Assembly (NCBI GenBank): GCA_041661745.1
Contig: JBAZTR010000003.1
Coordinates: forward strand, 91,007 to 155,006
DNA length: 64,000 bases
Direction: 5' to 3'
Source of the DNA: Patescibacteria group bacterium
GTDB taxonomy: Bacteria > Patescibacteriota > Patescibacteriia > UBA9934 > GWF2-40-263
In this document: positions 1-64,000 of the stretch, one piece after another
Numbering within the stretch: the stretch's first letter is position 1
How the letters are laid out: each line of letters opens with the position of its first letter
Notes under the pieces: model-generated
What the model was told of the DNA's origin: nothing
Databases searched by the model: none
Seen by the model: only the letters and a program-made list of their open reading frames with translations
Translations under genes and position numbers: made by a program

Positions 1-1
1 G

Positions 2-166
2 GAAGCTAAAATACCTTATACAAACATCGTGAAGGAAACCGGCCTTAGCTCCACCACCGTGGCTCGTGTAGCCAAATGGCTTAATCAAGGTATGCAGGGT
101 TATAAACTGGCTTTGGCCAAACAAAATCAAAATCATCATCATCCTTCCCCTTCCAGGAAAGGATAA
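2..166 (+). CDS. 3' end of TrpR-like YerC/YecD family protein (5' truncated at window edge)
   Basis: Frame starting at nt 2 translates ...TGLSSTTVARVAKWLNQGMQGYKLALAKQ... and stops at TAA 164-166; the C-terminal motif is typical of the YerC/YecD TrpR-like family. Confidence 0.5.
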   Translation, partial: EAKIPYTNIVKETGLSSTTVARVAKWLNQGMQGYKLALAKQNQNHHHPSPSRKG

Positions 167-195
167 GTTTTGATGTTTCAACATTTAAACCAAGA

Positions 196-221
196 CCTCT
201 CCCGGAAGGGAGAGGTTTTTT
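196..221 (+). terminator. Rho-independent terminator
   Basis: Hairpin cctctccc-ggaa-gggagagg followed by a T6 run. Confidence 0.6.
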
Positions 222-242
222 AAACTATCTAATTTTAATTAT

Positions 243-917
243 ATGAAAAATACAACTCTCTTTATTGGCGGAACACACGGTGATGAACCAATTGGCGTCC
301 GTGTTCTTGAAGAACTCTCAAAAGAACGATTGGACTTTGATTGGTTAATCGGCAATGAGCCGGCTCTGCAACAAAACACCCGTGAATTTGAAGGCAATCT
401 AAACCGCAGCGCTCCAGGTGACAAAAACTCATCGCTGTATGCTCCCCGTCGAGCGGCCGAAATTATCGAAATAGCTAAAAACTATCAATACACCATTGAC
501 CTCCATGGCACGGCCACGCCGAGCGGTATCTTTCTAATCATTACCAATCCAAAAGAGGAAAATTTACGTTTAGCTTCCTGGCTTTCAGTATCGCGTGTTG
601 TGATTTGGCCAAGTTTTAGTCCGGAATTAAAAGGTCCACTAAGTGAATATTTTTCTTGCGGTTTGGAAATTGAATGCGGCTCAAAAGACGACCCGCGCAC
701 AGCGAGACAGTTAAAGGAAATACTTAAAAAATTTTTAAACAACGAACAACCAGAACAAAAACAAAAAATTTTTGAGGTTTACGGGTCATTAAAAAACTCA
801 GAGCATCGAAAATTAGAAGACTTCCAATTAACCACAACGGCCGGGGAAACTTTCTACCCACTTCTAGTCGGTGCCTACCCCGGTTTAGTTTGCTACAAAA
901 TGCGCCGACTAAAATAG
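243..917 (+). CDS. Succinylglutamate desuccinylase/aspartoacylase (AstE/AspA, M14-like) family zinc hydrolase
   Basis: N-terminal GGTHGDEPIG and later IDLHG metal-ligand motifs characteristic of the AstE/AspA family. Confidence 0.65.
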   Translation: MKNTTLFIGGTHGDEPIGVRVLEELSKERLDFDWLIGNEPALQQNTREFEGNLNRSAPGDKNSSLYAPRRAAEIIEIAKNYQYTIDLHGTATPSGIFLIITNPKEENLRLASWLSVSRVVIWPSFSPELKGPLSEYFSCGLEIECGSKDDPRTARQLKEILKKFLNNEQPEQKQKIFEVYGSLKNSEHRKLEDFQLTTTAGETFYPLLVGAYPGLVCYKMRRLK

Positions 918-926
918 GAGCCCGAA

Positions 927-1469
927 ATGATTCGCAACGTCCGGTTGTCTGACCTTCCTCGTCTTGTCGAACTTTATCGCGTCTGTTTCCGTGAACCGCC
1001 GTGGTTCGAGGAATTCACGGTCGATGAGGTTATGGCTGACTTCCAAAAAATGCTGGAACTTCCAGAAATAATTTTCCTGGTGGCCGAAAAAGATGATTAT
1101 ATCACTGGCGGTTTTATTGCCTATGACTTCGCTCGACGAGAAGATATCGGAGCGCTGTTGAAAGAACACCCACTTTTCGGCCAAACCATCTATTCAGCCG
1201 AAATCTTTATTGATCCGCGAACGCGCCAGCGTGGTTTGGCTCGTTCCCTTATAGCTGATCACTTGGCCATTGCTAAACGAAATGGCTACACCCACATGGC
1301 TGCTCGTACCTCGATCGACCAACAAATTATTCAACACCTTTATTTGGATTGGTTGGAAGCAGGCGTCGTCGCTCGACAGACGGTTGTTTCTACCAAGATC
1401 ATCGATGGAATAAAAACCGAATCACCGGATGAGCGTGTAATCATGTACGGAAAAATTCCCTCTCTCTAG
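927..1469 (+). CDS. GNAT family N-acetyltransferase
   Basis: Acetyl-CoA binding-type motif QRGLARSLIADHLAIAKRNGY; size 180 aa. Confidence 0.65.
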   Translation: MIRNVRLSDLPRLVELYRVCFREPPWFEEFTVDEVMADFQKMLELPEIIFLVAEKDDYITGGFIAYDFARREDIGALLKEHPLFGQTIYSAEIFIDPRTRQRGLARSLIADHLAIAKRNGYTHMAARTSIDQQIIQHLYLDWLEAGVVARQTVVSTKIIDGIKTESPDERVIMYGKIPSL

Positions 1470-1536
1470 GTCGGCCCAGCCGGCCTTTTTTAAAACAAAA
1501 AAAGAGATTTCTCTCTTCTTTTTTCTTTTAAGAAGC

Positions 1537-2127
1537 TTATTCAAAATCATTTTTCAAATTCGCGCCCGGGGCAAAGACAATCGGGGTCTCGGCAATCTCT
1601 AAAATCAAATCACGAAGGATTGGGTACTCAGGACCCATGTAATGGTCGTCCCCTTTTCTTTCAATAAAACGAGCGCGAATTGACTCGGCTAATTTTTTGC
1701 CGTGTTCAATCGGAACCAACTTGTCGTCCTCGGAATGGATAACAATAAACTCCCGTGCTTTCCACATAATGACGTCAGCATCAAGTTCGTCAACAAACAA
1801 TTGTCGCAGTTCCGGCCGAGAAACTTTCCACGGCGCGGCCACCAAAATGACGGCTCGAGGAATTTCCACCATTTCTGCCGCCTCAAGATATTGCAACATT
1901 AAAAGGGCGCCAAGAGAATGACCAAGCAAAATATCATCACCTTTAAGGTAACCGATTTGTCGTTTCATTTCCTCCATGATCTCCGGCATGTTTAATTCTT
2001 GGCCGGCCTGAAGATTTAGTTTTGGCGAAATAACTTCAAAACCCTTGTCTTGCAATTCACTGCGAAGCCAAGGATGAAAATTTTTATCTGGATCAGCATT
2101 AAAGCCGTGAATTAAAATTATTCTCAT
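1537..2127 (-). CDS. Alpha/beta serine hydrolase, YdeN/RBBP9-like
   Basis: Starts MRIILIHGFNADPDKNFHPWL; nucleophile elbow GHSLGA; ~196 aa, as in the Ser_hydrolase family. Confidence 0.6.
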   Translation of the reverse strand: MRIILIHGFNADPDKNFHPWLRSELQDKGFEVISPKLNLQAGQELNMPEIMEEMKRQIGYLKGDDILLGHSLGALLMLQYLEAAEMVEIPRAVILVAAPWKVSRPELRQLFVDELDADVIMWKAREFIVIHSEDDKLVPIEHGKKLAESIRARFIERKGDDHYMGPEYPILRDLILEIAETPIVFAPGANLKNDFE

Positions 2128-2134
2128 AACTTAT

Positions 2135-2220
2135 TGGTGGGCAGGGAGAGACTCGAACTCTCAATCCTTTTGGGAACTAGCTCCTAAGGCTAGCGCGTAT
2201 ACCAATTCCGCCACCTGCCC
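2135..2220 (-). tRNA. tRNA-Leu (anticodon TAG), long variable arm, CCA encoded
   Basis: Minus strand reads GGGCAGGTGGCGGAATTGGTATACGCGCTAGCCTTAGGAGCTAG...GAGAGTTCGAGTCTCTCCCTGCCCACCA. Anticodon loop CTTAGGA. Close to the E. coli tRNA-Leu architecture. Confidence 0.85.
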
Positions 2221-2242
2221 ATATTTTTTAATTTAAAACAGA

Positions 2243-2365
2243 TAGAGAGACTCGCCCCGCCTTCGGAGGCCTTCGGACGGGGTCCCGCCAAAGGCGGGAA
2301 ACTCTCAATCCTTTTGGGAACTAGCTCCTAAGGCTAGCGCGTATACCAATTCCGCCACTCCAGCG
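2243..2365 (-). pseudogene. Partial/pseudo tRNA-Leu copy with a 45-nt GC-rich insertion in the T-loop and a non-pairing acceptor stem
   Basis: Minus strand repeats the tRNA-Leu sequence TGGCGGAATTGGTATACGCGCTAGCCTTAGGAGCTAGTTCCCAAAAGGATTGAGAGTT, then the insertion TCCCGCCTTTGGCGGGACCCCGTCCGAAGGCCTCCGAAGGCGGGG, then CGAGTCTCTC. The 5' GCTGGAG has no complementary 3' strand. Confidence 0.6.
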
Positions 2366-2418
2366 TTAAAAACAAAAAAATCTTACCTTAATCAGCAAAA
2401 TAATTCAACTCTGGGGAC

Positions 2419-2447
2419 TTGACATAAACAAATAAATCATATAGATT
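2419..2447 (+). promoter_or_regulatory. Sigma70-type promoter (TTGACA - 17 nt - TAGATT)
   Basis: TTGACA at 2419-2424, a 17-nt spacer, TAGATT at 2442-2447. AGGAG RBS and a TTG start at 2485 follow. Confidence 0.55.
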
Positions 2448-2484
2448 AAGCAACCTGGTTCTTTCACCCTCGAAAGGAGAAAAA

Positions 2485-3366
2485 TTGTCTTCCCTGACAC
2501 TCCAGGTAGTTCGGCCGATCGAAGAACTGGCCGACCGTCTGGAGTTCACTCAGAATTCCATGCCTGACGGTTGGTTGGAAATCGTACGATATGTCAGATG
2601 GAAGGGGGGCTATTTCGCTAAGAGTATTGAGCGAGAGCCACTGGAAGACGTTTTCGAGATCGAAAGAGACAATCGGGACATAGCCCTAAAGAACGAAAGA
2701 GAACTAACCGAAGCTGTGGCTGAGTACTTCAGGGCCACCGAAGAACCAATGCGCTCGGTTGTCCTGGCTATGTTCACTTTTGGAATGCTCGATAAAATCG
2801 GGCGGGAGAATAAGGATAAGAAGCGAAGGCCGAGAGCTATCGACATCGCTTCGATTATGCAGGGTGCTCTGACCAGAGCTTTTCTCAACATGAGCTACCC
2901 GGAAAGGTGTGAGTTCCACCGCGCCATTCCGAATTGGTCGAAGACTGACCCCACGGCTTGGGAAAGATCCTTTGCCGGAGCCGCCGCTTCGGCCCGACTT
3001 GCTTATGCCTTTCTGCAAGACGATCGCAACGTTGTGTACATGCCGGCCGCCTACTACGATATCCACTGCAGCGGCGACCTGGTGGTGACCTCGGGGGACG
3101 ATATTTTCTACCTCCAAATCAAAGGATGTGGAGGCATCCGGCACAGCAACCTGAAGGTTGTCGTGAAACCGGAAGGAAAGGTTCAACACCGCCTTACAAA
3201 GGGGGCTCAACAATTCGCCATGGCCATCGGCCGACAGGTGACTCCTGTCATCGCCGAGATCGGCTTGGTCAAACAAGCTCCCTTCGATCTTGAAACTTGT
3301 GACCTGGTTCGTCGAGCAGCCGAGGAACTGCTCGGCAAACGTGAACCAAAGGTCATGGCGCGCTAA
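2485..3366 (+). CDS. Hypothetical protein (moderately elevated GC)
   Basis: 293-aa ORF with a TTG start after an AGGAG RBS. No recognisable family. Long antisense ORFs across it fit higher GC than the background. Confidence 0.5.
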   Translation: MSSLTLQVVRPIEELADRLEFTQNSMPDGWLEIVRYVRWKGGYFAKSIEREPLEDVFEIERDNRDIALKNERELTEAVAEYFRATEEPMRSVVLAMFTFGMLDKIGRENKDKKRRPRAIDIASIMQGALTRAFLNMSYPERCEFHRAIPNWSKTDPTAWERSFAGAAASARLAYAFLQDDRNVVYMPAAYYDIHCSGDLVVTSGDDIFYLQIKGCGGIRHSNLKVVVKPEGKVQHRLTKGAQQFAMAIGRQVTPVIAEIGLVKQAPFDLETCDLVRRAAEELLGKREPKVMAR

Positions 3367-3504
3367 CCCCGCGCTTATTTTTTTATTTTTCCACAACGAC
3401 ACCTCGACAAGCTCGGTATCAATCCTGTTAAAAATAGATTTATCCACTAAAACAGGATTGACAAAAAACAAAAATTATGATGTATTGTGATCAAGCAACA
3501 AAAG

Positions 3505-3567
3505 GAAACGACTCCCCACAACTTACATAGAACATCCAAAGTGTTTTGTGTATCGGGGAGTCGTTTC
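3505..3567 (+). other. Long inverted repeat/hairpin in the 5' region of the LTD surface-protein gene
   Basis: gaaacgactcccc ... ggggagtcgtttc forms a 13-bp perfect stem with a ~37-nt loop, followed by a T-rich tract. Confidence 0.4.
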
Positions 3568-3631
3568 TTTTCTCGTTAACGAGGGTATGGCTGTTCGCGA
3601 CAGTCACGAAAGATCATTAACAATTAAATAT

Positions 3632-6208
3632 ATGAAGCAAAAAATCTGCCTCTTGGTGATTGGCGTGCTATTAATTTCTTCATTCAGTACAACCGACACA
3701 GCTGAGGCAGAAAATTCATGTGCCACCCCCGTCTTCTTTTCAGAAATCGGTTGGGCCGGATCATCAAAAGGCGCGGCTGATGAATGGCTGGAGTTGGCAA
3801 ATGCCGGAGAAACGGAATTCAACCTGACTGGTTGGATAATTGAAGGGGCCGGCACTAACAACTCGGCTCTCTCCCTACCTGAAGGCGTCATTATCTCTCC
3901 GCGCTCGACATACCTAGTCGCTAACTACAGCGCCGAGAGTGATAAATCGTCTTTGGCCACCCCGCCGAATTATGTGAATACAGCTATCTCGCTCTCGAAC
4001 TCAACTATTCATTTAATTCTAAAGGACCAAAACGGTTGTCTAATTGACGAAGCCGGTGACGGCGGTGCTCCATTCTTTGGCGGAACAGGAACAGAGGGAA
4101 CGGTTTCAATGATTCGTCTTGAACCAATAATCCAGGGGGCTCTACCCACAGCCTGGACAGCAAGCGAAACCTCTAATGGTTTCGACAATTCTATTGATTT
4201 GGGGACGCCAGGAACAATTAGTTGGGTAAATGTATTATCATCCTCGGTTGAACAAATTGTGGAGGAAACCATACCTCTACCTGAACCTCTCCCTGAAGAC
4301 GAGGGAGAAGCAGTGGAAGTAATCGAGGAAGTTATTCCTGAGACTACAGAACCAACAGTGACAGAAGAAATAATTGAAACAGAAATTATTCCCTCCGCAC
4401 AAGAGCAGCCTGAAGAAATAGAGGCTGAGGGCGAGGGAGAACTCGAAGAAATTATTGAGGAAGCAGAACTCGAAGAAGTTTCTGATCAAACGGTAATTTC
4501 ATATTCCGTCGGCGAACTGTTGATTAACGAATTTGTTTCTGATCCGGTGAGTGGGGAGAAAGAATGGGTTGAGGTGATAAATCCGAACAACAAAAATCTT
4601 TCTCTTGTTGGCTGGAAGGTCTCCGACGAATCAGGAAGAACTGTCCCTCTACCAGAAGTCGAACTTGGTTACGGGCAAGTCGCCGTGGCCGAATTTTCCT
4701 CGAGTACTCTGAAAAATAATGGTGACAAAATTAAAATTATTGCTCCGGACGAAACCGTGATTCATGAAATTGAATATGGCACGGCCTCGATTCCGACGAC
4801 GACTGATCCTTATTCAGTTGCTCGCGGGGCTGACGACAATTTCGTGGTAACTGAAACACCAACAAAGGGAAAAATGAATATCATTACAACCACAGTGACA
4901 ATAACTAAGACGACGACATGCGAGGTCTCCGTGGATGAAGAGGACGAAGTGGACGAGGAGGTTTCTTCAACAGAAATTATCGAAGAGACCGCGCTCCCAA
5001 ACATTCGTCTTTCCGAACTCTATCCCAACACCGATGGAGCCGACGCCACCGATGAATTCATTGAGCTGGAAAACTATGGCTCGGAGACAATTGATTTGTT
5101 TGGTCTGACCTTAAAAGATGCGGCCGAAAACGACTGGTCGTTTACCGACCATACCGAACTGGCCGCGGGGAAATTCCTAGTTATCAGCCGAACCGAATAT
5201 CAATTCGCTCTTAATAATTCGGGCAGTGAAACAGTGACACTTTATTCAACTGGTGGAACACTGCTCGACCAAATCCAATATGAAAACGCACCAAAAAAAT
5301 CAACCTATGCGCGCGACGGCAATATATGGCGTTGGACTTCAATCGTTACGCCAAATGAACCGAATCGCTTTTCGGAAACTGTCGAGTCAGAAGATAACGG
5401 ACTGGTTCGACAAGCTAGTACCGATATCAATAACGAAAGAGTTGATGCGTCAGAATCCACTGTCAGCGTAACCATTGCCGAAGCTCGTGGTCTAGCTAAG
5501 GACACCAAGGTAACAGTGGAAGGAATTGTTGCTGTTTCCCCTGGCATCTTTGGTCGACAAATCTTCTATCTATCCGACAACGTGGCTGGTATTCAGATTT
5601 ACAAATCTGATGGTAATTTTCCGGAACTGTTAGTCGGCGACCTGGTGGAATTAGGCGGCACTATCAGCTCTAACCGCGGTGAGCCGAGAATAAAGCTAAA
5701 TCAAACGGGTGAAATCTTGGTTGTCGCGGGCGAAACTGTTCTGGACATCACTGATCGTAAAATCGTGACCGAGGCGGAGGCCGGACAGCTCATAAGACTG
5801 GCCGGAATGGTCACAGAAAAATCTAGCGACCGTTTTACAATGGAAACCAGTGGTGGGTTGTCAGAAATAAGAATAAAAGAAAACACCGGAATCTCTTTGT
5901 CTGAACTTAAACCTGGAAGTCAAATTACTGTTACCGGGATTGTCGGACAATCAGAAGAAAACTATTTTCTTTTACCGCGCTCGGTTGATGACTTAGTTAT
6001 CGCCGTGGCCGTGGCTGCTGTTGAGTCGACTGTTCCCACTGAACCAACTGGCAAACAAACAGCCGAAACAGCGAACCAAAAGAATGCGATTTACATCGGC
6101 TCAGCTGTTATTGTCGGATTAATTATCTACGCCGTCAGTAAACGCCGCGGCCATAAAACAAAATCATATGAAAAAACCAACAAATTTTCTTTTGCTCCAA
6201 CAGGATGA
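3632..6208 (+). CDS. Large secreted surface protein with lamin-tail-domain (LTD) repeats, an acidic E/I/T-rich repeat region, an OB-fold (extracellular-nuclease-like DNA-binding) domain and a C-terminal TM anchor
   Basis: Signal peptide MKQKICLLVIGVLLISSFSTTDTAEA. Three LTD-like motifs (EWLELANAGE..LTGW, EWVEVINPNN..LVGWKV, EFIELENYGSE.IDL.GL). OB-fold-like segment VTVEGIVAVSPGIFGRQIFYLSDNVAGIQIY. C-terminal IYIGSAVIVGLIIYAVSKRR. The track ORF begins at 3548; the start at the signal peptide is 3632. Confidence 0.75.
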   Translation: MKQKICLLVIGVLLISSFSTTDTAEAENSCATPVFFSEIGWAGSSKGAADEWLELANAGETEFNLTGWIIEGAGTNNSALSLPEGVIISPRSTYLVANYSAESDKSSLATPPNYVNTAISLSNSTIHLILKDQNGCLIDEAGDGGAPFFGGTGTEGTVSMIRLEPIIQGALPTAWTASETSNGFDNSIDLGTPGTISWVNVLSSSVEQIVEETIPLPEPLPEDEGEAVEVIEEVIPETTEPTVTEEIIETEIIPSAQEQPEEIEAEGEGELEEIIEEAELEEVSDQTVISYSVGELLINEFVSDPVSGEKEWVEVINPNNKNLSLVGWKVSDESGRTVPLPEVELGYGQVAVAEFSSSTLKNNGDKIKIIAPDETVIHEIEYGTASIPTTTDPYSVARGADDNFVVTETPTKGKMNIITTTVTITKTTTCEVSVDEEDEVDEEVSSTEIIEETALPNIRLSELYPNTDGADATDEFIELENYGSETIDLFGLTLKDAAENDWSFTDHTELAAGKFLVISRTEYQFALNNSGSETVTLYSTGGTLLDQIQYENAPKKSTYARDGNIWRWTSIVTPNEPNRFSETVESEDNGLVRQASTDINNERVDASESTVSVTIAEARGLAKDTKVTVEGIVAVSPGIFGRQIFYLSDNVAGIQIYKSDGNFPELLVGDLVELGGTISSNRGEPRIKLNQTGEILVVAGETVLDITDRKIVTEAEAGQLIRLAGMVTEKSSDRFTMETSGGLSEIRIKENTGISLSELKPGSQITVTGIVGQSEENYFLLPRSVDDLVIAVAVAAVESTVPTEPTGKQTAETANQKNAIYIGSAVIVGLIIYAVSKRRGHKTKSYEKTNKFSFAPTG

Positions 6209-6404
6209 TTTTGAACGCGCGGCTTATGCCTATGGCATTCAACCGACCGTTTGCACTCTGCTCGGTGAAGTGGTCTACCGAAAGCTCCGCGCCGCCTGGC
6301 AGAATGGCTGGTGGCAAGCCATTGGTCGTTTAAGCACCAATGTCCTACCAGCCGAAACTAATAATTAACATAAAGACGCAAAAAAAATACGTCTCAAAAA
6401 ATAT

Positions 6405-6611
6405 ATGGAAAACGACAAAAAAAATTGGTTTGAAAACTTAACTTCCGAATGCAACAGTATGGCCGAACGTTTTGGTCTTGATGATTTTCACATGAGCGAG
6501 CTACGTCAGTTTGTGGAACGTGTCGCTCGCGAACAGTTTAAGAGTGGCAGCAAATCCGGTTATTGGTGGGCAAAAAAGGGAGAAAAACAAGCTGCCGCCG
6601 CAGCCGCGTAA
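6405..6611 (+). CDS. Small hypothetical protein
   Basis: 68-aa ORF ending in an Ala run; intergenic position followed by a hairpin plus T-run. No family assignment. Confidence 0.3.
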   Translation: MENDKKNWFENLTSECNSMAERFGLDDFHMSELRQFVERVAREQFKSGSKSGYWWAKKGEKQAAAAAA

Positions 6612-6664
6612 TTCCGACTTGAATCTCTAAAACAAAAACACCCCGGAAAATTCCGAGGTGTTTT

Positions 6665-6739
<75 letters not shown>

Positions 6740-6763
6740 ATTGTTTTATTTTACCACTGCGTG

Positions 6764-6806
6764 TCCGCCATAGCTCGCCTCGAGCGACGGCGGAAACTGC
6801 TGCCGC
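6764..6806 (-). repeat. tRNA-Gly upstream element: duplicate of the tRNA 5' end (GCGGCAGCAGT) followed by a TCCGCC...GGCGGA hairpin
   Basis: In tRNA orientation: GCGGCAGCAGT-TTCCGCC-GTCGCTCGAGGCGAGCTAT-GGCGGA, about 55 nt upstream of the intact tRNA-Gly. Same architecture as at the Leu, Ser and Ala loci. Confidence 0.5.
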
Positions 6807-6891
6807 ATTTTTTGACGGAAAAAATATATCATATCCCCAGAATTCTGACAACCCTTTTCAAATCGGAGTTTTTTTGTTAATCTTCTCGCCG

Positions 6892-6979
6892 TGGGCAAGT
6901 GGCGGAGCTGGTATACGCGGAGGACTTAAAATCCTCTGGCCGCAAGGCCTCGTGGGTTCGAATCCCACCTTGCCCACCA
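6892..6979 (+). tRNA. tRNA-Leu (anticodon TAA), long variable arm, CCA encoded
   Basis: GGGCAAGTGGCGGAGCTGGTATACGCGGAGGACTTAAAATCCTCTGGCCGCAAGGCCTCGTGGGTTCGAATCCCACCTTGCCCACCA. Confidence 0.9.
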
Positions 6980-7039
6980 AGCAGCTGTCTGACCCGCCAA
7001 ACTAAGCTTGATCAACCAATACCAGACAGCCAATTCAAT

Positions 7040-8728
7040 ATGAAACACTCAGCTCTTAGAATCGCGCTCTTTGCCCTTTTTTTAGGCGTCGTCTTCGACA
7101 CTTTGCTTTACCAAGCTTACGTGCCAGGAATCAACATCTTTTTACTCCAAATCGCTGTTTGCGCCGTCCTGTATTTTCTCATACGCCCCACTGACGTGAA
7201 ACTCACAAAACAGATTCTTGTCGCCGGAATATTTTCTTTACTTTTTGCGGGTACGTTTGCTATTTGGACTTCGCCGATTGGACTTGCCTTAAGCGTTATT
7301 GGCCTTGTCTGTGCAAATGCACTTCTCATTTTGTTTGTCTGGGGTCACCACGGTATTTTTCAACATCCTTTTTCTATCATCGGCGACACACTACGCTATA
7401 GTATTGAAGTATTTTTAACACACGTCAACATTTTCGGAGACATCAGACTTCCTAAAATGGGCACAAAAGGATCGGCCATCGTCCGCGGTTGCCTTGTTGC
7501 TCTGCCGATTTTGATTATCTTTTCTCTGCTCTTTGTCTCCTCTGATCTCATGTTGCAAATAAAAACTCAAAATATCCAAATCTGGCTTTCAAATGTTTTC
7601 GGACCTTACAACATTGTCGCACATCTCTTTTTCGTCGTACTTTTCACGCTCTTTTTCCTAATTGTCCTGGCAGCTACCTTCTGGAAACGCCTAAATTTTT
7701 CCCTTCCTAAAATCACGGAAAGCCATAGTCGCATTGAAAGCGCTGTCATTCTTCTTACAAGCAACGCCCTCTTTCTTTTTTTTCTTGTTTTCCAAGGATA
7801 TTACTTATTTGGCGGGCAAAAAGCTTTCGCCAGTATCGAAAATCTGACCTATTCAGAGTATGCTGTCGCGGGATTTAATCAGCTTGCCGTCGTCGCTACG
7901 CTTGTCCTTTTACTCATTCTGACGTTGCGCCATTTTCACGGATCAGAAATAAAAATGAAACTCGTGTCTTTTACAGAATTTGGACTCTTGGTTCAGACGA
8001 TCGCTCTTCTAATCTCTGCTTGGATTCGTCTACAAATGTATGTTGGGGAATATGGATTTACGCCCGCAAGATTATTCGGATTTTGGTTCTTTCTCTCAAG
8101 CGCGCTCCTAGCCGCCCTCCTGGGAGTTCATATTGCACGCTCCCTTTCTCAAGCTAAATTTATTTCCCAGGCACTCGTTTTTATGGGCTGCGCCATGCTT
8201 ATTTTTACCGCCTGTGCGCCTGACGCCCTTACCGTACGGCTCAACATTGCTCGTGCGGAACAAACAGGAAAGCTTGATCCTTTTCCTCTCTTTGATCAAT
8301 TATCGGCCGAGGCCTTTCCTCTTATGAGCACGGTGCTCTTTAGCGATCAATATCCGATTGGAAAACTTGATGCCGCCATCACAGATTATTGTCCTTTCGT
8401 GCGAGCGCATTATCGAGATGGATACATTTTAAACTTTACTCTCATTCCAGAACCACTAAAAGACGAAGCGCTGGCAACAGACGTCTACATACGGCAAGAA
8501 ATCGCTGATTTTCAAAATCGCTGGCTCACGCAGCCGGTTAATAAAGAAGGGGAGAATAAATTTCATTTCAGAAACGCTGATTGGAGATCATGGAATCTTG
8601 CCCGTGTATTCCTCCCAACCGAAACTCAAAACCCCATCATCACCTACGGCATACCCTTTCCCGCAGATCAAATTGCCAATGCCTGCGGAATGTATGTCGG
8701 GGATCCACAGACACAGCCAGAGGAGTAA
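7040..8728 (+). CDS. Polytopic integral membrane protein, hypothetical
   Basis: Many hydrophobic helices (MKHSALRIALFALFLGVVF...) and a C-terminal soluble region. The track ORF (6899) begins inside tRNA-Leu, so the start is placed at the first ATG after the tRNA. Confidence 0.55.
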   Translation: MKHSALRIALFALFLGVVFDTLLYQAYVPGINIFLLQIAVCAVLYFLIRPTDVKLTKQILVAGIFSLLFAGTFAIWTSPIGLALSVIGLVCANALLILFVWGHHGIFQHPFSIIGDTLRYSIEVFLTHVNIFGDIRLPKMGTKGSAIVRGCLVALPILIIFSLLFVSSDLMLQIKTQNIQIWLSNVFGPYNIVAHLFFVVLFTLFFLIVLAATFWKRLNFSLPKITESHSRIESAVILLTSNALFLFFLVFQGYYLFGGQKAFASIENLTYSEYAVAGFNQLAVVATLVLLLILTLRHFHGSEIKMKLVSFTEFGLLVQTIALLISAWIRLQMYVGEYGFTPARLFGFWFFLSSALLAALLGVHIARSLSQAKFISQALVFMGCAMLIFTACAPDALTVRLNIARAEQTGKLDPFPLFDQLSAEAFPLMSTVLFSDQYPIGKLDAAITDYCPFVRAHYRDGYILNFTLIPEPLKDEALATDVYIRQEIADFQNRWLTQPVNKEGENKFHFRNADWRSWNLARVFLPTETQNPIITYGIPFPADQIANACGMYVGDPQTQPEE

Positions 8729-8762
8729 CCAGCAACTTTCCTATTACTTCAATGCACCAATC

Positions 8763-8797
8763 AAAACAACCGGTCAAAACTGGTTGTTTTGATTTTT
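8763..8797 (+). terminator. Rho-independent terminator
   Basis: aaacaacc-ggtcaaaact-ggttgttt followed by a T run. Confidence 0.55.
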
Positions 8798-8817
8798 ATC
8801 GATTTTTCCTCCATAAT
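8789..8817 (+). promoter_or_regulatory. Promoter TTGATT - 17 nt - CATAAT positioned for a leaderless ruvB transcript
   Basis: The -10 hexamer ends 8 nt before the ruvB ATG (8826) with no SD sequence. The 10-mer TAGGCGTATG spans the start and recurs at 10301-10310. Confidence 0.45.
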
Positions 8818-8825
8818 GTAGGCGT

Positions 8826-9860
8826 ATGATTGAACGAGATGAGGAGGCCATAAAACCGGAAAGACTGACCGACGAGGAAGCTTTGGAACCAGAACGAGTT
8901 TTTGAAATTGGCCTCAGACCGCAGACTTTAGGCGATTTTGTCGGCCAAGAAACCTTGAAAGACAATCTAAAAATTCTTCTTGAAGCTGCCAAAGGCCGTA
9001 GTGAACCAATCGAACACGTCCTTTTATATGGTAACCCGGGACTTGGCAAAACCACTTTGGCTCACATTATTGCCAAAGAAATGAACGCCCAAATTCGCGT
9101 CACCAGCGGCCCGGCTTTGGAGCGCGTCGGTGACTTGGCCGCAATTCTTTCCAACCTACAAAAGGGTGATATTCTTTTTATCGACGAAATTCATCGCCTT
9201 AATAAAACCATTGAGGAAATTTTGTATCCGGCCATGGAAGATTACGCTCTTGATTTGGTAGTCGGTAAGGGGCCAACGGCCAGAACCCTCCGCCTTAATT
9301 TGGAACCATTTACCATTATCGGGGCCACAACACGTTTGTCTCTGCTCTCTTCCCCACTACGCGATCGCTTTGGCGTGACTTATCATTTAAACTTTTACGA
9401 AAACGGGGAGATAAAAAAAATCATTGAGCGCAACGCCCAACGTCTTGAGGTCGAAGCGCATCCGGAAGCTGTGGAGATTCTTTCCACCCGAGCTCGCCGC
9501 ACCCCACGCATTGCCAATCGGCTCCTACGCCGTTTGCGTGACTTTGCCTCGGTCAGAGGTAATGGACAAATCACTCGTGAGGCAGCTGAAGAGGCTCTAA
9601 GAATGTTAGGTATCGATCAGCATGGCCTTGATGAAGTCGATCGCCACCTTCTCACCGTCTTAATCGAAAAATTCAACGGCGGTCCGGTTGGTATTGGCAC
9701 CTTAGCCGCGGCTTCACAAGAAGAAGAGGAAACCATTGAAGAAGTTTACGAACCGTTTCTGATTCAACTTGGTTTTTTACAACGAACACCACGCGGACGA
9801 ATGGCCACACCCGCCGCATATGAACACCTGAACAAAAAACCACCGATTGACAGTTTTTAA
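8826..9860 (+). CDS. ruvB: Holliday junction branch migration helicase RuvB
   Basis: Walker [12 protein letters not shown], an IHRL sensor region and the winged-helix C-terminus typical of RuvB. Confidence 0.9.
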
Positions 9861-9934
9861 TGTCTCCAGTAATTTATTATTATGCGGTAGACATAATTCA
9901 AAAATTAATTTTATTAACTTTTAACTAAAAAAAT

Positions 9935-10189
9935 ATGTCGGGAGAATTTAGTACCCCATCACCTGAAGAAATGGTAACCACCCCCTTCGATCCGGACGAA
10001 ATCCGTCAATCTCCGGATGGTAAATTTATTGCAAGTTTGCCCGCGGCAACTATGGAACTTGATAATGGAATGATCGGTATTGTAGGTTGGTCCAAAAAAA
10101 CATTTGATTCGAGAGAAGAAGCAGAAGCGGCGAGAGAGGAAGGGTATGAAAAGATCCGTAAGTTAAACCCAGATAAAAAAACCGCGTAA
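9935..10189 (+). CDS. Small hypothetical protein
   Basis: 84-aa acidic ORF followed by a terminator hairpin (atggcc...ggccat + T run). Confidence 0.3.
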   Translation: MSGEFSTPSPEEMVTTPFDPDEIRQSPDGKFIASLPAATMELDNGMIGIVGWSKKTFDSREEAEAAREEGYEKIRKLNPDKKTA

Positions 10190-10288
10190 TACCAAATTAC
10201 CAAAAATATATGGCCGCCTGTGATGGTGGCCATTATTTTTTTGTTACAACACATAACACCGAGTATAAGAATTTCACGCCTCATCACT

Positions 10289-10299
10289 TGTGCTATAAT
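10289..10299 (+). promoter_or_regulatory. Extended -10 promoter (TGtgcTATAAT), leaderless start
   Basis: TG at 10289-10290 and TATAAT at 10294-10299; the ATG at 10308 follows 8 nt downstream inside TAGGCGTATG. Confidence 0.45.
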
Positions 10300-10307
10300 A
10301 TAGGCGT

Positions 10308-10583
10308 ATGTTCTCAATTCCTACTCTTATCCTGCCCCTCTGGCTTCTATTAATTCCCTTTGGAATAATTGTTTTTCTGGTTATCCTCTACGGCATCTTT
10401 AACATCTACACTCTTCTACGTTTTGCCACCTATACCTTTGGTAGTTATTTTCTAACCGTTGTCTTTATCGGCGGCCTAATTATCATCGGGGCTGTTTGCT
10501 ACACTTATCTTATTGGTTACGATTGGACGCTTGGTTGGAATTTCACCAACTTCATCGAGTTAAAACAAATCGTCACTCTATGA
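10308..10583 (+). CDS. Small membrane protein (2-3 TM), likely partner of the downstream bPH_2 protein
   Basis: 91-aa hydrophobic ORF with a 4-nt ATGA overlap onto the next gene. Confidence 0.4.
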   Translation: MFSIPTLILPLWLLLIPFGIIVFLVILYGIFNIYTLLRFATYTFGSYFLTVVFIGGLIIIGAVCYTYLIGYDWTLGWNFTNFIELKQIVTL

Positions 10584-11152
10584 TGAATTTACAACATCTA
10601 CCTAACGCTAGACCAAATGAAAAAGTCGAACTTTTTTTACGGCGACACTGGATCACGCCGTTAGAAATAATCACTTATACTTTCTTTTTATACGCGGTAC
10701 CGTTGGCGGGAATTTTATATTACGCCGACTCTTGGGAAACATGGACGACCAAACCGTACTGGGGACCAATCATTATCCTGGTCGCCTGCAGTTATGCTTT
10801 ATTGTCTTGGCTTTTTTGCTTCCTGGAATTCACTGACTACTATTTAGACATTTGGATTGTCACTAATGAACGAATTATTAACATTGAACAAAAAGGTTTA
10901 TTCACTCGCGTGGCCTCGGAAATGCATCTTTCGGCAATTGAAGACACTACCTCTGAGGTCAAAGGAATGATGCGAACCTTCCTTGATTATGGCGATGTTC
11001 ATATTCAAACCGCCGGTGAACGAACGCGCTTTATTTTCAAAGGGATCCCGCACCCGGAACGAGTAAAAGAGGCGGTGGTTAAATTAGTACACGGTGACAA
11101 GTTGAGGCACAGTCACGAAGAAGCAAAAATGACAGCAGCGGAAATTAAGTAA
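10580..11152 (+). CDS. Bacterial PH-domain (bPH_2, YdbS/YdbT-like) membrane protein
   Basis: RRHWITPLEI motif and two N-terminal TM helices followed by a PH-like domain. The start is set at MMNLQHL inside the longer track ORF. Confidence 0.55.
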   Translation: MMNLQHLPNARPNEKVELFLRRHWITPLEIITYTFFLYAVPLAGILYYADSWETWTTKPYWGPIIILVACSYALLSWLFCFLEFTDYYLDIWIVTNERIINIEQKGLFTRVASEMHLSAIEDTTSEVKGMMRTFLDYGDVHIQTAGERTRFIFKGIPHPERVKEAVVKLVHGDKLRHSHEEAKMTAAEIK

Positions 11153-11154
11153 TT

Positions 11155-11186
11155 AAAAAACCTCACCGACTTGGTGAGGTTTTTTA
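11155..11186. terminator. Bidirectional rho-independent terminator
   Basis: cctcacc-gacttg-ggtgagg flanked by an A run and a T run. Confidence 0.65.
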
Positions 11187-11192
11187 ATTCTT

Positions 11193-12239
11193 TTATTTCC
11201 ATCGATAATTCGTCCAGGTCCATTCAGCCAGATCACGGGCGTCGTTCATACTATCGCCACGAGAGGCTGTACCAAAGACCACAACAATTATCTCTCGGTT
11301 GGCGTCAGTATAAATTGGCCGCAAGGCGGTTACCACATTCCAACCAGATTCCTCTAAATATCCGGTCTTTCCGGCCATAACATAAATATCATCATAGGCC
11401 GGTTTCCAAAGCAGCCAATTCGTACTAACTAATTTCTTTTCCTCGCCAGTGGAAAGAACGGAAATAGTTCTGTTGGCCGTACCGGTATATTGGCGAATTT
11501 CCGGACGGGAAAAAACCTCGCGAGTAAAACGAGCAATTTCGCGAGCCGTGGAAACATTAGTTGGTTCAATGCCGGTTGGATCAGTGAAAACTGTATTGGG
11601 TAAGCCGTAGTCCGCCGCGCGTTCGTTCATTTTTGCCACGAAGTCTTCTTTATCATCATCAGCCGCACGCGCAATGGCATTAGCCGCATTATTGGCCGAA
11701 CCAACAAGGGCGGCGTAAATGAGATCGCTTAAAATAAAATCCGCTCCGGGATTAACGTAAAGACGAGCTCCGCCAACTTCATCGCATGCTTCAATTGAGC
11801 AGATCCCGTATAAATCAACACCAGAATCCAAAACAAGCGAAGCCGTCATTAATTTTGTAATGGAAGCGATCGGCCAAACAGTCGAAGATTTTTTTTCGGC
11901 CAAAATTAAACCGCTGTTTTTATCAACGACAATATAAGAATTAGCTGTGACTTCGGGCACAACTCCCCGACCAACCAACTGAGGAAGCTTTTCCGAAGCA
12001 GGAGCAAAAGCGGAAAGCTCGGAATATTCGCGCCAGCCATACTGCTCAGCCCAATCAGTAAGGTCAATTAAAAAACCGGCGGCCGAATTAGGAACAGCCA
12101 CTCCGGTTTCATCGAAAGCTTTTTGTAAATCGGGGCGTTGATTATAAATTGAGGCAAGATCGGAATCAGAAATCGCCGCGGCCACCGACATTGGTGCCAA
12201 AAACAAAGAAACAAAAAGAAATAGTTTAAAAAATTTCAT
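11193..12239 (-). CDS. D-alanyl-D-alanine carboxypeptidase (serine peptidase S11, PBP5/6-like)
   Basis: Signal peptide MKFFKLFLFVSLFLAPMSVAAA; SxxK motif in PIASITKLMT. Confidence 0.75.
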   Translation of the reverse strand: MKFFKLFLFVSLFLAPMSVAAAISDSDLASIYNQRPDLQKAFDETGVAVPNSAAGFLIDLTDWAEQYGWREYSELSAFAPASEKLPQLVGRGVVPEVTANSYIVVDKNSGLILAEKKSSTVWPIASITKLMTASLVLDSGVDLYGICSIEACDEVGGARLYVNPGADFILSDLIYAALVGSANNAANAIARAADDDKEDFVAKMNERAADYGLPNTVFTDPTGIEPTNVSTAREIARFTREVFSRPEIRQYTGTANRTISVLSTGEEKKLVSTNWLLWKPAYDDIYVMAGKTGYLEESGWNVVTALRPIYTDANREIIVVVFGTASRGDSMNDARDLAEWTWTNYRWK

Positions 12240-12241
12240 AT

Positions 12242-14206
12242 CTACTTCCACTTCTTTTCAATTTCAATTCCCGTGTAAAAATATTTAATAATCTCGTCCC
12301 AGCCTGAACCAGCTTTACCCATAGCTAGAGCTTCGGAAGCCGACATGCCAACACCGTGGCCCCATAATGTTTTTCCGGCGTCATGTGGAGTCTTAACAGT
12401 TAAACACCACGCCACAGTGCCACCCCAAACTTCATTCCAACTGCGAGTTCGACCATCGGAGCGGGAAAAATATGGGGTAATGGCCGTCTTGCCATCATAA
12501 GTTACGGTTTGACCGCGAGTTTCTTCGACGGCTTGAGTAATTCTAGGCGTGCGAGCTTCTTGTCCATAACCATAATAGACTTGATCAGCGTAGGCATCGA
12601 CATGAAAAAATTCGGAGGCGTGTTTAGTGGCCCGCTCAAAATGATACAAAGCGTAAGTGCGAGCGGCTGTCAGCAATGCTTTTTGAAATTCAAGATTAGA
12701 ATCATTGGAGGTTTCACCTAACCCTCGTAAATAATATTCCATTGGTAATTCGTTAATCAGCCAAACGCGATCATTAGGCTCGTTATAACGAATTTCTAAA
12801 ACATTTCGAAACTGGTTGTCGGCATGAGCAGCATTACGCGACTCGCGTCGATCAAAATTAGTCACAGTACAAACAGCGTTGGCTTCGTTAGGGATAAAAC
12901 GAATATAAAAAGAGGTGCTTTCTAAACCATTACCGCGATCAAACCAATATTTACCTTTTTTATAAAAAGCTTCGACTTTACGACCCTCTTCAACCTCGGC
13001 TAACAAAGCTCCGTTACCATCTTTAAGAACAAAATCACTTTCACAAGTTATAATCACCTCATTATCAGTTTCCTCATCGACAATCAAAACACCAACACGA
13101 AGAACTGGCTCAGCAATCAGATTCTCGGTTTGATCGACATCGTTAGTTTCTTCGGAAGTAATTGCATTTGCCGCATTGCTGGTGACTTCGATTGGAATTT
13201 CAATCTCGCCGCCGGGAACAGAACTAACTTCATCAGCGGCTAAAGCGAATTTAACAACATAACTCCCCTTTTTAACCGGGGCTTTAAAATTGAAGGTGAT
13301 CAAATCCATGGCTCCGGGGGCAACCGAACCATCAGTTTTGGTTATAGCCGTCTTTGAATCGACCCAAGAAGAATCCTTGTAACTAACCGAGGAAGCTACG
13401 GAAACATCAGGCAGTTTAATTGAACGAGAAGTCCAAGTTTTTGTGCCACTATTTTTAATTCCAGCGGTAAAAGTTATTACTTCCCCGCCCTTTACTTGGA
13501 TTGTTTTCTTTATGCTCTTTAATAAAAGAACCGCGGCGTAACCGTTGGTATCAGAGGAGGACAATCCGCCTTCGCTGGGCTTCGGCGTGACAATGGAGGA
13601 AGAAACAACTTCATTGGCCACAGTAATAGTAATGGTAAATTGTCCGCCGGGAATCCAAGCTTTGTCCTCGGCGGCCAGAGCAAAAGTTTCTTTATAAGTT
13701 CCGACCGTGGTTGGCGCTTTTAAAGTAAAGGTGATGTGACCAACTTCTTTAATCCCAACCTTTGATTCTAAAAGTTTGACCGGTTGATCCTTAGCCACCC
13801 AAAATGAATCAAAAAAAACACTGGACCGATACTTTGGTTCATAAGTATAAACAGAAACAAAGTTTGTTCCGGTATTGGTCCAGGCCGCGGTGCCAATATT
13901 TTGAAAACCAAAAGAAACTTTTTTGCTTTCACCTGGCTTCATGGTCAACTGACCAGTAGCGGAAACCTGCATAGCCTCGAACCCTTTGAGTGGCGCGGCG
14001 TAAGCCGTCTTAATTCCAAAGACTTCGTGCCAAACAGAACTTCCCAACGAAACCTTGTCTTTGATAATTCCTTCGGCAACCGAAAGAATAAAAGCCAAAC
14101 CAATTACCAACAAAAAAGCAAAGGCTATATTTAATATCACCTCAACCCAGGCATTTTTGTTTTGTTTGTTTTTTGAAATTTCCTCCATAAAAATATTTGT
14201 CATCAA
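12242..14206 (-). CDS. SpoIID/LytB-domain protein with an N-terminal TM anchor and repeated beta-rich domains
   Basis: C-terminal SpoIID signature ...YYLRGLGETS...TLWGHGVGMSASEALAMGKAG... Confidence 0.7.
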   Translation of the reverse strand: MMTNIFMEEISKNKQNKNAWVEVILNIAFAFLLVIGLAFILSVAEGIIKDKVSLGSSVWHEVFGIKTAYAAPLKGFEAMQVSATGQLTMKPGESKKVSFGFQNIGTAAWTNTGTNFVSVYTYEPKYRSSVFFDSFWVAKDQPVKLLESKVGIKEVGHITFTLKAPTTVGTYKETFALAAEDKAWIPGGQFTITITVANEVVSSSIVTPKPSEGGLSSSDTNGYAAVLLLKSIKKTIQVKGGEVITFTAGIKNSGTKTWTSRSIKLPDVSVASSVSYKDSSWVDSKTAITKTDGSVAPGAMDLITFNFKAPVKKGSYVVKFALAADEVSSVPGGEIEIPIEVTSNAANAITSEETNDVDQTENLIAEPVLRVGVLIVDEETDNEVIITCESDFVLKDGNGALLAEVEEGRKVEAFYKKGKYWFDRGNGLESTSFYIRFIPNEANAVCTVTNFDRRESRNAAHADNQFRNVLEIRYNEPNDRVWLINELPMEYYLRGLGETSNDSNLEFQKALLTAARTYALYHFERATKHASEFFHVDAYADQVYYGYGQEARTPRITQAVEETRGQTVTYDGKTAITPYFSRSDGRTRSWNEVWGGTVAWCLTVKTPHDAGKTLWGHGVGMSASEALAMGKAGSGWDEIIKYFYTGIEIEKKWK

Positions 14207-14279
14207 TTATATTTTATCAAAAATAGACTTTTCTTTCAATATCGCAATAATAAGCCGTTTTTGATACACTAGTGACATT

Positions 14280-15710
14280 ATGAGCGTCATGAAAAAAGTT
14301 GCGACAAATTACCTGGTTCAAATGGCCGGCAAGGGCTTTAGCATGCTGGCCGGACTTTTGGTGGTAGCCCTACTCACCCGTTATTTAAGTGAAGAAGATT
14401 GGGCGGCCTATGTCACGGCTACAACTTTCTTGTCGTTCTTTGCTGTCTTTGTGGACTTTGGTTTAACCTTGACCTTAACCCAAATGATTTCCGCAGTCGG
14501 AGCTGATGAAAAAAAGATCGTTGGTAGTATCATGGGAATTCGCCTGGCTTCGGGTTTTGTTTTTTATTCCCTGTCAGCCGTGGTGATTACTCTGCTACCC
14601 TACTCCGACACAACCAAGGCCGGGGTGGCCGCCGGGGCGGCCGCTTTCTTTTTCATGTCCGCGGCCGGATCAATGATCGGTTTGTTTCAAAAACATTTGG
14701 CCATGCGCCGTTACGTTATTGCTGAATTAGCTAGCCGCGCTCTTTATTTGTTGCTCACTTTCCTTTGTGTGGTTTTTGGCCTTGGTCTGGTGCCGATTCT
14801 TTTAGCCATGGGGGCGGCCAATGGTTTTTGGCTTTTGTTTGTGGCTGTGGCCGCCAGACCTTTTACAGTTATTCGTCCGCAGTTTAATTTAACTGTCTGG
14901 AAAGATGCTTTCACCCGCAGCGCTCCCATTGCTATTTCCACCATTTTCAACCTAATTTATTTGCGTGGTGATGTTTTGATTCTCGCCTGGGTCAGACCGG
15001 ACGATGTTGGCCAATATGGTACGGCTTATAAAGTCGTTGATGTTATGACCGCCTTCCCGACCATGTTCATGGGCTTGCTTTTACCACAATTAGCCATAGC
15101 TTGGAGCGAAAAAAATAAAGAAGTTTTCAAAAATATTTTACAAAAGGCCTTCAATATATTTTCTATTGTTGTTATTCCGCTTTTCTTCGGCGCACAAATA
15201 GTGGCTGTGCCATTAACCGAACTTATTGCCGGCGAGCGCTACGCCACTGCCGGTTTAGTTTTGCAGGTTTTGGTTTTCGCCATCATTTGTGTCTTTATCA
15301 GCACTCTTTACGGCCACACAATCGTTGCTTTACACAAACAAAAATTCATGACCTGGGGTTATGCTCTGACAGCTGTTATCGCTATAATCGGATATGTTGT
15401 ATTTATCCCTCGTTACGGAATGTGGGGCGCCGCTTGGGTCACATGTTTTTCGGAATTTTTAATTGCCGCTCTGACTTTTATTGTTGTGTCTCGTGTCTCA
15501 CGAACTCTCCCTAATCTACTTATCGCGGCCAAAGCAACTTTGGCTGGACTGATCATGTATCTTATTTTATTAGTGCTACCAACATGGCCGGTAATAATAA
15601 CGATCTGTTTCGGAGCGGCTATCTACTCGATTGTCTTAGTGGCCATTGGTGGAATAAACATGAAGGATATAAAAAGTTTGATGGTAAAAACTCCTCCCTC
15701 TAACCTCTAA
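14280..15710 (+). CDS. Polysaccharide/oligosaccharide flippase (Wzx/MurJ-like, MOP superfamily)
   Basis: Twelve or more TM helices in the Polysacc_synt-family arrangement; adjacent to an O-antigen ligase gene. Confidence 0.65.
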   Translation: MSVMKKVATNYLVQMAGKGFSMLAGLLVVALLTRYLSEEDWAAYVTATTFLSFFAVFVDFGLTLTLTQMISAVGADEKKIVGSIMGIRLASGFVFYSLSAVVITLLPYSDTTKAGVAAGAAAFFFMSAAGSMIGLFQKHLAMRRYVIAELASRALYLLLTFLCVVFGLGLVPILLAMGAANGFWLLFVAVAARPFTVIRPQFNLTVWKDAFTRSAPIAISTIFNLIYLRGDVLILAWVRPDDVGQYGTAYKVVDVMTAFPTMFMGLLLPQLAIAWSEKNKEVFKNILQKAFNIFSIVVIPLFFGAQIVAVPLTELIAGERYATAGLVLQVLVFAIICVFISTLYGHTIVALHKQKFMTWGYALTAVIAIIGYVVFIPRYGMWGAAWVTCFSEFLIAALTFIVVSRVSRTLPNLLIAAKATLAGLIMYLILLVLPTWPVIITICFGAAIYSIVLVAIGGINMKDIKSLMVKTPPSNL

Positions 15711-15718
15711 GAAAAAAT

Positions 15719-16978
15719 ATGTACGAAATAATTATTATCACTCTCTTGGTTGGTTATGGACTAATTGCCTGGCGCGATTTTCGTTTGGCGGTTTTCCTTT
15801 TCTTAGCCGCCTTGCCGGTTTACTTGCTACGTCTTGATCTTTTTGGCTTCCCTACGACCATGTTGGAGTTAATGTTTGGTGTAATAACAATTGGTTGGCT
15901 AATAAAAATCGTTCTAGAAAAACCTGATTTTTCTTTTGCCAAACCTTGGCTGATTCCTTTTATTCTTCTGCTTGTGGCTGGAGTGATTGGGGTGGCTGTT
16001 GCGCCGGATAAACTATCCGCTCTGGGAACTTTAAAAGCCTATCTTGTAGAACCGATTATTTTCTTTTTCATCCTTTACACCGCTCTGAAGAAATTCGACG
16101 ATGCCGAAAGGGCTTTAATGTTCCTTGGCCTCGGGGCCCTGGCCGCCGCTTTGTTTGCTATTTATCAACGCCTCACCGGACAAGCTATTCCCATTCCCTG
16201 GGACATCGAGGGCCGCGCCACCAGTTTCTTCCCCTACCCCAATGCCCTCGGCCTATATCTCGGGCCGATAATTGTTCTTGGACTTGGATCTTTCTGGCGT
16301 TCGCTTAAAGCAGAATTCTATTTGCGCGCCGGATTTTGGTTTTTGACTGTCGGCGCTGCAGTCGCCGCGATTATTTTTTCCCAAACCGAAGCGGCTTGGG
16401 TGGCCATTCCGGCGGCTCTCTTAATCATTAGTTTATTCAGCAAAGCTGCCCGCTGGCGCGTTATTGTTTTAATCATCATTGGAATAATAATTGTTTTTTC
16501 TTTCACAACAATTAAACAAAAGATTTTCCTGCAAGACTATTCTGGTGGTGTCCGTTTAAAACAATGGGAAGAAACTTTCAACATGTTAAAAGACAACTGG
16601 CTTTTCGGTGCTGGACTCTCTGGTTATCCAACCGCCCTTGAGCCATATCATACTCATAAGGAAATCGAAATTTTCCAATACCCGCATAATCTCATTTTAA
16701 ATATTTGGACCGAACTTGGCCTGCTTGGACTTTTCGCGGCAACATATTTGGTATTAGTTTCTTTCAAAGCCTTCTACCAAGGAAAAAAGAAACAAGCCTC
16801 TTTTAATTGGCTGGTCTTTGCCTCGGGCGCCGCCTTAATAGAAATGGCAATCCACGGTTTGGTTGATGTACCATTTTTCAAAAACGATTTAGCTATGTTA
16901 ACCGCCGCGATTTTGGTCTTCCTTGTTTGGTCGGCAACAGGCCCTTATGCTTATAAAAATGATGTCATCGAAGAATAG
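15719..16978 (+). CDS. O-antigen ligase family (Wzy_C) membrane protein
   Basis: Polytopic protein with the YPHNLILNIWTELGLLGL motif characteristic of the Wzy_C domain. Confidence 0.65.
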   Translation: MYEIIIITLLVGYGLIAWRDFRLAVFLFLAALPVYLLRLDLFGFPTTMLELMFGVITIGWLIKIVLEKPDFSFAKPWLIPFILLLVAGVIGVAVAPDKLSALGTLKAYLVEPIIFFFILYTALKKFDDAERALMFLGLGALAAALFAIYQRLTGQAIPIPWDIEGRATSFFPYPNALGLYLGPIIVLGLGSFWRSLKAEFYLRAGFWFLTVGAAVAAIIFSQTEAAWVAIPAALLIISLFSKAARWRVIVLIIIGIIIVFSFTTIKQKIFLQDYSGGVRLKQWEETFNMLKDNWLFGAGLSGYPTALEPYHTHKEIEIFQYPHNLILNIWTELGLLGLFAATYLVLVSFKAFYQGKKKQASFNWLVFASGAALIEMAIHGLVDVPFFKNDLAMLTAAILVFLVWSATGPYAYKNDVIEE

Positions 16979-17070
16979 TAACGAGACAAACGGAGCGTGT
17001 CTCTTTTGGTTGGTGGGACTTATTATCCTGGCGACTGTTGTGCTTAAGATAATTGATTGGGGAAAATAAA

Positions 17071-17101
17071 AAACCGCCTCGGCCTAATCCGAGGCGGTTT
17101 T
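17071..17101. terminator. Bidirectional terminator (member of a repeated aaccgcc...ggcggtt hairpin family)
   Basis: aaaaaaccgcctcgg-cctaat-ccgaggcggttttat. Confidence 0.6.
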
Positions 17102-17104
17102 ATG

Positions 17105-17893
17105 TTACAAATCTTTTTTTCGCTCGATATCTTCTTCCACGCAAGCCTCGCCCCATTGAATTTCAATCACCTTCAATGGCTCGTTGGTCTTGTTCATTAA
17201 TCGATGCCAGCGGTGTTTATCAATAAAGATGTGCTGAAATTTTGTGTAAACGCCAAGGAGGATTTCGCTACCATCGTCCGCAAGAGTATCCACGGTTGCC
17301 GTGCCCTCTGAAACAAACCAGTGTTCGCTTCGTTTTTCATGTCGCTGCATGGAGAGCTTTTTACCCGGATCAACGGTCAGTTCTTTTAATTTTACCTGTT
17401 CGCCGTTTTCGTGGAGGACGCGATAGTACCCCCAAATACGTTCGGTCTTTGGTGCTTTCCACTCCATTAAAAGTCCGCTGCTGGAATTTTTTTTGTCTTC
17501 TCCGCCCACGCCAAAAGCAAAGGTAAGATGATCATCAACAAGTTCCATTTCTGGCACGTTTTGTTTGGTGCGATCCCCGCCATTGGCAAAAACAATTTCC
17601 GCGCCAGGATTACTGGTCCGAACTTTTTGAATAGCGTCTTTTGCCGTCCCTTGGGCGTCACTATCATCAAAAGCAATTACCTCGTCGACCGCTTCTAGAG
17701 CCTTAATAACTTCTGCTCGCTCCTCCCACGACATAAACGGCCGCCCTTTTTTCTTGGTGAGCCAGTCATCGGAATTAATCGCAACAATCAAACGATCACC
17801 CAAAGCTTTGGCCGCGGTAAAAAAAGCAACATGCCCCCGATGGATTGGATCAAACCCGCCACTAACGATGATAATTTTTTCCATATTATGCAT
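17105..17893 (-). CDS. Nucleotidyltransferase (RfaE domain II / cytidylyltransferase-like, HIGH motif) fused to a C-terminal cupin (mannose-6-phosphate-isomerase-like) domain
   Basis: N-terminal IIVSGGFDPIHRGHVAFF nucleotidyltransferase motif; C-terminal cupin segment LSMQRHEKRSEHWFVSEGTATV. Confidence 0.6.
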   Translation of the reverse strand: MHNMEKIIIVSGGFDPIHRGHVAFFTAAKALGDRLIVAINSDDWLTKKKGRPFMSWEERAEVIKALEAVDEVIAFDDSDAQGTAKDAIQKVRTSNPGAEIVFANGGDRTKQNVPEMELVDDHLTFAFGVGGEDKKNSSSGLLMEWKAPKTERIWGYYRVLHENGEQVKLKELTVDPGKKLSMQRHEKRSEHWFVSEGTATVDTLADDGSEILLGVYTKFQHIFIDKHRWHRLMNKTNEPLKVIEIQWGEACVEEDIERKKDL

Positions 17894-18380
17894 TGATTGT
17901 TTTATGAGATTTTATTTCCTCGATGGCGGAATTTGTAATTGTGTTTATTTGTTTTTTTATCAACGCCCGCTGATCGTTGAATTTTGAAACTTGGCGTGAC
18001 AGTGCCAGATATTCTTCAAGCAGTCCATTTGTTTCGGATCGTAGTCTTACGATCATCTTCTCTTCGTCTTCCCCGCCCTCAATCATCCGCTTTCGATCTT
18101 CAATCTCCCAAAGACGCTCATGAATTTGCCGCAAGGCCGCCATTTGTTCCGTGAGGTTTGGATACGCCACGATTATTTCATCAATTATCGGTTGATAGAC
18201 GGAAACCTCTTGGGTAATTACTTGGAGTTGTTCCGGTTTATCCGCAAATTTTATTTGCTTGAGTTGTAAAATAAGATAGTTATCAATTGTTGTGGCCACG
18301 GCTACTGGTACAAACAACACTCGTTTATTTTCTGATGTTTTTGGTTCATCTTCCATACGGTAATACCTATTGAAACACAT
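17886..18380 (-). CDS. Hypothetical coiled-coil protein
   Basis: 164-aa ORF with no family signature. Confidence 0.3.
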   Translation of the reverse strand: MCFNRYYRMEDEPKTSENKRVLFVPVAVATTIDNYLILQLKQIKFADKPEQLQVITQEVSVYQPIIDEIIVAYPNLTEQMAALRQIHERLWEIEDRKRMIEGGEDEEKMIVRLRSETNGLLEEYLALSRQVSKFNDQRALIKKQINTITNSAIEEIKSHKTINA

Positions 18381-18417
18381 CCTTATAAGGATGACAACAA
18401 ACTGCCTGTTGAGATTA

Positions 18418-18452
18418 AAAAACCGCCTCGATCTAATTCGAAGCGGTATTTA
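18418..18452 (-). terminator. Rho-independent terminator (same hairpin family as 17071-17101)
   Basis: Minus strand reads aaaataaataccgcttcgaattagatcgaggcggttttttaatc. Confidence 0.5.
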
Positions 18453-18454
18453 TT

Positions 18455-18697
18455 TTACTTAATTTTCTTTTGAAAAAACCGTAGATACACCATTGGCAAG
18501 ATTCCGACGGTGTTTAAAACCAGAAGAGCAACGAACCAATAAGATTGATTGTTGCGCCCGGCGTGCCACATGGCAAAGCCTTTCCAGACCAGCTCCCAGA
18601 CTATTAGAATAGGAAGCCAGATTTCGATATATTGTGGAAGTTCAGTTGGCATATGTTTTATTGAATAAATTATAGCAGAATTTTCACTAAAAGGCAA
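18455..18697 (-). CDS. Small membrane protein, hypothetical
   Basis: 80-aa ORF with two hydrophobic helices. Confidence 0.35.
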   Translation of the reverse strand: MPFSENSAIIYSIKHMPTELPQYIEIWLPILIVWELVWKGFAMWHAGRNNQSYWFVALLVLNTVGILPMVYLRFFQKKIK

Positions 18698-18753
18698 TGA
18701 TTAAAACAAAATCCTTGATAAAAAAGACAAAAGATGATAAATTTTCCTCGCGT

Positions 18754-18853
18754 TGGAGAGGTGGCTGAGTGGTCTAATCCCGCCTGGCGTCCCGCTCTGA
18801 GAATTACAGCGGGACTTGGCGGGACCCCGCCAAAGCGAAGCGAAGGCGGGGGG
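18754..18853 (+). repeat. tRNA-Ser 5' fragment (23 nt, identical to the first 23 nt of the downstream tRNA-Ser) followed by a GC-rich double-hairpin element
   Basis: GGAGAGGTGGCTGAGTGGTCTAA, then TCCCGCC-[TGGCGTCCCGCTCTGAGAATTACAGCGGGACTT]-GGCGGGA-CCCCGCCAAAGCGAAGCGAAGGCGGGG. Same stem sequences as the insertion in the tRNA-Leu pseudo-copy. Confidence 0.6.
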
Positions 18854-18865
18854 GCGCTTGTTTCT

Positions 18866-19108
18866 ATGTTTAATACATATATTCTATTTAGTGAAAAGCA
18901 TGATCGTTATTACATCGGATCGACATCAGATATTAATACGCGCCTACAACGACACAATGCTGGAGCAACGGCATCCACTAAACCTTTTCGACCCTGGGTT
19001 CTTGTTTACGAAGAAAAATTCGAAACAAAAACCGAGGCTCGAAAGCGAGAAAATCAAATTAAGAAATATAAAGGAGGTAGAGCTTTTAAAAAGTTAGTCT
19101 CAAGGTAG
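18866..19108 (+). CDS. GIY-YIG nuclease family protein (YhbQ/UPF0213-like)
   Basis: MFNTYILFSEKHDRYYIGSTSDINTRLQRHN...VYEEKF...ARKRENQIKK matches the GIY-YIG/YhbQ fold motifs (YIL...YIG..D...R...HN...E). The track ORF starts upstream in the GC hairpins, so the first ATG after the element is used. Confidence 0.7.
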   Translation: MFNTYILFSEKHDRYYIGSTSDINTRLQRHNAGATASTKPFRPWVLVYEEKFETKTEARKRENQIKKYKGGRAFKKLVSR

Positions 19109-19111
19109 CAC

Positions 19112-19201
19112 GGAGAGGTGGCTGAGTGGTCTAAGGCGCCAGACTCGAAATCTGGTGTACTCGCAAGGGTACCGTGGGTTCAAATCCCACCCTCTCCGCC
19201 A
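19112..19201 (+). tRNA. tRNA-Ser (anticodon CGA), long variable arm, CCA encoded
   Basis: GGAGAGGTGGCTGAGTGGTCTAAGGCGCCAGACTCGAAATCTGGTGTACTCGCAAGGGTACCGTGGGTTCAAATCCCACCCTCTCCGCCA. Confidence 0.9.
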
Positions 19202-19213
19202 GAAAAAAATTCC

Positions 19214-19238
19214 AAACCGCCATCACGGCGGTTTTTTG
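19214..19238 (+). terminator. Rho-independent terminator
   Basis: aaccgcc-atcac-ggcggtt plus a T run. Confidence 0.6.
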
Positions 19239-19302
19239 TTTTTTGTACACAGAACAAACCTTCCTGTTTTTAAAATAACCGTTTATAATAACGGACACAA
19301 TT

Positions 19303-20136
19303 ATGAAAATAAAAATCGCTGTCGTTCAGTTTAAGATCGCCCAACTCGATCCACAAAAAAATTATCAAAGGTTGGAACAGTTTGTTAAAAAGGCCCAAGC
19401 CAAAAAAGCGCAAATTGTCGTCTTTCCCGAAGATTGTATAAGCGGCTCCATTGAAGACTGCGCCACTGGAGAGAAAAATGGTTTTAAAAAATGGCTTGAT
19501 ACAGATGGCCAGACTAAAAAATTTTTTCAGGGCCTGGCTGTTAAATATAATATCGACATCGTTAGCGGCTCGAATACTGAACTCGTCGGAAAGAAAATTT
19601 TTAACACCACTTATTACATAGACTCTCAAGGTAAAATTTTGGGTCAGTACCGAAAAAATCATCTTTATAAAACAGAAAGGTCATTTATCACAGCGGGAAA
19701 TAAAACCTCGGTTTTCAAAACCGCTTGGGGTAAGGTCGGTCTGGCTATTTGCTGGGATATTACTTTCGCCGACATCTTTAAAAAGATGTCTAAGGCTGGA
19801 GTTAAAATGATTTTTTGTCCAAGTTATTGGTGGCGCGGCATTTCAGAAGATGCCTACACTCTTAACCGTCGTTATCAAGAAAAGGCTATCGATGCTCTGT
19901 GTTTAACTAGGGCCTTTGAAACAAAAAGTGTCTTTGTTTATGCCAACGCGGCCGGTAAAGCCGTCTACAAAAACAAAACCAGTGATGTTTTGATTGGTCA
20001 CTCGCAAATTACCATGCCAATTTTAGGGGTGGTTAAAAAACTTAATCACAATTGGGAAAGCATGTTTATCCAGGAAGTCGATCTGGGCCTGCTTGATAAG
20101 GCAAAGAAAATCTTCCACAACAAAAAGAGAGGTTAG
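19303..20136 (+). CDS. Carbon-nitrogen hydrolase (nitrilase superfamily)
   Basis: Catalytic triad context FPE (Glu), RKNHLY (Lys) and LAICWD (Cys). Confidence 0.75.
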   Translation: MKIKIAVVQFKIAQLDPQKNYQRLEQFVKKAQAKKAQIVVFPEDCISGSIEDCATGEKNGFKKWLDTDGQTKKFFQGLAVKYNIDIVSGSNTELVGKKIFNTTYYIDSQGKILGQYRKNHLYKTERSFITAGNKTSVFKTAWGKVGLAICWDITFADIFKKMSKAGVKMIFCPSYWWRGISEDAYTLNRRYQEKAIDALCLTRAFETKSVFVYANAAGKAVYKNKTSDVLIGHSQITMPILGVVKKLNHNWESMFIQEVDLGLLDKAKKIFHNKKRG

Positions 20137-20145
20137 CAAACAAAA

Positions 20146-20173
20146 AAGCCTTGTTAAAAACAAGGCTTTTTTA
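20146..20173. terminator. Bidirectional terminator
   Basis: agccttg-ttaaaaac-caaggct followed by T6. Confidence 0.6.
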
Positions 20174-20184
20174 AATTAATTTTA

Positions 20185-20802
20185 TTATGGCATGCGCAAA
20201 CGCCTTTTGATTGGAAGTAATAAAAGTGCCCCAATAATTCCAACAACCGTCAGTCCAATAATAAGAGTTGGAAAACCCATGGTCATGACCAAAACTCCAC
20301 CAATGGTCGCGGCTAAAGCCGAACCGAGGTCGGTTAGCATAAAATAAATTCCCCATTCGACCCCGACTCTTTCCTCGGAAATATGTCTGGTAAAAATTGC
20401 CATGAAAGATGGAAAAGCCATGGCCGCTCCGACCCCTAATAAAAATTCAACAACATAAAGCTGAAATGGGGTGTGAATAAACAAAAAGGCTAAAGGAATA
20501 ATGGCAGAAAAGAAGGTGCCAATAAACATTATTAAAAAATCATCACGCTCACCTTTTATTTTGTCCATCAAGTGGGCAAAAGGAACTTGTAATAAACTTT
20601 TAGAAAGCAAAAACACCGTGGCGGCAATACCAACAACCATGGCGTTGGCTCCAACAATATAATTTTCAATAAAAAGAGCGAAGACTGGCCCAAGAAGGCC
20701 TTTAGCACTAATAAAAACAACGTCGGAAATAATCAGAAATCTAATTGTTAACCCGGTATCAGCCAACAAATACTTTCGAAGAGGAACAGAGAAACGCCCC
20801 AT
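20185..20802 (-). CDS. MFS-like six-TM membrane protein (half-size or truncated MFS transporter)
   Basis: 205-aa ORF with six hydrophobic helices and MFS-like loop motifs. Confidence 0.45.
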   Translation of the reverse strand: MGRFSVPLRKYLLADTGLTIRFLIISDVVFISAKGLLGPVFALFIENYIVGANAMVVGIAATVFLLSKSLLQVPFAHLMDKIKGERDDFLIMFIGTFFSAIIPLAFLFIHTPFQLYVVEFLLGVGAAMAFPSFMAIFTRHISEERVGVEWGIYFMLTDLGSALAATIGGVLVMTMGFPTLIIGLTVVGIIGALLLLPIKRRLRMP

Positions 20803-20852
20803 AGCGCAAATAAAGAAAAAATAGTATATTAATGACAGTAATATTTTACCCT

Positions 20853-21722
20853 ATGAAGATAAGAAAAGCTATTATCCCGGTCGCGGGCATGGGCACCCGT
20901 TTTTTACCGGCTTCCAAGGCCCAGCCAAAGGAAATGTTGGCCGTAGTCGATAAGCCCATCATTCAATATATCGTGGAGGAAGCGGTAGCCGCCGGCATTG
21001 AAGAAATTATTTTCGTTACCGCCATCGGCAAGCGAGCGATTGAAGATCATTTTGATCGCAACTTCGAGTTGGAGTATCGCTTGGAACAAAAAAACAAAAT
21101 CAAAGAGCTTAAAGAAATCCAAAGCATTGGTAAACTGGCCAAGTTTGCTTTTGTCCGTCAAAACAAACCGCTGGGCGATGGCCATGCTGTGCTCTCAGCC
21201 TTACCGTTTATTGAAAAACACGAGCCTGTAGCCGTGCTGTTTGGCGATGACATTATTGATAGCAAGGTGCCGGCCATCAAACAGTTGATTGAGGTTTACG
21301 AAAAATATCAGGATCCGGTCATGGCTTTACAAAAAGTTCCAAAAAAACTAGTTCCCAGCTTTGGGGTTATTGGTGGTAAAAAAGTTGATACAAAAACCTG
21401 GCAAATCGATCGTTTTGCCGAAAAACCAGCTTTGAAAGAGGCACCCTCTGATTTAATCGTCATCGGCCGTTATGTCTTGACTCCGGAAGTTTTGACCCTG
21501 CTCAAAGACACCAAACCCGGCAAGGATGGTGAAATTCGCCTAGCCAACGCTTTCGAAACTTGGCTTTCCATGAACCGTGCACTGTACGGCTGTGCTTACG
21601 AAGGAACTTGGTACAACTGCGGAAACAAACTGGGTTTTCTTATGGCTCAAGTTGAATTGGGTCTTAAACACCCGGAGGTTGGTAAGGATTTCAAAAATTA
21701 TCTCAAAAAATTCCTTGGTTAA
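20853..21722 (+). CDS. galU: UTP--glucose-1-phosphate uridylyltransferase
   Basis: MKIRKAIIPVAGMGTRFLPASKAQPKEMLAVVDKPIIQY is the GalU N-terminal signature; about 290 aa. Confidence 0.85.
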   Translation: MKIRKAIIPVAGMGTRFLPASKAQPKEMLAVVDKPIIQYIVEEAVAAGIEEIIFVTAIGKRAIEDHFDRNFELEYRLEQKNKIKELKEIQSIGKLAKFAFVRQNKPLGDGHAVLSALPFIEKHEPVAVLFGDDIIDSKVPAIKQLIEVYEKYQDPVMALQKVPKKLVPSFGVIGGKKVDTKTWQIDRFAEKPALKEAPSDLIVIGRYVLTPEVLTLLKDTKPGKDGEIRLANAFETWLSMNRALYGCAYEGTWYNCGNKLGFLMAQVELGLKHPEVGKDFKNYLKKFLG

Positions 21723-21732
21723 TTTTCAAAAT

Positions 21733-23103
21733 ATGCGACGACTTTTGTCCTTTTTGCTTCTTCTAACCCTTTTACCTTTAATGGGTGCCGGCTGTGGTCA
21801 GTCCCAAGCCGAAAAAGAAGCGGCCTTGCCGGTGACTCTTCAAGTATGGAGCGTTTTTGAAGATCAAGACGCTTTTGAGGAACTAATGAACGCGTATCGA
21901 ACCGTTCATTCCAATGTTTCTTTTAACATGAAGCTTCTTCGCTACGATGAGTACGAGGACGAGTTACTGCAGGCCTTTGCCCGCGGTGAGGGCCCGGATA
22001 TTTTTTCGATTCACAACACCTGGCTTGGTGAATATAAAGATTTAATAACTCCACTGCCAGCCTCGTTGTCTATTCCCTACACCGAAACAACGGGAACTAT
22101 AAAAAAAGAAACCGTTACCACCTTGCGTGAGGAAAAAGCTATTACTCAGCAGGAACTTAAAAACAATTATGTCGATGTAGTGTCTGATGATTTAATTCAA
22201 TCATATCAACCTGACCCAAACAAAGATGCCGAAGACAAAATTTTCGCCATTCCTCTTTACGTCGATACTTTGGTTCTATATTCCAACACTGATATCTTAA
22301 ATTCCGCCAATATTGCCGAACCGCCTGCGACTTGGCAGCTGTTTCAAGATCAGGTCAAACTTATCACTAAGGTAAATACCAATGGTGATATCACCCAATC
22401 GGCAGCAGCCTTCGGGGCCGGTGAGAATGTGGAGCGTTCCATGGATATTTTGTCAGTACTCATGATGCAAAACGGCACGGTTATGGAAAAGAATGGCAAA
22501 GCTGTCTTTTCCGAGCAAACCGAAGATCGTCGCACTCCGTCCTCCGAAGCTTTAAGCTTCTACTCTGCTTTTGCTAACCCGGTAAAAGATGTTTATACCT
22601 GGAATTCGGATATGACCGATTCTTTTGACGCTTTTGTTAACGGTGAAACGGCTTTCTTTTTTGGCTACGCTTATCATTTGCCGCTTATAAAACAGCAAGC
22701 GTCAAAACTTGAATATCGTATTTCCGCCCTGCCACAAATTGAAAACGGAAAAAATGTTAATTTTGCCAACTACTGGGCTTGGACAGTTTCTAAAGCCTCG
22801 AACAATTCCAAGTGGGCTTGGGATTTCATTCAGTATGCCGCCAAGAAAGAAAATGTCTCAACTTATCTTGAAAACACTGTCCGCCCCACAGCCTTGCGCG
22901 GACTTATTGCCGAGCAATCAGAAGATGATGACTTGGGTATCTTTGCCAACCAGCTTTTAACAGCCGAAAGTTGGTATCATGGAAACAATGCCAATGTGGT
23001 TGAGGAAGCTTTTATTTCTTTAATCGATAGTTCTATTACTTCCGGTCTTGAACTTGGAGACTTAATCAGAGAAGCAGAAAATAAAGTTAATCAGACTTAT
23101 TAA
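21733..23103 (+). CDS. ABC transporter substrate-binding (lipo)protein, family 1 sugar-type
   Basis: Signal/lipobox MRRLLSFLLLLTLLPLMGAGC and SBP_bac_1-like length and composition. The track ORF begins upstream at 21577; the signal-peptide start is 21733. Confidence 0.65.
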   Translation: MRRLLSFLLLLTLLPLMGAGCGQSQAEKEAALPVTLQVWSVFEDQDAFEELMNAYRTVHSNVSFNMKLLRYDEYEDELLQAFARGEGPDIFSIHNTWLGEYKDLITPLPASLSIPYTETTGTIKKETVTTLREEKAITQQELKNNYVDVVSDDLIQSYQPDPNKDAEDKIFAIPLYVDTLVLYSNTDILNSANIAEPPATWQLFQDQVKLITKVNTNGDITQSAAAFGAGENVERSMDILSVLMMQNGTVMEKNGKAVFSEQTEDRRTPSSEALSFYSAFANPVKDVYTWNSDMTDSFDAFVNGETAFFFGYAYHLPLIKQQASKLEYRISALPQIENGKNVNFANYWAWTVSKASNNSKWAWDFIQYAAKKENVSTYLENTVRPTALRGLIAEQSEDDDLGIFANQLLTAESWYHGNNANVVEEAFISLIDSSITSGLELGDLIREAENKVNQTY

Positions 23104-23104
23104 T

Positions 23105-23749
23105 ATGCGTCTTTTTATTGTTTCAATCTTTGCGGTTTTACTCCTTGCCCCCTTCGCGGTTTTGGCCGATGCCCAAACCGGTACGTGTGATGTTGCCGGT
23201 GGAGTAACCGATGTCAAAGATGTTGGAATATTTCTATCCGGCGTCTGTAACGAATGTTGGAACGAGGGTAATTGTAGTTTAACCGATTTCATGACCGTTG
23301 TTGCCAATACCGGCAACTTTATTTTGAGCATTATCGCCGGTCTGGTTTTCTTAGTCTACATTTTGGGTGGCTTCTTCTGGATCATTGCCCATGGTGATAA
23401 AGGCATGGTGGAAAAAGGGAAAAAATGGATTAAAAACGCCACCGTTGGTTTGGTCATTGTCCTTTTTGCCTACACTGGAGTGGTTGCCTTGCGGGCGGCC
23501 ATTACCGGCGAAACCGCAAGTACTGGATATGTCATCTGCTCAGGAGCAGACACTGATGGCGATTCGTGTGCCGCCAATTCAAAGTGTGATGGTTTCTCTT
23601 GTGTCAGCTCTTGTGAAAAATCATCTGATGGGGCTATGTGCACCGACGCGGAAACAGCCGCCACTTTCAAAAACACCGAATACTCTTGTACCGATGGCAC
23701 ATCATCCTGCCCCGCGGATTCACAAAAATGTTGCACTCCGGTTCCGTAA
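23105..23749 (+). CDS. T4SS/VirB2-TrbC-like pilin family protein (paralog 1) with a Cys-rich C-terminal extension
   Basis: Sec signal peptide, then two hydrophobic helices flanking the charged loop AHGDKGMVEKGKKWIKN. C-terminal 75 aa contain 12 Cys. One of 5 tandem paralogs. Confidence 0.5.
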   Translation: MRLFIVSIFAVLLLAPFAVLADAQTGTCDVAGGVTDVKDVGIFLSGVCNECWNEGNCSLTDFMTVVANTGNFILSIIAGLVFLVYILGGFFWIIAHGDKGMVEKGKKWIKNATVGLVIVLFAYTGVVALRAAITGETASTGYVICSGADTDGDSCAANSKCDGFSCVSSCEKSSDGAMCTDAETAATFKNTEYSCTDGTSSCPADSQKCCTPVP

Positions 23750-23761
23750 AATTAAAATAAT

Positions 23762-24097
23762 ATGTCTTTAAAAAAAATATTTTTCTCTCTATCCGTTCTC
23801 GGTCTTGGATCTTTACCCTTCACTGCCTCGGCCGTGGCTTTAACTAATCCTCTCGGCACTACGGACATTCGTGTCTTGGCCGGCAACATTATCAAGGCGG
23901 TTTTGGGTCTGGCTGGCGTGGCCGCATTTTTAATGTTTATCTGGGGCGGGGCGCAATGGATTATTTCCGGTGGCAAAAAAGAAACCATTGAAAAAGGAAA
24001 ACAAACGGTTGTTTGGGCAACGTTGGGCCTAGTTTTTATCTTTGTCTCCTACGCCGCTCTCTATACTCTGCTTGCGATTATCGGTTCGGCTTCTTAA
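23762..24097 (+). CDS. T4SS/VirB2-like pilin family protein (paralog 2)
   Basis: Signal peptide plus LMFIWGGAQWIISGGKKETIEKGKQTVVWATLGLVFIFVSYA; same architecture as the neighbours. Confidence 0.5.
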   Translation: MSLKKIFFSLSVLGLGSLPFTASAVALTNPLGTTDIRVLAGNIIKAVLGLAGVAAFLMFIWGGAQWIISGGKKETIEKGKQTVVWATLGLVFIFVSYAALYTLLAIIGSAS

Positions 24098-24163
24098 AAA
24101 ACACTTTAGTTTTCCACACCCCCTCGTCCTCTTCGTCCTCTTCGTCCCCCCAAACCCCTTAAA

Positions 24164-24174
24164 TGTGCTATAAT
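24164..24174 (+). promoter_or_regulatory. Extended -10 promoter (TGtgcTATAAT) for pilin paralog 3
   Basis: The 11-mer tgtgctataat is identical to the one at 10289-10299. A 9-bp tandem repeat cgtcctctt lies upstream. Confidence 0.45.
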
Positions 24175-24206
24175 AAACTCGTTTTAAAAAATCTTAATTA
24201 ATTATT

Positions 24207-24599
24207 ATGACAAAACTCAAAACCCTATTAGCTGGCCTGACCATTTTCGTCTTGTCAGCCCCGATCGCGCGTGCCGATGTTGTCACTGTTAACGAAATGT
24301 TTGGTGGCAACGCTGGCGATGAATTCGCCAACGAAGCTGGCCTTGGGGCCGGCGACCTCACTTCGACCATTGCCAACCTTATCCGCGTTGGTCTTGGCTT
24401 CCTCGGTATCGTCGCCGTCGTTATCATTCTCATCGGCGGTTTCAAGTGGGTAACAGCTGGTGGTGAGGAAGAAAAAGTTAAGAAAGCTAAAAAGTATATC
24501 TTCCAAGGCTTAATTGGTTTGGTCATTGTCTTGGCCGCTTACGCCATTGCCACCTTTGCTTTGGGTGCGATTACTACAGCCATGAATTCGTCCGTTTAA
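24207..24599 (+). CDS. T4SS/VirB2-like pilin family protein (paralog 3)
   Basis: Signal peptide, then IILIGGFKWVTAGGEEEKVKKAKKYIFQGLIGLVIVLAAYA. Confidence 0.5.
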   Translation: MTKLKTLLAGLTIFVLSAPIARADVVTVNEMFGGNAGDEFANEAGLGAGDLTSTIANLIRVGLGFLGIVAVVIILIGGFKWVTAGGEEEKVKKAKKYIFQGLIGLVIVLAAYAIATFALGAITTAMNSSV

Positions 24600-24669
24600 A
24601 AAATTCTCCCCCTTTTACAAAAAGGGGGATAACGCGAGCTGGTGAGTTTTTACCTCACCAATTCACGTT

Positions 24670-24999
24670 ATGAACGATTCAAAACTTCTTGCCGCGGCGA
24701 TTGATACGGTAACCGAGGGCTTGACTGTAACCGGCAGTACCGCTGGTTTTTCAAACCAAACACTCATCGATCTTATTCCCGGAGCAATCAATGTTCTTTT
24801 AGGACTTTTGGGAATTGTTGCTTTAGCTTTTACAATCTACGCTGGTATTCTCTACTTAACTTCACAAGGCAATAAAGACGCGGTGGAAAAAGCAAAGAAG
24901 GTTCTTACCTATTCGGCTATTGGCATGGTTCTAATTGTTGCTTCCTATGCCATTTCCAACTATCTCTTAGGCGCTCTAATTTCACTCTTCTCTGAATAG
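24670..24999 (+). CDS. T4SS/VirB2-like pilin family protein (paralog 4)
   Basis: LYLTSQGNKDAVEKAKKVLTYSAIGMVLIVASYAISNY; near-identical core to paralog 5. Confidence 0.5.
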   Translation: MNDSKLLAAAIDTVTEGLTVTGSTAGFSNQTLIDLIPGAINVLLGLLGIVALAFTIYAGILYLTSQGNKDAVEKAKKVLTYSAIGMVLIVASYAISNYLLGALISLFSE

Positions 25000-25056
25000 A
25001 TAGTCACTAAATTATTCCGTAAAAAATCTTTTAAAAAAAATAATTAATTTAAAAAT

Positions 25057-25449
25057 ATGAACAAAATTTTCGCAACAATAGTGGCTTTTGGGCAGGTCTA
25101 TCTACTCTTTCCTCTTATGGCCTCGGCAGCAGTTCCAACCGGTTTGAGCGGAGCCAATACCGGTTTAACAAATATCGCTACCAGCGCTAATATACAGAAC
25201 TCTGGAGATTTAACAGTGTTAATTGGTAAAGGTATCAATGTCATTCTTGGTCTTTTGGGTATCCTGTTCCTGATCTTTGTTCTCTACGCTGGTTTTCTTT
25301 ATTTGACTGCACAAGGTGCTGACGAGCCAGTTAAAAAAGCCAAAAAACTTCTTACTAACTCTATCATTGGTCTGGTTATCATAATTGCGGCCTACGCCAT
25401 TTCCAACTACGTCATTGGAGCGTTGACTTCCATAACCTCCGCTACCTAA
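25057..25449 (+). CDS. T4SS/VirB2-like pilin family protein (paralog 5)
   Basis: LYLTAQGADEPVKKAKKLLTNSIIGLVIIIAAYAISNY. Confidence 0.5.
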   Translation: MNKIFATIVAFGQVYLLFPLMASAAVPTGLSGANTGLTNIATSANIQNSGDLTVLIGKGINVILGLLGILFLIFVLYAGFLYLTAQGADEPVKKAKKLLTNSIIGLVIIIAAYAISNYVIGALTSITSAT

Positions 25450-25456
25450 AAAAATA

Positions 25457-25494
25457 AAACGCGTTTTGACCATTTGGCCAAGACGCGTTTTTTG
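25457..25494. terminator. Terminator hairpin after the pilin array
   Basis: aaacgcgttttgacca-ttt-ggccaagacgcgttt followed by T6. Confidence 0.5.
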
Positions 25495-25559
25495 TTTAAA
25501 CAAATACCCCGGCCCGCAAACATTTCTGTTGCGAACCGGGGGTGACGCTTCCCCACCCT

Positions 25560-26300
25560 CTAGAACGAGGGGGGGACGGAGAGTTCCTGCGGCCCGGGAA
25601 GATCTCCGAAGATTCTCCGGGTGATTTCGCCGGAATCGACCAGCCAGTAGCCGGGCCGACTCTCCGTGACTTCTCGGAGGACGAAGTTGGACGACGCCCC
25701 AGGGGTGCCGATCAACCAGATCGTGCCCTCCCCCGACCAGGTGACCGGGGTGCCGGACATCTCGACCTCGGAGACGCGATCGTCTCCGTTGAAGTTGCCG
25801 ACGACCGTCCGGACCCGACCGAACCGATCGATGACCGGGACGATCCCTTCGGGCCCGGCCACGGTGTAGGTCCGGCCGCGGTCCAGCTGGATCGTGGCGC
25901 AGTGGTCGCACTGCAGCCACCGGACCAGTCCCAGGGGGTTGTAGGAAAACGCCCGGAGCGGCGGGTCCATCATCTCCGGCGCCTGGACACCGCCGACCGG
26001 GAAGGCCGGGGGCATCGGGCGGATGACAGGAACCGGCTCGGGGACGGACGCAGGCTTGGCGGCCACGGCCAACTTGGCCTCGGCCGCGTCCGCGCGCCAC
26101 TGGGCCCACGCGAGGTCGACGGTCTGGATGCAGTCCTGGTCGTCGCCGACGCAGGCCTGCTTCAGCGTCAAGTAGCAGTCGATCGGATCGACCGCTTCCT
26201 TGCACGCCCCGAGCTCGGCCGCGGTGGCGGCGAGGGCGGAGGTGGAGGCGAAGAACGCGATGATGGCCGCGGCGAGGGCGGCGAGGATGGAACGGATCAT
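25560..26300 (-). CDS. Hypothetical secreted protein (high-GC island gene)
   Basis: Signal peptide MIRSILAALAAAIIAFFASTSALA; Cys-containing mature region. Coding GC is far above the window background. Confidence 0.45.
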   Translation of the reverse strand: MIRSILAALAAAIIAFFASTSALAATAAELGACKEAVDPIDCYLTLKQACVGDDQDCIQTVDLAWAQWRADAAEAKLAVAAKPASVPEPVPVIRPMPPAFPVGGVQAPEMMDPPLRAFSYNPLGLVRWLQCDHCATIQLDRGRTYTVAGPEGIVPVIDRFGRVRTVVGNFNGDDRVSEVEMSGTPVTWSGEGTIWLIGTPGASSNFVLREVTESRPGYWLVDSGEITRRIFGDLPGPQELSVPPSF

Positions 26301-26351
26301 GGTGAATCTCCAGAAAACGGAAGGGATGGATTGGATTGGACCGGAGCCAGA

Positions 26352-26789
26352 TTACTCGCCGGACTCCAGGATGACCCGGAAGTCGGCGCGCGACCTCTCG
26401 AGTTCGACTCGCACCTTCTCGAGCTCCAGGAGGAGCTGCCGGTCGATAACGAGCGTTGCACCACGGCTGTCCATGGCCTGGGTCATGCCCGACTGCTGGA
26501 GAGAGACCCAGTCGGTGAGACGGGCTCCCGGCGTGGCGGACCACGCCTCGAACGGGAAGAGCCATCCGCACTGGCTGGGGTTCACCATGCATGCCGCCTG
26601 CGCTTCGGCCAGGGTGTACCTGGCGGAGGCGTCGATCACGACGGCCGCGCCACGGGGCGTGACCGCGCGAGCGGCCGCCTCGAGTTCGCCATTGACTCCC
26701 CGATGCACAGAGACGCACCCGTTGAGGACGAACAGTACGGCGAGAACGAGGACGGAGAGGATGGAACGCATGGATGCTCCTTGGCGCAA
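26352..26789 (-). CDS. Hypothetical lipoprotein (high-GC island gene)
   Basis: Signal peptide with lipobox LNGC (MRSILSVLVLAVLFVLNGC); 145 aa. Confidence 0.45.
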   Translation of the reverse strand: MRQGASMRSILSVLVLAVLFVLNGCVSVHRGVNGELEAAARAVTPRGAAVVIDASARYTLAEAQAACMVNPSQCGWLFPFEAWSATPGARLTDWVSLQQSGMTQAMDSRGATLVIDRQLLLELEKVRVELERSRADFRVILESGE

Positions 26790-27088
26790 TGCACCTGAAC
26801 GGATTGTGGTTGGTTGAGTTGGTTTTCAGGTTGAAAAGAACCGAAGAAGCAGCAAAATTTCCTTTGTTTAGCGGCTTTTTTGGTTCTTCTAAGCTTTCAA
26901 AAGTACTCAATAATATATCACAAAATTGGGGTTTTGTCAAGGCATGCGACTGAAGAATTTATCTAATTTAAGCTAATTTTAGTTCTCCCTCCCTCATATA
27001 ACTCTTGTTTTTTATATGGGGGAGGGATGGGGAGAGGAAAAAATAAAAGCCCCAGCCTGAGTTAACAAGCCGGGGCGAGGAGTCGGGC

Positions 27089-29497
27089 CTAGTGCCCGGA
27101 ACTCCTGAGACAGGTCGCATGGTTCACCGGATCCTGGATCCGGGAACAGTCGATCTGCTTCCGCTTCCCCGAAGGAGTCGAGGCAGCGGGCGGGTGGGAC
27201 GTGGTGGCTGTAGTGGGTGCCACCTGGGAACTGGCGGCCGCGGGCTGGCTGGGCACCGCGGTCGGGGCGGCTGGAGCCGGCTGAACGATCTGGGCCGACG
27301 TGTTCGGGTCGTCGCCGAATCCGAATTTACAGTCAACCAAGAGCGACACGCCGACGATCAGGAACACCAGCGAGCCGAACAGGACGGCCAGAATGGCCAG
27401 GTACGAACCAGCGGCTCGGAAGCCGCGTGCTGTTCCGCTCTGGCTCTCGTCCTGAGCACCGAGAACGGCCAGGAGCAAGCCACCAGCCACAGCCACAGCC
27501 GGCGACACCACCAGGATCCAGGCCCAGAACGTGTGGGAGCAACCCCACATGGAGGGGACCGGAGCCGAGGAGGCAGTCGAGGCCGACTGTCCGCCGATGA
27601 CGCTGGCCAACTCTTCGGCCTGCGCCTTCTTGGCCTTGGCCTTGTCCAGCTCCTCTGGGAACCGGTCAGGCTTCAGGTCGTACGTGAAGTGGCCGAAGCC
27701 ATCCTCACGGACGCGGACTTCCAGAGCCCCCGGGAGGTTGGCGACCAACCGCGCTTCGGAGTAGACATGGCCATTGCTGACCGTGACCATTCCGTGCTTG
27801 GTGGCCGCGACGCCGAAGACCTCCTCGAGGGAGTACTCTCCGTCGTCCGTCTGGTCGTAGGGGTTGGAGTAGACGACCACGAACTCGTTGGTCGTTCCCT
27901 GCACCACCCTGGCCTCAACGGGTTCCCAGGCCCACTCGGTTCGGGCCATGAGAGCCGCTAGCACTGCGAAGAGCGGGATTGCTCCCACCCACGTGACGGT
28001 GCGGAGGAACTTGGACTCCCAGATGTCCATCCTCCTCACTTGGGAGTAGCCGACCACAGCCGCGGTCGACAGCATCGCGGCAACGATCAGGAGAGATCGT
28101 GCCTGAATGCCGCCAGCCAGACCAACTGTGATCAAGCCAACTGCCCCGAAGAAGAGGGTGAAGAACGCCCCGGAGAACCCGAGGTTCCGAAGCCACGGCA
28201 CCGAGGTCGTGGCTGGCGTGACGTTGAAGCCCAACCGCTGTCCGACGATTCGGAACTGATCCATGAACCAGTCCACCAACCCCTGGATGGGGATGAGGAG
28301 GAGCATGGAGATGGTGAGCAACACGGTGCCGGCCATCCACTTCCAGAGCTGGCCGTGGTACCAGCCGTCCAAGAAGAACATCTCGGCCGACCAGTAGGTG
28401 AAGCGCAGGTAGCCGTAGCCCAGAAGCCCGATCACGAGGAGCAAAATCCCGAAGATTCCAGCCACGACCGCGACGACCGCCTTCCAGTTCCTTTCGGAAA
28501 TCCAGTGAGAGATCCTGTCCGTGGCCGTGTCGAGGTGCCCGGCGAGCCTGTCCTTGAGGCGCGGATTGAACACCGCGTCCACCCGGCGCACGAAGCGCTG
28601 GTAGAGGTCGTTGGTCGGCTCGACGCCCTTCGTTCCTTCATTCAGAAGGTCCTTGAGCAAGCGGATCTTGCTCCAAGCATCCTCCTCGAAGGCACGCTGG
28701 ACGAGAGCCGCAGCCAGGCCCCTCTCGGACATGGCGCGGTCGACCAGGCGCCCGAAGACCCAGCGTTCCTCCTCGGACAGGGTGTCCTCGAAGGCCTTGG
28801 GCTTGGGCGGATCGATCGACGACGAGGAGCCGGCTCCGGTCATGAGGATCTTGACCAACGAGCCACCGCAGCACGGGCAGATCCGAAGACCCGTCTGCTT
28901 AGCGATTGCCTCCCAGTCAGCCTCATCGACGCGATACTTCTGGGCCGGACGGATAACCGTCTTCTTCGGCGACTTGGGATTGCTCATATCGACCGTGGCC
29001 ACCTCGGTGTTGGCCAACTCGAAAGCAGCGGTCCGCTGCAAGAGCTCGGCACACTTGCTTGTGGTGTGAAGGCCCATGGCGGCCGGCTCGATCCAGTACT
29101 TGTCCGGAGCCAACGGCTCCTTGGCCTTGGCATCGCTGCCGGCCTTGACCTTGATCTTGTCGGTCATCTCCTTGGTGAAGTCCAACCAGGACTTGGCACC
29201 ACCGACGACGACCGACTCGAGGATCTCGGTGAGGTACGGCTCGAAGACCGCCCCGATGGGGCCGATCTTGCGGAGGGCCGCCCTGACCGGCTCCTTGAAG
29301 GCTCCGGCCGTGGCTCCGGCACCGGCGATGACGCTCCACTTGGCCGGCTCCGGCATATTTGAGATGGCCACAGCCAGATTCTCGAGAGTCGGCGACTTGG
29401 TGATGGCCGAGGCCCCGAGGTGGGCGATGATCGCCTCACCGGTCTCGGAGATGGCAGTGGAGAGAGCAGCGGAGGAAACGGAAGATGCGGTAGACAT
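27089..29497 (-). CDS. Large hypothetical polytopic membrane protein with a CPCCGG zinc-ribbon-like motif and a Pro/Ala/Thr-rich C-terminal tail (high-GC island gene)
   Basis: Start set at MSTASSVSS after a long 5' UTR that begins at an AT-rich TTGACA-17-TATAAAT promoter (minus strand, about 29640-29670). More than 8 hydrophobic helices. No family assigned. Confidence 0.5.
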   Translation of the reverse strand: MSTASSVSSAALSTAISETGEAIIAHLGASAITKSPTLENLAVAISNMPEPAKWSVIAGAGATAGAFKEPVRAALRKIGPIGAVFEPYLTEILESVVVGGAKSWLDFTKEMTDKIKVKAGSDAKAKEPLAPDKYWIEPAAMGLHTTSKCAELLQRTAAFELANTEVATVDMSNPKSPKKTVIRPAQKYRVDEADWEAIAKQTGLRICPCCGGSLVKILMTGAGSSSSIDPPKPKAFEDTLSEEERWVFGRLVDRAMSERGLAAALVQRAFEEDAWSKIRLLKDLLNEGTKGVEPTNDLYQRFVRRVDAVFNPRLKDRLAGHLDTATDRISHWISERNWKAVVAVVAGIFGILLLVIGLLGYGYLRFTYWSAEMFFLDGWYHGQLWKWMAGTVLLTISMLLLIPIQGLVDWFMDQFRIVGQRLGFNVTPATTSVPWLRNLGFSGAFFTLFFGAVGLITVGLAGGIQARSLLIVAAMLSTAAVVGYSQVRRMDIWESKFLRTVTWVGAIPLFAVLAALMARTEWAWEPVEARVVQGTTNEFVVVYSNPYDQTDDGEYSLEEVFGVAATKHGMVTVSNGHVYSEARLVANLPGALEVRVREDGFGHFTYDLKPDRFPEELDKAKAKKAQAEELASVIGGQSASTASSAPVPSMWGCSHTFWAWILVVSPAVAVAGGLLLAVLGAQDESQSGTARGFRAAGSYLAILAVLFGSLVFLIVGVSLLVDCKFGFGDDPNTSAQIVQPAPAAPTAVPSQPAAASSQVAPTTATTSHPPAASTPSGKRKQIDCSRIQDPVNHATCLRSSGH

Positions 29498-29714
29498 GGG
29501 ATTTCTTTCCGTGCGCTTTAAAGGCGCGTTTTGTTGTGAAGGGACATGGTTCCGCTCATTTTGCCAATCGTGGGGCAACCCCAACAGACGGCGAGACGGA
29601 AAATTGCCCTCTATACGGCCTTGTGGGCACGCACGGAGAACGTGTATTTATATCATATTTTTAAAGATTTGTCAACCGTGTTTCCCTCCATTTTTCGCTT
29701 AAATTAAACAAAAA

Positions 29715-29750
29715 ACCGCAACAAACGTATTTTTGTTTGCTGCGGAATCC
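29715..29750 (-). terminator. Rho-independent terminator for the oxidoreductase operon
   Basis: Minus strand reads ccgcagcaaac-aaaaatac-gtttgttgcgg-tttttt. Confidence 0.55.
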
Positions 29751-29760
29751 TAAAAAACCC

Positions 29761-30909
29761 TTATTTTCCCATCATTTTCAAAATTCGCTCACGTTCGGAA
29801 TTCTTGTTAATCATGGTCGCGCCAATAACCTTTCCCGCTTTAGAAAAAATCTGCAAAACCCCACCTGCGGCTGTATTTCCTTCAACTTTAATCTCATCAG
29901 CCCACTCGCGGTCAGTATCACCAAGAAAAATAGCATCAAGGCCTAAAAGACTCATGGGAGAGGTGGTAATTTGTTCAAATTTTTCCGTTTGACCAAAAAT
30001 ATTTCTGGCGGCAATTCGCCCCTGGGCTTGGGCCGCGGCCCAGGTTCCTATAATTCTATTTCTTCCGGAATGAACATCAAAAACTTCAGCCACGTCCCCA
30101 ATAGCGTAGACACCAGGGAGATTGGTTTCCATTTTTTCGTTCACAACAATTCCCTTCTCTGTTTTTAAACCGGAATCGCTAAGCCACGCGGTGTCCGGAT
30201 CAAGGCCAATGCCGACACCAAGAATTTTACAATCAAAATTTCCTTTATCGGTTTCTACGCCACTAATTTCCGTGTCACCTTGCAGACCAATAAATTTTGC
30301 CTCCGGCAAAACTTTGATTCCGTTTTTTTCCAGTTGTTGATTAATCAACTTGCCGCTTTCTTCATCAAGCACGCGCGACCAAAAATATTTTCCACGAAAA
30401 GCCACGGTAATATCCAAACCAAAATTTTTAAAAACATTTATAAATTCGCAACCAATCAAACCGCCACCATAAACGCCAACCGAACATGGTCGCGGTTGTT
30501 CGGAAACAAGCTGTTGCAGGTGATCAGCATCATCAAGTGTCCAAAGATAAGCCACCCCGCGGCGATCTTCCGGCAACGGTCTGGTGTTTCGTCCACCGGC
30601 AATAACCAATTTATCAAACGGAAGTTCGCGACCATTGGACAATAAAACAAAAGAATTTTTTACATCAACTTTTTCCACGCGTTCACCGGAAATCCATTCA
30701 ATATTATTTTCCGCGTACCAATTTTCTGTTTTCAAAAATACTCGTTCACGCGGCACTTTTCCTTTTAAATAGTGCGGCAAAAGTACCCGCGAATAAAGCG
30801 GATGATGTTCTTCGGAAACTAGTGTAATTTCGGCTTGCGGGTCGAATTTTCTAAGCTCTTCCGCACAAGTAGTGCCGGCAATGCCGCCGCCAACGATAAT
30901 AATTTTCAT
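29761..30909 (-). CDS. FAD/NAD(P)-binding pyridine nucleotide-disulfide-type oxidoreductase
   Basis: MKIIIVGGGIAGTTCAEEL Rossmann dinucleotide-binding motif and a second GG motif mid-protein. Confidence 0.7.
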   Translation of the reverse strand: MKIIIVGGGIAGTTCAEELRKFDPQAEITLVSEEHHPLYSRVLLPHYLKGKVPRERVFLKTENWYAENNIEWISGERVEKVDVKNSFVLLSNGRELPFDKLVIAGGRNTRPLPEDRRGVAYLWTLDDADHLQQLVSEQPRPCSVGVYGGGLIGCEFINVFKNFGLDITVAFRGKYFWSRVLDEESGKLINQQLEKNGIKVLPEAKFIGLQGDTEISGVETDKGNFDCKILGVGIGLDPDTAWLSDSGLKTEKGIVVNEKMETNLPGVYAIGDVAEVFDVHSGRNRIIGTWAAAQAQGRIAARNIFGQTEKFEQITTSPMSLLGLDAIFLGDTDREWADEIKVEGNTAAGGVLQIFSKAGKVIGATMINKNSERERILKMMGK

Positions 30910-30962
30910 AAGCCCTCTCCCCATCCCTCCCCCACCGCGGCGGTGAAGGAGGGAGAATGAGG

Positions 30963-31226
30963 TTATCTAGGAAACAATTGTTTGCCGGTCTCGTCAAAAA
31001 CCAACACGGCCAAAACCGGACAGGATTCAGCACCAAGAATAATATTCTGCAACTCTTCGTCAGTGACTTCGACTTCACGCTCGTAGGTCGGGCCACCGGG
31101 CGCTTGGCCGTGATCTAAAACATCGGCTTTGTTTTCGTTATTAAGCTGAAAGGTTTCCGGGGCCACGGTTACGCAAGCAGCCGCGCCGATACAAAGATCT
31201 GGATCGACTTTGATTCTTATTTTCAT
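30963..31226 (-). CDS. Ferredoxin (single [4Fe-4S] type)
   Basis: DPDLCIGAAACVTVAPETF ... ESCPVLA cysteine pattern. Confidence 0.65.
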   Translation of the reverse strand: MKIRIKVDPDLCIGAAACVTVAPETFQLNNENKADVLDHGQAPGGPTYEREVEVTDEELQNIILGAESCPVLAVLVFDETGKQLFPR

Positions 31227-31289
31227 AAAGAGAATTAAAGGGGATTAAAGAGAAGGAAAGGGAAGGAAAGTAGAAACTTTCCCTCTCTT

Positions 31290-31739
31290 TCACTCTCTTT
31301 CCAACTCTTTCCCTCCACTCAAATATTTTTCAATAGCATTACGTAAGGCCTTATCACACAAAACCGAACAATGAATTTTTCGCGGTGGCAGGCCGCTTAA
31401 ACGGTCAACAATCATTTGTGGGGTAATTTTTACCGCTTCATCGATGGTTAAACCGCCGTTTTCCAAACACATAACCGAACAAATTGAGGCCGCGGCAATG
31501 GCACTGGCACAACCAAAAGTTTTCCAAAGATAACCGACAATTTTTTTAGTGACCGGATCAATTTTTAACCACACTTTCATTTCATCACCACAAGCCGGCG
31601 AGCCGTAAACGCCGTAAGCATTAAAATCAGCTGGTGGATTTTCTTCTTTCAAAAAATTGCGTGGATTAAAAAAGTGATCTTTTACCGTGTCGCTGTAAAA
31701 CCAACTTTCAATTCCACATGAATCATTTACGTCGCCCAT
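31290..31739 (-). CDS. iscU: Fe-S cluster assembly scaffold, IscU/NifU-like
   Basis: Conserved Cys context GSPACGDEM, TFGCASAIAA, KIHCSVL. Confidence 0.8.
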   Translation of the reverse strand: MGDVNDSCGIESWFYSDTVKDHFFNPRNFLKEENPPADFNAYGVYGSPACGDEMKVWLKIDPVTKKIVGYLWKTFGCASAIAAASICSVMCLENGGLTIDEAVKITPQMIVDRLSGLPPRKIHCSVLCDKALRNAIEKYLSGGKELERE

Positions 31740-31740
31740 A

Positions 31741-32916
31741 TTATAACTTAACTGAACTGATTAAACGAAGTTTTTCCACAAGTGGTGGCAAAACTTTCAA
31801 AACATAATCTAAATCTTTTTGAGTGGTGGAATGTCCCAAAGTAAAACGCATGGCTCCGTGGGCTTCTTCGGGGGATTTCCCCATGGCCAACAAAACATGA
31901 CTCGGATCAAGCGAAGCGCTGGTGCAGGCGGAACCGGTTGAAATAAAGATTCCCTTAGCATCAAGATACAGCATTAAAGCTTCGCCCTCGATATCAGAAA
32001 AAGAAATATTGGCGTTGTTCGGCAAACGATTTAATGGGTGACCATTAAGTTTTGTTTTTGGAACCTTCAATAAAATTCCAGCAATAAATTTGTCGCGAAA
32101 TTTAATAAGACGTTCGCTTTCTTTATTCTTTTCTTTATCAGCCAGCTCAAGGGCCGCGGCCAATCCAACAATTCCGGCGACGTTTTCCGTACCCGGGCGA
32201 AGGCCGCGTTCTTGCGCGCCACCAAATTGTATTGGTTGAAGGCGCAAATCTTTTTTAAAATACAGAAGCCCAATACCTTTTGGCCCGTAAATTTTTGAAC
32301 CGTTAATCGTCATGGCATCGACATGAAGTTTTTCGACAGAAAGTTCTAAAGCCCCGGCCGCCTGACAAGCATCGGTATGAAAAATCGGATATTTTTTTTC
32401 ACCACGATGTTTTTGTAAACAATTTCCGATTTCGGCAATTGGTTGAATAGTACCAACCTCATTGTTGGCATACATAACGGAAACCAGAATCGTCTCCGGG
32501 CGCAGCGCGGCCTTAACCTTTTCTACTTCAACAACACCGTCGGAGTTAGGAGCAATTCGAGTAATCTCAAAACCCTCTTTTTCCAGTTGCGTCGCAGCTT
32601 CTAAAACAGCATGGTGTTCGATAGCTGAAACAATAATATGTTTCCCGGCCCCGGCGTTGGCCCGAGCAAACCCGAGAATGGCCAAGTTGTCAGATTCGGT
32701 TCCACCAGAGGTAAAAATTATTTCTTCTGATCGGCATGACAATATCTTAGAAATTTTTGTTCGCGCTGCTTCGATTGCGTCTTTCGCTTCCTTGCCTGGT
32801 GAGTGAAAACTGGAGGGGTTGCCAAACTTGTCGGTCAGCCACGGTTTCATAGCCTTAAAAACCCGCTGGTCAAGCGGGGTGGTCGCGGCATGGTCTAAGT
32901 AGACAAATCGTTCCAT
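31741..32916 (-). CDS. iscS: Cysteine desulfurase (IscS/NifS family, PLP-dependent)
   Basis: YLDHAATTP N-terminus, the PLP-lysine region and SGSACTS active-site Cys loop. Confidence 0.85.
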   Translation of the reverse strand: MERFVYLDHAATTPLDQRVFKAMKPWLTDKFGNPSSFHSPGKEAKDAIEAARTKISKILSCRSEEIIFTSGGTESDNLAILGFARANAGAGKHIIVSAIEHHAVLEAATQLEKEGFEITRIAPNSDGVVEVEKVKAALRPETILVSVMYANNEVGTIQPIAEIGNCLQKHRGEKKYPIFHTDACQAAGALELSVEKLHVDAMTINGSKIYGPKGIGLLYFKKDLRLQPIQFGGAQERGLRPGTENVAGIVGLAAALELADKEKNKESERLIKFRDKFIAGILLKVPKTKLNGHPLNRLPNNANISFSDIEGEALMLYLDAKGIFISTGSACTSASLDPSHVLLAMGKSPEEAHGAMRFTLGHSTTQKDLDYVLKVLPPLVEKLRLISSVKL

Positions 32917-33004
32917 AACTTCCTATAAGCTAACAAAAAAAGAGGTTTCGGACAAGCTCCGTCACCCCCTTAACGCCTTATAATGCCCGAATACCGCTTA
33001 AATT

Positions 33005-33202
33005 TTATTCAATTTCATCGTCCAAATCCAAATATTTCTCCGGCTCCTTCAAAAACTCGTTGCGGCAAGCTGTTGAGCAGAACGTTAAAACTACCCCGCC
33101 CTCAGACTCCTCGGTCTGAATACTCTCCGGGTCGTTTAGGGAGGCCAGACAAACATCACAAACATCGGAGGACTCCTCAGTAAATTTATCGAAAGATGCC
33201 AT
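33005..33202 (-). CDS. Small acidic Cys-containing protein (possible zinc-ribbon/metal-binding)
   Basis: 65-aa ORF with CDVC ... CSTAC pairs; lies between the Fe-S cluster genes and the VIT transporter. Confidence 0.35.
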   Translation of the reverse strand: MASFDKFTEESSDVCDVCLASLNDPESIQTEESEGGVVLTFCSTACRNEFLKEPEKYLDLDDEIE

Positions 33203-33229
33203 AAGTTCTAATTACAGAATACCAGAAAA

Positions 33230-33763
33230 TTACAATATAGTGTTAATACCGAAGTAATGGGAAACTGTCCAGCCAACCAAATAACCGATTCCCGCGGCCA
33301 CCAATGAAACCACAACCATTTCTATTGCTGTCTTCCAGCCGGCTCGTTTGGTAAAACGACCGGTCCAAAAACCAACCCCGGCCAAAGCAAGAACGGCTAA
33401 AATAACCGAAGGGAGAATAGCCAAATCCGGCGGCAAAAGAAGATAAGGAGTTAAAGGGAGCATTCCGCCAAAGACATAGGAAATAAACATAACGAAAGCG
33501 GCTTTAATCGATCGCTGGTGAACAACTTTGTCTGATTTCTCCTCAGCTCGCTCGGCTGTTTCGGTTGATAAAAAACTGCCGGCGGACATTGAGGTGGCTT
33601 CAACCGCCAAAATCACCAAACCTGAAAGAATAATAACCATGCGGTCTTCGGTACCAATGGCAATACCGGTAACCGCACCCATAGTGGAGACTAAACTATC
33701 CTCCAAACCAAAAACAATTTCTCGCACCGATTCGATAACTGAATTCTTTGTTCTTAAATGCAT
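33230..33763 (-). CDS. VIT1/CCC1 family iron/manganese transporter
   Basis: EDSLVSTMGAVTGIAIGT N-terminal VIT motif and five TM helices. Confidence 0.7.
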   Translation of the reverse strand: MHLRTKNSVIESVREIVFGLEDSLVSTMGAVTGIAIGTEDRMVIILSGLVILAVEATSMSAGSFLSTETAERAEEKSDKVVHQRSIKAAFVMFISYVFGGMLPLTPYLLLPPDLAILPSVILAVLALAGVGFWTGRFTKRAGWKTAIEMVVVSLVAAGIGYLVGWTVSHYFGINTIL

Positions 33764-33827
33764 ACGGTTGAATTATAACAGAAGGGGTTGAAAAAAGAAG
33801 AGTTTATGGATATACTTTAAAAAACTT

Positions 33828-34289
33828 ATGCAAATACCATCATCCCTTCATCCGTTTCACAAACGCACTTTAATTGTTGTCACCAACACCTTAAAAGCCA
33901 AAACTTTTTTGGCTGATGGGCTAAACCTAACCGAGGCCGGAGAGATTGACGTGACCTCTGATCTTGAACAAGAAAACGGCGAACGCGAGGCAATAAAATA
34001 CGGCGGAGCCAGTCAGCCTAATTTTGCTTCAAACGATGAATATGGCACAAAAAAGGACCATATTACCAAAGATCATTTTTATAATGCTTTAAACAAGGAA
34101 CTAATGCATCGAATGCAAAACAACGAATTTGATGTTTTGGCTTTTACTGTTCCAGAAGACCTGGAAAACGAACTGAAAGAATCGCTTCACGGACAGTTGT
34201 TAAAAAAGACGGAAATTTTTGTCCCAAAAAACTTGATGAATGACGATGTTTTAGACGTAGTTGCGGTAATCCAGGAAATGCCGGAATAA
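33828..34289 (+). CDS. Hypothetical protein
   Basis: 153-aa soluble ORF with no firm family assignment. Confidence 0.4.
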   Translation: MQIPSSLHPFHKRTLIVVTNTLKAKTFLADGLNLTEAGEIDVTSDLEQENGEREAIKYGGASQPNFASNDEYGTKKDHITKDHFYNALNKELMHRMQNNEFDVLAFTVPEDLENELKESLHGQLLKKTEIFVPKNLMNDDVLDVVAVIQEMPE

Positions 34290-34310
34290 AAGAAATAGAT
34301 ATTAAACAAC

Positions 34311-34340
34311 AAAAAATCTCGCCACAATGGCGAGATTTTT
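34311..34340. terminator. Bidirectional terminator
   Basis: aatctcgcc-acaat-ggcgagatt plus T6. Confidence 0.65.
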
Positions 34341-34415
34341 TGGAGGCCTGGGTGGGAATTGAACCCGCGCATAAGGGTTTTGCAGACCCTCGCCTTACCA
34401 CTTGGCTACCAGGCC
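34341..34415 (-). tRNA. tRNA-Cys (anticodon GCA), CCA encoded
   Basis: Minus strand reads GGCCTGGTAGCCAAGTGGTAAGGCGAGGGTCTGCAAAACCCTTATGCGCGGGTTCAATTCCCACCCAGGCCTCCA. The T-stem has one C-A mismatch. Confidence 0.75.
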
Positions 34416-34442
34416 GCGGTCGACATAGCGACCGTTATTATA

Positions 34443-34928
34443 TTAGAAAACCTCAATAGTTGTCCAATTGACACCAAAATTTTTGGCATCAACGGTTTCT
34501 TCCATCCAGATATCAACACGTTGGTTATAACGGGCATTCATGCGGTCTTCGACAATAAAGACCTCGTCCCCATAAAGTTCAGGAATACGAATGCGGGTAC
34601 CGATTGGTAAAAAGTTGGCAGCCACAACCCCACGACGAACCGTGGTACCAGAGGCGGTAATAAACGGGGTGGAGTCGGTTTGTCCAACCTCACTAGAATA
34701 AGCGGTAATCGGAATAGAATAGAAAACACGACGGGGTTCAGCATCTTCGGCAGTTGGCAGCTGGTTGCTGTAAGAATAGGAAGCAACCGGATTTAACCAG
34801 TCCAAAGACAAAGCTTCGGCCGCGTTAGGGGAAATGATGTAACTACCAAAAATCATGAGTAAAGCAATCAAAACCGACTCAATCGGCTGTAGAAAACACT
34901 TCTTTTTGTTGCAAAATATCTTATTCAT
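34443..34928 (-). CDS. 3D-domain (MltA/RlpA-like double-psi beta-barrel) cell-wall protein
   Basis: C-terminal IPITAYSSEVGQTDSTPFITASGTTVRRGVVAANFLPIGTRIRIPELYGDEVFIVEDRM matches the 3D domain; N-terminal signal/TM. Confidence 0.65.
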   Translation of the reverse strand: MNKIFCNKKKCFLQPIESVLIALLMIFGSYIISPNAAEALSLDWLNPVASYSYSNQLPTAEDAEPRRVFYSIPITAYSSEVGQTDSTPFITASGTTVRRGVVAANFLPIGTRIRIPELYGDEVFIVEDRMNARYNQRVDIWMEETVDAKNFGVNWTTIEVF

Positions 34929-35071
34929 AATAAAAACTTCCCTTTCAGGAAGCGGTATTAGTATAGCACACTTTAGCCTTTTGGTCAATGAGAAAACCCG
35001 AAAAACTGCCAACCACAGCCCAAATATCAAGTGGACTAAAATGGCAAAAATCGGTATTATAGGAAACGTCT

Positions 35072-38002
35072 ATGACTTACAACTATCTTCACCGCCGTTC
35101 CGAAACACGCCGTAAAAAATTCGCTTTCATAAAAAACCTCTTAACTGCAGGCAATTTTAAAAACCTTATCCTGCTTGGTTTGGCGGCTGTTTTGGCCGGT
35201 TCTGTTCTTATTCTTGGAATCTTCGCCTTTATTAGCCGCGATCTGCCAGATCCAAATTCCCTTTCCGAACGTTCGGTTAGTCAAAGTACAAAAATCTATG
35301 ACCGTACCGGCGAGCACCTGCTTTATGAATTACACGGGGACGAAAACCGAACCTTGGTAAAATTTGCCTCCTACTTTTGTGGTGATGGTGAGGGAGTACT
35401 AGAACTTGACCCTAATGGCATACCCCTTATGGCAGTTCAAGCTACCATCGCTGCCGAGGATCATGCTTTTTGTCAGCATCACGGATTCAGCTTCAAAGGT
35501 TTTGCCAGAGCCGTCCTAAACAATCTAATCGGGGGAACCGGCGGTGGATCCACCCTTACTCAACAGTTGGTTAAAAACGCTATTCTAACGAACGAACATA
35601 AAATAAGCCGAAAAATAAAGGAATTAATTCTCTCAGTTGAAATAGAGAGAAAATATACAAAAGACGAAATTCTTCAAATCTATTTTAACGAAATTCCGTA
35701 CGGCTCAACTAATTATGGGATTGAATCGGCGGCTCAAAACTATCTTCGTAAATCAGTTAAAGATTTAACCTTGTCCGAAGCGGCAATTTTGGCCGCTCTG
35801 CCACAACGACCAACAAGTCTCCTTAACAACCCGGAAGCTTTACAAGCACGCCGCGATTGGATTCTTAACAACATGGTCGAACTGACTTTCATAACCCAAG
35901 AGCAGGCTGACGCGGCCAAAGCTGAACCAATCGAACTTCAAACAACTGTTTCTAACATCGAAGCTCCACATTTTGTTTTTTATGTTAAAGAGGTTTTGGA
36001 AGAAACTTTAAAAATCGATCCAAAATTAGTTGAGGAAGGTGGACTTAAGGTCATAACCACCCTTGATTACGACAAACAAAAAATTGCCGAAGAAGAGGTT
36101 AAAAACGGCGTGGAAAAAAATGGGGAAAGATACAATTTTAACAACGCCGCATTGGTAGCGACTGACCCAAAAACCGGACAAATTCTTTCCATGGTTGGAT
36201 CCAAAGACTATTTTGATGACGAAATCGACGGCCAAGTGAACGTTGCCACGAGTCTTCGACAACCAGGCTCTAGTTTTAAACCAATTGTCTATACTGCCGG
36301 TTTCATCAAAGGCTATACCCCCAACACAGTTTTATGGGATGTAAAAACTGACTTCCCCACAGTTACCGGCAACTATTCACCAAACGATTATGACTTAAAA
36401 GAACGCGGTCCGTTAACCGTCCGACAAGCGTTGCAGGGATCATTAAATATTCCAGCCGTAAAGATGCTTTATTTGGTTGGCGTGGAAAATACATTGCAAT
36501 TTGCCGAACAGCTTGGTTACTCTTCTTTTACTGACCGCTCACGGTTTGGTTTAGCAATAGTTCTTGGCGGCGGTGAGGTCGAATTATTGGAACACGTCGG
36601 GGCTTTCGGAGTTTTTGCCAACAACGGAATCAAACAAGAAACAACAGCCATTCTAAAAGTTGAAGAGCCGGGCGGAAATGTTTTATACGAATGGAAAGAA
36701 AATGAGGGCAAAAAAGTTCTGGAAAAAAATTTCGCTTACATGATTGCCAATGTCTTATCTGATAACGCCGCTCGCGCTTATGTTTTTGGTGAAAACAACT
36801 ATCTTCAACTGAGCGACCGGCCGGTAGCCGCCAAAACCGGAACGACTAACGACTACAACGACGCCTGGACAGTCGGATTTACCCCCGCCATAGTCGTTGG
36901 AGTGTGGGTTGGCAATACTGACGGCTCTGACATGGCCAGAGGCGCTGACGGGTCAATTATCGCCGCTCCGATATGGAATAGTTTCTTAACCAGAGCCTTG
37001 GTAGGAACACCGGCCGAATCTTTTACCCCGCCGGAAATTCCAATAACCGGCAAAGCTATTCTTGATGGGCAGATGCCGGGACAAACTGTGGTTATTGATA
37101 GGGCTTCGGGGAAGCTGGCCACGGAATACACCCCAGCCTCTTTCCGAGAAACAAAAACCTTTGCCGAATATCACGATATTCTTTTTTACGTCGATAAAGA
37201 CAATCCGACCGGAGCCCAACCAGCTGACCCAACAAAAGATCCAATGTTTACTCCGTGGGAAACCGCTGTGCAAAATTGGCTTAAAGCAAAAGAAACCGAA
37301 ACCGGGATAAAAATTGAGCAAGGCGCGGTACCCACTGAAACTGACGATCTTCATGTTCCAAAAAATTTCCCAACCATCACAATCGAATCCCCTTCTAAAA
37401 ACCAATCGTTCTCTTCGCTCGAGATTTCTATTGCTGTTAATGCCGATGCTCCACGAGGCGTGAGACGTGTTGAGTTCTATATCGATGGTTATTACTTGGG
37501 TAGCGACAGCCAAGCCCCTTATGAAAAAACCCTGAACATACCCAACACGGTCGAACGGGGTTATCACACCTTAAAAGCCGTGGCTTATGACGATATTGAT
37601 AACACCGGCTCAAATTCAGTTGGAATTAAAATAGATAGCGAGGCCTCGCGAGACGATCTTTCAATTATTGATCCAGTTAACGGACAATCAATTGAACGAA
37701 ACCAGGAGGTTTACTCATTAGCTCTTTCTCTGCAAAATCCAACTAATTACAACTCAATCTTTGTTTATGCCGAAGAGGTTGGTGGTTCTGGTCGCTCTCT
37801 AATTGGTTCGGCGGAATTGCCGTCGTCCCCTTTTATTACCGTTCCTTGGACCATGCCAATGTCTGGCACGTGGGTTATTACCGCACGGGCCGAAGGCTCC
37901 AGTGGTGTTGTAGAAGCTCCTGGAACAATGGTTTATATAACTCCAAACGGAGCAACCCCGACTGTTAACACCGGCGGCTCTGATCTAAATCCGTTCGATT
38001 AA
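35072..38002 (+). CDS. Class A penicillin-binding protein (GT51 transglycosylase + transpeptidase) with C-terminal Ig-like domains
   Basis: GT51 motifs EDHAFCQHHGFS and GGSTLTQQLVKN; transpeptidase motifs SSFKP, SLN and KTGT; N-terminal TM anchor. Confidence 0.85.
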   Translation: MTYNYLHRRSETRRKKFAFIKNLLTAGNFKNLILLGLAAVLAGSVLILGIFAFISRDLPDPNSLSERSVSQSTKIYDRTGEHLLYELHGDENRTLVKFASYFCGDGEGVLELDPNGIPLMAVQATIAAEDHAFCQHHGFSFKGFARAVLNNLIGGTGGGSTLTQQLVKNAILTNEHKISRKIKELILSVEIERKYTKDEILQIYFNEIPYGSTNYGIESAAQNYLRKSVKDLTLSEAAILAALPQRPTSLLNNPEALQARRDWILNNMVELTFITQEQADAAKAEPIELQTTVSNIEAPHFVFYVKEVLEETLKIDPKLVEEGGLKVITTLDYDKQKIAEEEVKNGVEKNGERYNFNNAALVATDPKTGQILSMVGSKDYFDDEIDGQVNVATSLRQPGSSFKPIVYTAGFIKGYTPNTVLWDVKTDFPTVTGNYSPNDYDLKERGPLTVRQALQGSLNIPAVKMLYLVGVENTLQFAEQLGYSSFTDRSRFGLAIVLGGGEVELLEHVGAFGVFANNGIKQETTAILKVEEPGGNVLYEWKENEGKKVLEKNFAYMIANVLSDNAARAYVFGENNYLQLSDRPVAAKTGTTNDYNDAWTVGFTPAIVVGVWVGNTDGSDMARGADGSIIAAPIWNSFLTRALVGTPAESFTPPEIPITGKAILDGQMPGQTVVIDRASGKLATEYTPASFRETKTFAEYHDILFYVDKDNPTGAQPADPTKDPMFTPWETAVQNWLKAKETETGIKIEQGAVPTETDDLHVPKNFPTITIESPSKNQSFSSLEISIAVNADAPRGVRRVEFYIDGYYLGSDSQAPYEKTLNIPNTVERGYHTLKAVAYDDIDNTGSNSVGIKIDSEASRDDLSIIDPVNGQSIERNQEVYSLALSLQNPTNYNSIFVYAEEVGGSGRSLIGSAELPSSPFITVPWTMPMSGTWVITARAEGSSGVVEAPGTMVYITPNGATPTVNTGGSDLNPFD

Positions 38003-38013
38003 AAACAAAACAA

Positions 38014-38045
38014 AAAGACGGGCACAATCGCCCGTCTTTTTTTAT
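38014..38045. terminator. Bidirectional terminator
   Basis: aagacgggc-acaatc-gcccgtctt plus T7. Confidence 0.65.
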
Positions 38046-38572
38046 TCTATTTTTGCCAGTGGGAAAGATTCTGGTTGATGAAGGTTTGGTTCTGCCCCTG
38101 GTAGAGGGTGATAAGCCAGGACCTGCCCACCGGCAACCAAAAAAACGTTTAAAGCAGACAGTTTCGAAGGAAGTAAATCGGGCGGAATAATTATTTCGTT
38201 TAAAATTTTCCCGTTATCTTCTTCTTTGTGGTTTGTTTCAAAAGCAACGTTGTTAAAATCAGCCACTTTTTGGTTTGGCCCATCAAAACCAGACACCGTG
38301 AAACGGCCATCGATGCTTAAAACAACTTCAAGATACTGTCCATCATCATCCACAATAAAAAAACAGATTCTTTCGCTTGCTTCGATTTCTTTTTGGGTCT
38401 GGTCTTTTTTATACCCTGGAAAAGATGATGTGGTGGTTTTGACCAAAAGACCTTTGTCGTTTTTTTGAAGTTCAACAAAACTTGAGAGTCTAAAATCTGG
38501 ACATTTTCCACCATTCCAAAGTCGACCGATCGGTAGAAGCAAAAAAGACGGGGCGTTAGGAACAATCAACAT
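38042..38572 (-). CDS. Hypothetical protein
   Basis: 176-aa ORF immediately downstream of dnaN. Confidence 0.4.
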   Translation of the reverse strand: MLIVPNAPSFLLLPIGRLWNGGKCPDFRLSSFVELQKNDKGLLVKTTTSSFPGYKKDQTQKEIEASERICFFIVDDDGQYLEVVLSIDGRFTVSGFDGPNQKVADFNNVAFETNHKEEDNGKILNEIIIPPDLLPSKLSALNVFLVAGGQVLAYHPLPGAEPNLHQPESFPLAKIE

Positions 38573-38575
38573 ATC

Positions 38576-39694
38576 CTATTGTTTAATAGGCATAATAATA
38601 TACAACTGATCTTCTTGATTAAAAGGTTTTATAACACAGGGGTTTGAACCATCAATCATTTTAAAAGAAACATCTTCAGTTCCTATTGATTGAAGGCCGT
38701 CGAGAAGGTAACGAAAGTTTAAGGTGACGGAATTTTCAATCCCGGAAACTTCAATTTTGGTTGAGGCGGAGTTTTCGCCGCGCGAAGCATCGGCCGCACT
38801 GACTCGCAGTGATCCGCTTGGGTCGAAAAATATCGTCACATCAAAAAGACCGGAACGAGAAAACAAACTAGCGGTCTTAACGGTGTTTATAAGGTCTTCG
38901 CGATTAACCTTGGCTTCGGTTTGAAAATTTTGTGGAATAATCTGTTGATAATCCGGGAAGTTCCCCTCAATAACACGGGAAATTAACTCCACCGAACCGT
39001 AAGTAAAAACAATTTGGTTTTCTGACAAACTTATTTGGACTTCGTTTGGTGAATCTGAGGTGTCTTTAAAAAGGGAAAAGATTCGGTGGGCCTCAATAAC
39101 GGTTTTAACCGGGACAATAACCGAGGTTTCGCTGGCCGACTCGTTTGGCAAAACAACGGTCTTTTCAACCAAACGATAAGAATCAGTAGCTGCAATAATT
39201 AACTTATTTTTCTTAAACTGGAGTAATAAGCCTGAAAGCTCTGGTCTTGATTCGTTATTGGCCGCGGCAAAAACTGTTTGTGAAACCGCGTCCCGAAAAA
39301 GATCAACGGGTATTGTATAAACTTTTTCAGCGGAAACAGCCGGAACCAAAGGAAAGTCAGATGATGGTAATCCATTAATCTTAGTTTTATTATCCCCAGC
39401 TTCCAGGTGTAAAACGCTTTCTTCCACCTTTAAATCAATCTTTTCTTCTTTTAATAAGGAAATGTAATCGTAGAAAAGTTTTGAAGGAATGGTAATTTCG
39501 CCATCCTCATCAATCTTTCCCCTTACTAAACAACTAACCGCCATTTCCAAGTTTGTTGAAGTAAAACGAATATTCCCATTTTTTGCCACCAATAGAACAT
39601 TATTAAGAATAGGTAGTTGAATGTTCTTGGTAGAGAGGTGACTGGTTATTGCTAACCCCATTTGAAGATTCGTTTTTAAACAAGAAACTTTCAT
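38576..39694 (-). CDS. dnaN: DNA polymerase III beta sliding clamp
   Basis: Three-domain ~370 aa protein with a DnaN N-terminus; follows dnaA. Confidence 0.85.
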   Translation of the reverse strand: MKVSCLKTNLQMGLAITSHLSTKNIQLPILNNVLLVAKNGNIRFTSTNLEMAVSCLVRGKIDEDGEITIPSKLFYDYISLLKEEKIDLKVEESVLHLEAGDNKTKINGLPSSDFPLVPAVSAEKVYTIPVDLFRDAVSQTVFAAANNESRPELSGLLLQFKKNKLIIAATDSYRLVEKTVVLPNESASETSVIVPVKTVIEAHRIFSLFKDTSDSPNEVQISLSENQIVFTYGSVELISRVIEGNFPDYQQIIPQNFQTEAKVNREDLINTVKTASLFSRSGLFDVTIFFDPSGSLRVSAADASRGENSASTKIEVSGIENSVTLNFRYLLDGLQSIGTEDVSFKMIDGSNPCVIKPFNQEDQLYIIMPIKQ

Positions 39695-39745
39695 AACTAT
39701 AATTATCTTTTATATATATTATTTATAGTAATAGTAGTAGGTGTT

Positions 39746-39754
39746 GTGGATAGA
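39746..39754. promoter_or_regulatory. DnaA-box-like 9-mer TGTGGATAG in the dnaA-dnaN intergenic region
   Basis: 8 of 9 match to TGTGGATAA, next to the AT-rich tract tatatatattatttatagtaatagtag. Confidence 0.4.
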
Positions 39755-39934
39755 GTGGAAAAACGAGGTTTTGGTCTAAAACAAGCGAAAAAAGAGATAG
39801 AGAAAAAGTGTGTAAGAAGTCAATTAAAAAGTAGTTAACAGTGAATAGAATTTACTCTTTTTTGATGGGGTTATTTCTTTAAGGTTTCTTCCCCCCGATA
39901 GACACAGACTTATTCACCTCTTATCCTTTGCGTT

Positions 39935-41338
39935 TTAAACGTAAATTCTTTGTTTTATTACCTCAACATCTTGTTGCAACTTTTCATCGATAACAATTTG
40001 ATTGGAAATCTTCTCATAAGCGTGCATAGCCGTGGTGTGATCACGTCCGCCCAGTTCAGAACCAATAGAAGGAAAACTAGATTTCATTTCCTCTCTCATT
40101 ATATACATGATAATTTGGCGCGGGAAAGCTAGACGTTTTTCACGACTCTTTCCCAAAAGATCTTCTATTTCTAATTCAAAATATCCGGCCACGGTTTGAA
40201 TAAGTTGTCTTGGGGTAACACTCTTTTTGTTTTTAGTTGGTAGAAAACTAGCCAAGATAGATTTAACTGATTCGATTGTTGGAACGGTGTTTTTAAATTG
40301 ATGAAGAGCAATAATTTTGTTCAAAGCCCCTTCGAGTTCACGGACATTACTTTGAATCATTGTGCCAATATGGTGAAGAATACTTTGATCCAAAATATAG
40401 TTCTTTTCGCGACATTTGGCTTGTAAAATAGCAATTCTTGTTTCAAAATCAGGGCTGCCGATATCGGCCATCATTCCCATTTCAAAACGTGACGACAAGC
40501 GTTGTTCAAGATCGGGAATGGCTTTGGGTGGGCGATCAGAAGTTAAAATAATCTGTTTGTTGTTTTGATGAAGAGTGTTAAAGGTGTGGAAAAATTCTTC
40601 CTGAGTTCCTTCCTTCCCTGTTATGAATTGGATGTCGTCAATTAAAAGAGCATCAACAGTTCGATAAATATCTTTAAACTCTTTCATTTTATTTGTGCGG
40701 ATAGCGTAAATATAATCATTAGTGAATTTTTCACTAGTGACATAAAGAATTCGTGCGTTGCTGTTCTGTTTGGCTATTTCGTTTCCAACAGCTTGTAAAA
40801 GGTGGGTTTTGCCCAAACCAACCCCACCATAAAGGAAGAGAGGGTTATAAACACTGCCGGGTTGGCTGGCTACAGCCTGGGCCGCGGCATGGGCAAGTTC
40901 GTTTTGTTTTCCAACAATAAAGCTGGAGAAGGAATATTTTGGGTTTAAAGAAACTTCGATGGTTTCGTGTTGGCTAATTGGGGAAGATGACGGTTGAGAT
41001 TGATAAATAGCTGATTTTGGTGCCTCCTGAGCTTCAAAAACAATATCCATACCTTCTGCCGGGTCGATCGAAACCGGCATGCCTGGTTTTGTTTCGACTT
41101 TGTAAACAATACTTTTGATTTTGGCGTTGTTGGCTAACACCTGGATCATGTTGTGAATTTCCTTGTGATATTTTTTTTCTAACCAAGTTTTGGTAAAAGT
41201 GTTGGGAACACCAACAATGACCTCGTTTTCGCTAAAATTAGCAATAAAAGTATTTTTAAACCAAGTGGTAAAGTTGGCCTTACTAAGTTTTAGCTCTAGT
41301 TCGCCTAGAACCGCCTGCCAAAGTTCATTGGTATTCAT
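39935..41338 (-). CDS. dnaA: Chromosomal replication initiator DnaA
   Basis: N-terminal ELWQAVLGELELKLSKANFTTWF, AAA+ Walker A GGVGLGKTHLL and the C-terminal DNA-binding domain. Confidence 0.9.
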   Translation of the reverse strand: MNTNELWQAVLGELELKLSKANFTTWFKNTFIANFSENEVIVGVPNTFTKTWLEKKYHKEIHNMIQVLANNAKIKSIVYKVETKPGMPVSIDPAEGMDIVFEAQEAPKSAIYQSQPSSSPISQHETIEVSLNPKYSFSSFIVGKQNELAHAAAQAVASQPGSVYNPLFLYGGVGLGKTHLLQAVGNEIAKQNSNARILYVTSEKFTNDYIYAIRTNKMKEFKDIYRTVDALLIDDIQFITGKEGTQEEFFHTFNTLHQNNKQIILTSDRPPKAIPDLEQRLSSRFEMGMMADIGSPDFETRIAILQAKCREKNYILDQSILHHIGTMIQSNVRELEGALNKIIALHQFKNTVPTIESVKSILASFLPTKNKKSVTPRQLIQTVAGYFELEIEDLLGKSREKRLAFPRQIIMYIMREEMKSSFPSIGSELGGRDHTTAMHAYEKISNQIVIDEKLQQDVEVIKQRIYV

Positions 41339-41415
41339 ATGGAGCATGGGGCCCAAAAGGGCAAAAAAGGTCGAAATTTGTTAGTTTTTGTTTACTTCGG
41401 CTTCTAGTTTACCAT

Positions 41416-41424
41416 TTATCCACA
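41416..41424. promoter_or_regulatory. Perfect DnaA box TTATCCACA between dnaA and rpmH
   Basis: Exact consensus 9-mer in the classic rpmH/dnaA divergent intergenic region. Confidence 0.55.
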
Positions 41425-41516
41425 AGGGGGCAAGAGGTCAAGTAGTGGGTATGTAGGTTGATAAACTGTGGAAAGTGTGGTAATAATATACACGCTTATT
41501 AAAATACAATACAGTT

Positions 41517-41669
41517 ATGCCAAAACGCACATATCAGCCGAAAAAAGCCCGCCGTGCCAAGGTTCATGGATTTATGTCCAGAATGGCTACTTCGGCCGGC
41601 CGAAAGGTCTTAAAACGTCGCCGTGCCCGTGGCCGCAAGCGCATGTCGGTACAGCGAAAATCGAAATAA
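41517..41669 (+). CDS. rpmH: 50S ribosomal protein L34
   Basis: Translates to [50 protein letters not shown] (50 aa). Absent from the ORF track only because of the length cutoff. Confidence 0.85.
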
Positions 41670-41707
41670 GGTATAATGAAAACAGGGGTTAAGCCCCTGT
41701 TATTCAT

Positions 41708-42046
41708 ATGTTGCCACAAGAAAATCGTTTAAGAAAGGAAAAAGACATTGAAAAGGTCTTTAAAACCGGGAAAAGCGTCTTTGATCCGGTCTGTGGTTTT
41801 AAATTTCTGCCAAACAACCTGCCGGTTTCCCGTTTTGCTTTTATGGTTGGCACAAAAATCTCCAAATCAGCTGTAAAACGTAACCGTCTTCGTCGTCAGA
41901 TCCGGGAAATCATCCATTTGAATCTGAAAAACATTAAAACCGGTCTTGATTTTACTTTTATTGTCCGCCCGGGGGCGAAAGAGGCCGATTATAAAGGATT
42001 GGAAGACATAATTGTTCACGGATTAAAAAAGGCCCGCCTTTTATGA
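41708..42046 (+). CDS. rnpA: RNase P protein component
   Basis: ENRLRKEKDIEKVFKTGK...RFAFMVGTKISKSAVKRNRLRRQIREI is the RnpA signature; position after rpmH. Confidence 0.8.
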   Translation: MLPQENRLRKEKDIEKVFKTGKSVFDPVCGFKFLPNNLPVSRFAFMVGTKISKSAVKRNRLRRQIREIIHLNLKNIKTGLDFTFIVRPGAKEADYKGLEDIIVHGLKKARLL

Positions 42047-42912
42047 ATCCTTTTAAAGCAATAGCTGTTTTTTTAATAATAATTTATCAAAAAACCCTGT
42101 CTTTTGATCATGGTCCTTTAAAAATTTTCCATCCGTACGGTTATTGCCGCTTTCACCCAAGCTGTTCAGAGTATTCCAAGCAAGCTATTGAGCGTTTTGG
42201 TTTAATAAAAGGCGGTTTTTTAGCTACAAGTAGGATTTTAAGATGTAATCCTTGGTCAAAAGGCGGAATCGATGAGGTGCCAGGGACAGAAAAGGTAGTT
42301 ATTGGTAATCCAGAAAACGAGTCAAAAGACGGTAAAGACCTTTCTGATCAAGATTTTGTAGAAATTATTAACCTTTATAAAAAACAAGTCGTCGTTCCTT
42401 CAAAAGTATCGTCTAAACCCTTTATTCTCTGCCCGATCGGGCTGGTTGGCTCGGGAAAAACCACAGTTATTAAACCAATGGCCGAATATTTTGGTCTTGT
42501 CCGGGTTTCCAACGATGAAATTAGAAAAATTTTGATAAGCAAGGGGTTTAATCTTACAAGAACGGTTGAGTTGGGTTTTGGAGTAGCTAAAGAGTTTGTT
42601 GAAAAGGGTTTTGGTCTAGCGGTCGACGCCGATTGTGCTGGTCCGAACATTGTTAAAACAATTAATGAGCTGGCAAATAAGGTCGGACTAAAAGTTTTTT
42701 TAATTCACCTCAACACCCCAGAGGATTTTATTTTAGAGGGGATAAAAAAGTCCCGCTCTGACGCCGAGAATTTTATTCAGATTTATCACAAACGCAAAAT
42801 ACTTCACGAAAATTTAAATTTTTCTTTTATTTATACTTTTGATTTGTCGCGTGGCAATGTAGACGAACAAATTAAAGAATGCGAGAGAATAATTGAGGAA
42901 GAAATTAAATAA
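42043..42912 (+). CDS. yidD: YidD (membrane protein insertion efficiency factor) fused to a C-terminal P-loop NTPase/kinase-like domain
   Basis: N-terminal YQKTLSFDHGPLKIFHPYGYCRFHPSCSEY...LRCNPWSKGGIDEVP is YidD. It continues in frame into GLVGSGKTT (Walker A) and an AAA_33-like domain; 289 aa total, ATGA overlap with rnpA. Confidence 0.65.
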   Translation: MNPFKAIAVFLIIIYQKTLSFDHGPLKIFHPYGYCRFHPSCSEYSKQAIERFGLIKGGFLATSRILRCNPWSKGGIDEVPGTEKVVIGNPENESKDGKDLSDQDFVEIINLYKKQVVVPSKVSSKPFILCPIGLVGSGKTTVIKPMAEYFGLVRVSNDEIRKILISKGFNLTRTVELGFGVAKEFVEKGFGLAVDADCAGPNIVKTINELANKVGLKVFLIHLNTPEDFILEGIKKSRSDAENFIQIYHKRKILHENLNFSFIYTFDLSRGNVDEQIKECERIIEEEIK

Positions 42913-42952
42913 TAATTTTAAGAATTAAAAAAACTGCCGGTTGGCAGATTTT

Positions 42953-43474
42953 TTATATAAGATTTAAGTTTCGTAATTCTTTTAAAGCCTTCGTGGTAAT
43001 TCGTTTTTTCCCCTTCTGAAGTATTGTGTCACACAAGGACAACCCATCCTCAAAAGAAAGCCATTTAAAGTCGTCGAATTCAGTTTTTGTGATATCAATA
43101 TTTTGTGAAGCGGAACTAGTGGTGATAAAAAAGTATTTTTTTCCCTTCATGTAAATGTCCTGGTCAGCATCGTTTCTTAATTCGCGGGTGTTTTGATTTC
43201 GGGAGGGAAACTTCACCTCGTCCTCACCAAATATTTGTATATTTTTTTTAACAGTTTTAATAAAATCACTGCCAAGCTCTTCGGCCATTTCTCTAAAAAA
43301 AGCGGTTTTGAGCAGCTCTTTATTATTTACCCCGCCTTGCGGCAGTTGCCACAAATTATGTTCTTTTTTGAACAAAAACAGGACTTTTTTGTCATTTATA
43401 AAACAACCAACCACTTGTGGGCGGAAACCACGGTTTCTTATTTGATCAATTTTTATTAAGTCAGGCACTTCCAT
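42953..43474 (-). CDS. NUDIX hydrolase
   Basis: Nudix box GGVNNKELLKTAFFREMAEELG. Confidence 0.7.
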   Translation of the reverse strand: MEVPDLIKIDQIRNRGFRPQVVGCFINDKKVLFLFKKEHNLWQLPQGGVNNKELLKTAFFREMAEELGSDFIKTVKKNIQIFGEDEVKFPSRNQNTRELRNDADQDIYMKGKKYFFITTSSASQNIDITKTEFDDFKWLSFEDGLSLCDTILQKGKKRITTKALKELRNLNLI

Positions 43475-43486
43475 ATTGGGAAAACA

Positions 43487-43714
43487 CTATACCTCAATTT
43501 GCTTTATTTTAGTAGTTGCGCCGCGGACAATTTTTATTGCTGTTTTTGGCTTTTTGTAATACTCAGCCAGGAAGCGAATAAGCTCTTCGTTAGCCTTCCC
43601 TTCCCGCGGCGGGGCGGCGATTTTTATTTTAACAGTATTATCGTCTAGCCAACCAACGATCTCTGTTTTTTTCGCGTTCGGTGAAGCGTGAACAGTCAGA
43701 ATCATATTAACCAC
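43487..43714 (-). CDS. DUF167/YggU family protein
   Basis: 75-aa protein with the KIKIAAPPREGKANEELIRFLAEYYKKPK signature. Confidence 0.6.
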   Translation of the reverse strand: MVNMILTVHASPNAKKTEIVGWLDDNTVKIKIAAPPREGKANEELIRFLAEYYKKPKTAIKIVRGATTKIKQIEV

Positions 43715-44546
43715 GAATTTTTTTGAAAAGTTTTAGGTCTTTTTCAACTCCTTTTGATCCATCATCCCAAGGCGTCTCTAAAATAAGATCGATACCTTTT
43801 AATTTTTTATTATTAATGATTGCTTCGAATCCAGCTTGGCCGATTTTTCCTTCGCCGATATGGGCGTGACGATCTTTGTGTGAACCAAAGTCAGTGGCCG
43901 AGTCATTGGTGTGAATTAAAATCAGTCGTTCCAAGCCGATAATGTCGTCGAAATCTTTTAAGGTTTTTTCCAACGCTTCTTTTGTCCGAAAATCATAACC
44001 AGAAGCAAAGGCATGTTGTGTATCAAGACAAACGCCGACTTTGTTGCCCCCCTTAGCCTGAAGAACTTCCCAAACGTCTTCAAATTTATCACCCATGATT
44101 GCCCCGGCCCCGGCCGACATTTCGATTAGCAACTGGCACGAGCCGTTATAGTCTTTTAAAATTTTTTCCACCCCATCTTTGGCCATTTCCAACCCCTTCT
44201 TTTCACCAACCCCGGCCGCTGAGCCCATATGGAACATCATGGCCTGACAACCAAGGAGTGAGCCGCGCTCCAACTCCTCACGGATAAGGTGAATAGAGTA
44301 ACCGCGAGTGTGACCCAAAGGTGAGGCTAGGTTAATGATGTAGGGGGCGTGGACATAAGCCGCGGAAATTTTGTTTTCCTCCATAGCCGTGCGGAATTTT
44401 TTGACGGTTTCCGGGGTTATTTCCGACGCTTTGCCACCTTGTGGTGGCCGAGTGAACATTTGTAAAACCTCGCAGCCGATTTTAGCTGCGTTCCCCGGGG
44501 CATTCCAAACCCCACCTTCAATGGAAACATGGGCACCGAATTTCAT
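43707..44546 (-). CDS. nfo: Endonuclease IV (AP endonuclease family 2)
   Basis: MKFGAHVSIEGG...YVHAPYIINLAS and the xylose-isomerase-like TIM barrel length. Confidence 0.85.
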   Translation of the reverse strand: MKFGAHVSIEGGVWNAPGNAAKIGCEVLQMFTRPPQGGKASEITPETVKKFRTAMEENKISAAYVHAPYIINLASPLGHTRGYSIHLIREELERGSLLGCQAMMFHMGSAAGVGEKKGLEMAKDGVEKILKDYNGSCQLLIEMSAGAGAIMGDKFEDVWEVLQAKGGNKVGVCLDTQHAFASGYDFRTKEALEKTLKDFDDIIGLERLILIHTNDSATDFGSHKDRHAHIGEGKIGQAGFEAIINNKKLKGIDLILETPWDDGSKGVEKDLKLFKKIRG

Positions 44547-44625
44547 AATGATTTTATTTTAGCAGAAACCAGGTTTGCTCAACAGCCGGTCTTTCGATAT
44601 GCTACAGATACTCTTGGGAGGCACA

Positions 44626-45144
44626 ATGTCCGATCTCTGCTCCCGTAAAGTCTACTTGGGCTTTCCGGAATACTGCGATTTGGTTCGTCGGCTGGTACAA
44701 AACATCGCCGACTGCCCAGACTTCCAGGTTCAGCAAGTGATCGCCATCGCTCGAGGCGGCTTGTTTCCCGGTGAAGTTCTTTCTCGAGTTTTCGAGGCAC
44801 CCTTGGCAATCGTTTCTGTTGGTAGCTATCCAGACAAGGGTACACAACAAGAGGAAGTTGTCTTTAGTCGCGACCTGACCACAAAGGACCCCTTGGTTCG
44901 CACAGGCGTCCTCTTGGTCGACGAGTTGACCCAGAGCGGTTTGACGCTGGCCGGGACGGTTCGTTGGCTAGAGCGTTGGTATGGACTGACAGGAGTTCGC
45001 ACGGCTGCGATTTGGCACAAAGACGCGTCGATCATCTGTCCCGATTTCTACGTCGAACTGGTGAGGCCCGAACAACCCTCCGGCCCCTACCCCTGGTTCG
45101 TCACCCCACAGGAACAACGCGACCTGTGGCTCCCTCGCCCCTGA
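44626..45144 (+). CDS. Phosphoribosyltransferase-domain protein (type I PRTase), elevated GC
   Basis: PRPP-binding motif VLLVDELTQSGLTLA. Start set at MSDL, which has a GGGAGG RBS; the track ORF begins at TTG 44575. Coding GC is visibly above background. Confidence 0.5.
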   Translation: MSDLCSRKVYLGFPEYCDLVRRLVQNIADCPDFQVQQVIAIARGGLFPGEVLSRVFEAPLAIVSVGSYPDKGTQQEEVVFSRDLTTKDPLVRTGVLLVDELTQSGLTLAGTVRWLERWYGLTGVRTAAIWHKDASIICPDFYVELVRPEQPSGPYPWFVTPQEQRDLWLPRP

Positions 45145-45169
45145 CCTCGTCGTCTCGGGTTTTTTAAAA

Positions 45170-45198
45170 CAAAAAATCCCCGAGTGGGGATTTTTTTA
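45170..45198. terminator. Bidirectional terminator
   Basis: aaaaaatcccc-gagt-ggggatttttttaa. Confidence 0.65.
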
Positions 45199-45206
45199 AT
45201 TGGTAA

Positions 45207-46508
45207 TTATTTAACCATTTCTTTTTTTAAGAGTTCGATGACTTTTCGATTTCGTAAGACTGATTGGATATAGTCACGATACTCCGGAGAGTAAATTCTC
45301 TCCTTGGCTTCCTTGTCATCTTTGTAGTGCTCGGCAACATGATCAATTTCTTCGGCTATTTCTTCTTCTTTCAATTTAATATCTTCTTTTTTTGCCACCT
45401 CTTTAACAACCAAAGCAACCTTAATGCGGTTAAGTGCCTGAGGAGTGAAATCGAGTTTTATATCAGCCAAAGTTTTCTTTAAACTCTTTACATAGTCTTC
45501 GAAAACTCCACCTTGTTCTTCAACGCCGTGTTTTAATTCCTCGATCATTTTGTTGATTTCCTCATTTACCAAAAGATCCGGAATGTCTTGGAAGCGTGAC
45601 TCTTTGGCTAGAAGTTCCAACATGGTGCGTTCCTGGCGAATTGCCTCCTCCTCATTTTTTTCGTGGGCCATGTTGTCTTTAATAATGGTTTTGAGAGAGG
45701 CCAAGTCTTTTTGTCCAAGGCTGGCGGCAAAAGCATCATCAACAGCCGGGGCTTGAAGATTAAAAATTTCTTTTACTTCAACCTCAAATTCAACTTCCTG
45801 ACCAGCAATATTTTTTTGATAATGCTCTTTAGGAAATTCCAATTTAAAAGTTTTTTTATCACCTTCTTTAGTTCCAAGTAATTGTTCGGTGAAACCGGGA
45901 ATATAGTAAGCCTCGTTCATGAAGACAGCATGGTTGGTGGCTTGGCCGCCTTCAAGCGGAACGTTTTCTTTTTTGATGTTCATGTTGATGACGACCTTGT
46001 CTTCTTTGGTGACAGCTGAACCGGCTTCGGCACGAACTTCTTTTGTTTGCATGCGCTGCAAATCACGTAAGGCAATATCAATGTCTTTGTCTTCTACCTT
46101 AACTTCTTGTCTATCTATTTTTAAAGTTTTGTAATCAGCTAATTGGTCTACTGCCGGCATTAAAGCGACTGTAGCGGTAAAAACAAATTCGTTACCTGGA
46201 GCCATTTTAACCACATCGATGGCCGGTGAACCGACCGGATCAATTTTATTAGTGGTGATAGCTTCGACAAAGGTAGCTCGAACTGCTTGTTCCACTGCTT
46301 CCTCATAAATAGCCATTTCACCCAACTTGTTTTTAAGGGCTTCATAAGTGGCTTTACCAGCACGGAAACCAGGGACTTCAACATGCTCGGCTAGGTGAGC
46401 CACAGCTGCTTCCATATGCGGTTTCATTTCATCGGCAGAAACAGTTATGGTTAGTTTCATTGAGTTTTTTGGGAGAGTTTCGATTTGTACTTGAGACATA
46501 AATTTCAA
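45207..46508 (-). CDS. tig: Trigger factor
   Basis: N-terminal ribosome-binding domain, FKBP-type PPIase core and C-terminal arm, about 430 aa; an alternative start is 46499. Confidence 0.85.
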   Translation of the reverse strand: MKFMSQVQIETLPKNSMKLTITVSADEMKPHMEAAVAHLAEHVEVPGFRAGKATYEALKNKLGEMAIYEEAVEQAVRATFVEAITTNKIDPVGSPAIDVVKMAPGNEFVFTATVALMPAVDQLADYKTLKIDRQEVKVEDKDIDIALRDLQRMQTKEVRAEAGSAVTKEDKVVINMNIKKENVPLEGGQATNHAVFMNEAYYIPGFTEQLLGTKEGDKKTFKLEFPKEHYQKNIAGQEVEFEVEVKEIFNLQAPAVDDAFAASLGQKDLASLKTIIKDNMAHEKNEEEAIRQERTMLELLAKESRFQDIPDLLVNEEINKMIEELKHGVEEQGGVFEDYVKSLKKTLADIKLDFTPQALNRIKVALVVKEVAKKEDIKLKEEEIAEEIDHVAEHYKDDKEAKERIYSPEYRDYIQSVLRNRKVIELLKKEMVK

Positions 46509-46562
46509 ATAAATTACGCGCGTCGAGGATACCTTTTTATTTTGTTTGTGTCAACAAAAAAC

Positions 46563-46592
46563 CGCCGGTCAAAACCAGCGGTCTTTTTTAAA
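46563..46592 (-). terminator. Rho-independent terminator downstream of hppA
   Basis: Minus strand reads aaaaaagaccgctgg-ttttgac-cggcggttttttt. Confidence 0.55.
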
Positions 46593-46597
46593 ACAAA

Positions 46598-48607
46598 TTA
46601 GACAATCAACGCTACAATTAGCAAAGCAACAATGTTGAGAATCTTAATCATCGGGTTGATGGCCGGACCAGCGGTGTCTTTGTAAGGATCACCAACCGTG
46701 TCGCCGGTCACCGCGGCCTGATGAGTAAAGCTGCCTTTGCCGCCGTAGTTTCCTTTTTCAATATATTTCTTGGCGTTGTCCCAAGCCCCACCACCGGTGG
46801 TCATGGAAATGGCCATAAAGAGACCGGTAACTATTGAACCGATGAGTAAACCGCCGAGGGCAATTGGACCAAGAACAAACCCAACAACGATTGGTGAAAG
46901 AACCGCGAGCAAAGCCGGAACAATCATCTCTTTGATAGCGGCTTTAGTCACGATGTCGACAGCGCGACCATAGTCTGGTTTGTCGATGCCTTCCATGATT
47001 TTCTTTTCTTTAAATTGGCGACGAACTTCCTCAACCACAGCGCCGGCCGCGCGGCCAACGGCTTCCATAGAACGAGCCGAGAAGAAATAAGTAACAATGC
47101 CGCCAAGAAAGAGACCAATAATAACTTTTGGATCTGCTAAATCAAACACCGCATCAGCACTTTCCATTTTTAAAGCGTGAATATAGTCGCCAAACAAAAC
47201 CAGAGTAGCCAGGCCGGCTGAACCAATAGCATAAGCCTTGGTCACAGCTTTGGTGGTGTTGCCAACAGCGTCGAGCGGATCAGTGATATCACGAACTGAC
47301 TCCGGTAATTCTGCCATTTCAGCGATACCACCAGCGTTGTCGGTAATCGGACCATAAGCATCAATCGCCACAATGATTCCTGTAAGCGAGAGCATGGCCA
47401 CAGCGGCGATAGCAATGCCGTAAAGACCAGCTGAGGCATAAGCGGCTAGCACGCCGAAGACAATGACCAGAACCGGCAAAGCCGTGGCTTTCATTGAAAG
47501 AGCTAAGCCAGCAATGACGTTTGTCCCGTGTCCGGTTTGTGAAGCCTCGGCCAGTTTTTTTACCGGGCCATAGGAAGTGCTGGTGTAATATTCAGTGATA
47601 ACAATCAGGAGACCAGTAACGACCAAACCAATCACAGCCGAAAAGAAGACAAAGATTGGAGCCGGGCCACCAATAACCGTGCTAAGCATTAGTTTTGTGA
47701 CGACCCAGAAGCCGATCAGAGCAAAAACACCGGCCGCGGCCAAACCTTTATAAAGGGCGCCCATGATGTTTTGATTTTTTCCAAGTCTAATAAAGAGGGT
47801 TCCAAGAATGGAAGCGATGATAGCCACGGCACCAAGGGCCAATGGATAGATGGTGTAAACTTCCCCACCTTTTAAAGCGACCATTGAGGTAGCTCCAAGA
47901 AACATAGTGGCTACCATAGTCACAGCATAGGTTTCAAAAAGGTCAGCGGCCATACCGGCACAGTCACCAACGTTGTCACCAACGTTGTCGGCAATAACCG
48001 CTGGGTTGCGTGGGTCGTCTTCAGGAATTCCAGCCTCAACTTTTCCAACCAAGTCAGCTCCAACATCGGCGGCTTTGGTAAAGATACCACCACCAAGACG
48101 AGCAAAAACCGAGATAAGCGAGCCGCCGAAACCAAGGCCGATTAAAGCACCGACATTGTAACCGGACAACATGTAAAAGCCGGCTACGGCAATAAGACCA
48201 AGTCCGACCACGAACAAGCCGGTAATTGATCCGCCACGGACAGCCACGTTTAAAGCTTCCTTTAAACCGGTTTTAGCCGCCTCGGTTGTGCGGACATTGG
48301 CGCGGACGGAAATAAACATGCCGGTAAAACCAGCTAGGCCGGAGAAAACAGCACCAACCGCGAAACCAGCGGCTAGCCACCAGTTTAAAAACAAACCGAT
48401 GAGGATAAGGACGACGATGCCAATGAAGGCGATCGTTTTGTATTGGCGAGCCATGTAGGCATTGGCGCCATCTTGAATGGCTTTGGCAATGCCGATCATC
48501 TTGCCATCACCGGACGGCAGGCGGAGAATCCATTGGATCAGGAATCCACCGTAGATCAGAGCCACGAGACCGGCTCCGATAGAAAGGAGAGAAATCATGC
48601 TAGGCAT
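46598..48607 (-). CDS. hppA: Membrane-bound proton/sodium-translocating pyrophosphatase
   Basis: [18 protein letters not shown] and other V-PPase signature segments; 16 TM helices; 669 aa. Confidence 0.9.
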
Positions 48608-48700
48608 AGTTTGTTTTAAGTTTTCGATTAACGACTGTTATGATAGTGTTAAAAGGGGTGTTTTGTCAATTGTCAGAGTAAAGAAAACCGCTTAATTATT

Positions 48701-49312
48701 ATGAAAAACCCAACTTTTCACTTTGAACGCGACTTGGCGGCTTTGGGTTACAAAGCTGTAGTTGGGGTTGATGAAGTTGGCTGTGGGGCCTTGGCTGGTC
48801 CGGTTGTGGCCGGAGCGGTTATTCTGCAAGAACCATTCCGTTTGGCTGGGGTGCGCGATAGTAAACTTTTAACACCACTAGCTCGTGAAAGATTGTCATT
48901 AGAAATAAAAAAACGAGCCCGAGTCCATGCCATCGGCGAGGCCAGTGTGGACGAAATTAACAAACTTGGTATTAGACGGGCCACTTTTTTGGCCATGCGC
49001 CGCGCTTTGGAGAAAATTGGTGAAGTTGATTTTGTTTTGGTTGATGCTTGGAAAATTCCAGGCATCCCTTTTCAACAAAAAGGAATTATCCGAGGCGATC
49101 GTTTAATAAAATCGATTGCCGCCGCCTCGATTGTGGCCAAGGTTTATCGCGATGCTTTAATGGACAAGCTTTCCCTGGAGTTTCCTAAGTATAGTTTTCA
49201 TGAGCATAAAGGATATTCCACCGAAGTTCACTTGTCAGCGATAAAAGAATACGGACCGTGTCCAATTCATCGGACTTCTTGGAAAAGATTCCAACCAAAG
49301 CTTTTTGATTGA
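48701..49312 (+). CDS. rnhB: Ribonuclease HII
   Basis: VGVDEVGCGALAGPVVAGAVIL catalytic DE motif. Confidence 0.85.
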   Translation: MKNPTFHFERDLAALGYKAVVGVDEVGCGALAGPVVAGAVILQEPFRLAGVRDSKLLTPLARERLSLEIKKRARVHAIGEASVDEINKLGIRRATFLAMRRALEKIGEVDFVLVDAWKIPGIPFQQKGIIRGDRLIKSIAAASIVAKVYRDALMDKLSLEFPKYSFHEHKGYSTEVHLSAIKEYGPCPIHRTSWKRFQPKLFD

Positions 49313-49349
49313 CGCAAATGGTGAAAAATGATACTGTTTATTCGTTTTC

Positions 49350-50693
49350 ATGGAAATAAAACCTAAATATTTCTTCATAAAATTACTTTTGTCCGTTCTT
49401 CGCGGATTCGTTTTTTTAAAACAAAACGCGTGGGCAATTTTTACCTTTTTAGGCCGCCCTTTTTCCTCCATTGGTCGTTTTTCTTTTAAATGGATTGGCC
49501 TGCCAATTTACCGTCTTCTATTTTTCTTTCGGCGACAAATGTATCGGCTTTATCTGCCGGCTAAAAATCGTTTTCTTTTTGTTTTCACTAACCGTTACAT
49601 GTTCCACGCGGCGATTGTTCTAGTCGTGGCTGTGACCGGAGTGGTTAATATTCAAACCAGTGAAGTTCGAGCTGAAACTTTTGGAGCTAAAAGTTTAATT
49701 TTGAGTTTAATGGATGAAAACTCTTCAACTTTAGTTGAGGAAGTTTCGGCGGAACGTGTAATTCCTCACGCTTCATCTAGTTATCTCGACACCTACTCTG
49801 TTTCATCAGAGGAAATTGATGTTGATTTGTTGTACGAGGAGCAAGTGGCCACCTTGCTCGGCGGTAGCGCCATTACCTCACCAACTATTAGCGAAGGCGG
49901 CAACAGCGTAGCCGCCCGCAATGCTATTGAAGAATATACGGTTCAGGATGGCGACGTTCTTGGTTCAATTGCTGAGAAGTATGGTCTAAGTTTAAGTACG
50001 CTTCTTTGGGCTAACAACTTAACTTATCGCAGTACAATTAGGCTTGGTCAAAAAATAATTATTCCGCCGGCTGACGGTGTTGTTTATACTGTTAAAAGAG
50101 GTGACACAGTTTCCAGTATTGCTAAAAAATACGGAACCTCGACTGACAAAATTTTATCTTTCAATGATTTGTCTGATTCCGCTGCCTTGTCAGTAGGGGT
50201 CACTTTAATGTTGCCTGATGCCACACCGCCCACCAGCACTCCGGTTACTTACACGGCTCCTGCTTCCAGTATTTTTACTGGCACGCGTGGCAGTACTGCC
50301 CCGGCGGCTGCTACCGGCAGTTGGGTTTGGCCAACCGATGGTTGCTACATCACGGTTTATTTCAACCAGTATTATAGATTTGGTTTGCACAAAGGACTGG
50401 ACATTGACGGTGATTACTCTTCATATGTTTACGCCACACGTGGCGGTACAGTGACTCGATCCGGCTGGTTTGATGGTTACGGCAACTGTGTTGATATTAA
50501 TCACGGCGACGGCTACGTTACTCGTTATGGTCACTTCTCAAAACTTTTTGTGGCTGTTGGTCAAGAAGTTGCTGCCGGCGAAGCTTTAGGTAACGTTGGA
50601 ACAACCGGACAATCAACCGGCACACACTTGCACTTTGAAGTTATGGAAAACAGTGTGAAATTAAATCCGTTAAACTTCATTCGTTGTAAATAA
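49350..50693 (+). CDS. LysM-domain M23 family metallopeptidase
   Basis: Two LysM repeats (YTVQDGDVLGSIAEKYG.., YTVKRGDTVSSIAKKYG..) and a C-terminal M23 core HKGLDIDG...HGDGYVTRYGHF...GTHLHFEV. The start is uncertain. Confidence 0.75.
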   Translation: MEIKPKYFFIKLLLSVLRGFVFLKQNAWAIFTFLGRPFSSIGRFSFKWIGLPIYRLLFFFRRQMYRLYLPAKNRFLFVFTNRYMFHAAIVLVVAVTGVVNIQTSEVRAETFGAKSLILSLMDENSSTLVEEVSAERVIPHASSSYLDTYSVSSEEIDVDLLYEEQVATLLGGSAITSPTISEGGNSVAARNAIEEYTVQDGDVLGSIAEKYGLSLSTLLWANNLTYRSTIRLGQKIIIPPADGVVYTVKRGDTVSSIAKKYGTSTDKILSFNDLSDSAALSVGVTLMLPDATPPTSTPVTYTAPASSIFTGTRGSTAPAAATGSWVWPTDGCYITVYFNQYYRFGLHKGLDIDGDYSSYVYATRGGTVTRSGWFDGYGNCVDINHGDGYVTRYGHFSKLFVAVGQEVAAGEALGNVGTTGQSTGTHLHFEVMENSVKLNPLNFIRCK

Positions 50694-50695
50694 AT

Positions 50696-51076
50696 ATGCA
50701 AAAATTATGTTCTTCGTGCCAGGTTAAGGTTGAGGATTGGAATGAGGAATGTTCCGGTTGCGGTTATACCTTAATTCTTGAGCCGGAAGAAAAAACCAAG
50801 GCTAAATATTTGCGAACACCATCTCTTGGCGCATTGTTTTTTACGCAGGGTTGGACATTGGGAGCACGACTTTATATTTTGTTCGCTCTCTCGTTGATTC
50901 CAATTGTTGGTATTCCGGTTTTGGTAATTTGCGTTTTAGTTGGTCGCCGCCTTTCCTGGAAATTTGGGGGTTGGGCCGATTGGCAGGAGTTTCAAAAATG
51001 GATGCGGCTCATGGATATCCTCGGAATTGTTTGGATCTTGTTGTTGATCACGGCTTACTTTGTTTTTAAAAAATAG
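50696..51076 (+). CDS. Small membrane protein with an N-terminal zinc-ribbon (CxxC...CxxC)
   Basis: CSSCQVKVEDWNEECSGCGY followed by two TM helices. Confidence 0.4.
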   Translation: MQKLCSSCQVKVEDWNEECSGCGYTLILEPEEKTKAKYLRTPSLGALFFTQGWTLGARLYILFALSLIPIVGIPVLVICVLVGRRLSWKFGGWADWQEFQKWMRLMDILGIVWILLLITAYFVFKK

Positions 51077-51265
51077 TTTTTATGCCAAAAACTTTAAGAA
51101 TAAAATTCTTTTTATTGATGTAGCCGACGCTCTTGGAACTGGGAGTGGGAAGGAAACATTACCAGACTCGCACTTGCTACCGGCGGTATTTGGAAAAAAG
51201 TTGGTTGTTATTATCAAATTAAAAACAATGTTCCGACAGATTTGGGAGGAATTTTGAGAAAAAAT

Positions 51266-51300
51266 AAAAATCCGCCATTGTTACGTTGACAAAGTGGCGG
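51266..51300 (+). terminator. Terminator hairpin with an embedded TTGACA-17-TATTTT promoter-like sequence
   Basis: aatccgcca-ttgttacgttgacaaag-tggcggtttttt. Confidence 0.45.
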
Positions 51301-51364
51301 TTTTTTGATATTTTTTTTCTGCGATGTCCGAAAAAGACGTGCCACGCCAACCGCCGAGGCTTCC

Positions 51365-51670
51365 ATGTCAATCTTCAAGGATTTAGATCAACTCAAAAAT
51401 GCCATTCGCGGCCTCCTCAAGACCGCTCCTGACGTCAACACCGCCAAGCGTTGGATCCGCGCGCTGCCTGGATCACAGCTTGGCTCACAACCGGAAATAG
51501 TGCTCACTCACACTCCTCCGTGTATGCACTTCGACATCTTGGGAGGCATCACCGTTTGCTTCAACGATGACGGCTCTCGTGACGCCACGCTCACCATAGC
51601 AACACAACATGACGATCCGAATCCGCAGATCGTCAGCGTCCGCTGGGCGGGACAAGGTCCAGCTACTTGA
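51365..51670 (+). CDS. Hypothetical protein (high-GC island 2)
   Basis: Begins MSIFKDLDQLKNAIRGLL; GC well above background; no family. Confidence 0.3.
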   Translation: MSIFKDLDQLKNAIRGLLKTAPDVNTAKRWIRALPGSQLGSQPEIVLTHTPPCMHFDILGGITVCFNDDGSRDATLTIATQHDDPNPQIVSVRWAGQGPAT

Positions 51671-51906
51671 GGTGGCGGTATAGGTGGAGAGATTGTCCTC
51701 AACGATGTCCCTCCGCCGTTTCCGTCGGGGCTTCGTCGCGGTCTTAAGATGTCCTAACAAGCACTCTCGCGCGCCTGTGCGAGTTCGTAGACACTCATCG
51801 AACGTCTTCGGTTCGGCGGGTGTTATTTTTTTAAATTTGAGAAATTATAATTTTTTGTTTTAAAAAAGCTCGCGGGTGGGGCGAGCGAGGAAGAAGGAGA
51901 GACGGG

Positions 51907-52302
51907 CTAGCGGGCGCCGGCCACTGCGGCCTCGACAGCGACCCGACGCGGCGAGATACGCTGGGTGGCCCTTTTGGCCGGAGGAGCCAACTTCTTTTCG
52001 AGGCGGTCGAACCGGGCCAAAATGGACTTGAACCAGAGCGACTCGTTGCCCAGCCTTTGGAGACCTTCACGAACCTCCTTGCGAGCCCGAGTGGGGATGT
52101 GACCATCTTCGAACACACTAAGGAGACTTGTGACCACGACCTCCTCCTGGACACGGGACAGACCGCGAAGCATTGCGGTCATATTTTGTCCAAGGCTGGA
52201 CGTATCCCCTCCAACCTGGCCAGCTCGAGTGACGGAGCTTTCAAGTTGGTACAGGATGGTGGTGTAGATTGAAGTTGGGGTTTCCTTGGAGCGGGTCAAC
52301 AC
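51907..52302 (-). CDS. Hypothetical protein (high-GC island 2)
   Basis: 131-aa ORF on the minus strand inside the GC-rich block; no family. Confidence 0.3.
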   Translation of the reverse strand: MLTRSKETPTSIYTTILYQLESSVTRAGQVGGDTSSLGQNMTAMLRGLSRVQEEVVVTSLLSVFEDGHIPTRARKEVREGLQRLGNESLWFKSILARFDRLEKKLAPPAKRATQRISPRRVAVEAAVAGAR

Positions 52303-52373
52303 GTGTTTGCTCCTGGTTGGGGTTGTTGATTGCCGCCCCCAACCCTAATGGAATTTTTTGCTGCCGTCAATTT

Positions 52374-53900
52374 TTATTCCCCTTGCGGACGGTACGACAA
52401 AGCCTCGGCCAGGTGAGCTGGGGTTATTTTTTCGTTTTGATCCAAGTCAGCAATGGTCCGAGCAAGTTTTAGGGTGCGAGTGTAGGCCCGAGCGGAAAGA
52501 TGCCAACGCTCCATGGCGGCAAAGAGCAACTTCTTCCCTTCCTCGTCGAGCTCACAGTGTTCCGCAACCATTCGTGGTGACATTTCTGAATTGGAAACAA
52601 TACCAAGATCGGAAAAACGTTTAATTTGTCGATCGCGTGCCGTTTGGACGCGGGCGCGAACCACCTCTGACGATTCGCCGACCGCGCGACCAGTGAGTTT
52701 ATCGGTTTCAACTCGCGGAACAGATACAGTTAAATCAACTCGGTCCAAAAGCGGACCAGAAATCTTCTTTTTATAGTTGGCAATTCGCATCGGCGAACAA
52801 GAGCAGTTAATTGCTTGGTCTCCGGCATAGCCGCAAGGGCATGGATTCATGGCTGCCACCAACATAAACTTGGCTGGAAAACGAAAACTGGCCAAAGCTC
52901 GGGAAATTGTGACGACACCATCCTCGATTGGTTGTCGTAGGTGTTCCAAAACATGTCGACTGAACTCGGGAAACTCATCAAGAAACAACACGCCGCGATG
53001 GGCCAAGCTGACCTCGCCGGGTCTGGGCCAAGATCCGCCGCCAATAAGCGCGGCTGCTGAACAAGAATGATGTGGTGAGCGAAAAGGTCGCTCGGTAAAA
53101 AGACCTTGCCCAGCATTTAATGCTCCGGCAATGGAAAATATTTTGGTTACTTCAAGAGCTTCGCTTTGGGTTAGGTTTGGGAGAATGGTTGGGAGAGCCC
53201 GTGCTAATAAAGTTTTTCCCGAACCTGGCGGACCGTGCATTAACAAGTTGTGTCCGCCGGCCGCGGCCACTTCTAATCCACGTTTAGCATGTTCTTGGCC
53301 GCGGATATCGGAAAAATCAACAGTGGAAATTGCCGTTGGTGTTGTAATTTGTTTTGCCTTGGCTGGAACAAGAGTTGTTTCGCCACAAAGGTGCGAAACA
53401 ACTTCTTTTAAATTATCTACAGCAAATATTTCTAATCCTTCAATCAGTAAAGCTTCGTTAATATTTTCTCTTGGAACAAAGATTTTTTTATAACCTTTTT
53501 CTTTGGCCATAATCGCGGCAATTAAGGTCCCGGTAACGCCGCGAATTTCCCCATGAATTCCCAATTCCCCGATAAAGACACTATCTTTGATTGATTTTGG
53601 TGTAAATTTTTTTTGAGCTTCAATAATTGATAAGGCCATAGCCAAATCATGAATAGTTCCCTGCTTCTTAATATTGGCCGGCGATAAATTTATTGTTAAA
53701 TGCCAGCGCGGAAACCACAATCCGGAATTTTTAATAGCAAAGATTATTCTTTCTTTTGATTCTTTGACAGCGGTATCGGGCAAGCCGACAATAAAAAAAG
53801 CTGTTTGACCGCGATGAACATCGGCTTCGACAATAACCGGTTCGGCTTCAAGACCGATAATGGCAACAGAAGTGATAGACATAAAAACTCCCCAATTCAA
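52374..53900 (-). CDS. comM: YifB/ComM family Mg-chelatase-like AAA+ ATPase
   Basis: Walker A GPPGSGKT, the CxxC zinc motif region and Lon-like N-terminal domain; 508 aa. Confidence 0.85.
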   Translation of the reverse strand: MNWGVFMSITSVAIIGLEAEPVIVEADVHRGQTAFFIVGLPDTAVKESKERIIFAIKNSGLWFPRWHLTINLSPANIKKQGTIHDLAMALSIIEAQKKFTPKSIKDSVFIGELGIHGEIRGVTGTLIAAIMAKEKGYKKIFVPRENINEALLIEGLEIFAVDNLKEVVSHLCGETTLVPAKAKQITTPTAISTVDFSDIRGQEHAKRGLEVAAAGGHNLLMHGPPGSGKTLLARALPTILPNLTQSEALEVTKIFSIAGALNAGQGLFTERPFRSPHHSCSAAALIGGGSWPRPGEVSLAHRGVLFLDEFPEFSRHVLEHLRQPIEDGVVTISRALASFRFPAKFMLVAAMNPCPCGYAGDQAINCSCSPMRIANYKKKISGPLLDRVDLTVSVPRVETDKLTGRAVGESSEVVRARVQTARDRQIKRFSDLGIVSNSEMSPRMVAEHCELDEEGKKLLFAAMERWHLSARAYTRTLKLARTIADLDQNEKITPAHLAEALSYRPQGE

Positions 53901-53933
53901 AAAAAATGAATAAAATAGGGGAGCTTTAAATTT

Positions 53934-54380
53934 TTACTTTTTATTTTTTTGCCTGCTTAAAAGCAATATGATTAATCCACCGATTATAACAAGATCAGAT
54001 AGGTTGAAAGCTGAACCAGTTAAGGGGAAGATTATGTAATCAACAGTGAAACCGTAACAGAAACGATCGATTAAATTTCCTACAGCCCCACAAGCGATAA
54101 GAAGACTACCAGTTGCTTCCCAGGGGTGCCTTTTCCAGTTCTGTTTGGTTAAAAAGATCAGGCCAACCAAGATGAACACGGTTAAAAGCATGACCACCGG
54201 CAACCATAAAGGTAAGTCAAAAGCAATTCCGTAATTTTTGTGAATTGCCAACTCAATTATTCCCTTACCAGACATTTGCGATTCATCTGGTAAGTATTTA
54301 AGGGAAAGAATTTTTAAAAGTTCATCAGCTAAAACAACTAAACCACCGGAAAAGGAAACAATTTTTTGCTTTAAGGTCAC
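53934..54380 (-). CDS. lspA: Lipoprotein signal peptidase II
   Basis: Motifs NYGIAF, GNLIDR, VDY and FNLSD; four TM helices. Confidence 0.8.
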   Translation of the reverse strand: MTLKQKIVSFSGGLVVLADELLKILSLKYLPDESQMSGKGIIELAIHKNYGIAFDLPLWLPVVMLLTVFILVGLIFLTKQNWKRHPWEATGSLLIACGAVGNLIDRFCYGFTVDYIIFPLTGSAFNLSDLVIIGGLIILLLSRQKNKK

Positions 54381-54751
54381 ACTTCCTGGGTCAACGTCTT
54401 TTTACATTGAATGCAAGAAGACGAAGTTGGTCTGGCTCGTAAGCGCTTTTCGTCGATTTCTTGTTTACAGTAACTGCAAAGACCATAAGTATTGTTTTCA
54501 ACGCGCTTCAAAGCACCTTCAACATCGCGCAAAGCGTGCTCGAGTTCGTCTTCCAACGACAAATTGTCAGTGAATTGCGCCACTTCGGCGGCGTTTTCAT
54601 CCTCGCTGTCGCCCATGTTGGGGAAATCAGAATTAAAATCAGTTTCAGCGGCTTTTGGGTTGCGATGAGCAAATTGATTCAATTCCTTTCCTAAACGTTC
54701 TTTTTCAGTTAAAAGGAACCCTTTCATCTCCTCGAGAAGTTTTTTATTCAT
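54377..54751 (-). CDS. DksA/TraR family C4-type zinc-finger transcription factor
   Basis: C-terminal CSYCKQEI...CIQCKK zinc finger and a coiled-coil N-terminus. Confidence 0.7.
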   Translation of the reverse strand: MNKKLLEEMKGFLLTEKERLGKELNQFAHRNPKAAETDFNSDFPNMGDSEDENAAEVAQFTDNLSLEDELEHALRDVEGALKRVENNTYGLCSYCKQEIDEKRLRARPTSSSCIQCKKTLTQEV

Positions 54752-55408
54752 AAAATTGATTATTGAGGTAAAATCATGTGGCGTTACCTAATCTTTGTTA
54801 TAAGTGTAGCAGATTTGGTGAAAAAATCAAGGCAGGTAAGGAAAATTTGGCAAAAAGAAAAGGGGGTATTGCTCAAAGTAATTAAGGAGCGCCCCCTTAC
54901 GGGGGCCATATATAGTCAACCGGCAGATGCCGGGTATAGAAAACCAATCATGATTATCTAAACTCGGCACCCACTCAGGACAGATGGCCCAAGACGACTC
55001 AACTTCTCTACCAATCAATGGTCTTGTCTACGATAGAAATAATATTTCTATAAAAGTGTAGACGGACCGTAGTTGCTTGTTTTTTTATTTTGTTTTTGTT
55101 TTTTCGCAAACTGACAAGTAAAGAAGTGGGATATTTCCCGAAAGTCTAGGGCTCCGCTCGGATAAATGGGTCAACCGACCGGATTACCACCCTTGCTTTT
55201 ACCCTTTATGACAGGGTTTGGCAGAGAATTTTGTCCCTGCCTTCGGAAAACTTCCCGTTTGAGGTTTAGAAAGAACGTTTAGCTGAAAGCTTTTCAGCTT
55301 CTAGATATATTATACAGCCTTGAACACTAAAAGTCAACGATAGCAAATACTCTTTGTTTAGCAAAAAAGTAAAAGTTTTCCACAATTAGTGTTCATTATT
55401 AAATAAAA

Positions 55409-55460
55409 TCTGTGGAAACTTATCCACAGATTTTGATACTTATACATTAGTTATCCACAG
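55409..55460. promoter_or_regulatory. Cluster of DnaA boxes (two perfect TTATCCACA direct repeats plus an inverted TCTGTGGAAA)
   Basis: TTATCCACA at 55420-55428 and 55451-55459, each followed by GATTTTG; the inverted partial box is at 55409-55418. Confidence 0.55.
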
Positions 55461-55472
55461 ATTTTGTTTTTT

Positions 55473-56726
55473 CTAGTAGCAAAGAAAAACTTTGCGGCTA
55501 GTTAAAACAATTTCTTCAAATTTTGCTCCAAAATTCAACAGATTTGGTAAAACGACATATTGCGTATTTCCAAAAACACCTTTTTCCAACTCATTTGGCT
55601 TTAGGTAGGCAAAAAGTTTCTTCTGGCCGCAGACGGCATTGGTTTTTTCTTGTTTTTTATTGAGATAATCTTCTAAAAGCGCTTGGTCGGAGGAAATTAT
55701 GTCAGTTTTTTCACCATCAAGAGCGAAAAAACTGCCGTTTTCAGTCTTTGTACTCTTTACTTCACTTCCATTTATCCAAATTGAGCTAAATTCAGCCCCG
55801 GTCTGATCAATAAACATTTCTTGGACAAAAGATCCATCGGGCATTGGCATTGTTTTAACAATTGGGCTTCGAAAAACCGCGGCGGTTTGAAGAATTTGGG
55901 ATAAGAATGACGATTCCAAAGTGGTTTCTATTAAAAAGTCGCTGTTTGTTAAAAGAACCATGCCGCCATTTTCCTCCATTTTTTGGGCAATTTCTTCACT
56001 TTTGATAGTTCCTAAAGGATCCAGCAGTGTGTCGAACCTTAAAAAAATGGCAGAAAGATCAGTTTTTGAATTTGGTTGAAAGGAAACCGCGGCTGTTACT
56101 GCCTCCGGAAGGTTTGGTAAAAGGCTGGTGACTTTTTTAATTTTTGGTGTATCAAGCGAATATCCTCTTTTATTTGCGGTTATTTGCCCCAAAAAACCAT
56201 CAAGACGCACGGTTCCCAGCGTCCGCGGCCAGATTGAGCTGAGTGACCAGGTTGTTTTGCTGTCAACTGAATACGGCAAGGGTCTATTTGATAAAAGCCA
56301 ACGGTTTCGGCCGAGCTTTTGGACACTTATGCCATAGGAATTAAGGATTTCGCGCTGTAGATTCCGTTCTCTTGTCCTTATAGCCACGGCCGAAGCATTA
56401 TTTTGAAGATAGAAAATCGAAATTTCCTTTGTTTTAAGGCCGGCTAGGTCACGAATTGTTATGGAACGATCGGATATTAATGTTAAACCACCGAAATCGT
56501 TTATTAATTTTGTCCACGCCTGCCTAGACGGAGTCAGGTGAATTATGGCAAGTGTGCCTTCGGGAGCAAAAGAAGACACTGTATCTCGGCTAACCCAAAG
56601 GTTAGCTAAAGTAAAAGGCACCAAAACCAAGATAAAAAAACCAAACAGAATCCAAAGAACCCGCCCCTTTTTTAAATTAGGACGGGTTGATTGGTTGGTG
56701 GAAAGTGGAATGTTTAAACGAAGCAT
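55473..56726 (-). CDS. Hypothetical membrane-anchored protein
   Basis: N-terminal TM helix and a 380-aa extracytoplasmic domain; no family. Confidence 0.5.
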   Translation of the reverse strand: MLRLNIPLSTNQSTRPNLKKGRVLWILFGFFILVLVPFTLANLWVSRDTVSSFAPEGTLAIIHLTPSRQAWTKLINDFGGLTLISDRSITIRDLAGLKTKEISIFYLQNNASAVAIRTRERNLQREILNSYGISVQKLGRNRWLLSNRPLPYSVDSKTTWSLSSIWPRTLGTVRLDGFLGQITANKRGYSLDTPKIKKVTSLLPNLPEAVTAAVSFQPNSKTDLSAIFLRFDTLLDPLGTIKSEEIAQKMEENGGMVLLTNSDFLIETTLESSFLSQILQTAAVFRSPIVKTMPMPDGSFVQEMFIDQTGAEFSSIWINGSEVKSTKTENGSFFALDGEKTDIISSDQALLEDYLNKKQEKTNAVCGQKKLFAYLKPNELEKGVFGNTQYVVLPNLLNFGAKFEEIVLTSRKVFLCY

Positions 56727-56728
56727 TT

Positions 56729-58999
56729 TTAATGGTTGTCGTCGCGATTTCGACCAAAGAATGGTCGGCGGCCGCCTTGTGGGCGATCGCCTTGCGGGCG
56801 GCTGTTATCTGAACCAGTACCACCATTGCCGGTTTGTGGCGGAGTGGCTGGTTTTTCAGGATAAACATTGCCTGGCGCGTCTTTCATAGACAAGTTGATA
56901 CGACCCATGTCGTCAATTTCCGAGACTTTCACAAAGACCTCGTCACCAACTTTAACAATATCAGAAACTTTTTCAACTCGCCATGGGGCCATGCGACTAA
57001 TGTGCACCAAACCTTCTTGTTTTGGTAGAACTTCAACAAAAGCGCCGAAATCCATAAGGCGAGTAACCTTACCTTTGAATAATTCGCCGGCCACAACCTC
57101 GCGGGTTAGGTTTTTAACCCATTCAAAGGCCTTTTGAGCCCCCTCAGCATTGGTTGAGGTGATACAAACCAAACCATCATCTTCAATATCAATGGCTTGT
57201 ACGCCAGTTGTAGCAATTATTTCATTAATAATCTTGCCGCCAGGACCAATGACATCGCCAATCTTCTCTGGATTAATACGAAGAGTGATAATGCGCGGGG
57301 CATAAGGCGAAAGGTCGGCTCGCGGGGCTGGGATAGTTGTGGTAATAACCTCAAGAATTTGTAAACGCGCCTCTTTAGCCTGATTAACTGCGGCTTCAAC
57401 CATTTCCATAGTCAAACCATCGGTCTTGGTATCCATTTGAATGGCGGTGATACCAGCTTTTGAACCGGCAATCTTAAAGTCCATACCACCAACACTGTCT
57501 TCCAAGTCTTGAAGGTCGGTAAAAACTTTCCAATCACCTTTTTTGTTGCTAACCAAACCCATGGCAATACCAGCTACCGGCGCTTTAATCGGTACACCAG
57601 CGTCCATTAAGGACAAAGTAGCACAACAAGTGGAGGCCATTGAGCTAGAACCGTTGGAACCAAGCACTTCGGAGACCACACGAATGGTATAAGGAAAGGT
57701 TTCCTTGTCAGGCATCATCGGAACCAAGGCTTTTTCGGCCAAAGCACCGTGGCCAATGTCGCGGCGTGACGGTCCGCGCATTGGTTTAACTTCACCAACG
57801 GAAAATGGCGGGAAATTATAATGATGAAAGAAGCGTTTGGTGCCCACAAGTTCCATGCCATCAAGGGTTTGTTCGTCGCCAGGAGCGCCAAGAGTGGTAA
57901 TAGACACAACTTGTGTTTCACCGCGTTTGAAATGACCAGAACCATGGACACGTGGGAAGATGGCAACCTCGCCGAAAAGTGTACGGATTTCGTTCATACC
58001 GCGGCCATCAACACGTTTCCCTTCTTCAAGCATGGCTCGGCTGATTTCTTCCTCGATAACTTCTTCAACAATAGCAAAGGCGTATTTTTGATCGTCTTTG
58101 GAAACTTCTTTAGTGGTTAAAAACTCACCAAGTAATTCCTTAACATGGGATTTTTCCAAACGGCGTTCAACTTTACTGGCCTTTGGTTCGGAAAAGAAAA
58201 GTTCTTTTGTTTTTTCAATAATAAACGGGCGAGCCATAGCTTCAACAACCTCGCGACGTTCTTTCTTTTGAGTTTCTTCGTTATTTTTTGGAGCCAAGAT
58301 GTCACGCTTTGGTTTTCCCACTTCCTTGCGTACTTGTTCGATAAGTTTTAATGGCTCGCTAATATGTTTTAAGCCAAAACGGAAGCCTTCGATAACCGCT
58401 TCTTCGGAGGCTTCATTGGCACCAGCCTCAACCATAATCACACGATCGGCTGAACCAGCAAAAGCCAAGTCGAGAATCGACTTGAGGCGCGCTTCGTAGC
58501 TTGGGTTAAGAACTTTTTCGCCATTAATTTCACCAACACGAACGCCGGCAATCGGACCGTTCCACGGAATGTCGCTGATATGTAAGGCACAGCTAGCAGC
58601 AATGATTCCGGCAATATCCGGATCGTTTTCGCCGTCAAAAGCCAAGCAGGAAACAATAACCTGAATGTCGTTACGCATGCGATCGTCGAAGAGTGGGCGC
58701 AAACCGCGATCGATGGAACGGCCGACCAAAACCGCTTCGTCAGTTGGACGACCTTCTTTTTTAATAAAGCGTGAACCCTTGATGCGACCAGCGGCGTAGA
58801 GTTTTTCCTCGTACTCAACTTGTAGTGGGAAGAAGTCTAATCCTTCGCGCAAAGTGTCGCTCATGGTGGCTGTGGCAATAACCACAGTGTCGCCGTATTG
58901 CACGGTACAAGCCCCGTTGGCCTGCTCGGCAAAACGACCGGTTTCGATGGTGAGGTTTTTACCGCCCCACTCGGTTGAAAAGCGTTTAATTTCGCTCAT
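56729..58999 (-). CDS. pnp: Polyribonucleotide nucleotidyltransferase
   Basis: Two RNase PH domains, KH and S1 domains, and a C-terminal G/R-rich tail; 756 aa. Confidence 0.9.
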   Translation of the reverse strand: MSEIKRFSTEWGGKNLTIETGRFAEQANGACTVQYGDTVVIATATMSDTLREGLDFFPLQVEYEEKLYAAGRIKGSRFIKKEGRPTDEAVLVGRSIDRGLRPLFDDRMRNDIQVIVSCLAFDGENDPDIAGIIAASCALHISDIPWNGPIAGVRVGEINGEKVLNPSYEARLKSILDLAFAGSADRVIMVEAGANEASEEAVIEGFRFGLKHISEPLKLIEQVRKEVGKPKRDILAPKNNEETQKKERREVVEAMARPFIIEKTKELFFSEPKASKVERRLEKSHVKELLGEFLTTKEVSKDDQKYAFAIVEEVIEEEISRAMLEEGKRVDGRGMNEIRTLFGEVAIFPRVHGSGHFKRGETQVVSITTLGAPGDEQTLDGMELVGTKRFFHHYNFPPFSVGEVKPMRGPSRRDIGHGALAEKALVPMMPDKETFPYTIRVVSEVLGSNGSSSMASTCCATLSLMDAGVPIKAPVAGIAMGLVSNKKGDWKVFTDLQDLEDSVGGMDFKIAGSKAGITAIQMDTKTDGLTMEMVEAAVNQAKEARLQILEVITTTIPAPRADLSPYAPRIITLRINPEKIGDVIGPGGKIINEIIATTGVQAIDIEDDGLVCITSTNAEGAQKAFEWVKNLTREVVAGELFKGKVTRLMDFGAFVEVLPKQEGLVHISRMAPWRVEKVSDIVKVGDEVFVKVSEIDDMGRINLSMKDAPGNVYPEKPATPPQTGNGGTGSDNSRPQGDRPQGGRRPFFGRNRDDNH

Positions 59000-59090
59000 A
59001 TATAGATTGTGTCGCGCCGAAGCTCAAGATCTCGATTAGGTCGAAGATCTTTATGTCTCGACGCGACGGTTAATTATTTTTTTATCTTAA

Positions 59091-59720
59091 TTACCACTTC
59101 CAAAATTCTTCATCCGCACCGTTCTCTTCTTCCCCCTCGCCCTCAGGGAGAGGGGTTAGGGGAGAGGGTTTTTCAACCAATATCTCGCCACCTTTAGGTG
59201 GATGCATGGGACCGCGGCGGATTGGGCCGATAAGGAATTTCTTTCCATTTTCTGACATGTTTATGTAATGATCGGCCGCTTCAACCAGTTTGGCTGAGGT
59301 GGTTTCGCGGAAGCTCATGACCTCAACTATCCGACCACGATTTTTAGCATAATCAACCAAAGCCGTAAAGTCACCGTCGCCCGAGACTAAAACCACTACA
59401 TCTAACATATCAAGCATACGAACAATGTCGATGGTTAGGCCAACATCCCAATCGGCCTTCTTTTGACCGGATTCGTATTGCATTAATTCCTTTTCGCGGG
59501 TTTCGATTCCCAAGTTTTGCAGGGCGTCGAGGAAAGGTTTTTCATCTTCTGACTTAGTGCGAACCACATAAGCAATGGCGCGAATTAGTTTGCGATCACC
59601 GACCGCTTCTTTAACAATGTTGCCAAAATTAACCTTGCGCGCAAAAACATTGCGGGCGCTGTAATACATGTTTTGGGTGTCGATGAAAACACCGACGCGT
59701 TGATTGGGGTGGCTTATCAT
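59091..59720 (-). CDS. NYN-domain (LabA-like) protein
   Basis: VGVFIDTQNMYY...VVLVSGDGDFTALV PIN-like NYN signature. Confidence 0.7.
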   Translation of the reverse strand: MISHPNQRVGVFIDTQNMYYSARNVFARKVNFGNIVKEAVGDRKLIRAIAYVVRTKSEDEKPFLDALQNLGIETREKELMQYESGQKKADWDVGLTIDIVRMLDMLDVVVLVSGDGDFTALVDYAKNRGRIVEVMSFRETTSAKLVEAADHYINMSENGKKFLIGPIRRGPMHPPKGGEILVEKPSPLTPLPEGEGEEENGADEEFWKW

Positions 59721-59869
59721 ATTTAAGGGTTTTGAAGGGTTGGGAAGTGTTCTGAAGGGTTAAGAAGGGCTTTGGAATATTTATATTAAAGAAATATAGT
59801 TCAATTAACCCTTCCAAACCCTTTAAAGCTCTTCAGAGCCCTTCATTTAATTGGGGAGGGCTTTGGATT
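59721..59869. repeat. Palindromic element copy A built from 10-bp phased GAAGGGTT-type repeats around an AT-rich centre
   Basis: Left arm ttGAAGGGTT gGGAAGTGTT cTGAAGGGTT aAGAAGGGCT ttggaatatt; centre tatattaaagaaatatagttcaatt; right arm is the inverse (aacccttccaaaccctttaaagctcttcagagcccttca). About 85% identical to copy B. Confidence 0.7.
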
Positions 59870-60220
59870 TTAAATACTTCTGATTAGTTGGTTTAAGAAG
59901 AAGCTAGTATTTTTCGCTTTCAATTCCAATTTTTTAAATTTATCTTCGTCTATATATTTTTGTCTATAAGAGAAACTTATCAGAAAAATCGTTTCTGTTA
60001 AAGAGGCGCGGGCTATTACCAAGAATCTTTTGAAATCCTGTTTGGTTCCCCGCGAGTGACCTTCGACAATATTTAAGACAACTGAAAGGGCGGCACGTCT
60101 TAATTGTGATGTAACATTGTACTGTTCCTCTTTTGGAAAAAAGAATGTTGCCGTGTAAATGTTTTCCAACAAATCATCGGCTTTCTGCCAAACTAAAAGG
60201 TTTTCGTAAGGATACTTCAT
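59870..60220 (-). CDS. Four-helix-bundle protein (TIGR02436; 23S rRNA intervening-sequence protein family)
   Basis: YENLLVWQKADDLLENIYTATFFFPKEEQYNVTSQLRRAALSVVLNIVEG is the family signature. Start set at MKYP; the longer track ORF runs into repeat copy B. Confidence 0.7.
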   Translation of the reverse strand: MKYPYENLLVWQKADDLLENIYTATFFFPKEEQYNVTSQLRRAALSVVLNIVEGHSRGTKQDFKRFLVIARASLTETIFLISFSYRQKYIDEDKFKKLELKAKNTSFFLNQLIRSI

Positions 60221-60345
60221 ATCGTGTTTGGAAGTGTCTTGAAGTGTTGGGAAGGGCTTTGGAATATTTATATTAAAGAAATTTAGTTCAATAACCCTTC
60301 TAAACCCTTTTAAGCCCTTCAGAACCCTTCCTAACCCTTTAAAAA
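60221..60345. repeat. Palindromic element copy B (same family as 59721-59869)
   Basis: gtttggaagtgtcttgaagtgttgggaagggctttggaatatttatattaaagaaatttagttcaataacccttctaaacccttttaagcccttcagaacccttcctaaccc. Confidence 0.7.
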
Positions 60346-60376
60346 AACCTCGCATCTGGGGACACGAGGTTTTTTG
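60340..60376. terminator. Bidirectional terminator
   Basis: aaaaaaacctcg-catctggggaca-cgaggtttttt. Confidence 0.65.
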
Positions 60377-60379
60377 AAA

Positions 60380-60643
60380 TTACTTCAATCCAAGTTCGTC
60401 CTTTAATTTCTGCCAAGCCTTTTTGTCTTCGCGTTCCAAGTAGGAAAGCAAGCGGCGGCGTTCGTTAACTTTTTTGATAAGACCGCGGCGGCTGGAGAAA
60501 TCTTTTTTGTGCATTTTAAGGTGCTCGGTGAGCTCCTTAACTTCGGCCGTGAGAAGGGCGGCTTGCACCTGCGGCGAACCGGTGTCCGAGGCATGGGTGC
60601 GGAACTTCTCGATAATTTTTTGTTTCTTTTGCGGGTCGAGCAT
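60380..60643 (-). CDS. rpsO: 30S ribosomal protein S15
   Basis: TGSPQVQAALLTAEVKELTEHLKMHKKDFSSRRGLIKKVNERRRLLSYL aligns with S15. Confidence 0.9.
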   Translation of the reverse strand: MLDPQKKQKIIEKFRTHASDTGSPQVQAALLTAEVKELTEHLKMHKKDFSSRRGLIKKVNERRRLLSYLEREDKKAWQKLKDELGLK

Positions 60644-60756
60644 ATTTGCTTTGTGTCGATCTCCCTAGCCTGGGGGACTCAATCCCCGGGCCAAGCAAGG
60701 CGACAATGGTTATTAATTACGAAGGGAGTTTAGCTTAAGTTACGCAGAATGTCAAT

Positions 60757-60785
60757 AATTGACGTTTTGTGTATTTTTTGTTAAA
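60757..60785 (+). promoter_or_regulatory. Promoter TTGACG - 17 nt - TAAATT upstream of the high-GC membrane-protein gene
   Basis: AT-rich native-looking promoter immediately before the GC-rich ORF. Confidence 0.4.
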
Positions 60786-60825
60786 TTACTTCGTCGTTCT
60801 CTAACAATCTTCCTCGGAGTCGCAA

Positions 60826-61893
60826 ATGATGACCGATATCCTTAACCTTGTTGCCCAGACCCCGGCCCTTCTGTGGATCCCGACGGCAGTCTTTGCCATT
60901 CAGGTTCTCCTTTCTTTCTGGTTGTCTCGTATAAACATCTGGGAGGAGAAAGGGGCTTGGCGTTCTTCTTTCGGTGACGGGCTTGACCAGCGCGATGCCG
61001 CCTTCCTTTTTTCTGCTGTTATGTGGTTGATTTTCTTTATTGGTGGTTTTTTTTGGGCAATGCCCGGTAGAGATCCTTTCACTGGGCTTCATATTCCGAA
61101 TAGTGCCCATTGGGCCGAGTTCGGAGTCATGTGGGCGTTCGTCGGAGCCTTCCTTGGTTCCAGCGCCGTCATCATCTACACCAAACGCCTCCTGGTCTGG
61201 CTCTGCACCAAGATTTGGGAGGGTACGGTTTTGACCGGCGAGACCCTAATCTCCAGTGTGCAGACCGTGCAGCACAAGACGGCCGACTGGAAGAGGAACA
61301 GACAGGCACAACGGTCGGTTTCATCCAAGATGGCCCGCACCAGCGCCGCACTTTACCTGGACGAGCTCATGGATGCCATCCCGGTCGAGTTCGCCGAAGC
61401 CCGGGGTCTTGCCAAGAGGATGGCCACCGAGGCGGTCGACGTTCTTCTCGACCAGCGGCGGCGGTTACTCCACGACATCGAGGTCATGCTCAACAACACC
61501 AAGCGCCACAAGCGTGCGGCTCCAAGGAGTCCCGAGGAAAAGGCAAGACAGCAGCTTCTCGATGGCATCGCCAAGTCGCGCGAGCGACTCATTGCGGTCG
61601 AGACCAGGCTCCATGAGCTTCTGCTCTTCCTCGATAGTGAAGCTGAAATATGCATTCGCCTGGCAGTTCAGCAGGGCGACGGAGAGGAGAAAATCGTGGA
61701 GATCCTCCGAGACTACGCCGAGAAGAGGAGGATCGTCTTCGCCGAGCCGAGCCCGGTCGACCCCGCCCTTCGCATGGCGACAGAGGAGATCGAAAGGCTC
61801 AGTGCACAAGTGGCTGGAGATCCTTCGGCGTTCGAAGCGGACGCTAGAAGACGTACTGCAGCCGCAGCTCACGCCTCGAGGACTACCTCGTAG
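60826..61893 (+). CDS. Hypothetical membrane protein with a coiled-coil cytoplasmic domain (high-GC island 3)
   Basis: Three or four N-terminal TM helices and a C-terminal charged helical region; GC well above background; many antisense ORFs. Confidence 0.45.
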   Translation: MMTDILNLVAQTPALLWIPTAVFAIQVLLSFWLSRINIWEEKGAWRSSFGDGLDQRDAAFLFSAVMWLIFFIGGFFWAMPGRDPFTGLHIPNSAHWAEFGVMWAFVGAFLGSSAVIIYTKRLLVWLCTKIWEGTVLTGETLISSVQTVQHKTADWKRNRQAQRSVSSKMARTSAALYLDELMDAIPVEFAEARGLAKRMATEAVDVLLDQRRRLLHDIEVMLNNTKRHKRAAPRSPEEKARQQLLDGIAKSRERLIAVETRLHELLLFLDSEAEICIRLAVQQGDGEEKIVEILRDYAEKRRIVFAEPSPVDPALRMATEEIERLSAQVAGDPSAFEADARRRTAAAAHASRTTS

Positions 61894-61914
61894 GCATCAA
61901 GGGACAACCTGTCC

Positions 61915-61975
61915 CACCCCAATCGCAAGGTTGGGGATTTTTTTAAAATAAATAGCACGATTTTTATCGCGCTAT
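61915..61975. terminator. Two consecutive terminator hairpins
   Basis: ccccaatcgcaaggttgggg + T8, then aaataaatagcacgatttttatcgcgctatttattt. Confidence 0.55.
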
Positions 61976-62461
61976 TTATTTTTTCTTTTTAAAAATCATC
62001 AGGTATGTGTCAGAATATTTTTTTCTATGGACGGTTTTAATAGTTGTGAAACCAACTTTTTTGTAACACTGAATAGCGTGTTCGTTATTGGTAAGCACTT
62101 CCAGTTGTATAAGGTTTTCGCCAGGAAATTTTTTGAAAAACCATTTTATGGCTTTATTCATGGAGATCGCCCCAATTCCCTGCCCCCAGAATTTCTTTTC
62201 ACCGATGGCGATGTAGATTTCAAAATGTTTTTTCCGCGGTTTCTTTTGAATCAAAATGTGCCCAATTGGTTTTTTGTCCGCGGTGATTATGAAATCGAAT
62301 TTATCAGAATCTTCTAAATGTCTTTTAAGAATTTTGTCGACTTCTTTTGGTTCAATCGGGCCGTCTTTTTCAGAAGTTAGTTTCCGTATTTCGTCATCGT
62401 TCCACCATTTATAAAAGAGGGGAAAATGAGAGGTTTTGAGTTTGATTAGGCTGATGATCAT
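61976..62461 (-). CDS. GNAT family N-acetyltransferase
   Basis: FWGQGIGAISMNKAIKWFF acetyl-CoA binding motif; 161 aa. Confidence 0.65.
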   Translation of the reverse strand: MIISLIKLKTSHFPLFYKWWNDDEIRKLTSEKDGPIEPKEVDKILKRHLEDSDKFDFIITADKKPIGHILIQKKPRKKHFEIYIAIGEKKFWGQGIGAISMNKAIKWFFKKFPGENLIQLEVLTNNEHAIQCYKKVGFTTIKTVHRKKYSDTYLMIFKKKK

Positions 62462-63531
62462 ACCCCCACTTTAAAATTGCAGGTGTCGCCATCGCGCATT
62501 GTGTAATTTTTTCCTTCAGTGCGTAATTTGCCGGCTTCGCGCGCGCCAGATTCACCAAGCTCAACAAAATCTTTCCAGTCAATAATCTCGGCACAGATAA
62601 AAGCCTTTTCAAAATCCGTGTGAATAACACCGGCCGCCTGTGGGGCTTTAGTCCCCTTCTTAATAGTCCAAGCGCGAGATTCTTTTTCGCCAGAAGTTAA
62701 GAAAGTAATAAGGTCGAGGAGTTCGTAGCACTTCAAAATCATGCGGTCGAGGCCGGAACGACTTAGACCAAGCGACTCGAGGAAAGTTTTTTGTTCCTCG
62801 GCTGGCATTTCCATTATTTCTGATTCTATTTTTACGCTTAAGGGTAAAGCTAAACGATCGGGACCAAGCGGACTTTGCCAATTCGGATCAGCCGCAGAAG
62901 CCTCGTCAACATTGATAACGTAAAGCACTGGCTTGAGGGTTAGAAGTTGCATTCCTTTGATGGCTTTTTGTTCATCTTCGGAAAGTTCAACCAGACGAGC
63001 CTGCTTTCCAGCTTGAATAGCAAGATTTATTTTTTCCAAAGCACTGGCCTCTTCTTCTTTTTCTTTAGTCTTGCCAGCTTTCAATTCACCTTGCAGGCTA
63101 TGGAGACGTTTTTGAACAACATCAAGGTCAGCCATGGCTAATTCTAATTCAATAATTTCCACGTCCCTGATCGGATCAACATCGCCGCTAACATGGTGGA
63201 CATTCGGATCCTTGAAAGCGCGTACCACATGGGCAATCATGTCGACCTCGCGGATGTTGGCCAAGAATTTGTTTCCAAGCCCCTCGCCTTTATGTGCCCC
63301 GGCCACCAAGCCGGCGATGTCGACAAACTCGATGGCCGTGGTGATGGTCTTTTGTGATTTGGAAACTCGTGACAGGGCTTGTAGGCGCTCGTCGGGAACT
63401 TCAACAATACCAACGTTCGGTTCGATGGTGCAGAAAGGAAAGTTTTCACAAGGCACCTGTTTTTTAGTCAGGGTTTTGAAAAGGGTGGATTTGCCAACGT
63501 TGGGCAGGCCGACGATGCCGACTTGTAGCAT
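62458..63531 (-). CDS. ychF: Ribosome-binding ATPase YchF (Obg-family GTPase)
   Basis: GIVGLPNVGKSTLF G1 motif, the TGS domain C-terminus ...RDGDTCNFKVGV; 357 aa. Confidence 0.9.
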   Translation of the reverse strand: MLQVGIVGLPNVGKSTLFKTLTKKQVPCENFPFCTIEPNVGIVEVPDERLQALSRVSKSQKTITTAIEFVDIAGLVAGAHKGEGLGNKFLANIREVDMIAHVVRAFKDPNVHHVSGDVDPIRDVEIIELELAMADLDVVQKRLHSLQGELKAGKTKEKEEEASALEKINLAIQAGKQARLVELSEDEQKAIKGMQLLTLKPVLYVINVDEASAADPNWQSPLGPDRLALPLSVKIESEIMEMPAEEQKTFLESLGLSRSGLDRMILKCYELLDLITFLTSGEKESRAWTIKKGTKAPQAAGVIHTDFEKAFICAEIIDWKDFVELGESGAREAGKLRTEGKNYTMRDGDTCNFKVGV

Positions 63532-63534
63532 AGG

Positions 63535-63592
63535 AGGGTTTGGAAGGGTTTAGAAGAGTTAAGAAGGGCTGGGAAGGGCTTTGTGTCGATTG
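63535..63592. repeat. Third (partial) copy of the phased GAAGGGTT decamer repeat, upstream of ychF
   Basis: GGAAGGGTTT AGAAGAGTTA AGAAGGGCTG GGAAGGGCTT then tgtgtcgat; the 13-mer gctttgtgtcgat also sits at 60648-60660 upstream of rpsO. Confidence 0.55.
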
Positions 63593-63660
63593 ATAATATA
63601 GCTTTTTGCGGTAATTATGTCGAGAAACAAAAAACGGCCATTTCTATTATGGTCGTTTTT

Positions 63661-63736
63661 TGGTGGACCGTAACGGGATCGAACCGTTGACCTCTTCCAT
63701 GCCATGGAAGCGCTCTACCAGCTGAGCTAACGGCCC
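63661..63736 (-). tRNA. tRNA-Ala (anticodon GGC) with the G3:U70 identity pair, CCA encoded
   Basis: Minus strand reads GGGCCGTTAGCTCAGCTGGTAGAGCGCTTCCATGGCATGGAAGAGGTCAACGGTTCGATCCCGTTACGGTCCACCA. Confidence 0.85.
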
Positions 63737-63744
63737 ATTTTTTT

Positions 63745-63843
63745 AGACCGTTAGCGAAGCTGTTCTTTTCAGCTGCGAGGTCGAGCTAAGCTCGACGAAG
63801 TCCGCCGAAGCCCGAGGGGCGAAGGCGGAAGCTAACGGCCCAT
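63745..63843 (-). repeat. tRNA-Ala upstream element: duplicate of the tRNA 5' end (GGGCCGTTAGCT) followed by a TCCGCC...GGCGGA hairpin and further hairpins
   Basis: In tRNA orientation: GATGGGCCGTTAGCT-TCCGCC-TTCGCCCCTCGGGCTTC-GGCGGA-CTTCGTCGAGCTTAGCTCGAC..., then about 40 nt AT-rich spacer and the intact tRNA. Confidence 0.5.
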
Positions 63844-63892
63844 CTTCTGTGGCAATAGAATAACTAATTTTTATTTTTTGGTCAAGACGGCT

Positions 63893-64000
63893 TATTCAAT
63901 CGGCTCTACGGCGGTTTCTGATACTTTCCCGTTCTTAAGGCCATCAAGCCTTGATTTGACCAATTCATTATTTGGATTTAATTCAAGAACTTTTTCAACC
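63893..64000 (-). CDS. 3' end of a hypothetical protein (5' part beyond the window)
   Basis: Minus-strand frame reads ...VEKVLELNPNNELVKSRLDGLKNGKVSETAVEPIE then stop (tta at 63893-63895). Confidence 0.3.

Follow-up and report, generated by a model that had tools for sequence, protein, structure and literature searches.

The window analysed here, a 64,000-nt stretch of a Patescibacteria group bacterium contig (JBAZTR010000003.1), contains a block at 25.5-29.55 kb in which sliding-window measurement gave a GC content of 61-73%, compared with ~44% in the flanks, bearing out the high-GC island reported in the initial annotation of this DNA. In 1-kb steps the GC fraction is 0.61-0.64 at 26-29 kb and 0.40-0.46 in the neighbouring sequence, and at 200-bp resolution it rises at ~25.45 kb, reaches a maximum of 0.73 and falls at ~29.55 kb, with a dip to 0.36-0.43 inside the island at 26.8-27.1 kb. 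The island holds three minus-strand genes, encoding a large membrane protein (BIG), a lipoprotein (LIPO) and a secreted protein (SEC), with GC at codon positions 1/2/3 of 0.60/0.48/0.83, 0.69/0.49/0.82 and 0.66/0.52/0.90, respectively. Codon positions 1, 2 and 3 all bear out the GC-rich coding composition, and the third-position values (0.82-0.90, versus 0.35-0.42 in six host genes) fit genuine high-GC genes, in line with the three minus-strand secreted or membrane genes already proposed. Codon usage is wholly unlike that of the host (AAG 98% vs 23%, TTC 98% vs 29%, CAG 97% vs 24% and ATC 93% vs 26% for island and host genes, respectively), and the internal spacers of the island are AT-rich (27-40% GC). 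The long plus-strand ORFs (418, 440 and 289 aa) have a GC1 of 0.81-0.86 and were for this reason dismissed as antisense shadows of the real frames. The remaining ORFs of the window with raised GC3 bear no relation to the cassette.

BIG (27089..29497, minus strand) is predicted from the ORF, NCBI annotation, hydropathy and family alignments to be an 802-aa polytopic membrane protein. Its start is the ATG at 29497; the 831 aa originally given for this protein depended on a TTG start, which was dropped because it falls within the conserved 5′ leader described below. A soluble N-terminal part of ~335 aa, carrying a C-x-x-C motif, is followed by five transmembrane helices, a beta-rich loop domain of ~100 aa and two further transmembrane helices (hydropathy and AF2 secondary structure), and the protein ends in the Pro/Ala/Thr-rich tail noted previously, with a terminal Cys pair (C784/C796). 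Of the CPCCGG motif highlighted earlier, the two outer cysteines (C-x-x-C) are conserved in the two relatives whose alignment was examined.

LIPO (26352..26771, minus strand; GC3 0.82) was delimited from the ORF and homologue alignments as a 139-aa lipoprotein rather than one of 145 aa, with its start codon (ATG) at 26771 and a Shine-Dalgarno (SD) sequence, AAGGAG, 6 nt upstream. The LNGC lipobox was recognised correctly, and its Gly-Cys is invariant in 6/6 homologues. A C-x6-C pair is conserved in most ingroup homologues and absent from those on contigs L089 and L091, and the C-terminus is helical. SEC (25560..26300, minus strand), identified from its translation and homologues, is a 246-aa secreted protein, predicted to contain disulfides, with a predicted signal peptide ending ALA|A, four conserved N-terminal cysteines (C33, C42, C50 and C57), a second Cys pair (131/134) that aligns in most relatives, and a beta-rich C-terminal half; the homologues P0004 and P0005 and those on L089 and L091 have the cysteines and motifs in common. 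The signal peptide, the lipobox, the seven hydrophobic segments and the conserved Cys pairs together point to an envelope location for the products.

The three genes appear to be transcribed from two conserved, AT-rich, predicted sigma-70-type promoters, convergently with an array of VirB2-like pilin genes. The TTGACA-17-TATAAAT promoter proposed for the large gene (P1) is indeed present at 29675..29646 on the minus strand, ~140 nt upstream of the MSTASS start, in AT-rich sequence; it has a TG at the extended -10 position and is kept in 6/6 ingroup relatives examined. A second putative promoter (P2; 26912..26940, minus strand; TTGACA-17-TATATT with an extended -10 TG, scan match 11/12) would serve LIPO and SEC and precedes an AT-rich leader of ~140 nt, the P2 region being conserved in L084. 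Between P2 and the predicted intrinsic terminator of BIG (27049..27076, minus strand; an 11-bp stem then a T-run) lies the hairpin previously seen in the AT-rich gap, at 26986..27027, with a ~14-bp stem of the CCCTCC...GGGAGGG type, and an analogous polypyrimidine/polypurine hairpin is found in L001. A GC-rich hairpin 3′ of the SEC stop codon (25507..25542, minus strand) adjoins the plus-strand terminator of the pilin array (~25455-25495), and transcription of the two units is therefore taken to converge.

The leader of BIG (29492..29646, minus strand) is predicted from alignments, a consensus fold and pair counts to be structured. Its 5′ end contains a UCUCC (anti-SD) able to base-pair with the GGAGG shortly before the BIG start codon, three internal hairpins show compensatory changes, and the window copy carries an insertion of ~50 nt. 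A covariance model built without the window detected the window leader with 51.9 bits (E 1.5e-12), and the folding z-score is -3.06. By this pairing the leader resembles SD-sequestering leaders such as translational riboswitches and RNA thermometers, and unlike these it matches no Rfam family: only tRNAs reached the gathering score, and nothing credible was found at E values up to 10 over 26.7-29.8 kb. A metagenome scan with the leader motif returned only the L084 contig, already known. The leader would gate BIG translation, a putative role, since there are only seven sequences (n=7) and the SD helix is invariant among them.

The flanking genes have host-like composition. Five VirB2-like T4SS_pilin genes (PF18895) occupy 23105..25449 on the plus strand, a Pyr_redox_2 oxidoreductase gene (PyrRedox) lies at 29761..30924 on the minus strand, and beyond it are genes for ferredoxin, NifU and cysteine desulfurase. 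No significant match to the three proteins or their family alignments was found in Pfam, PHROG, NCBIfam or PADLOC, in agreement with the earlier statement that no family could be assigned; PADLOC anti-phage defence models gave 0 families for five proteins, no PDB sequence matched with E below 0.3, and phage, plasmid and IMG/VR searches gave no relatives of the cassette. Among 1.84 billion representative proteins there were 11 family matches, and the members whose context was examined all lie in a syntenic CPR locus, except P0006 on L094. A genome contig scan with the flanking PyrRedox protein returned only relatives with ≤34% identity, none of them from CPR.

The sharp borders and extreme compositional contrast of the block would suit an assembly or binning chimera or a recent acquisition by this genome, both raised in the initial annotation. 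The first was excluded because Logan contigs from two other sequencing runs match the window at 100% identity across both junctions, namely L002 (SRR18595301) over 19173-34400 (15.2 kb) and L003 (SRR6484324) over 19174-30954 (11.8 kb). A search for homologous islands in related CPR, as suggested at the outset, placed the cassette at the same site, with the same junctions, in seven other lineages. The order PyrRedox-BIG-LIPO-SEC-pilins is complete in L084, L089 and L091, and each of the partial contigs L001, L085, L095 and L096 shows part of it. There were no empty sites: all seven related contigs that reach the site carry the cassette (7/7; a small sample). Flanking core genes in these relatives are only 66-92% identical (~59% in the outgroup L091), a divergence that speaks against recent import. 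The surroundings lack the usual anchors of mobile DNA, with no significant Pfam, PHROG or NCBIfam match to an integrase, transposase or other mobility gene in the island (the neighbours being pilins, a substrate-binding protein gene (SBP), PyrRedox, ferredoxin and NifU), no direct repeats (att) bracketing 25.4-29.7 kb, and the nearest tRNAs at 19.1 kb and 34.3 kb. Since seven or more related lineages have this cassette in the same position, an assembly error and a recent import can both be rejected as the origin of the block, each being highly improbable. The initial annotation had held that a foreign origin would fail if the proteins were ordinary conserved CPR proteins with unusual GC3; this is largely what they are, but in one narrow clade only. 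Its remaining reading, an unknown cassette, is supported.

Sequence comparison among the relatives shows that the cassette exchanges modules and diverges several times faster than the genes around it. BIG/LIPO/SEC have 30/46/53% amino-acid identity to their L084 counterparts, compared with 66-92% for most neighbouring genes (55% for one neighbour, an MFS gene), and among relatives the cassette genes share 24-53%, against 66-92% for the neighbours. The N-terminal module of BIG is common to L001, L084, L089 and L095 (74-77% nucleotide identity) and is replaced by a different type in the window, and the C-terminal 800 nt are 86% identical between L001 and L094, the rest of the L094 BIG-like gene being unrelated. 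L094 is a 57% GC contig carrying an aminopeptidase-like gene, an orphan sigma-70 gene and the BIG-like gene; no relative of its sigma factor exceeds 35% identity. Both instances of mosaicism are consistent with repeated replacement of the cassette or its modules from an unsampled GC-rich reservoir (an organism, a plasmid or a second locus), which would reset composition. We consider this unlikely: the lineages share orthologous, conserved AT-rich promoters, leader and spacers, and therefore every replacement would have to break exactly at gene borders; no reservoir was found among the 1.84 billion representatives or in the viral or plasmid collections; and L094 may be merely another CPR locus. 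A diversity-generating retroelement target was also considered, and was dropped because 24.8-30.2 kb contains no TR/VR-like repeats.

GC3 of the cassette genes is raised in all lineages (0.41-0.91) and steeply graded among them, with values for BIG/PyrRedox of.83/.37 in the window,.77/.47 in L095,.69/.40 in L089,.67/.27 in L084,.57/.30 in L096 and.41/.33 in L091, where it is almost lost and GC1 and GC2 of BIG are still elevated. Third positions are reportedly expected to decay first under amelioration, a proposal attributed to Lawrence and Ochman in 1997, and this third-position-first loss was therefore counted in favour of amelioration. The composition of the cassette is probably foreign in origin and only partly ameliorated, and our preferred interpretation, held with about even confidence, is that of a long-resident, vertically inherited three-gene cell-envelope module of one Patescibacteria clade, whose GC came from a high-GC source and is slowly ameliorating. 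That source would have contributed the composition no later than the radiation of the clade, and amelioration would have been slow and uneven, the window copy being the least decayed and L091 the most. At 4-fold sites, majority-rule counts of GC-to-AT versus AT-to-GC changes were 15:1 for SEC and 14:4 for the BIG N-terminal module, and 35:23 and 43:40 for PyrRedox; a stationary simulation expects 8.3:2.9 for SEC (p=.008) and 11.4:7.4 for the BIG N-terminal module (p=.12). GC at 4-fold sites (GC4) in L084 and L089 fits decay from an ancestor of ~.95-1.0, given the host 4-fold divergence. Third-position pyrimidine/purine balance, considered as a test of in-situ gain versus import, was dropped because this balance of high-GC codon usage looks alike across many bacteria.

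Simple neutral decay fits incompletely, and active maintenance of high GC therefore stays a live alternative. The cassette may instead be native or very old, its coding GC held at an equilibrium, and no relic, by codon or mRNA selection or by GC-biased gene conversion where a diversifying surface-protein locus recombines frequently. Between relatives, the synonymous sites of host genes are close to or at saturation, fully so at the 4-fold sites of L091 against the window (excess identity.02), and since this saturated outgroup also has the cassette, a single acquisition before the split cannot give GC3 of.8-.9 by inertia. The window GC4 of.85 is higher than simple decay would allow at most (.74-.77), island 4-fold sites are near-random between lineages (excess identity.07-.21) yet GC-rich, and GC3 reaches the same high level whether codons are conserved, diverged or unalignable. 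The mosaic modules show recombination, and the contrast between AT-rich spacers and the adjoining GC-rich genes agrees with selection acting on coding sequence, although gene conversion should have enriched the spacers as well. The GC-to-AT excess in SEC and the gradient in GC3 weigh against an equilibrium, as does the normal composition of the nearby pilin and SBP genes, secreted or membrane products likewise, and we know of no bacterial mechanism for a +0.45 GC3 offset limited to three genes. Maintenance is possible but rather doubtful. More tentative still is the specific proposal that, in one CPR clade, a hypervariable and recombining cassette of surface-protein genes has stayed 20-25 GC points higher than the genome (by up to +0.45 in GC3), in coding sequence only, for longer than synonymous saturation requires. 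If such a maintained cassette exists, a locus-specific force (codon or mRNA selection, or strong GC-biased conversion) holds three genes off mutational equilibrium, the 'foreign' signature is no evidence of transfer, and the excess, maintained rather than residual, would make the locus a rare example among bacteria of gene-specific compositional disequilibrium.

Genomic islands are reported to be common in Patescibacteria (PMC12455944). As in atypical ORFan islets interpreted within the amelioration framework, the cassette has GC and codon usage that are off-host at all three positions, orphan secreted or membrane genes and signs of net GC loss. Unlike such islets, it lacks mobility genes, att repeats and a tRNA anchor, its GC excess is confined to coding sequence with host-like embedded promoters and spacers, and, where islets are patchy, it is present in every sampled relative, beyond host synonymous saturation. 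The block is reproducible, syntenic and old, a counter-example to equating atypical GC with recent HGT or contamination in MAG curation.

What is new at this locus is three protein families and a predicted, unclassified SD-sequestering leader, all confined to one Patescibacteria clade and always beside a VirB2-like pilin array, which adjoins the cassette wherever the sequence of a relative extends far enough. The window ORFs scanned included neither VirB4 nor VirB6, and T4SS component profiles (Pfam, NCBIfam) did not match the three proteins or their homologues. BIG, LIPO and SEC would form a surface complex for envelope or host-cell contact, under diversifying pressure, a function suggested by sequence features. 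Patescibacteria pilin arrays (PF18895/PF04956) comprise 2-11 variable pilin genes, and T4SS genes are often near dnaA (PMC12102498). The cassette is similar in being a fast-diverging, predicted envelope-exposed gene set that lies 10-16 kb from dnaA/dnaN, and differs from the pilin genes, which have normal host composition. Such pilin arrays possibly serve adaptation to host strains, and one is reported to be essential in a cultured CPR strain (PMC12102498).

The GC island is genuine and has sharp borders. In 1-kb windows GC was 0.61-0.64 at 26-29 kb compared with 0.40-0.46 in the adjacent windows, most of the 64-kb window being about 0.44, and in 200-bp windows it climbed at ~25.45 kb, reached a maximum of 0.73 and dropped back at ~29.55 kb, with an internal dip to 0.36-0.43 at 26.8-27.1 kb. 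An ORF scan agreed with the initial annotation that long open frames occur on both strands of the island. Among these ORFs, the GC3 > GC1 > GC2 pattern of true high-GC genes was seen only on the minus strand, with GC1/GC2/GC3 of 0.60/0.48/0.83 for BIG (membrane protein), 0.69/0.49/0.82 for LIPO (lipoprotein) and 0.66/0.52/0.90 for SEC (secreted protein), relative to a GC3 of 0.35-0.42 for host genes. The plus-strand ORFs were rejected as genes and are attributed to antisense shadows because of their GC1 of 0.81-0.86. Codon choice in the cassette is nearly the reverse of that of the host (AAG 98% vs 23%, TTC 98% vs 29%, CAG 97% vs 24% and ATC 93% vs 26%), and its non-coding segments are 27-40% GC, except for the structured leader (55%) and the terminator stems. 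Elsewhere in the window, GC3 is raised above the 0.35-0.42 background in four more genes, none related to the cassette, at 60826-61893 (+; 0.68), 51907-52302 (-; 0.67), 44575-45144 (+; 0.63) and 2485-3366 (+; 0.60); they comprise one phosphoribosyltransferase and three orphans, one of them 355 aa long and TM-like at its N-terminus.

An assembly or binning chimera, one of the origins proposed initially, was discounted, as Logan contigs from SRR18595301 (15.2 kb) and SRR6484324 (11.8 kb), which are separate assemblies, both cross both island junctions and are 100% identical to the window. These independent contigs both stop within tRNA-Ser(CGA) (19112-19201; 98% identical between the window and the related contig L084), at 19173 and 19174, where assembly was probably broken by a repeated k-mer. 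The NCBI annotation of BIG is 'hypothetical protein', from a 'Patescibacteria group bacterium' MAG.

The cassette is coded on the minus strand, running from 29.7 to 25.5 kb, and is predicted to encode three envelope-targeted products under two promoters. The first promoter, P1 (TTGACA-17-TATAAAT; 29675..29646), is followed by the ~143-nt leader (29492-29646), BIG (802 aa; 29497..27089) and an intrinsic terminator (27076..27049). A CCCTCC/GGGAGGG hairpin (27027..26986) separates this terminator from the second promoter, P2 (26940..26912), which matches 11/12 consensus positions and has an extended -10, and after an AT-rich leader of ~140 nt come LIPO (139 aa; 26771..26352), a 51-nt spacer, SEC (246 aa; 26300..25560) and a GC-rich hairpin opposite the terminator of the convergent pilin array. 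The SEC signal peptide terminates in ALA|A, and six homologues all retain the G-C of the LIPO lipobox (L-N-G-C). In BIG, a soluble N-terminal stretch of ~335 aa with a C-x-x-C motif precedes five hydrophobic helices; a beta-rich loop of ~100 aa separates these from another two helices, after which come a Pro/Ala/Thr-rich tail and a terminal Cys pair. The 831-aa ORF originally called for this gene has its start misplaced upstream, within the conserved leader; likewise, the L089 homologue as called publicly begins 29 codons too soon, also in the conserved leader (L089 1979-2066). LIPO (26747-26771) and SEC (26273-26297) share a 25-nt start, 88% identical and encoding M(I)RSIL, which suggests duplication or conversion of a signal-peptide start.

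P1, together with a TTAAATTAGC/TTTAATTTAAGCG motif upstream of it and roughly the first 50 nt of the leader, was nearly invariant in 6/6 ingroup relatives read; the leader of the outgroup contig L091 differs from that of the ingroup. The leader is predicted to be capable of pairing with the ribosome-binding site of BIG: in the consensus fold UCUCC pairs with GGAGG as a closing helix with three hairpins inside, and 94% of cells are paired vs 37-54% with the partners slid. Compensatory changes were found at four pairs; the Shine-Dalgarno helix is uninformative because it is invariant. A covariance model built without the window detected the window leader at 51.9 bits and found one convincing copy only per locus. 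The window leader has a folding z-score of -3.06 and a ~50-nt insertion relative to six relatives, and comparison with Rfam gave no match. Related AT-rich motifs at 29694-29712 and 26958-26976 (TTTAATTTAAGCG / TTAAATTAGC) precede both cassette promoters, at a distance of a few tens of nt from the -35 box, were found again in L001, L084 and L096, and might serve as an operator or UP element common to the two.

The window belongs to the core chromosome, as it contains genes for RuvB, PBP1A, DnaN, DnaA, trigger factor and PNPase, with the cassette 10-16 kb from dnaA/dnaN. One flank holds an SBP gene and five VirB2-like pilin genes (PF18895), and the other holds Pyr_redox_2 (PyrRedox), ferredoxin, NifU and cysteine desulfurase genes. 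In L084, a bAvd / 23S-rRNA-IVP-like four-helix-bundle gene (4386-4748) lies between the NifU and ferredoxin genes; the window has none there and carries a 68%-identical copy at ~59923-60193, adjoining a NYN-domain gene. Homologues of the cassette are extremely rare: a search of 5.8 billion clustered proteins gave two matches to BIG and three to SEC, and HMMER run over all 1.84 billion representatives gave 11 matches. All but one of the matches with readable context sit at the same locus. The complete order PyrRedox - BIG - LIPO - SEC - pilin array is present in L084 (173-kb contig), L089 and L091 (191-kb contig), and part of it in each of the partial contigs L001, L085, L095 and L096, so the recent horizontal acquisition first considered does not hold. 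A mobile island was also rejected: there is no mobility gene, att repeat, tRNA anchor or empty site among relatives. No recognisable match to a T4SS, defence or Rfam family was found for the cassette, and its three proteins have no known family. The cassette is new and clade-specific, and in its behaviour it resembles an ancient compositional islet made up of ORFans.

Between the window and L084, flanking genes share 66-92% protein identity (~72-80% DNA), apart from an MFS gene (55% protein), compared with 30% for BIG, 46% for LIPO and 53% for SEC. The cassette thus evolves fast, and it does so in a modular way, with its linkage to the pilin array conserved; its higher rate may reflect diversifying selection or relaxed constraint. 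The first ~450 nt of BIG are common to L001, L084, L089 and L095 at 74-77% nucleotide identity, as for host genes, and the N-terminus in the window is unrelated to this type. In the centre of BIG the window is closest to L001 (42-44% amino-acid identity), and the last 800 nt of the L001 gene are 86% identical to a BIG-like gene in L094, a 57% GC contig where it lies beside an aminopeptidase-like gene and an orphan sigma-70 gene. It follows that modules are exchanged between loci or genomes, and L094 may represent either a GC-rich reservoir or a paralogous locus. L094 1-5740 corresponds to JGI 3300045008 Ga0438309_0015695, and its BIG-like gene is in a different context from the cassette locus; no relative of its sigma-70 was found above 35% identity.

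GC enrichment was present in every lineage to a varying degree, with GC3 of BIG and host PyrRedox, respectively, of.83 and.37 in the window,.67 and.27 in L084,.69 and.40 in L089,.77 and.47 in L095,.57 and.30 in L096, and.41 and.33 in L091, where BIG GC1 (.66) and GC2 (.49) are still elevated; the cassettes of L001 and L085 equal that of the window in GC richness. PyrRedox identity is 75-82% within the ingroup and 44-47% to L091. Excess identity over chance at 4-fold sites of codons conserved between lineages was 0.19-0.25 within the ingroup and 0.02 vs L091 for host genes, and 0.07-0.21 and none, respectively, for cassette genes. Majority-rule counts of GC-to-AT against AT-to-GC changes were 15:1 for SEC and 14:4 for the N-terminal module of BIG, compared with 35:23 and 43:40 in PyrRedox; for the first two, the counts expected from a stationary simulation that incorporates the parsimony bias are 8.3:2.9 (p=.008) and 11.4:7.4 (p=.12). 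When star-tree branch lengths are taken from the 4-fold sites of host genes, a decay model that starts at an ancestral GC4 of.95-1.0 predicts ~.63 for L084 and ~.70 for L089 (observed.65-.68 and.70), and this fit, with the GC-to-AT excess, is evidence for decay. Simple decay is, however, opposed by the window GC4 of.85, above the model's <=.74-.77, by the uniform GC3 of window BIG (.82-.86) at conserved, diverged and unalignable codons, by the AT-rich embedded spacers, and by the presence of the cassette in L091, past synonymous saturation. In our reading the cassette is undergoing net GC loss, and so is not at compositional equilibrium, and neutral amelioration after one ancient import accounts for the data only roughly. 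This leaves either import or replacement of the ingroup cassette close to the root of the ingroup, or a force that retards or counteracts decay. The finding would be of greater interest if the GC excess were maintained and not residual.

The BIG, LIPO and SEC products would act jointly at the cell surface, with BIG translation putatively gated by a signal acting on the leader, and may have a role in host contact together with the VirB2-like pilins. Such pilins form variable arrays that may help adaptation to different host strains (PMC12102498). The window ORFs that were scanned included neither VirB4 nor VirB6. The five-paralogue pilin array (23105-25449, +) lies 13-16 kb from dnaN/dnaA (38576-41356, -), in agreement with the origin-proximal placement reported for T4SS genes in Patescibacteria (PMC12102498).

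Follow-up and report, generated by a model that had tools for sequence, protein, structure and literature searches.

To our knowledge, the S23p open reading frames (ORFs) of the four-helix-bundle (4HB) family that have been studied all lie in rRNA, where the ORF is perhaps unexpressed, and their role, and how they came to lie in hairpin loops, have been questions since the early 1990s. Within Coxiella's 23S rRNA intervening sequence (IVS), the S23p ORF occupies the loop of a 28-bp terminal stem, and variable, purine-rich tandem heptamers precede its ATG, with RNase III cutting at the first repeat (PMC4990558). ORFs of the 23S_rRNA_IVP family also occur in rRNA insertions of CPR bacteria (PMC11270868). 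Here we analysed a 64,000-nt window from a genome of Uhrbacteria (CPR), in which a gene of this family lies in an mRNA operon. As in the rRNA IVSs of Leptospira, Coxiella and Brucella, the ORF belongs to PF05635, occupies the loop of a long predicted stem and is co-oriented with the host transcript, and ORF-less versions of such stems exist; in Coxiella, too, there are purine-rich short tandem repeats, variable in number, and they stand just before the ATG. Unlike in the rRNA IVSs, however, the insert is placed between protein-coding genes rather than in an rRNA helix, both arms of the stem are tandem arrays (40-55 nt), and the ORF has a dN/dS of 0.048, whereas that of Coxiella is decaying. 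An architecture resembling that of rRNA IVSs, with an ORF at the apex of a tandem-repeat stem, is thus found in ordinary CPR operons, with the ORF under purifying selection.

The 4HB gene (59870-60220, minus strand, like every gene of the rpsO–pnp region) encodes a 116-aa protein of the 23S rRNA IVS protein/S23p/Avd-like family. It matches PF05635 (23S_rRNA_IVP) over nearly the full domain (2.7e-32; 111.6 bits, cutoff 33.8; residues 6-110 on profile positions 1-105 of 106), carries the R-x3-S-x3-N-x2-E motif (RAALSVVLNIVE) of the PF05635/TIGR02436 family, and matches the XCC0516 pentamer (PDB 2GSC) at 1.1e-17; its pI is 9.5. The true start is the ATG at 60220, the point where the Pfam domain and the homologues also begin. 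The public entry MFA6132141.1 (NCBI, 161 aa) is the same protein with a 45-aa N-terminal over-extension, the annotated ORF reaching 60355 by reading through the repeat that precedes the gene (copy B, below). The gene is not inside a 23S or 16S rRNA helix but between rpsO (ribosomal protein S15; 60380-60643, minus; PF00312, 5.1e-31) and a LabA/DUF88-type NYN gene (59091-59720, minus; PF01936, 1.7e-34), which is followed by pnp (56729-58999, minus). Rfam returned no rRNA from the 64-kb window; run at the gathering threshold on the window and in E-value mode on 58900-60800, it matched only tRNAs and, below threshold, generic, miRNA-like hairpins. The tail of the NYN gene (59130-59175) is itself palindromic.

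A preliminary description of the locus had taken rpsO and pnp to be normally adjacent, and the NYN gene to have been inserted along with the 4HB gene. Neither holds in this clade: the order rpsO-NYN-pnp is found in four related lineages that lack the 4HB gene (L004, L005, L007 and L150; we designate relatives and loci by such numbers), so NYN lies outside the insert. The closest named relatives of NYN among its 7247 homologues are Candidatus Uhrbacteria. In contrast, the proposal that the 4HB gene is an addition between rpsO and pnp was borne out, since it is missing in L004, L005/6, L007/8 and L150, whose NYN proteins are 78-89% identical to that of the window. Judged by gene order, NYN is ancestral between rpsO and pnp, and the 4HB gene is the sole addition to the array. 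Compared with an 89%-identical orthologue at the same site (L132), the 4HB gene has a dS of 1.17 and the dN/dS given above, and dS in the same comparison is 1.36 for NYN and 0.81 for rpsO. These sequence comparisons indicate that strong purifying selection acts on the 4HB gene, which is inherited vertically; because its dS is close to that of its neighbours, it has not been mobile recently, contrary to the suggestion of a mobile cassette.

The gene was originally seen as bracketed by two palindromes of about 85% identity with AT-rich cores, and we confirmed this arrangement. Copy A (59721-59869) adjoins the NYN ATG, copy B (60221-60345) adjoins the 4HB ATG, and the two are 83% identical over 88 nt, ungapped. 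Each is an imperfect palindrome of 10-bp-phased GAAGGGYT/ARCCCTTC arms around an AT-rich core; a 32-nt stretch (GAAGGGCTTTGGAATATTTATATTAAAGAAAT) is common to both without mismatch, and a 22-mer of the core is likewise identical. The unit GAAGGGYTNNGAAGGG, allowing up to two mismatches, has 17 matches in the 64 kb where shuffled sequence would lead one to expect 0.97, and 16 of the 17 are grouped in three clusters; further written forms of the unit are AACCCTTCNN, GAAGGGTTNN (five-unit arrays) and AACCCTTC. In the direction of transcription, and all on the minus strand, copy B comprises an outer purine-rich arm (60293-60344; TRF period 10, 5.2 copies; sense-strand units AAAGGGTTAG GAAGGGTTCT GAAGGGCTTA AAAGGGTTTA GAAGGGTTAT), the core (60261-60292), the left half of which (ATTGAAYNNNATTTCTTTAA) is kept in L132, and a degenerate inner pyrimidine arm (60221-60260; period 10, four copies) running up to the 4HB start codon (AAAGCCCTTCCCAACACTTCAAGACACTTCCAAACACGAT followed by ATG). 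Copy A comprises an inner purine arm (59807-59845; TGAAGGGCTCT GAAGAGCTTT AAAGGGTTTG GAAGGGTTAA), a core (59774-59806) and an outer pyrimidine-rich arm that doubles as the NYN leader (59721-59773; AAAGCCCTTC TTAACCCTTC AGAACACTTC CCAACCCTTC AAAACCCTTAAAT, then ATG), the last delimited from sequence, inverted-repeat and fold data. The last 24 nt assigned to copy A (59846-59869, right after the 4HB stop) are a separate remnant, made of a core end, one pyrimidine unit and TTAAAT (AATCCAAAGCCCTCCCCAATTAAAT); similar sequences are the junction between core and arm, TTCCAAAGCCCTTCCCAA, and the end that precedes the ATG, CCCTTAAAT.

The two palindromes, however, are not the unit that is conserved. 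The best inverted pair of the region is formed by the outer arms, 60293-60344 and 59721-59777 (84% over 43 nt), and their predicted pairing energy is -53.9 kcal/mol, against -28.8 within copy B and -39.8 within copy A. When the 634-nt sense RNA is folded (z = -7.35), the minimum free energy and the centroid structure both have the outer arms (60293-60344 with 59721-59773) closing an imperfect stem of ~50 bp around the whole 4HB gene, so that, as in an rRNA IVS, complementary flanks make a stem whose loop contains the ORF. The enclosing repeat consists of tandem 10-nt units, GAAGGGYTNN upstream and NNARCCCTTC downstream of the ORF. In relatives with an 89%-identical 4HB protein (L131-L136), the ORF is flanked by the outer arms alone; L132 has one split palindrome where the window has two full ones, and the orthologous pyrimidine array of its NYN leader has nine units. 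Based on this comparison, what is conserved is a single long inverted repeat, formed by the outer arms around the ORF, and the two-palindrome layout is peculiar to this genome, in which the palindrome (arms and core) is partly duplicated on either side of the ORF; that duplication is why two palindromes were seen at first.

An independent view of the insertion point came from a second site in the window. Between nifU and a ferredoxin gene there is an "empty" hairpin (31227-31316, minus) with a purine arm of GGGAAAGAGA-type units, in which the nifU C-terminus lies, a 6-nt loop (TTTCTA, 31271-31276), and a pyrimidine arm that ends at the ferredoxin ATG. In a close relative (L137; nifU 85% and ferredoxin 92% identical), a 4HB ORF stands exactly in place of this loop: positions 5986-6364 of L137 (15 nt, a 363-nt ORF and 1 nt) substitute for the 6 nt, between arms that are 92% and 86% identical to those of the window, and the L137 RNA likewise folds with its arms closing around the ORF. 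The orthologous empty hairpin thus fixes the insertion point to the nucleotide, the ORF occupying precisely the hairpin apex. For the junctions at prfB, ruvC, cmk and epsI, a local tblastn search returned no orthologous site without the ORF.

The layout is not confined to these sites. Complementary tandem arrays enclose 11 of the 12 4HB loci that we examined (seven in Patescibacteria, five on cyanobacterial plasmids), between co-directional genes and with a purine-rich array upstream of the ORF and its complement downstream. The preliminary description had asked whether such palindromes flank other 4HB genes; a repeat-gene-repeat structure does recur, in the form of complementary arrays, at five further Patescibacteria loci and the five plasmids, and the finding proposed as evidence against a cassette, the same genes without flanking repeats in relatives and repeats only here, was not made: the 4HB gene of the relative is flanked, and the repeats occur elsewhere too. 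The exception is L147, whose 4HB gene is flanked by direct rather than inverted arrays. Compared with ~130 ORFs taken as controls, 4HB genes had higher flank complementarity (p = 1.4e-5 to 3.5e-5, Mann-Whitney). The array period is 7 to 10 (14 at one locus), the unit sequence is different at every locus, and at many loci the arrays stop exactly at start codons. At L139, L145, L146 and L149 the last purine unit supplies a Shine-Dalgarno-like motif at a distance of 6-10 nt from the 4HB start codon; because it lies inside the purine arm, the stem would sequester it. Some of the enclosed homologues sit inside cyanobacterial cas and conjugation operons. A literature search found no paper on repeat arrays around non-rRNA 4HB genes, and cyanobacterial genome papers may mention them.

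The enclosure of 11 of 12 homologues by complementary arrays suggests, on sequence grounds, that "intervening-sequence" cassettes also occur in ordinary operons. By analogy with the rRNA elements, the explanation that we favour, though at slightly less than an even chance, is that an IVS-type cassette containing the 4HB gene has lodged in an mRNA operon and that its stem is probably processed by RNase III. In transcripts reading through from rpsO, the outer arms would pair into the imperfect stem, and the 4HB mRNA would form the loop. RNase III might then cut the stem, as it does in 23S rRNA IVSs and in the E. coli rpsO-pnp hairpin, thereby excising or uncoupling the insert while the flanking genes stay functional; the stem may also occlude the 4HB start region. 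Transcripts starting in the AT-rich cores would carry an unstructured pyrimidine leader only, from which 4HB and NYN could be expressed directly. The core of copy B is weakly promoter-like by eye on the sense strand (TTGAAC-17-AATATT, 8/12 against a sigma-70-type consensus), whereas a consensus scan of the cores gave candidates on the antisense strand alone (9/12): TTGGGA-16-TATATT in the copy B region, its first hexamer just outside 60261-60292, and, on the plus strand of the copy A core, TTGGAA-17-TATAGT. Should these core promoters be real, however, transcripts begun at them would be missing the 5′ arm and could not form the stem.

Several observations speak against the IVS-type reading: this conflict with the core promoters, the lack of a wobble asymmetry in favour of the sense RNA (described below), the intrinsic terminator that lies between rpsO and the cassette, the direct arrays of L147, and arrays without a partner. 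The last are one-armed, and include the NYN leaders of L004 and L150 (at rpsO/NYN the purine arm is seen only where the ORF is present) and a third copy in the window, a five-unit pyrimidine array that forms the 5′ leader of ychF (63532-63583, minus, up to the ATG at 63531). This leader is predicted to be unstructured (0 kcal/mol), and is preceded by a good candidate promoter read by eye, TCGACA-17-TATATT (63595-63623), which is conserved, together with an eight-unit array, in L131. The same repeat units thus make the ychF leader both here and in a relative, contradicting the idea that the repeat is tied to 4HB genes. Furthermore, the unit AACCCYTC is conserved at both NYN and ychF in two lineages (dS ~1.2), which points to sequence-specific recognition and not to pairing alone.

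These observations can be accommodated if each 7-10-nt unit is a putative site for a repeat-recognizing multimeric protein, the arrays serving as operators or RNA leaders; arm complementarity would then only reflect the inverted orientation of the sites, and the arrays at the core promoter and leaders would put 4HB, NYN and ychF in one regulon. Candidates for this factor are the 4HB protein itself, which is basic and pentameric, or an RNA-binding protein of the KH/S1 type, for example PNPase. Besides the unit shared by the unlinked NYN and ychF leaders, the one-armed arrays and the direct arrays of L147, this explanation draws on the 4HB proteins, which are basic in 10 of 12 cases (pI 8.7-9.5) and belong to a family that forms pentameric rings (PDB 2GSC), several of the arrays having five units. 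It also draws on the wobble pairs: comparison of G-U with C-A showed no bias towards the sense strand, which is the more stable in only 5 of 16 elements, and pairing could therefore be maintained at the level of DNA. Yet unit counts of 4, 8, 9 and 10 also occur; with the period and the units differing between loci, each 4HB paralogue would need its own specificity; and some arrays lack a neighbouring 4HB gene (those in the spacer between NYN and pnp in the stretches of L004 and L007 examined, and the nifU-ferredoxin hairpin of the window). Binding data in the 4HB family are confined to members associated with diversity-generating retroelements (DGRs), and altogether we regard recognition of this kind as unlikely.

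Arrays of short tandem repeats are familiar from other bacteria, the cyanobacterial STRRs being heptamer repeats. In Geobacter metallireducens, spacers separating consecutive genes carry inverted pairs of arrays (classes 1-3), each array having 3-5 tandem repeats of 7-9 nt; their annotation as putative global-regulator sites (PMC2700814) speaks for recognition by a protein. Like the arrays described here, they are inverted pairs in co-directional spacers with a varying inter-arm distance, and the class 3 unit (TTCTGAA-type) resembles the arms of the Trichormus plasmid 4HB gene (L149). In Geobacter, however, the arrays make up multi-copy families with a single sequence in each genome, the units here differ from site to site, and the 17 text supplementary files of that paper contain no IVS, S23 or four-helix-bundle terms (PMC2700814).

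The comparable Geobacter arrays are also hot spots for insertion sequences, and the palindromes of the window could themselves be a MITE-like mobile or duplicating element, the arms being its terminal inverted repeats, functionally unrelated to a 4HB gene caught between two insertions. In keeping with this, a single sequence family is present in 2.5 copies in the space of 4 kb; TTAAAT is found on both sides of copy A (CCAATTAAAT before GAAGGG and ACCCTTAAAT before ATG); an 81-bp module of the upstream-arm region differs in copy number between L132 and L135; and two Logan short-read assemblies break inside the identical 22-32-nt core. Neisseria Correia elements and REP/BIME are MITEs with internal promoters and hairpin transcripts cut by RNase III, and they share with copies A and B a length of ~125-150 bp, palindromy, an AT-rich centre, a position in spacers next to start codons, and the capacity to form RNA hairpins. 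In contrast to those dispersed families, the copies here are clustered, are orthologous between species and have tandem-array arms instead of unique terminal inverted repeats. The preliminary description had called for a search for further palindromes; apart from the one-armed copy at ychF, there was none in the other ~70 kb of the source contig and none elsewhere in the 76 kb covered, and no dispersed family was found. The exact 22-nt core had four matches in a JGI metagenome scan, all without repeat arms and attributable to chance. A degenerate three-unit pattern (RAAGNGYTNNRAAGGGYTNNRAAGNG), which proved too loose, matched at least 118 stretches in a collection of 185,579 genomes, with no Patescibacterium among the 80 matches listed. 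The lack of another copy in some ~70 kb of contig and the armless core matches argue against a mobile element, as do the site-specific, orthologous arrays; in addition, neither the genes called within ±10 kb nor the window's 25 ORFs of at least 250 aa include a reverse transcriptase, transposase or integrase. Such an element would also leave unexplained why 11 of 12 4HB genes are enclosed by complementary arrays of differing units, and we consider it unlikely.

Two candidate classes were rejected. For an integron cassette, the criterion was a nearby IntI/attI with attC core sites RYYYAAC ... GTTRRRY; no integrase lies within ±10 kb, and the GTT units here end in A (GTTAAGA, GTTAGGA), which does not fit GTTRRRY. 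The second was a DGR, whose accessory protein Avd has a homologous pentameric 4HB fold, PF05635 being the commonest DGR-neighbour family (PMC10053308). Avd binds nucleic acid and reverse transcriptase, and its fold is homologous to that of the 4HB protein here; however, the bAvd profile scored 23.8, below the cutoff of 40, the genes called within ±10 kb and the 25 ORFs of at least 250 aa showed no RVT domain, and a template/variable repeat pair was likewise absent from those ±10 kb and large ORFs.

Alternatively, the arrays may be a functionless by-product, in which slippage and hairpin-driven template switching build and homogenize inverted arrays in the short spacers that compact genomes have, and insertions such as the 4HB ORF persist at hairpin apices, where they are least harmful. 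Unit number is indeed polymorphic between samples (by 20 nt between L139 and L140, as well as the 81-bp difference between L132 and L135), unit and period change from site to site, strand bias is absent, and arrays enter coding ends, as in the nifU C-terminus and the palindromic NYN tail. Units and arrays are nevertheless conserved even where lineages have diverged almost to saturation at synonymous sites, and at many loci the arrays end precisely at start codons. In addition, all 17 elements have the purine arm 5′ and the pyrimidine arm 3′, where neutral processes should give both polarities, and we consider a by-product improbable. We did not retain this polarity as evidence that the sense RNA functions, because a palindrome has equal polarity on both strands. 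A G-quadruplex was also dropped as a general explanation: G3-N7 spacing fits here, at L139 and L144, and in the L132 NYN-pnp element, but the units of L141, L142, L146, L149 and L004 have no G-runs.

A broader form of the IVS-type reading would be that PF05635 genes are widespread hairpin-apex cassettes, bare ORFs gained and lost at tandem-repeat stem loops of mRNA operons (rpsO/NYN, nifU/ferredoxin, prfB, ruvC, cmk, cas) as in rRNA, and that the 4HB pentamer may recognize the flanking arrays, for regulation or for RNA- or hairpin-directed insertion. We regard this generalization as speculative and unlikely; if true, it would unify rRNA IVSs, the 4HB genes of cas operons, and the paired arrays of Geobacter and cyanobacteria. 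The locus itself leads to the predictions that RNase III excises an mRNA "intervening sequence", that the 4HB protein binds the arrays, and that gain and loss of the ORF can be polarized on a phylogeny.

The spacer in which the cassette lies has a well-studied counterpart: the E. coli rpsO-pnp intergenic hairpin is the RNase III site at which pnp autoregulation starts. The operon neighbourhood is the same: the spacer or leader contains a long hairpin, rpsO is followed by a terminator, and downstream genes are expressed both by read-through and from their own promoter; the E. coli hairpin, however, has no tandem-repeat arms, no ORF in its loop and no sequence relationship to the arms described here. 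In the window, the rpsO terminator, read by eye and from the inverted-repeat listing, is a bidirectional intrinsic one, a hairpin followed by a T-run (60338-60379, minus), which our terminator scan skipped because of its loop-length rule; an equivalent hairpin and T-run stand 3′ of rpsO in L004, L005, L007, L132 and L150. The palindromes, being long intergenic hairpins, had been suggested to be a shared bidirectional terminator module, and might equally insulate rpsO, 4HB and NYN from one another. We consider this highly improbable, given that neither palindrome is followed by a T-run and the scan found no terminator-like site in A or B, that a separate, conserved terminator is already present 3′ of rpsO, that the 3′ arm extends to the next start codon, and that the copy at ychF lacks a hairpin altogether. 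As for the E. coli hairpin, its functional analogue is more likely the structured hairpin of the pnp leader (59003-59080, minus; GTCGCGTCGAGAC...GCTTCGGCGCGAC), which is without an Rfam match and whose counterpart (CCGTCCCTCCGAGAC...GCCTCAGAGGGAC) is kept upstream of pnp in L004, L005, L007 and L150.

The rpsO-pnp locus is best read as an IVS-type four-helix-bundle (4HB) cassette with tandem-repeat arms in an mRNA operon, a variant of the kind known from intervening sequences (IVSs) of rRNA. Every gene within 56.7-63.6 kb is on the minus strand, namely ychF (62458-63531), rpsO (60380-60643), the 4HB gene (59870-60220), a NYN-domain gene (59091-59720) and pnp (56729-58999). The 4HB product is a PF05635 protein (23S_rRNA_IVP, 111.6 bits) and matches the XCC0516 pentamer (PDB 2GSC) at 1.1e-17. 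We place its start at ATG 60220, which is where the Pfam domain and the homologous proteins start; this gives a protein of 116 aa, the length of its orthologues. The public record MFA6132141.1 (161 aa) and gene callers place the start at ATG 60355, which adds 45 residues that are translated from the repeat before the gene (copy B).

The two palindromes noticed earlier around the 4HB gene are real: copy A (59721-59869) adjoins the NYN ATG and copy B (60221-60345) adjoins the 4HB ATG. Their identity, put at ~85% in the preliminary description, measured 83% over 88 nt, with a 32-nt core stretch identical between them. The arms are built of tandem 10-nt units (a two-unit pattern has 17 matches in the 64-kb window versus 0.97 expected), and each copy reads, on the mRNA strand, purine-rich arm (4-5 units of GAAGGGYTNN), AT-rich core, pyrimidine-rich arm (3-5 units of NNARCCCTTC), ATG. 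Copy A has TTAAAT at both of its borders, and neither copy matched an Rfam family. A terminator function, which had also been suggested, is less likely, since terminator features are absent from both palindromes and the rpsO terminator is a separate hairpin with a T-run (60338-60379). The best inverted pair in the window is the outer one, 60293-60344 with 59721-59777 (84% over 43 nt), at -53.9 kcal/mol versus -28.8 inside copy B and -39.8 inside copy A. When the whole 634-nt sense RNA is folded, this outer pair closes the structure in the MFE and the centroid prediction alike, and the 4HB mRNA forms the loop (z = -7.35). For this organism, two independent Logan assemblies (L002 1-20 and L003 1-20, equivalent to window ~59773-59792) stop at an identical base within the core common to both copies; the repeat interrupts assembly from short reads.

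The window lies on a 76-kb metagenome contig, and by their names the closest NYN homologues belong to Candidatus Uhrbacteria (Patescibacteria/CPR). The NYN gene had been taken as inserted together with the 4HB gene. However, relatives without 4HB (L004, L005/6, L007/8 and L150; NYN 78-89% identical) run in the order rpsO, terminator, NYN, pnp. This makes NYN the ancestral occupant of the site and 4HB the sole extra gene. The NYN leader of L004 and L150 is pyrimidine-rich and 9-nt periodic (GCCTYTCNN, five units) and has no purine arm; therefore, the leader array at this site predates 4HB and the purine arm. In a further lineage (L131-L136) the same site encodes a 4HB protein 89% identical to that of the window (P0122). 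Its gene is preceded by the terminator and two or three purine-arm modules, each with the left core half, and its stop is directly followed by nine AACCCTTCNN units up to the NYN ATG, the ORF being enclosed by one long inverted repeat; one 81-bp module varies from sample to sample (L132 versus L135). This single repeat, together with the outer best pair in the window, indicates that the two-palindrome layout is a local rearrangement of a simpler repeat. Between the window and this lineage, dN/dS is 0.048 for 4HB (dS 1.17), 0.038 for NYN (dS 1.36) and 0.082 for rpsO (dS 0.81). Judged by this purifying selection and by a dS comparable with those of NYN and rpsO, 4HB is a functional gene that passed down vertically after the two lineages separated, rather than a recent arrival. 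Palindromes without an ORF lie in the NYN-pnp spacers of relatives, and the tandem units that make up their arms differ widely: ACGAATNN with period 8 (L004 3683-3806), AGTCGTGG/CCACGACT with period 8 (L007 3041-3186, with a core, TTTCTTAAATATTTAAAGAAAT, similar to that of copies A and B) and GGGGTTA/TCCCCTA-type with a period of about 7 (L132 5030-5118).

At every other 4HB locus fetched, the neighbours are co-directional. These are nifU and ferredoxin in L137 (53-nt arms, 79% complementary, GGGAAAGAGA-type units), a MamF-like gene and prfB in L139/L140 (GGTTAAGGGR units, with a 20-nt unit-number polymorphism between the two), epsH and epsI in L141 (period-8 units), yebC and ruvC in L142 (CGTTACACGCTTCA-type units), and rluD and cmk in L143 (96% complementary over 23 nt). 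Plasmids of Calothrix, Anabaena (cas6 and cas4), Picosynechococcus (cas10 and cmr3) and Trichormus have the same layout; on the Pseudanabaena plasmid the heptamer arrays are direct, not inverted, with (AAAGCTA)x10 upstream and (AAAGCCA)x10 downstream. In L145, L146, L147 (Pseudanabaena) and L149 (Trichormus) the gene lies within cas operons or a conjugation operon, with short tandem-repeat arrays on both sides. In flank-to-flank duplex energy, the seven Patescibacteria 4HB genes surpass ~130 control ORFs taken from these loci (Mann-Whitney test, p = 3.5e-5 for flanks of 70 nt and 1.4e-5 for flanks of 140 nt). Each site has its own unit sequence and period, the latter being 7-10 nt, or 14 nt at one locus. 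The upstream flank is the more purine-rich one in 12/12 loci (sign test p = 2.4e-4), and the five ORF-less palindromes examined share this polarity. Because a palindrome of the Pu...Py kind has that order on either strand, the result shows only that the reverse arrangement does not occur; it does not identify the strand that matters. In L139/L140 (5431-5500), prfB (RF2) begins directly after the pyrimidine arm of the cassette and has a classic programmed +1 frameshift site, GGGGG TTG CTT TGA C; the L139 annotation misses the first part of the gene.

The window also contains an empty site. Between nifU (31290-31739) and a ferredoxin gene of 87 aa (30963-31226) lies a hairpin (31227-31316) composed of a purine arm (31277-31316), the loop TTTCTA (31271-31276) and a pyrimidine arm (31227-31270). 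Its arms are 10-nt periodic, the 5′ arm contains the nifU stop codon, and the ferredoxin ATG stands at the end of the 3′ arm. The orthologous region in a close relative is L137 (nifU 85% and ferredoxin 92% identical, same surrounding genes), and its arms align with those of the window at 92% and 86% match. Where the window has the 6-nt loop, L137 has 15 nt, a 363-nt 4HB ORF and 1 nt (5986-6364). The 4HB ORF has therefore been either gained or lost as a discrete piece, precisely at the apex of the hairpin; two genomes do not distinguish gain from loss.

A search for further palindrome copies found a third, one-armed copy, missed in the preliminary description, at the ychF leader, where no 4HB gene is flanked; the repeat is therefore not tied to that gene. 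Its five pyrimidine-type units (63532-63583) begin at a promoter read by eye as TCGACA-17-TATATT (63595-63623) and reach the ychF ATG. The leader consists entirely of these AACCCTTC-type 10-nt units, has no complementary arm and is predicted to be unstructured. L131 (4480-4602) has the same promoter, an 8-unit array and a short purine motif upstream.

In transcripts spanning the cassette, the arms would form a stem of ~50 bp, which RNase III may cut, as at rRNA IVSs and the E. coli rpsO-pnp hairpin; with the stem cut, an insert at the apex would do little harm to the operon. The same stem would hide the 4HB start, and transcripts starting in the AT-rich cores would carry the unstructured pyrimidine leader alone. 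The last purine unit in L139, L145, L146 and L149 is a well-spaced Shine-Dalgarno-like motif. Against this IVS-type reading, the terminator sits upstream of the cassette, some arrays have a single arm and the arrays flanking one 4HB gene are direct repeats; a wobble asymmetry test favoured the sense strand in just 5/16 elements, that is, without bias. Also against it, the unit AACCCYTC is conserved at two leaders, those of NYN and ychF, in lineages whose synonymous sites are nearly saturated, which suggests that some factor recognises the sequence itself. The leading alternative, accordingly, is that the arrays serve as binding sites, possibly for the 4HB protein itself (mostly basic, pentameric). 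MITE-like spread of the palindromes is less likely, and so is an origin of the arrays by neutral slippage with template switching.

The IVS-type reading has close precedents. In the Coxiella 23S IVS, the S23p ORF is in the loop of a 28-bp terminal stem, variable-number purine-rich tandem heptamers precede its ATG, and RNase III cuts at the first repeat (PMC4990558); CPR 16S and 23S insertions also contain 23S_rRNA_IVP ORFs (PMC11270868). 4HB genes within cas operons were already noted, with the repeats unmentioned (PMC3936711). Geobacter metallireducens has 24, 21 and 8 pairs of inverted arrays between consecutive genes, each of 3-5 tandem 7-9-nt repeats, termed putative regulator sites (PMC2700814). 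In the literature covered, which excludes older cyanobacterial work, we found no description linking such arrays to non-rRNA 4HB genes.

We noted several other features of the window. The 3′ end of NYN (59125-59175; tail ...EKPSPLTPLPEGEGEEE...) contains a G/C-rich near-palindrome with GGGAGAG/GGGGTTAGGGGAGAGGG repeats, and this tail is longer than, and unlike, that of the 200-aa L132 orthologue; the coding sequence may have absorbed a repeat array there. A promoter scan placed the rpsO promoter, TTGACA-17-TAAACT, at 60755-60727; the leader (region 60644-60760) is GC-rich and structured (GGCCCGGGGATTGAGTCCCCCAGGC) and possibly serves S15 autoregulation. The motif CGACACAA(AG) is found just upstream of rpsO, ychF and pnp alike. 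The pnp 5′ leader (59003-59080) is also structured, GTCGCGTCGAGAC...GCGCGAC, and is conserved in relatives as CCGTCCCTCCGAGAC...TCGAG.TCTTAAGCCTCAGAGGGAC (L004 3815-3885, L005 10663-10735, L007 3207-3275, L150 4294-4362); its hairpin had no match in an Rfam search and is a candidate hairpin for PNPase autoregulation or RNase III in Uhrbacteria. At 63737-63850, the first 13 nt of tRNA-Ala(GGC), TGGGCCGTTAGCT, occur a second time ~100 nt before the tRNA, two GC-rich hairpins separating the copies, and in L005 the tRNA 3′ end (TGGTCCACCA) is duplicated around a hairpin; an insertion in or beside the tRNA gene may have left these duplications as a scar. The window probably spans the chromosomal replication origin, given dnaA and dnaN (38576-41356) with AT-rich repeat-bearing spacers (39700-39935). 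Finally, many genes of the window have no Shine-Dalgarno motif, and in several a TATAAT box precedes the ATG by 6-11 nt, suggesting transcripts with very short leaders or none.
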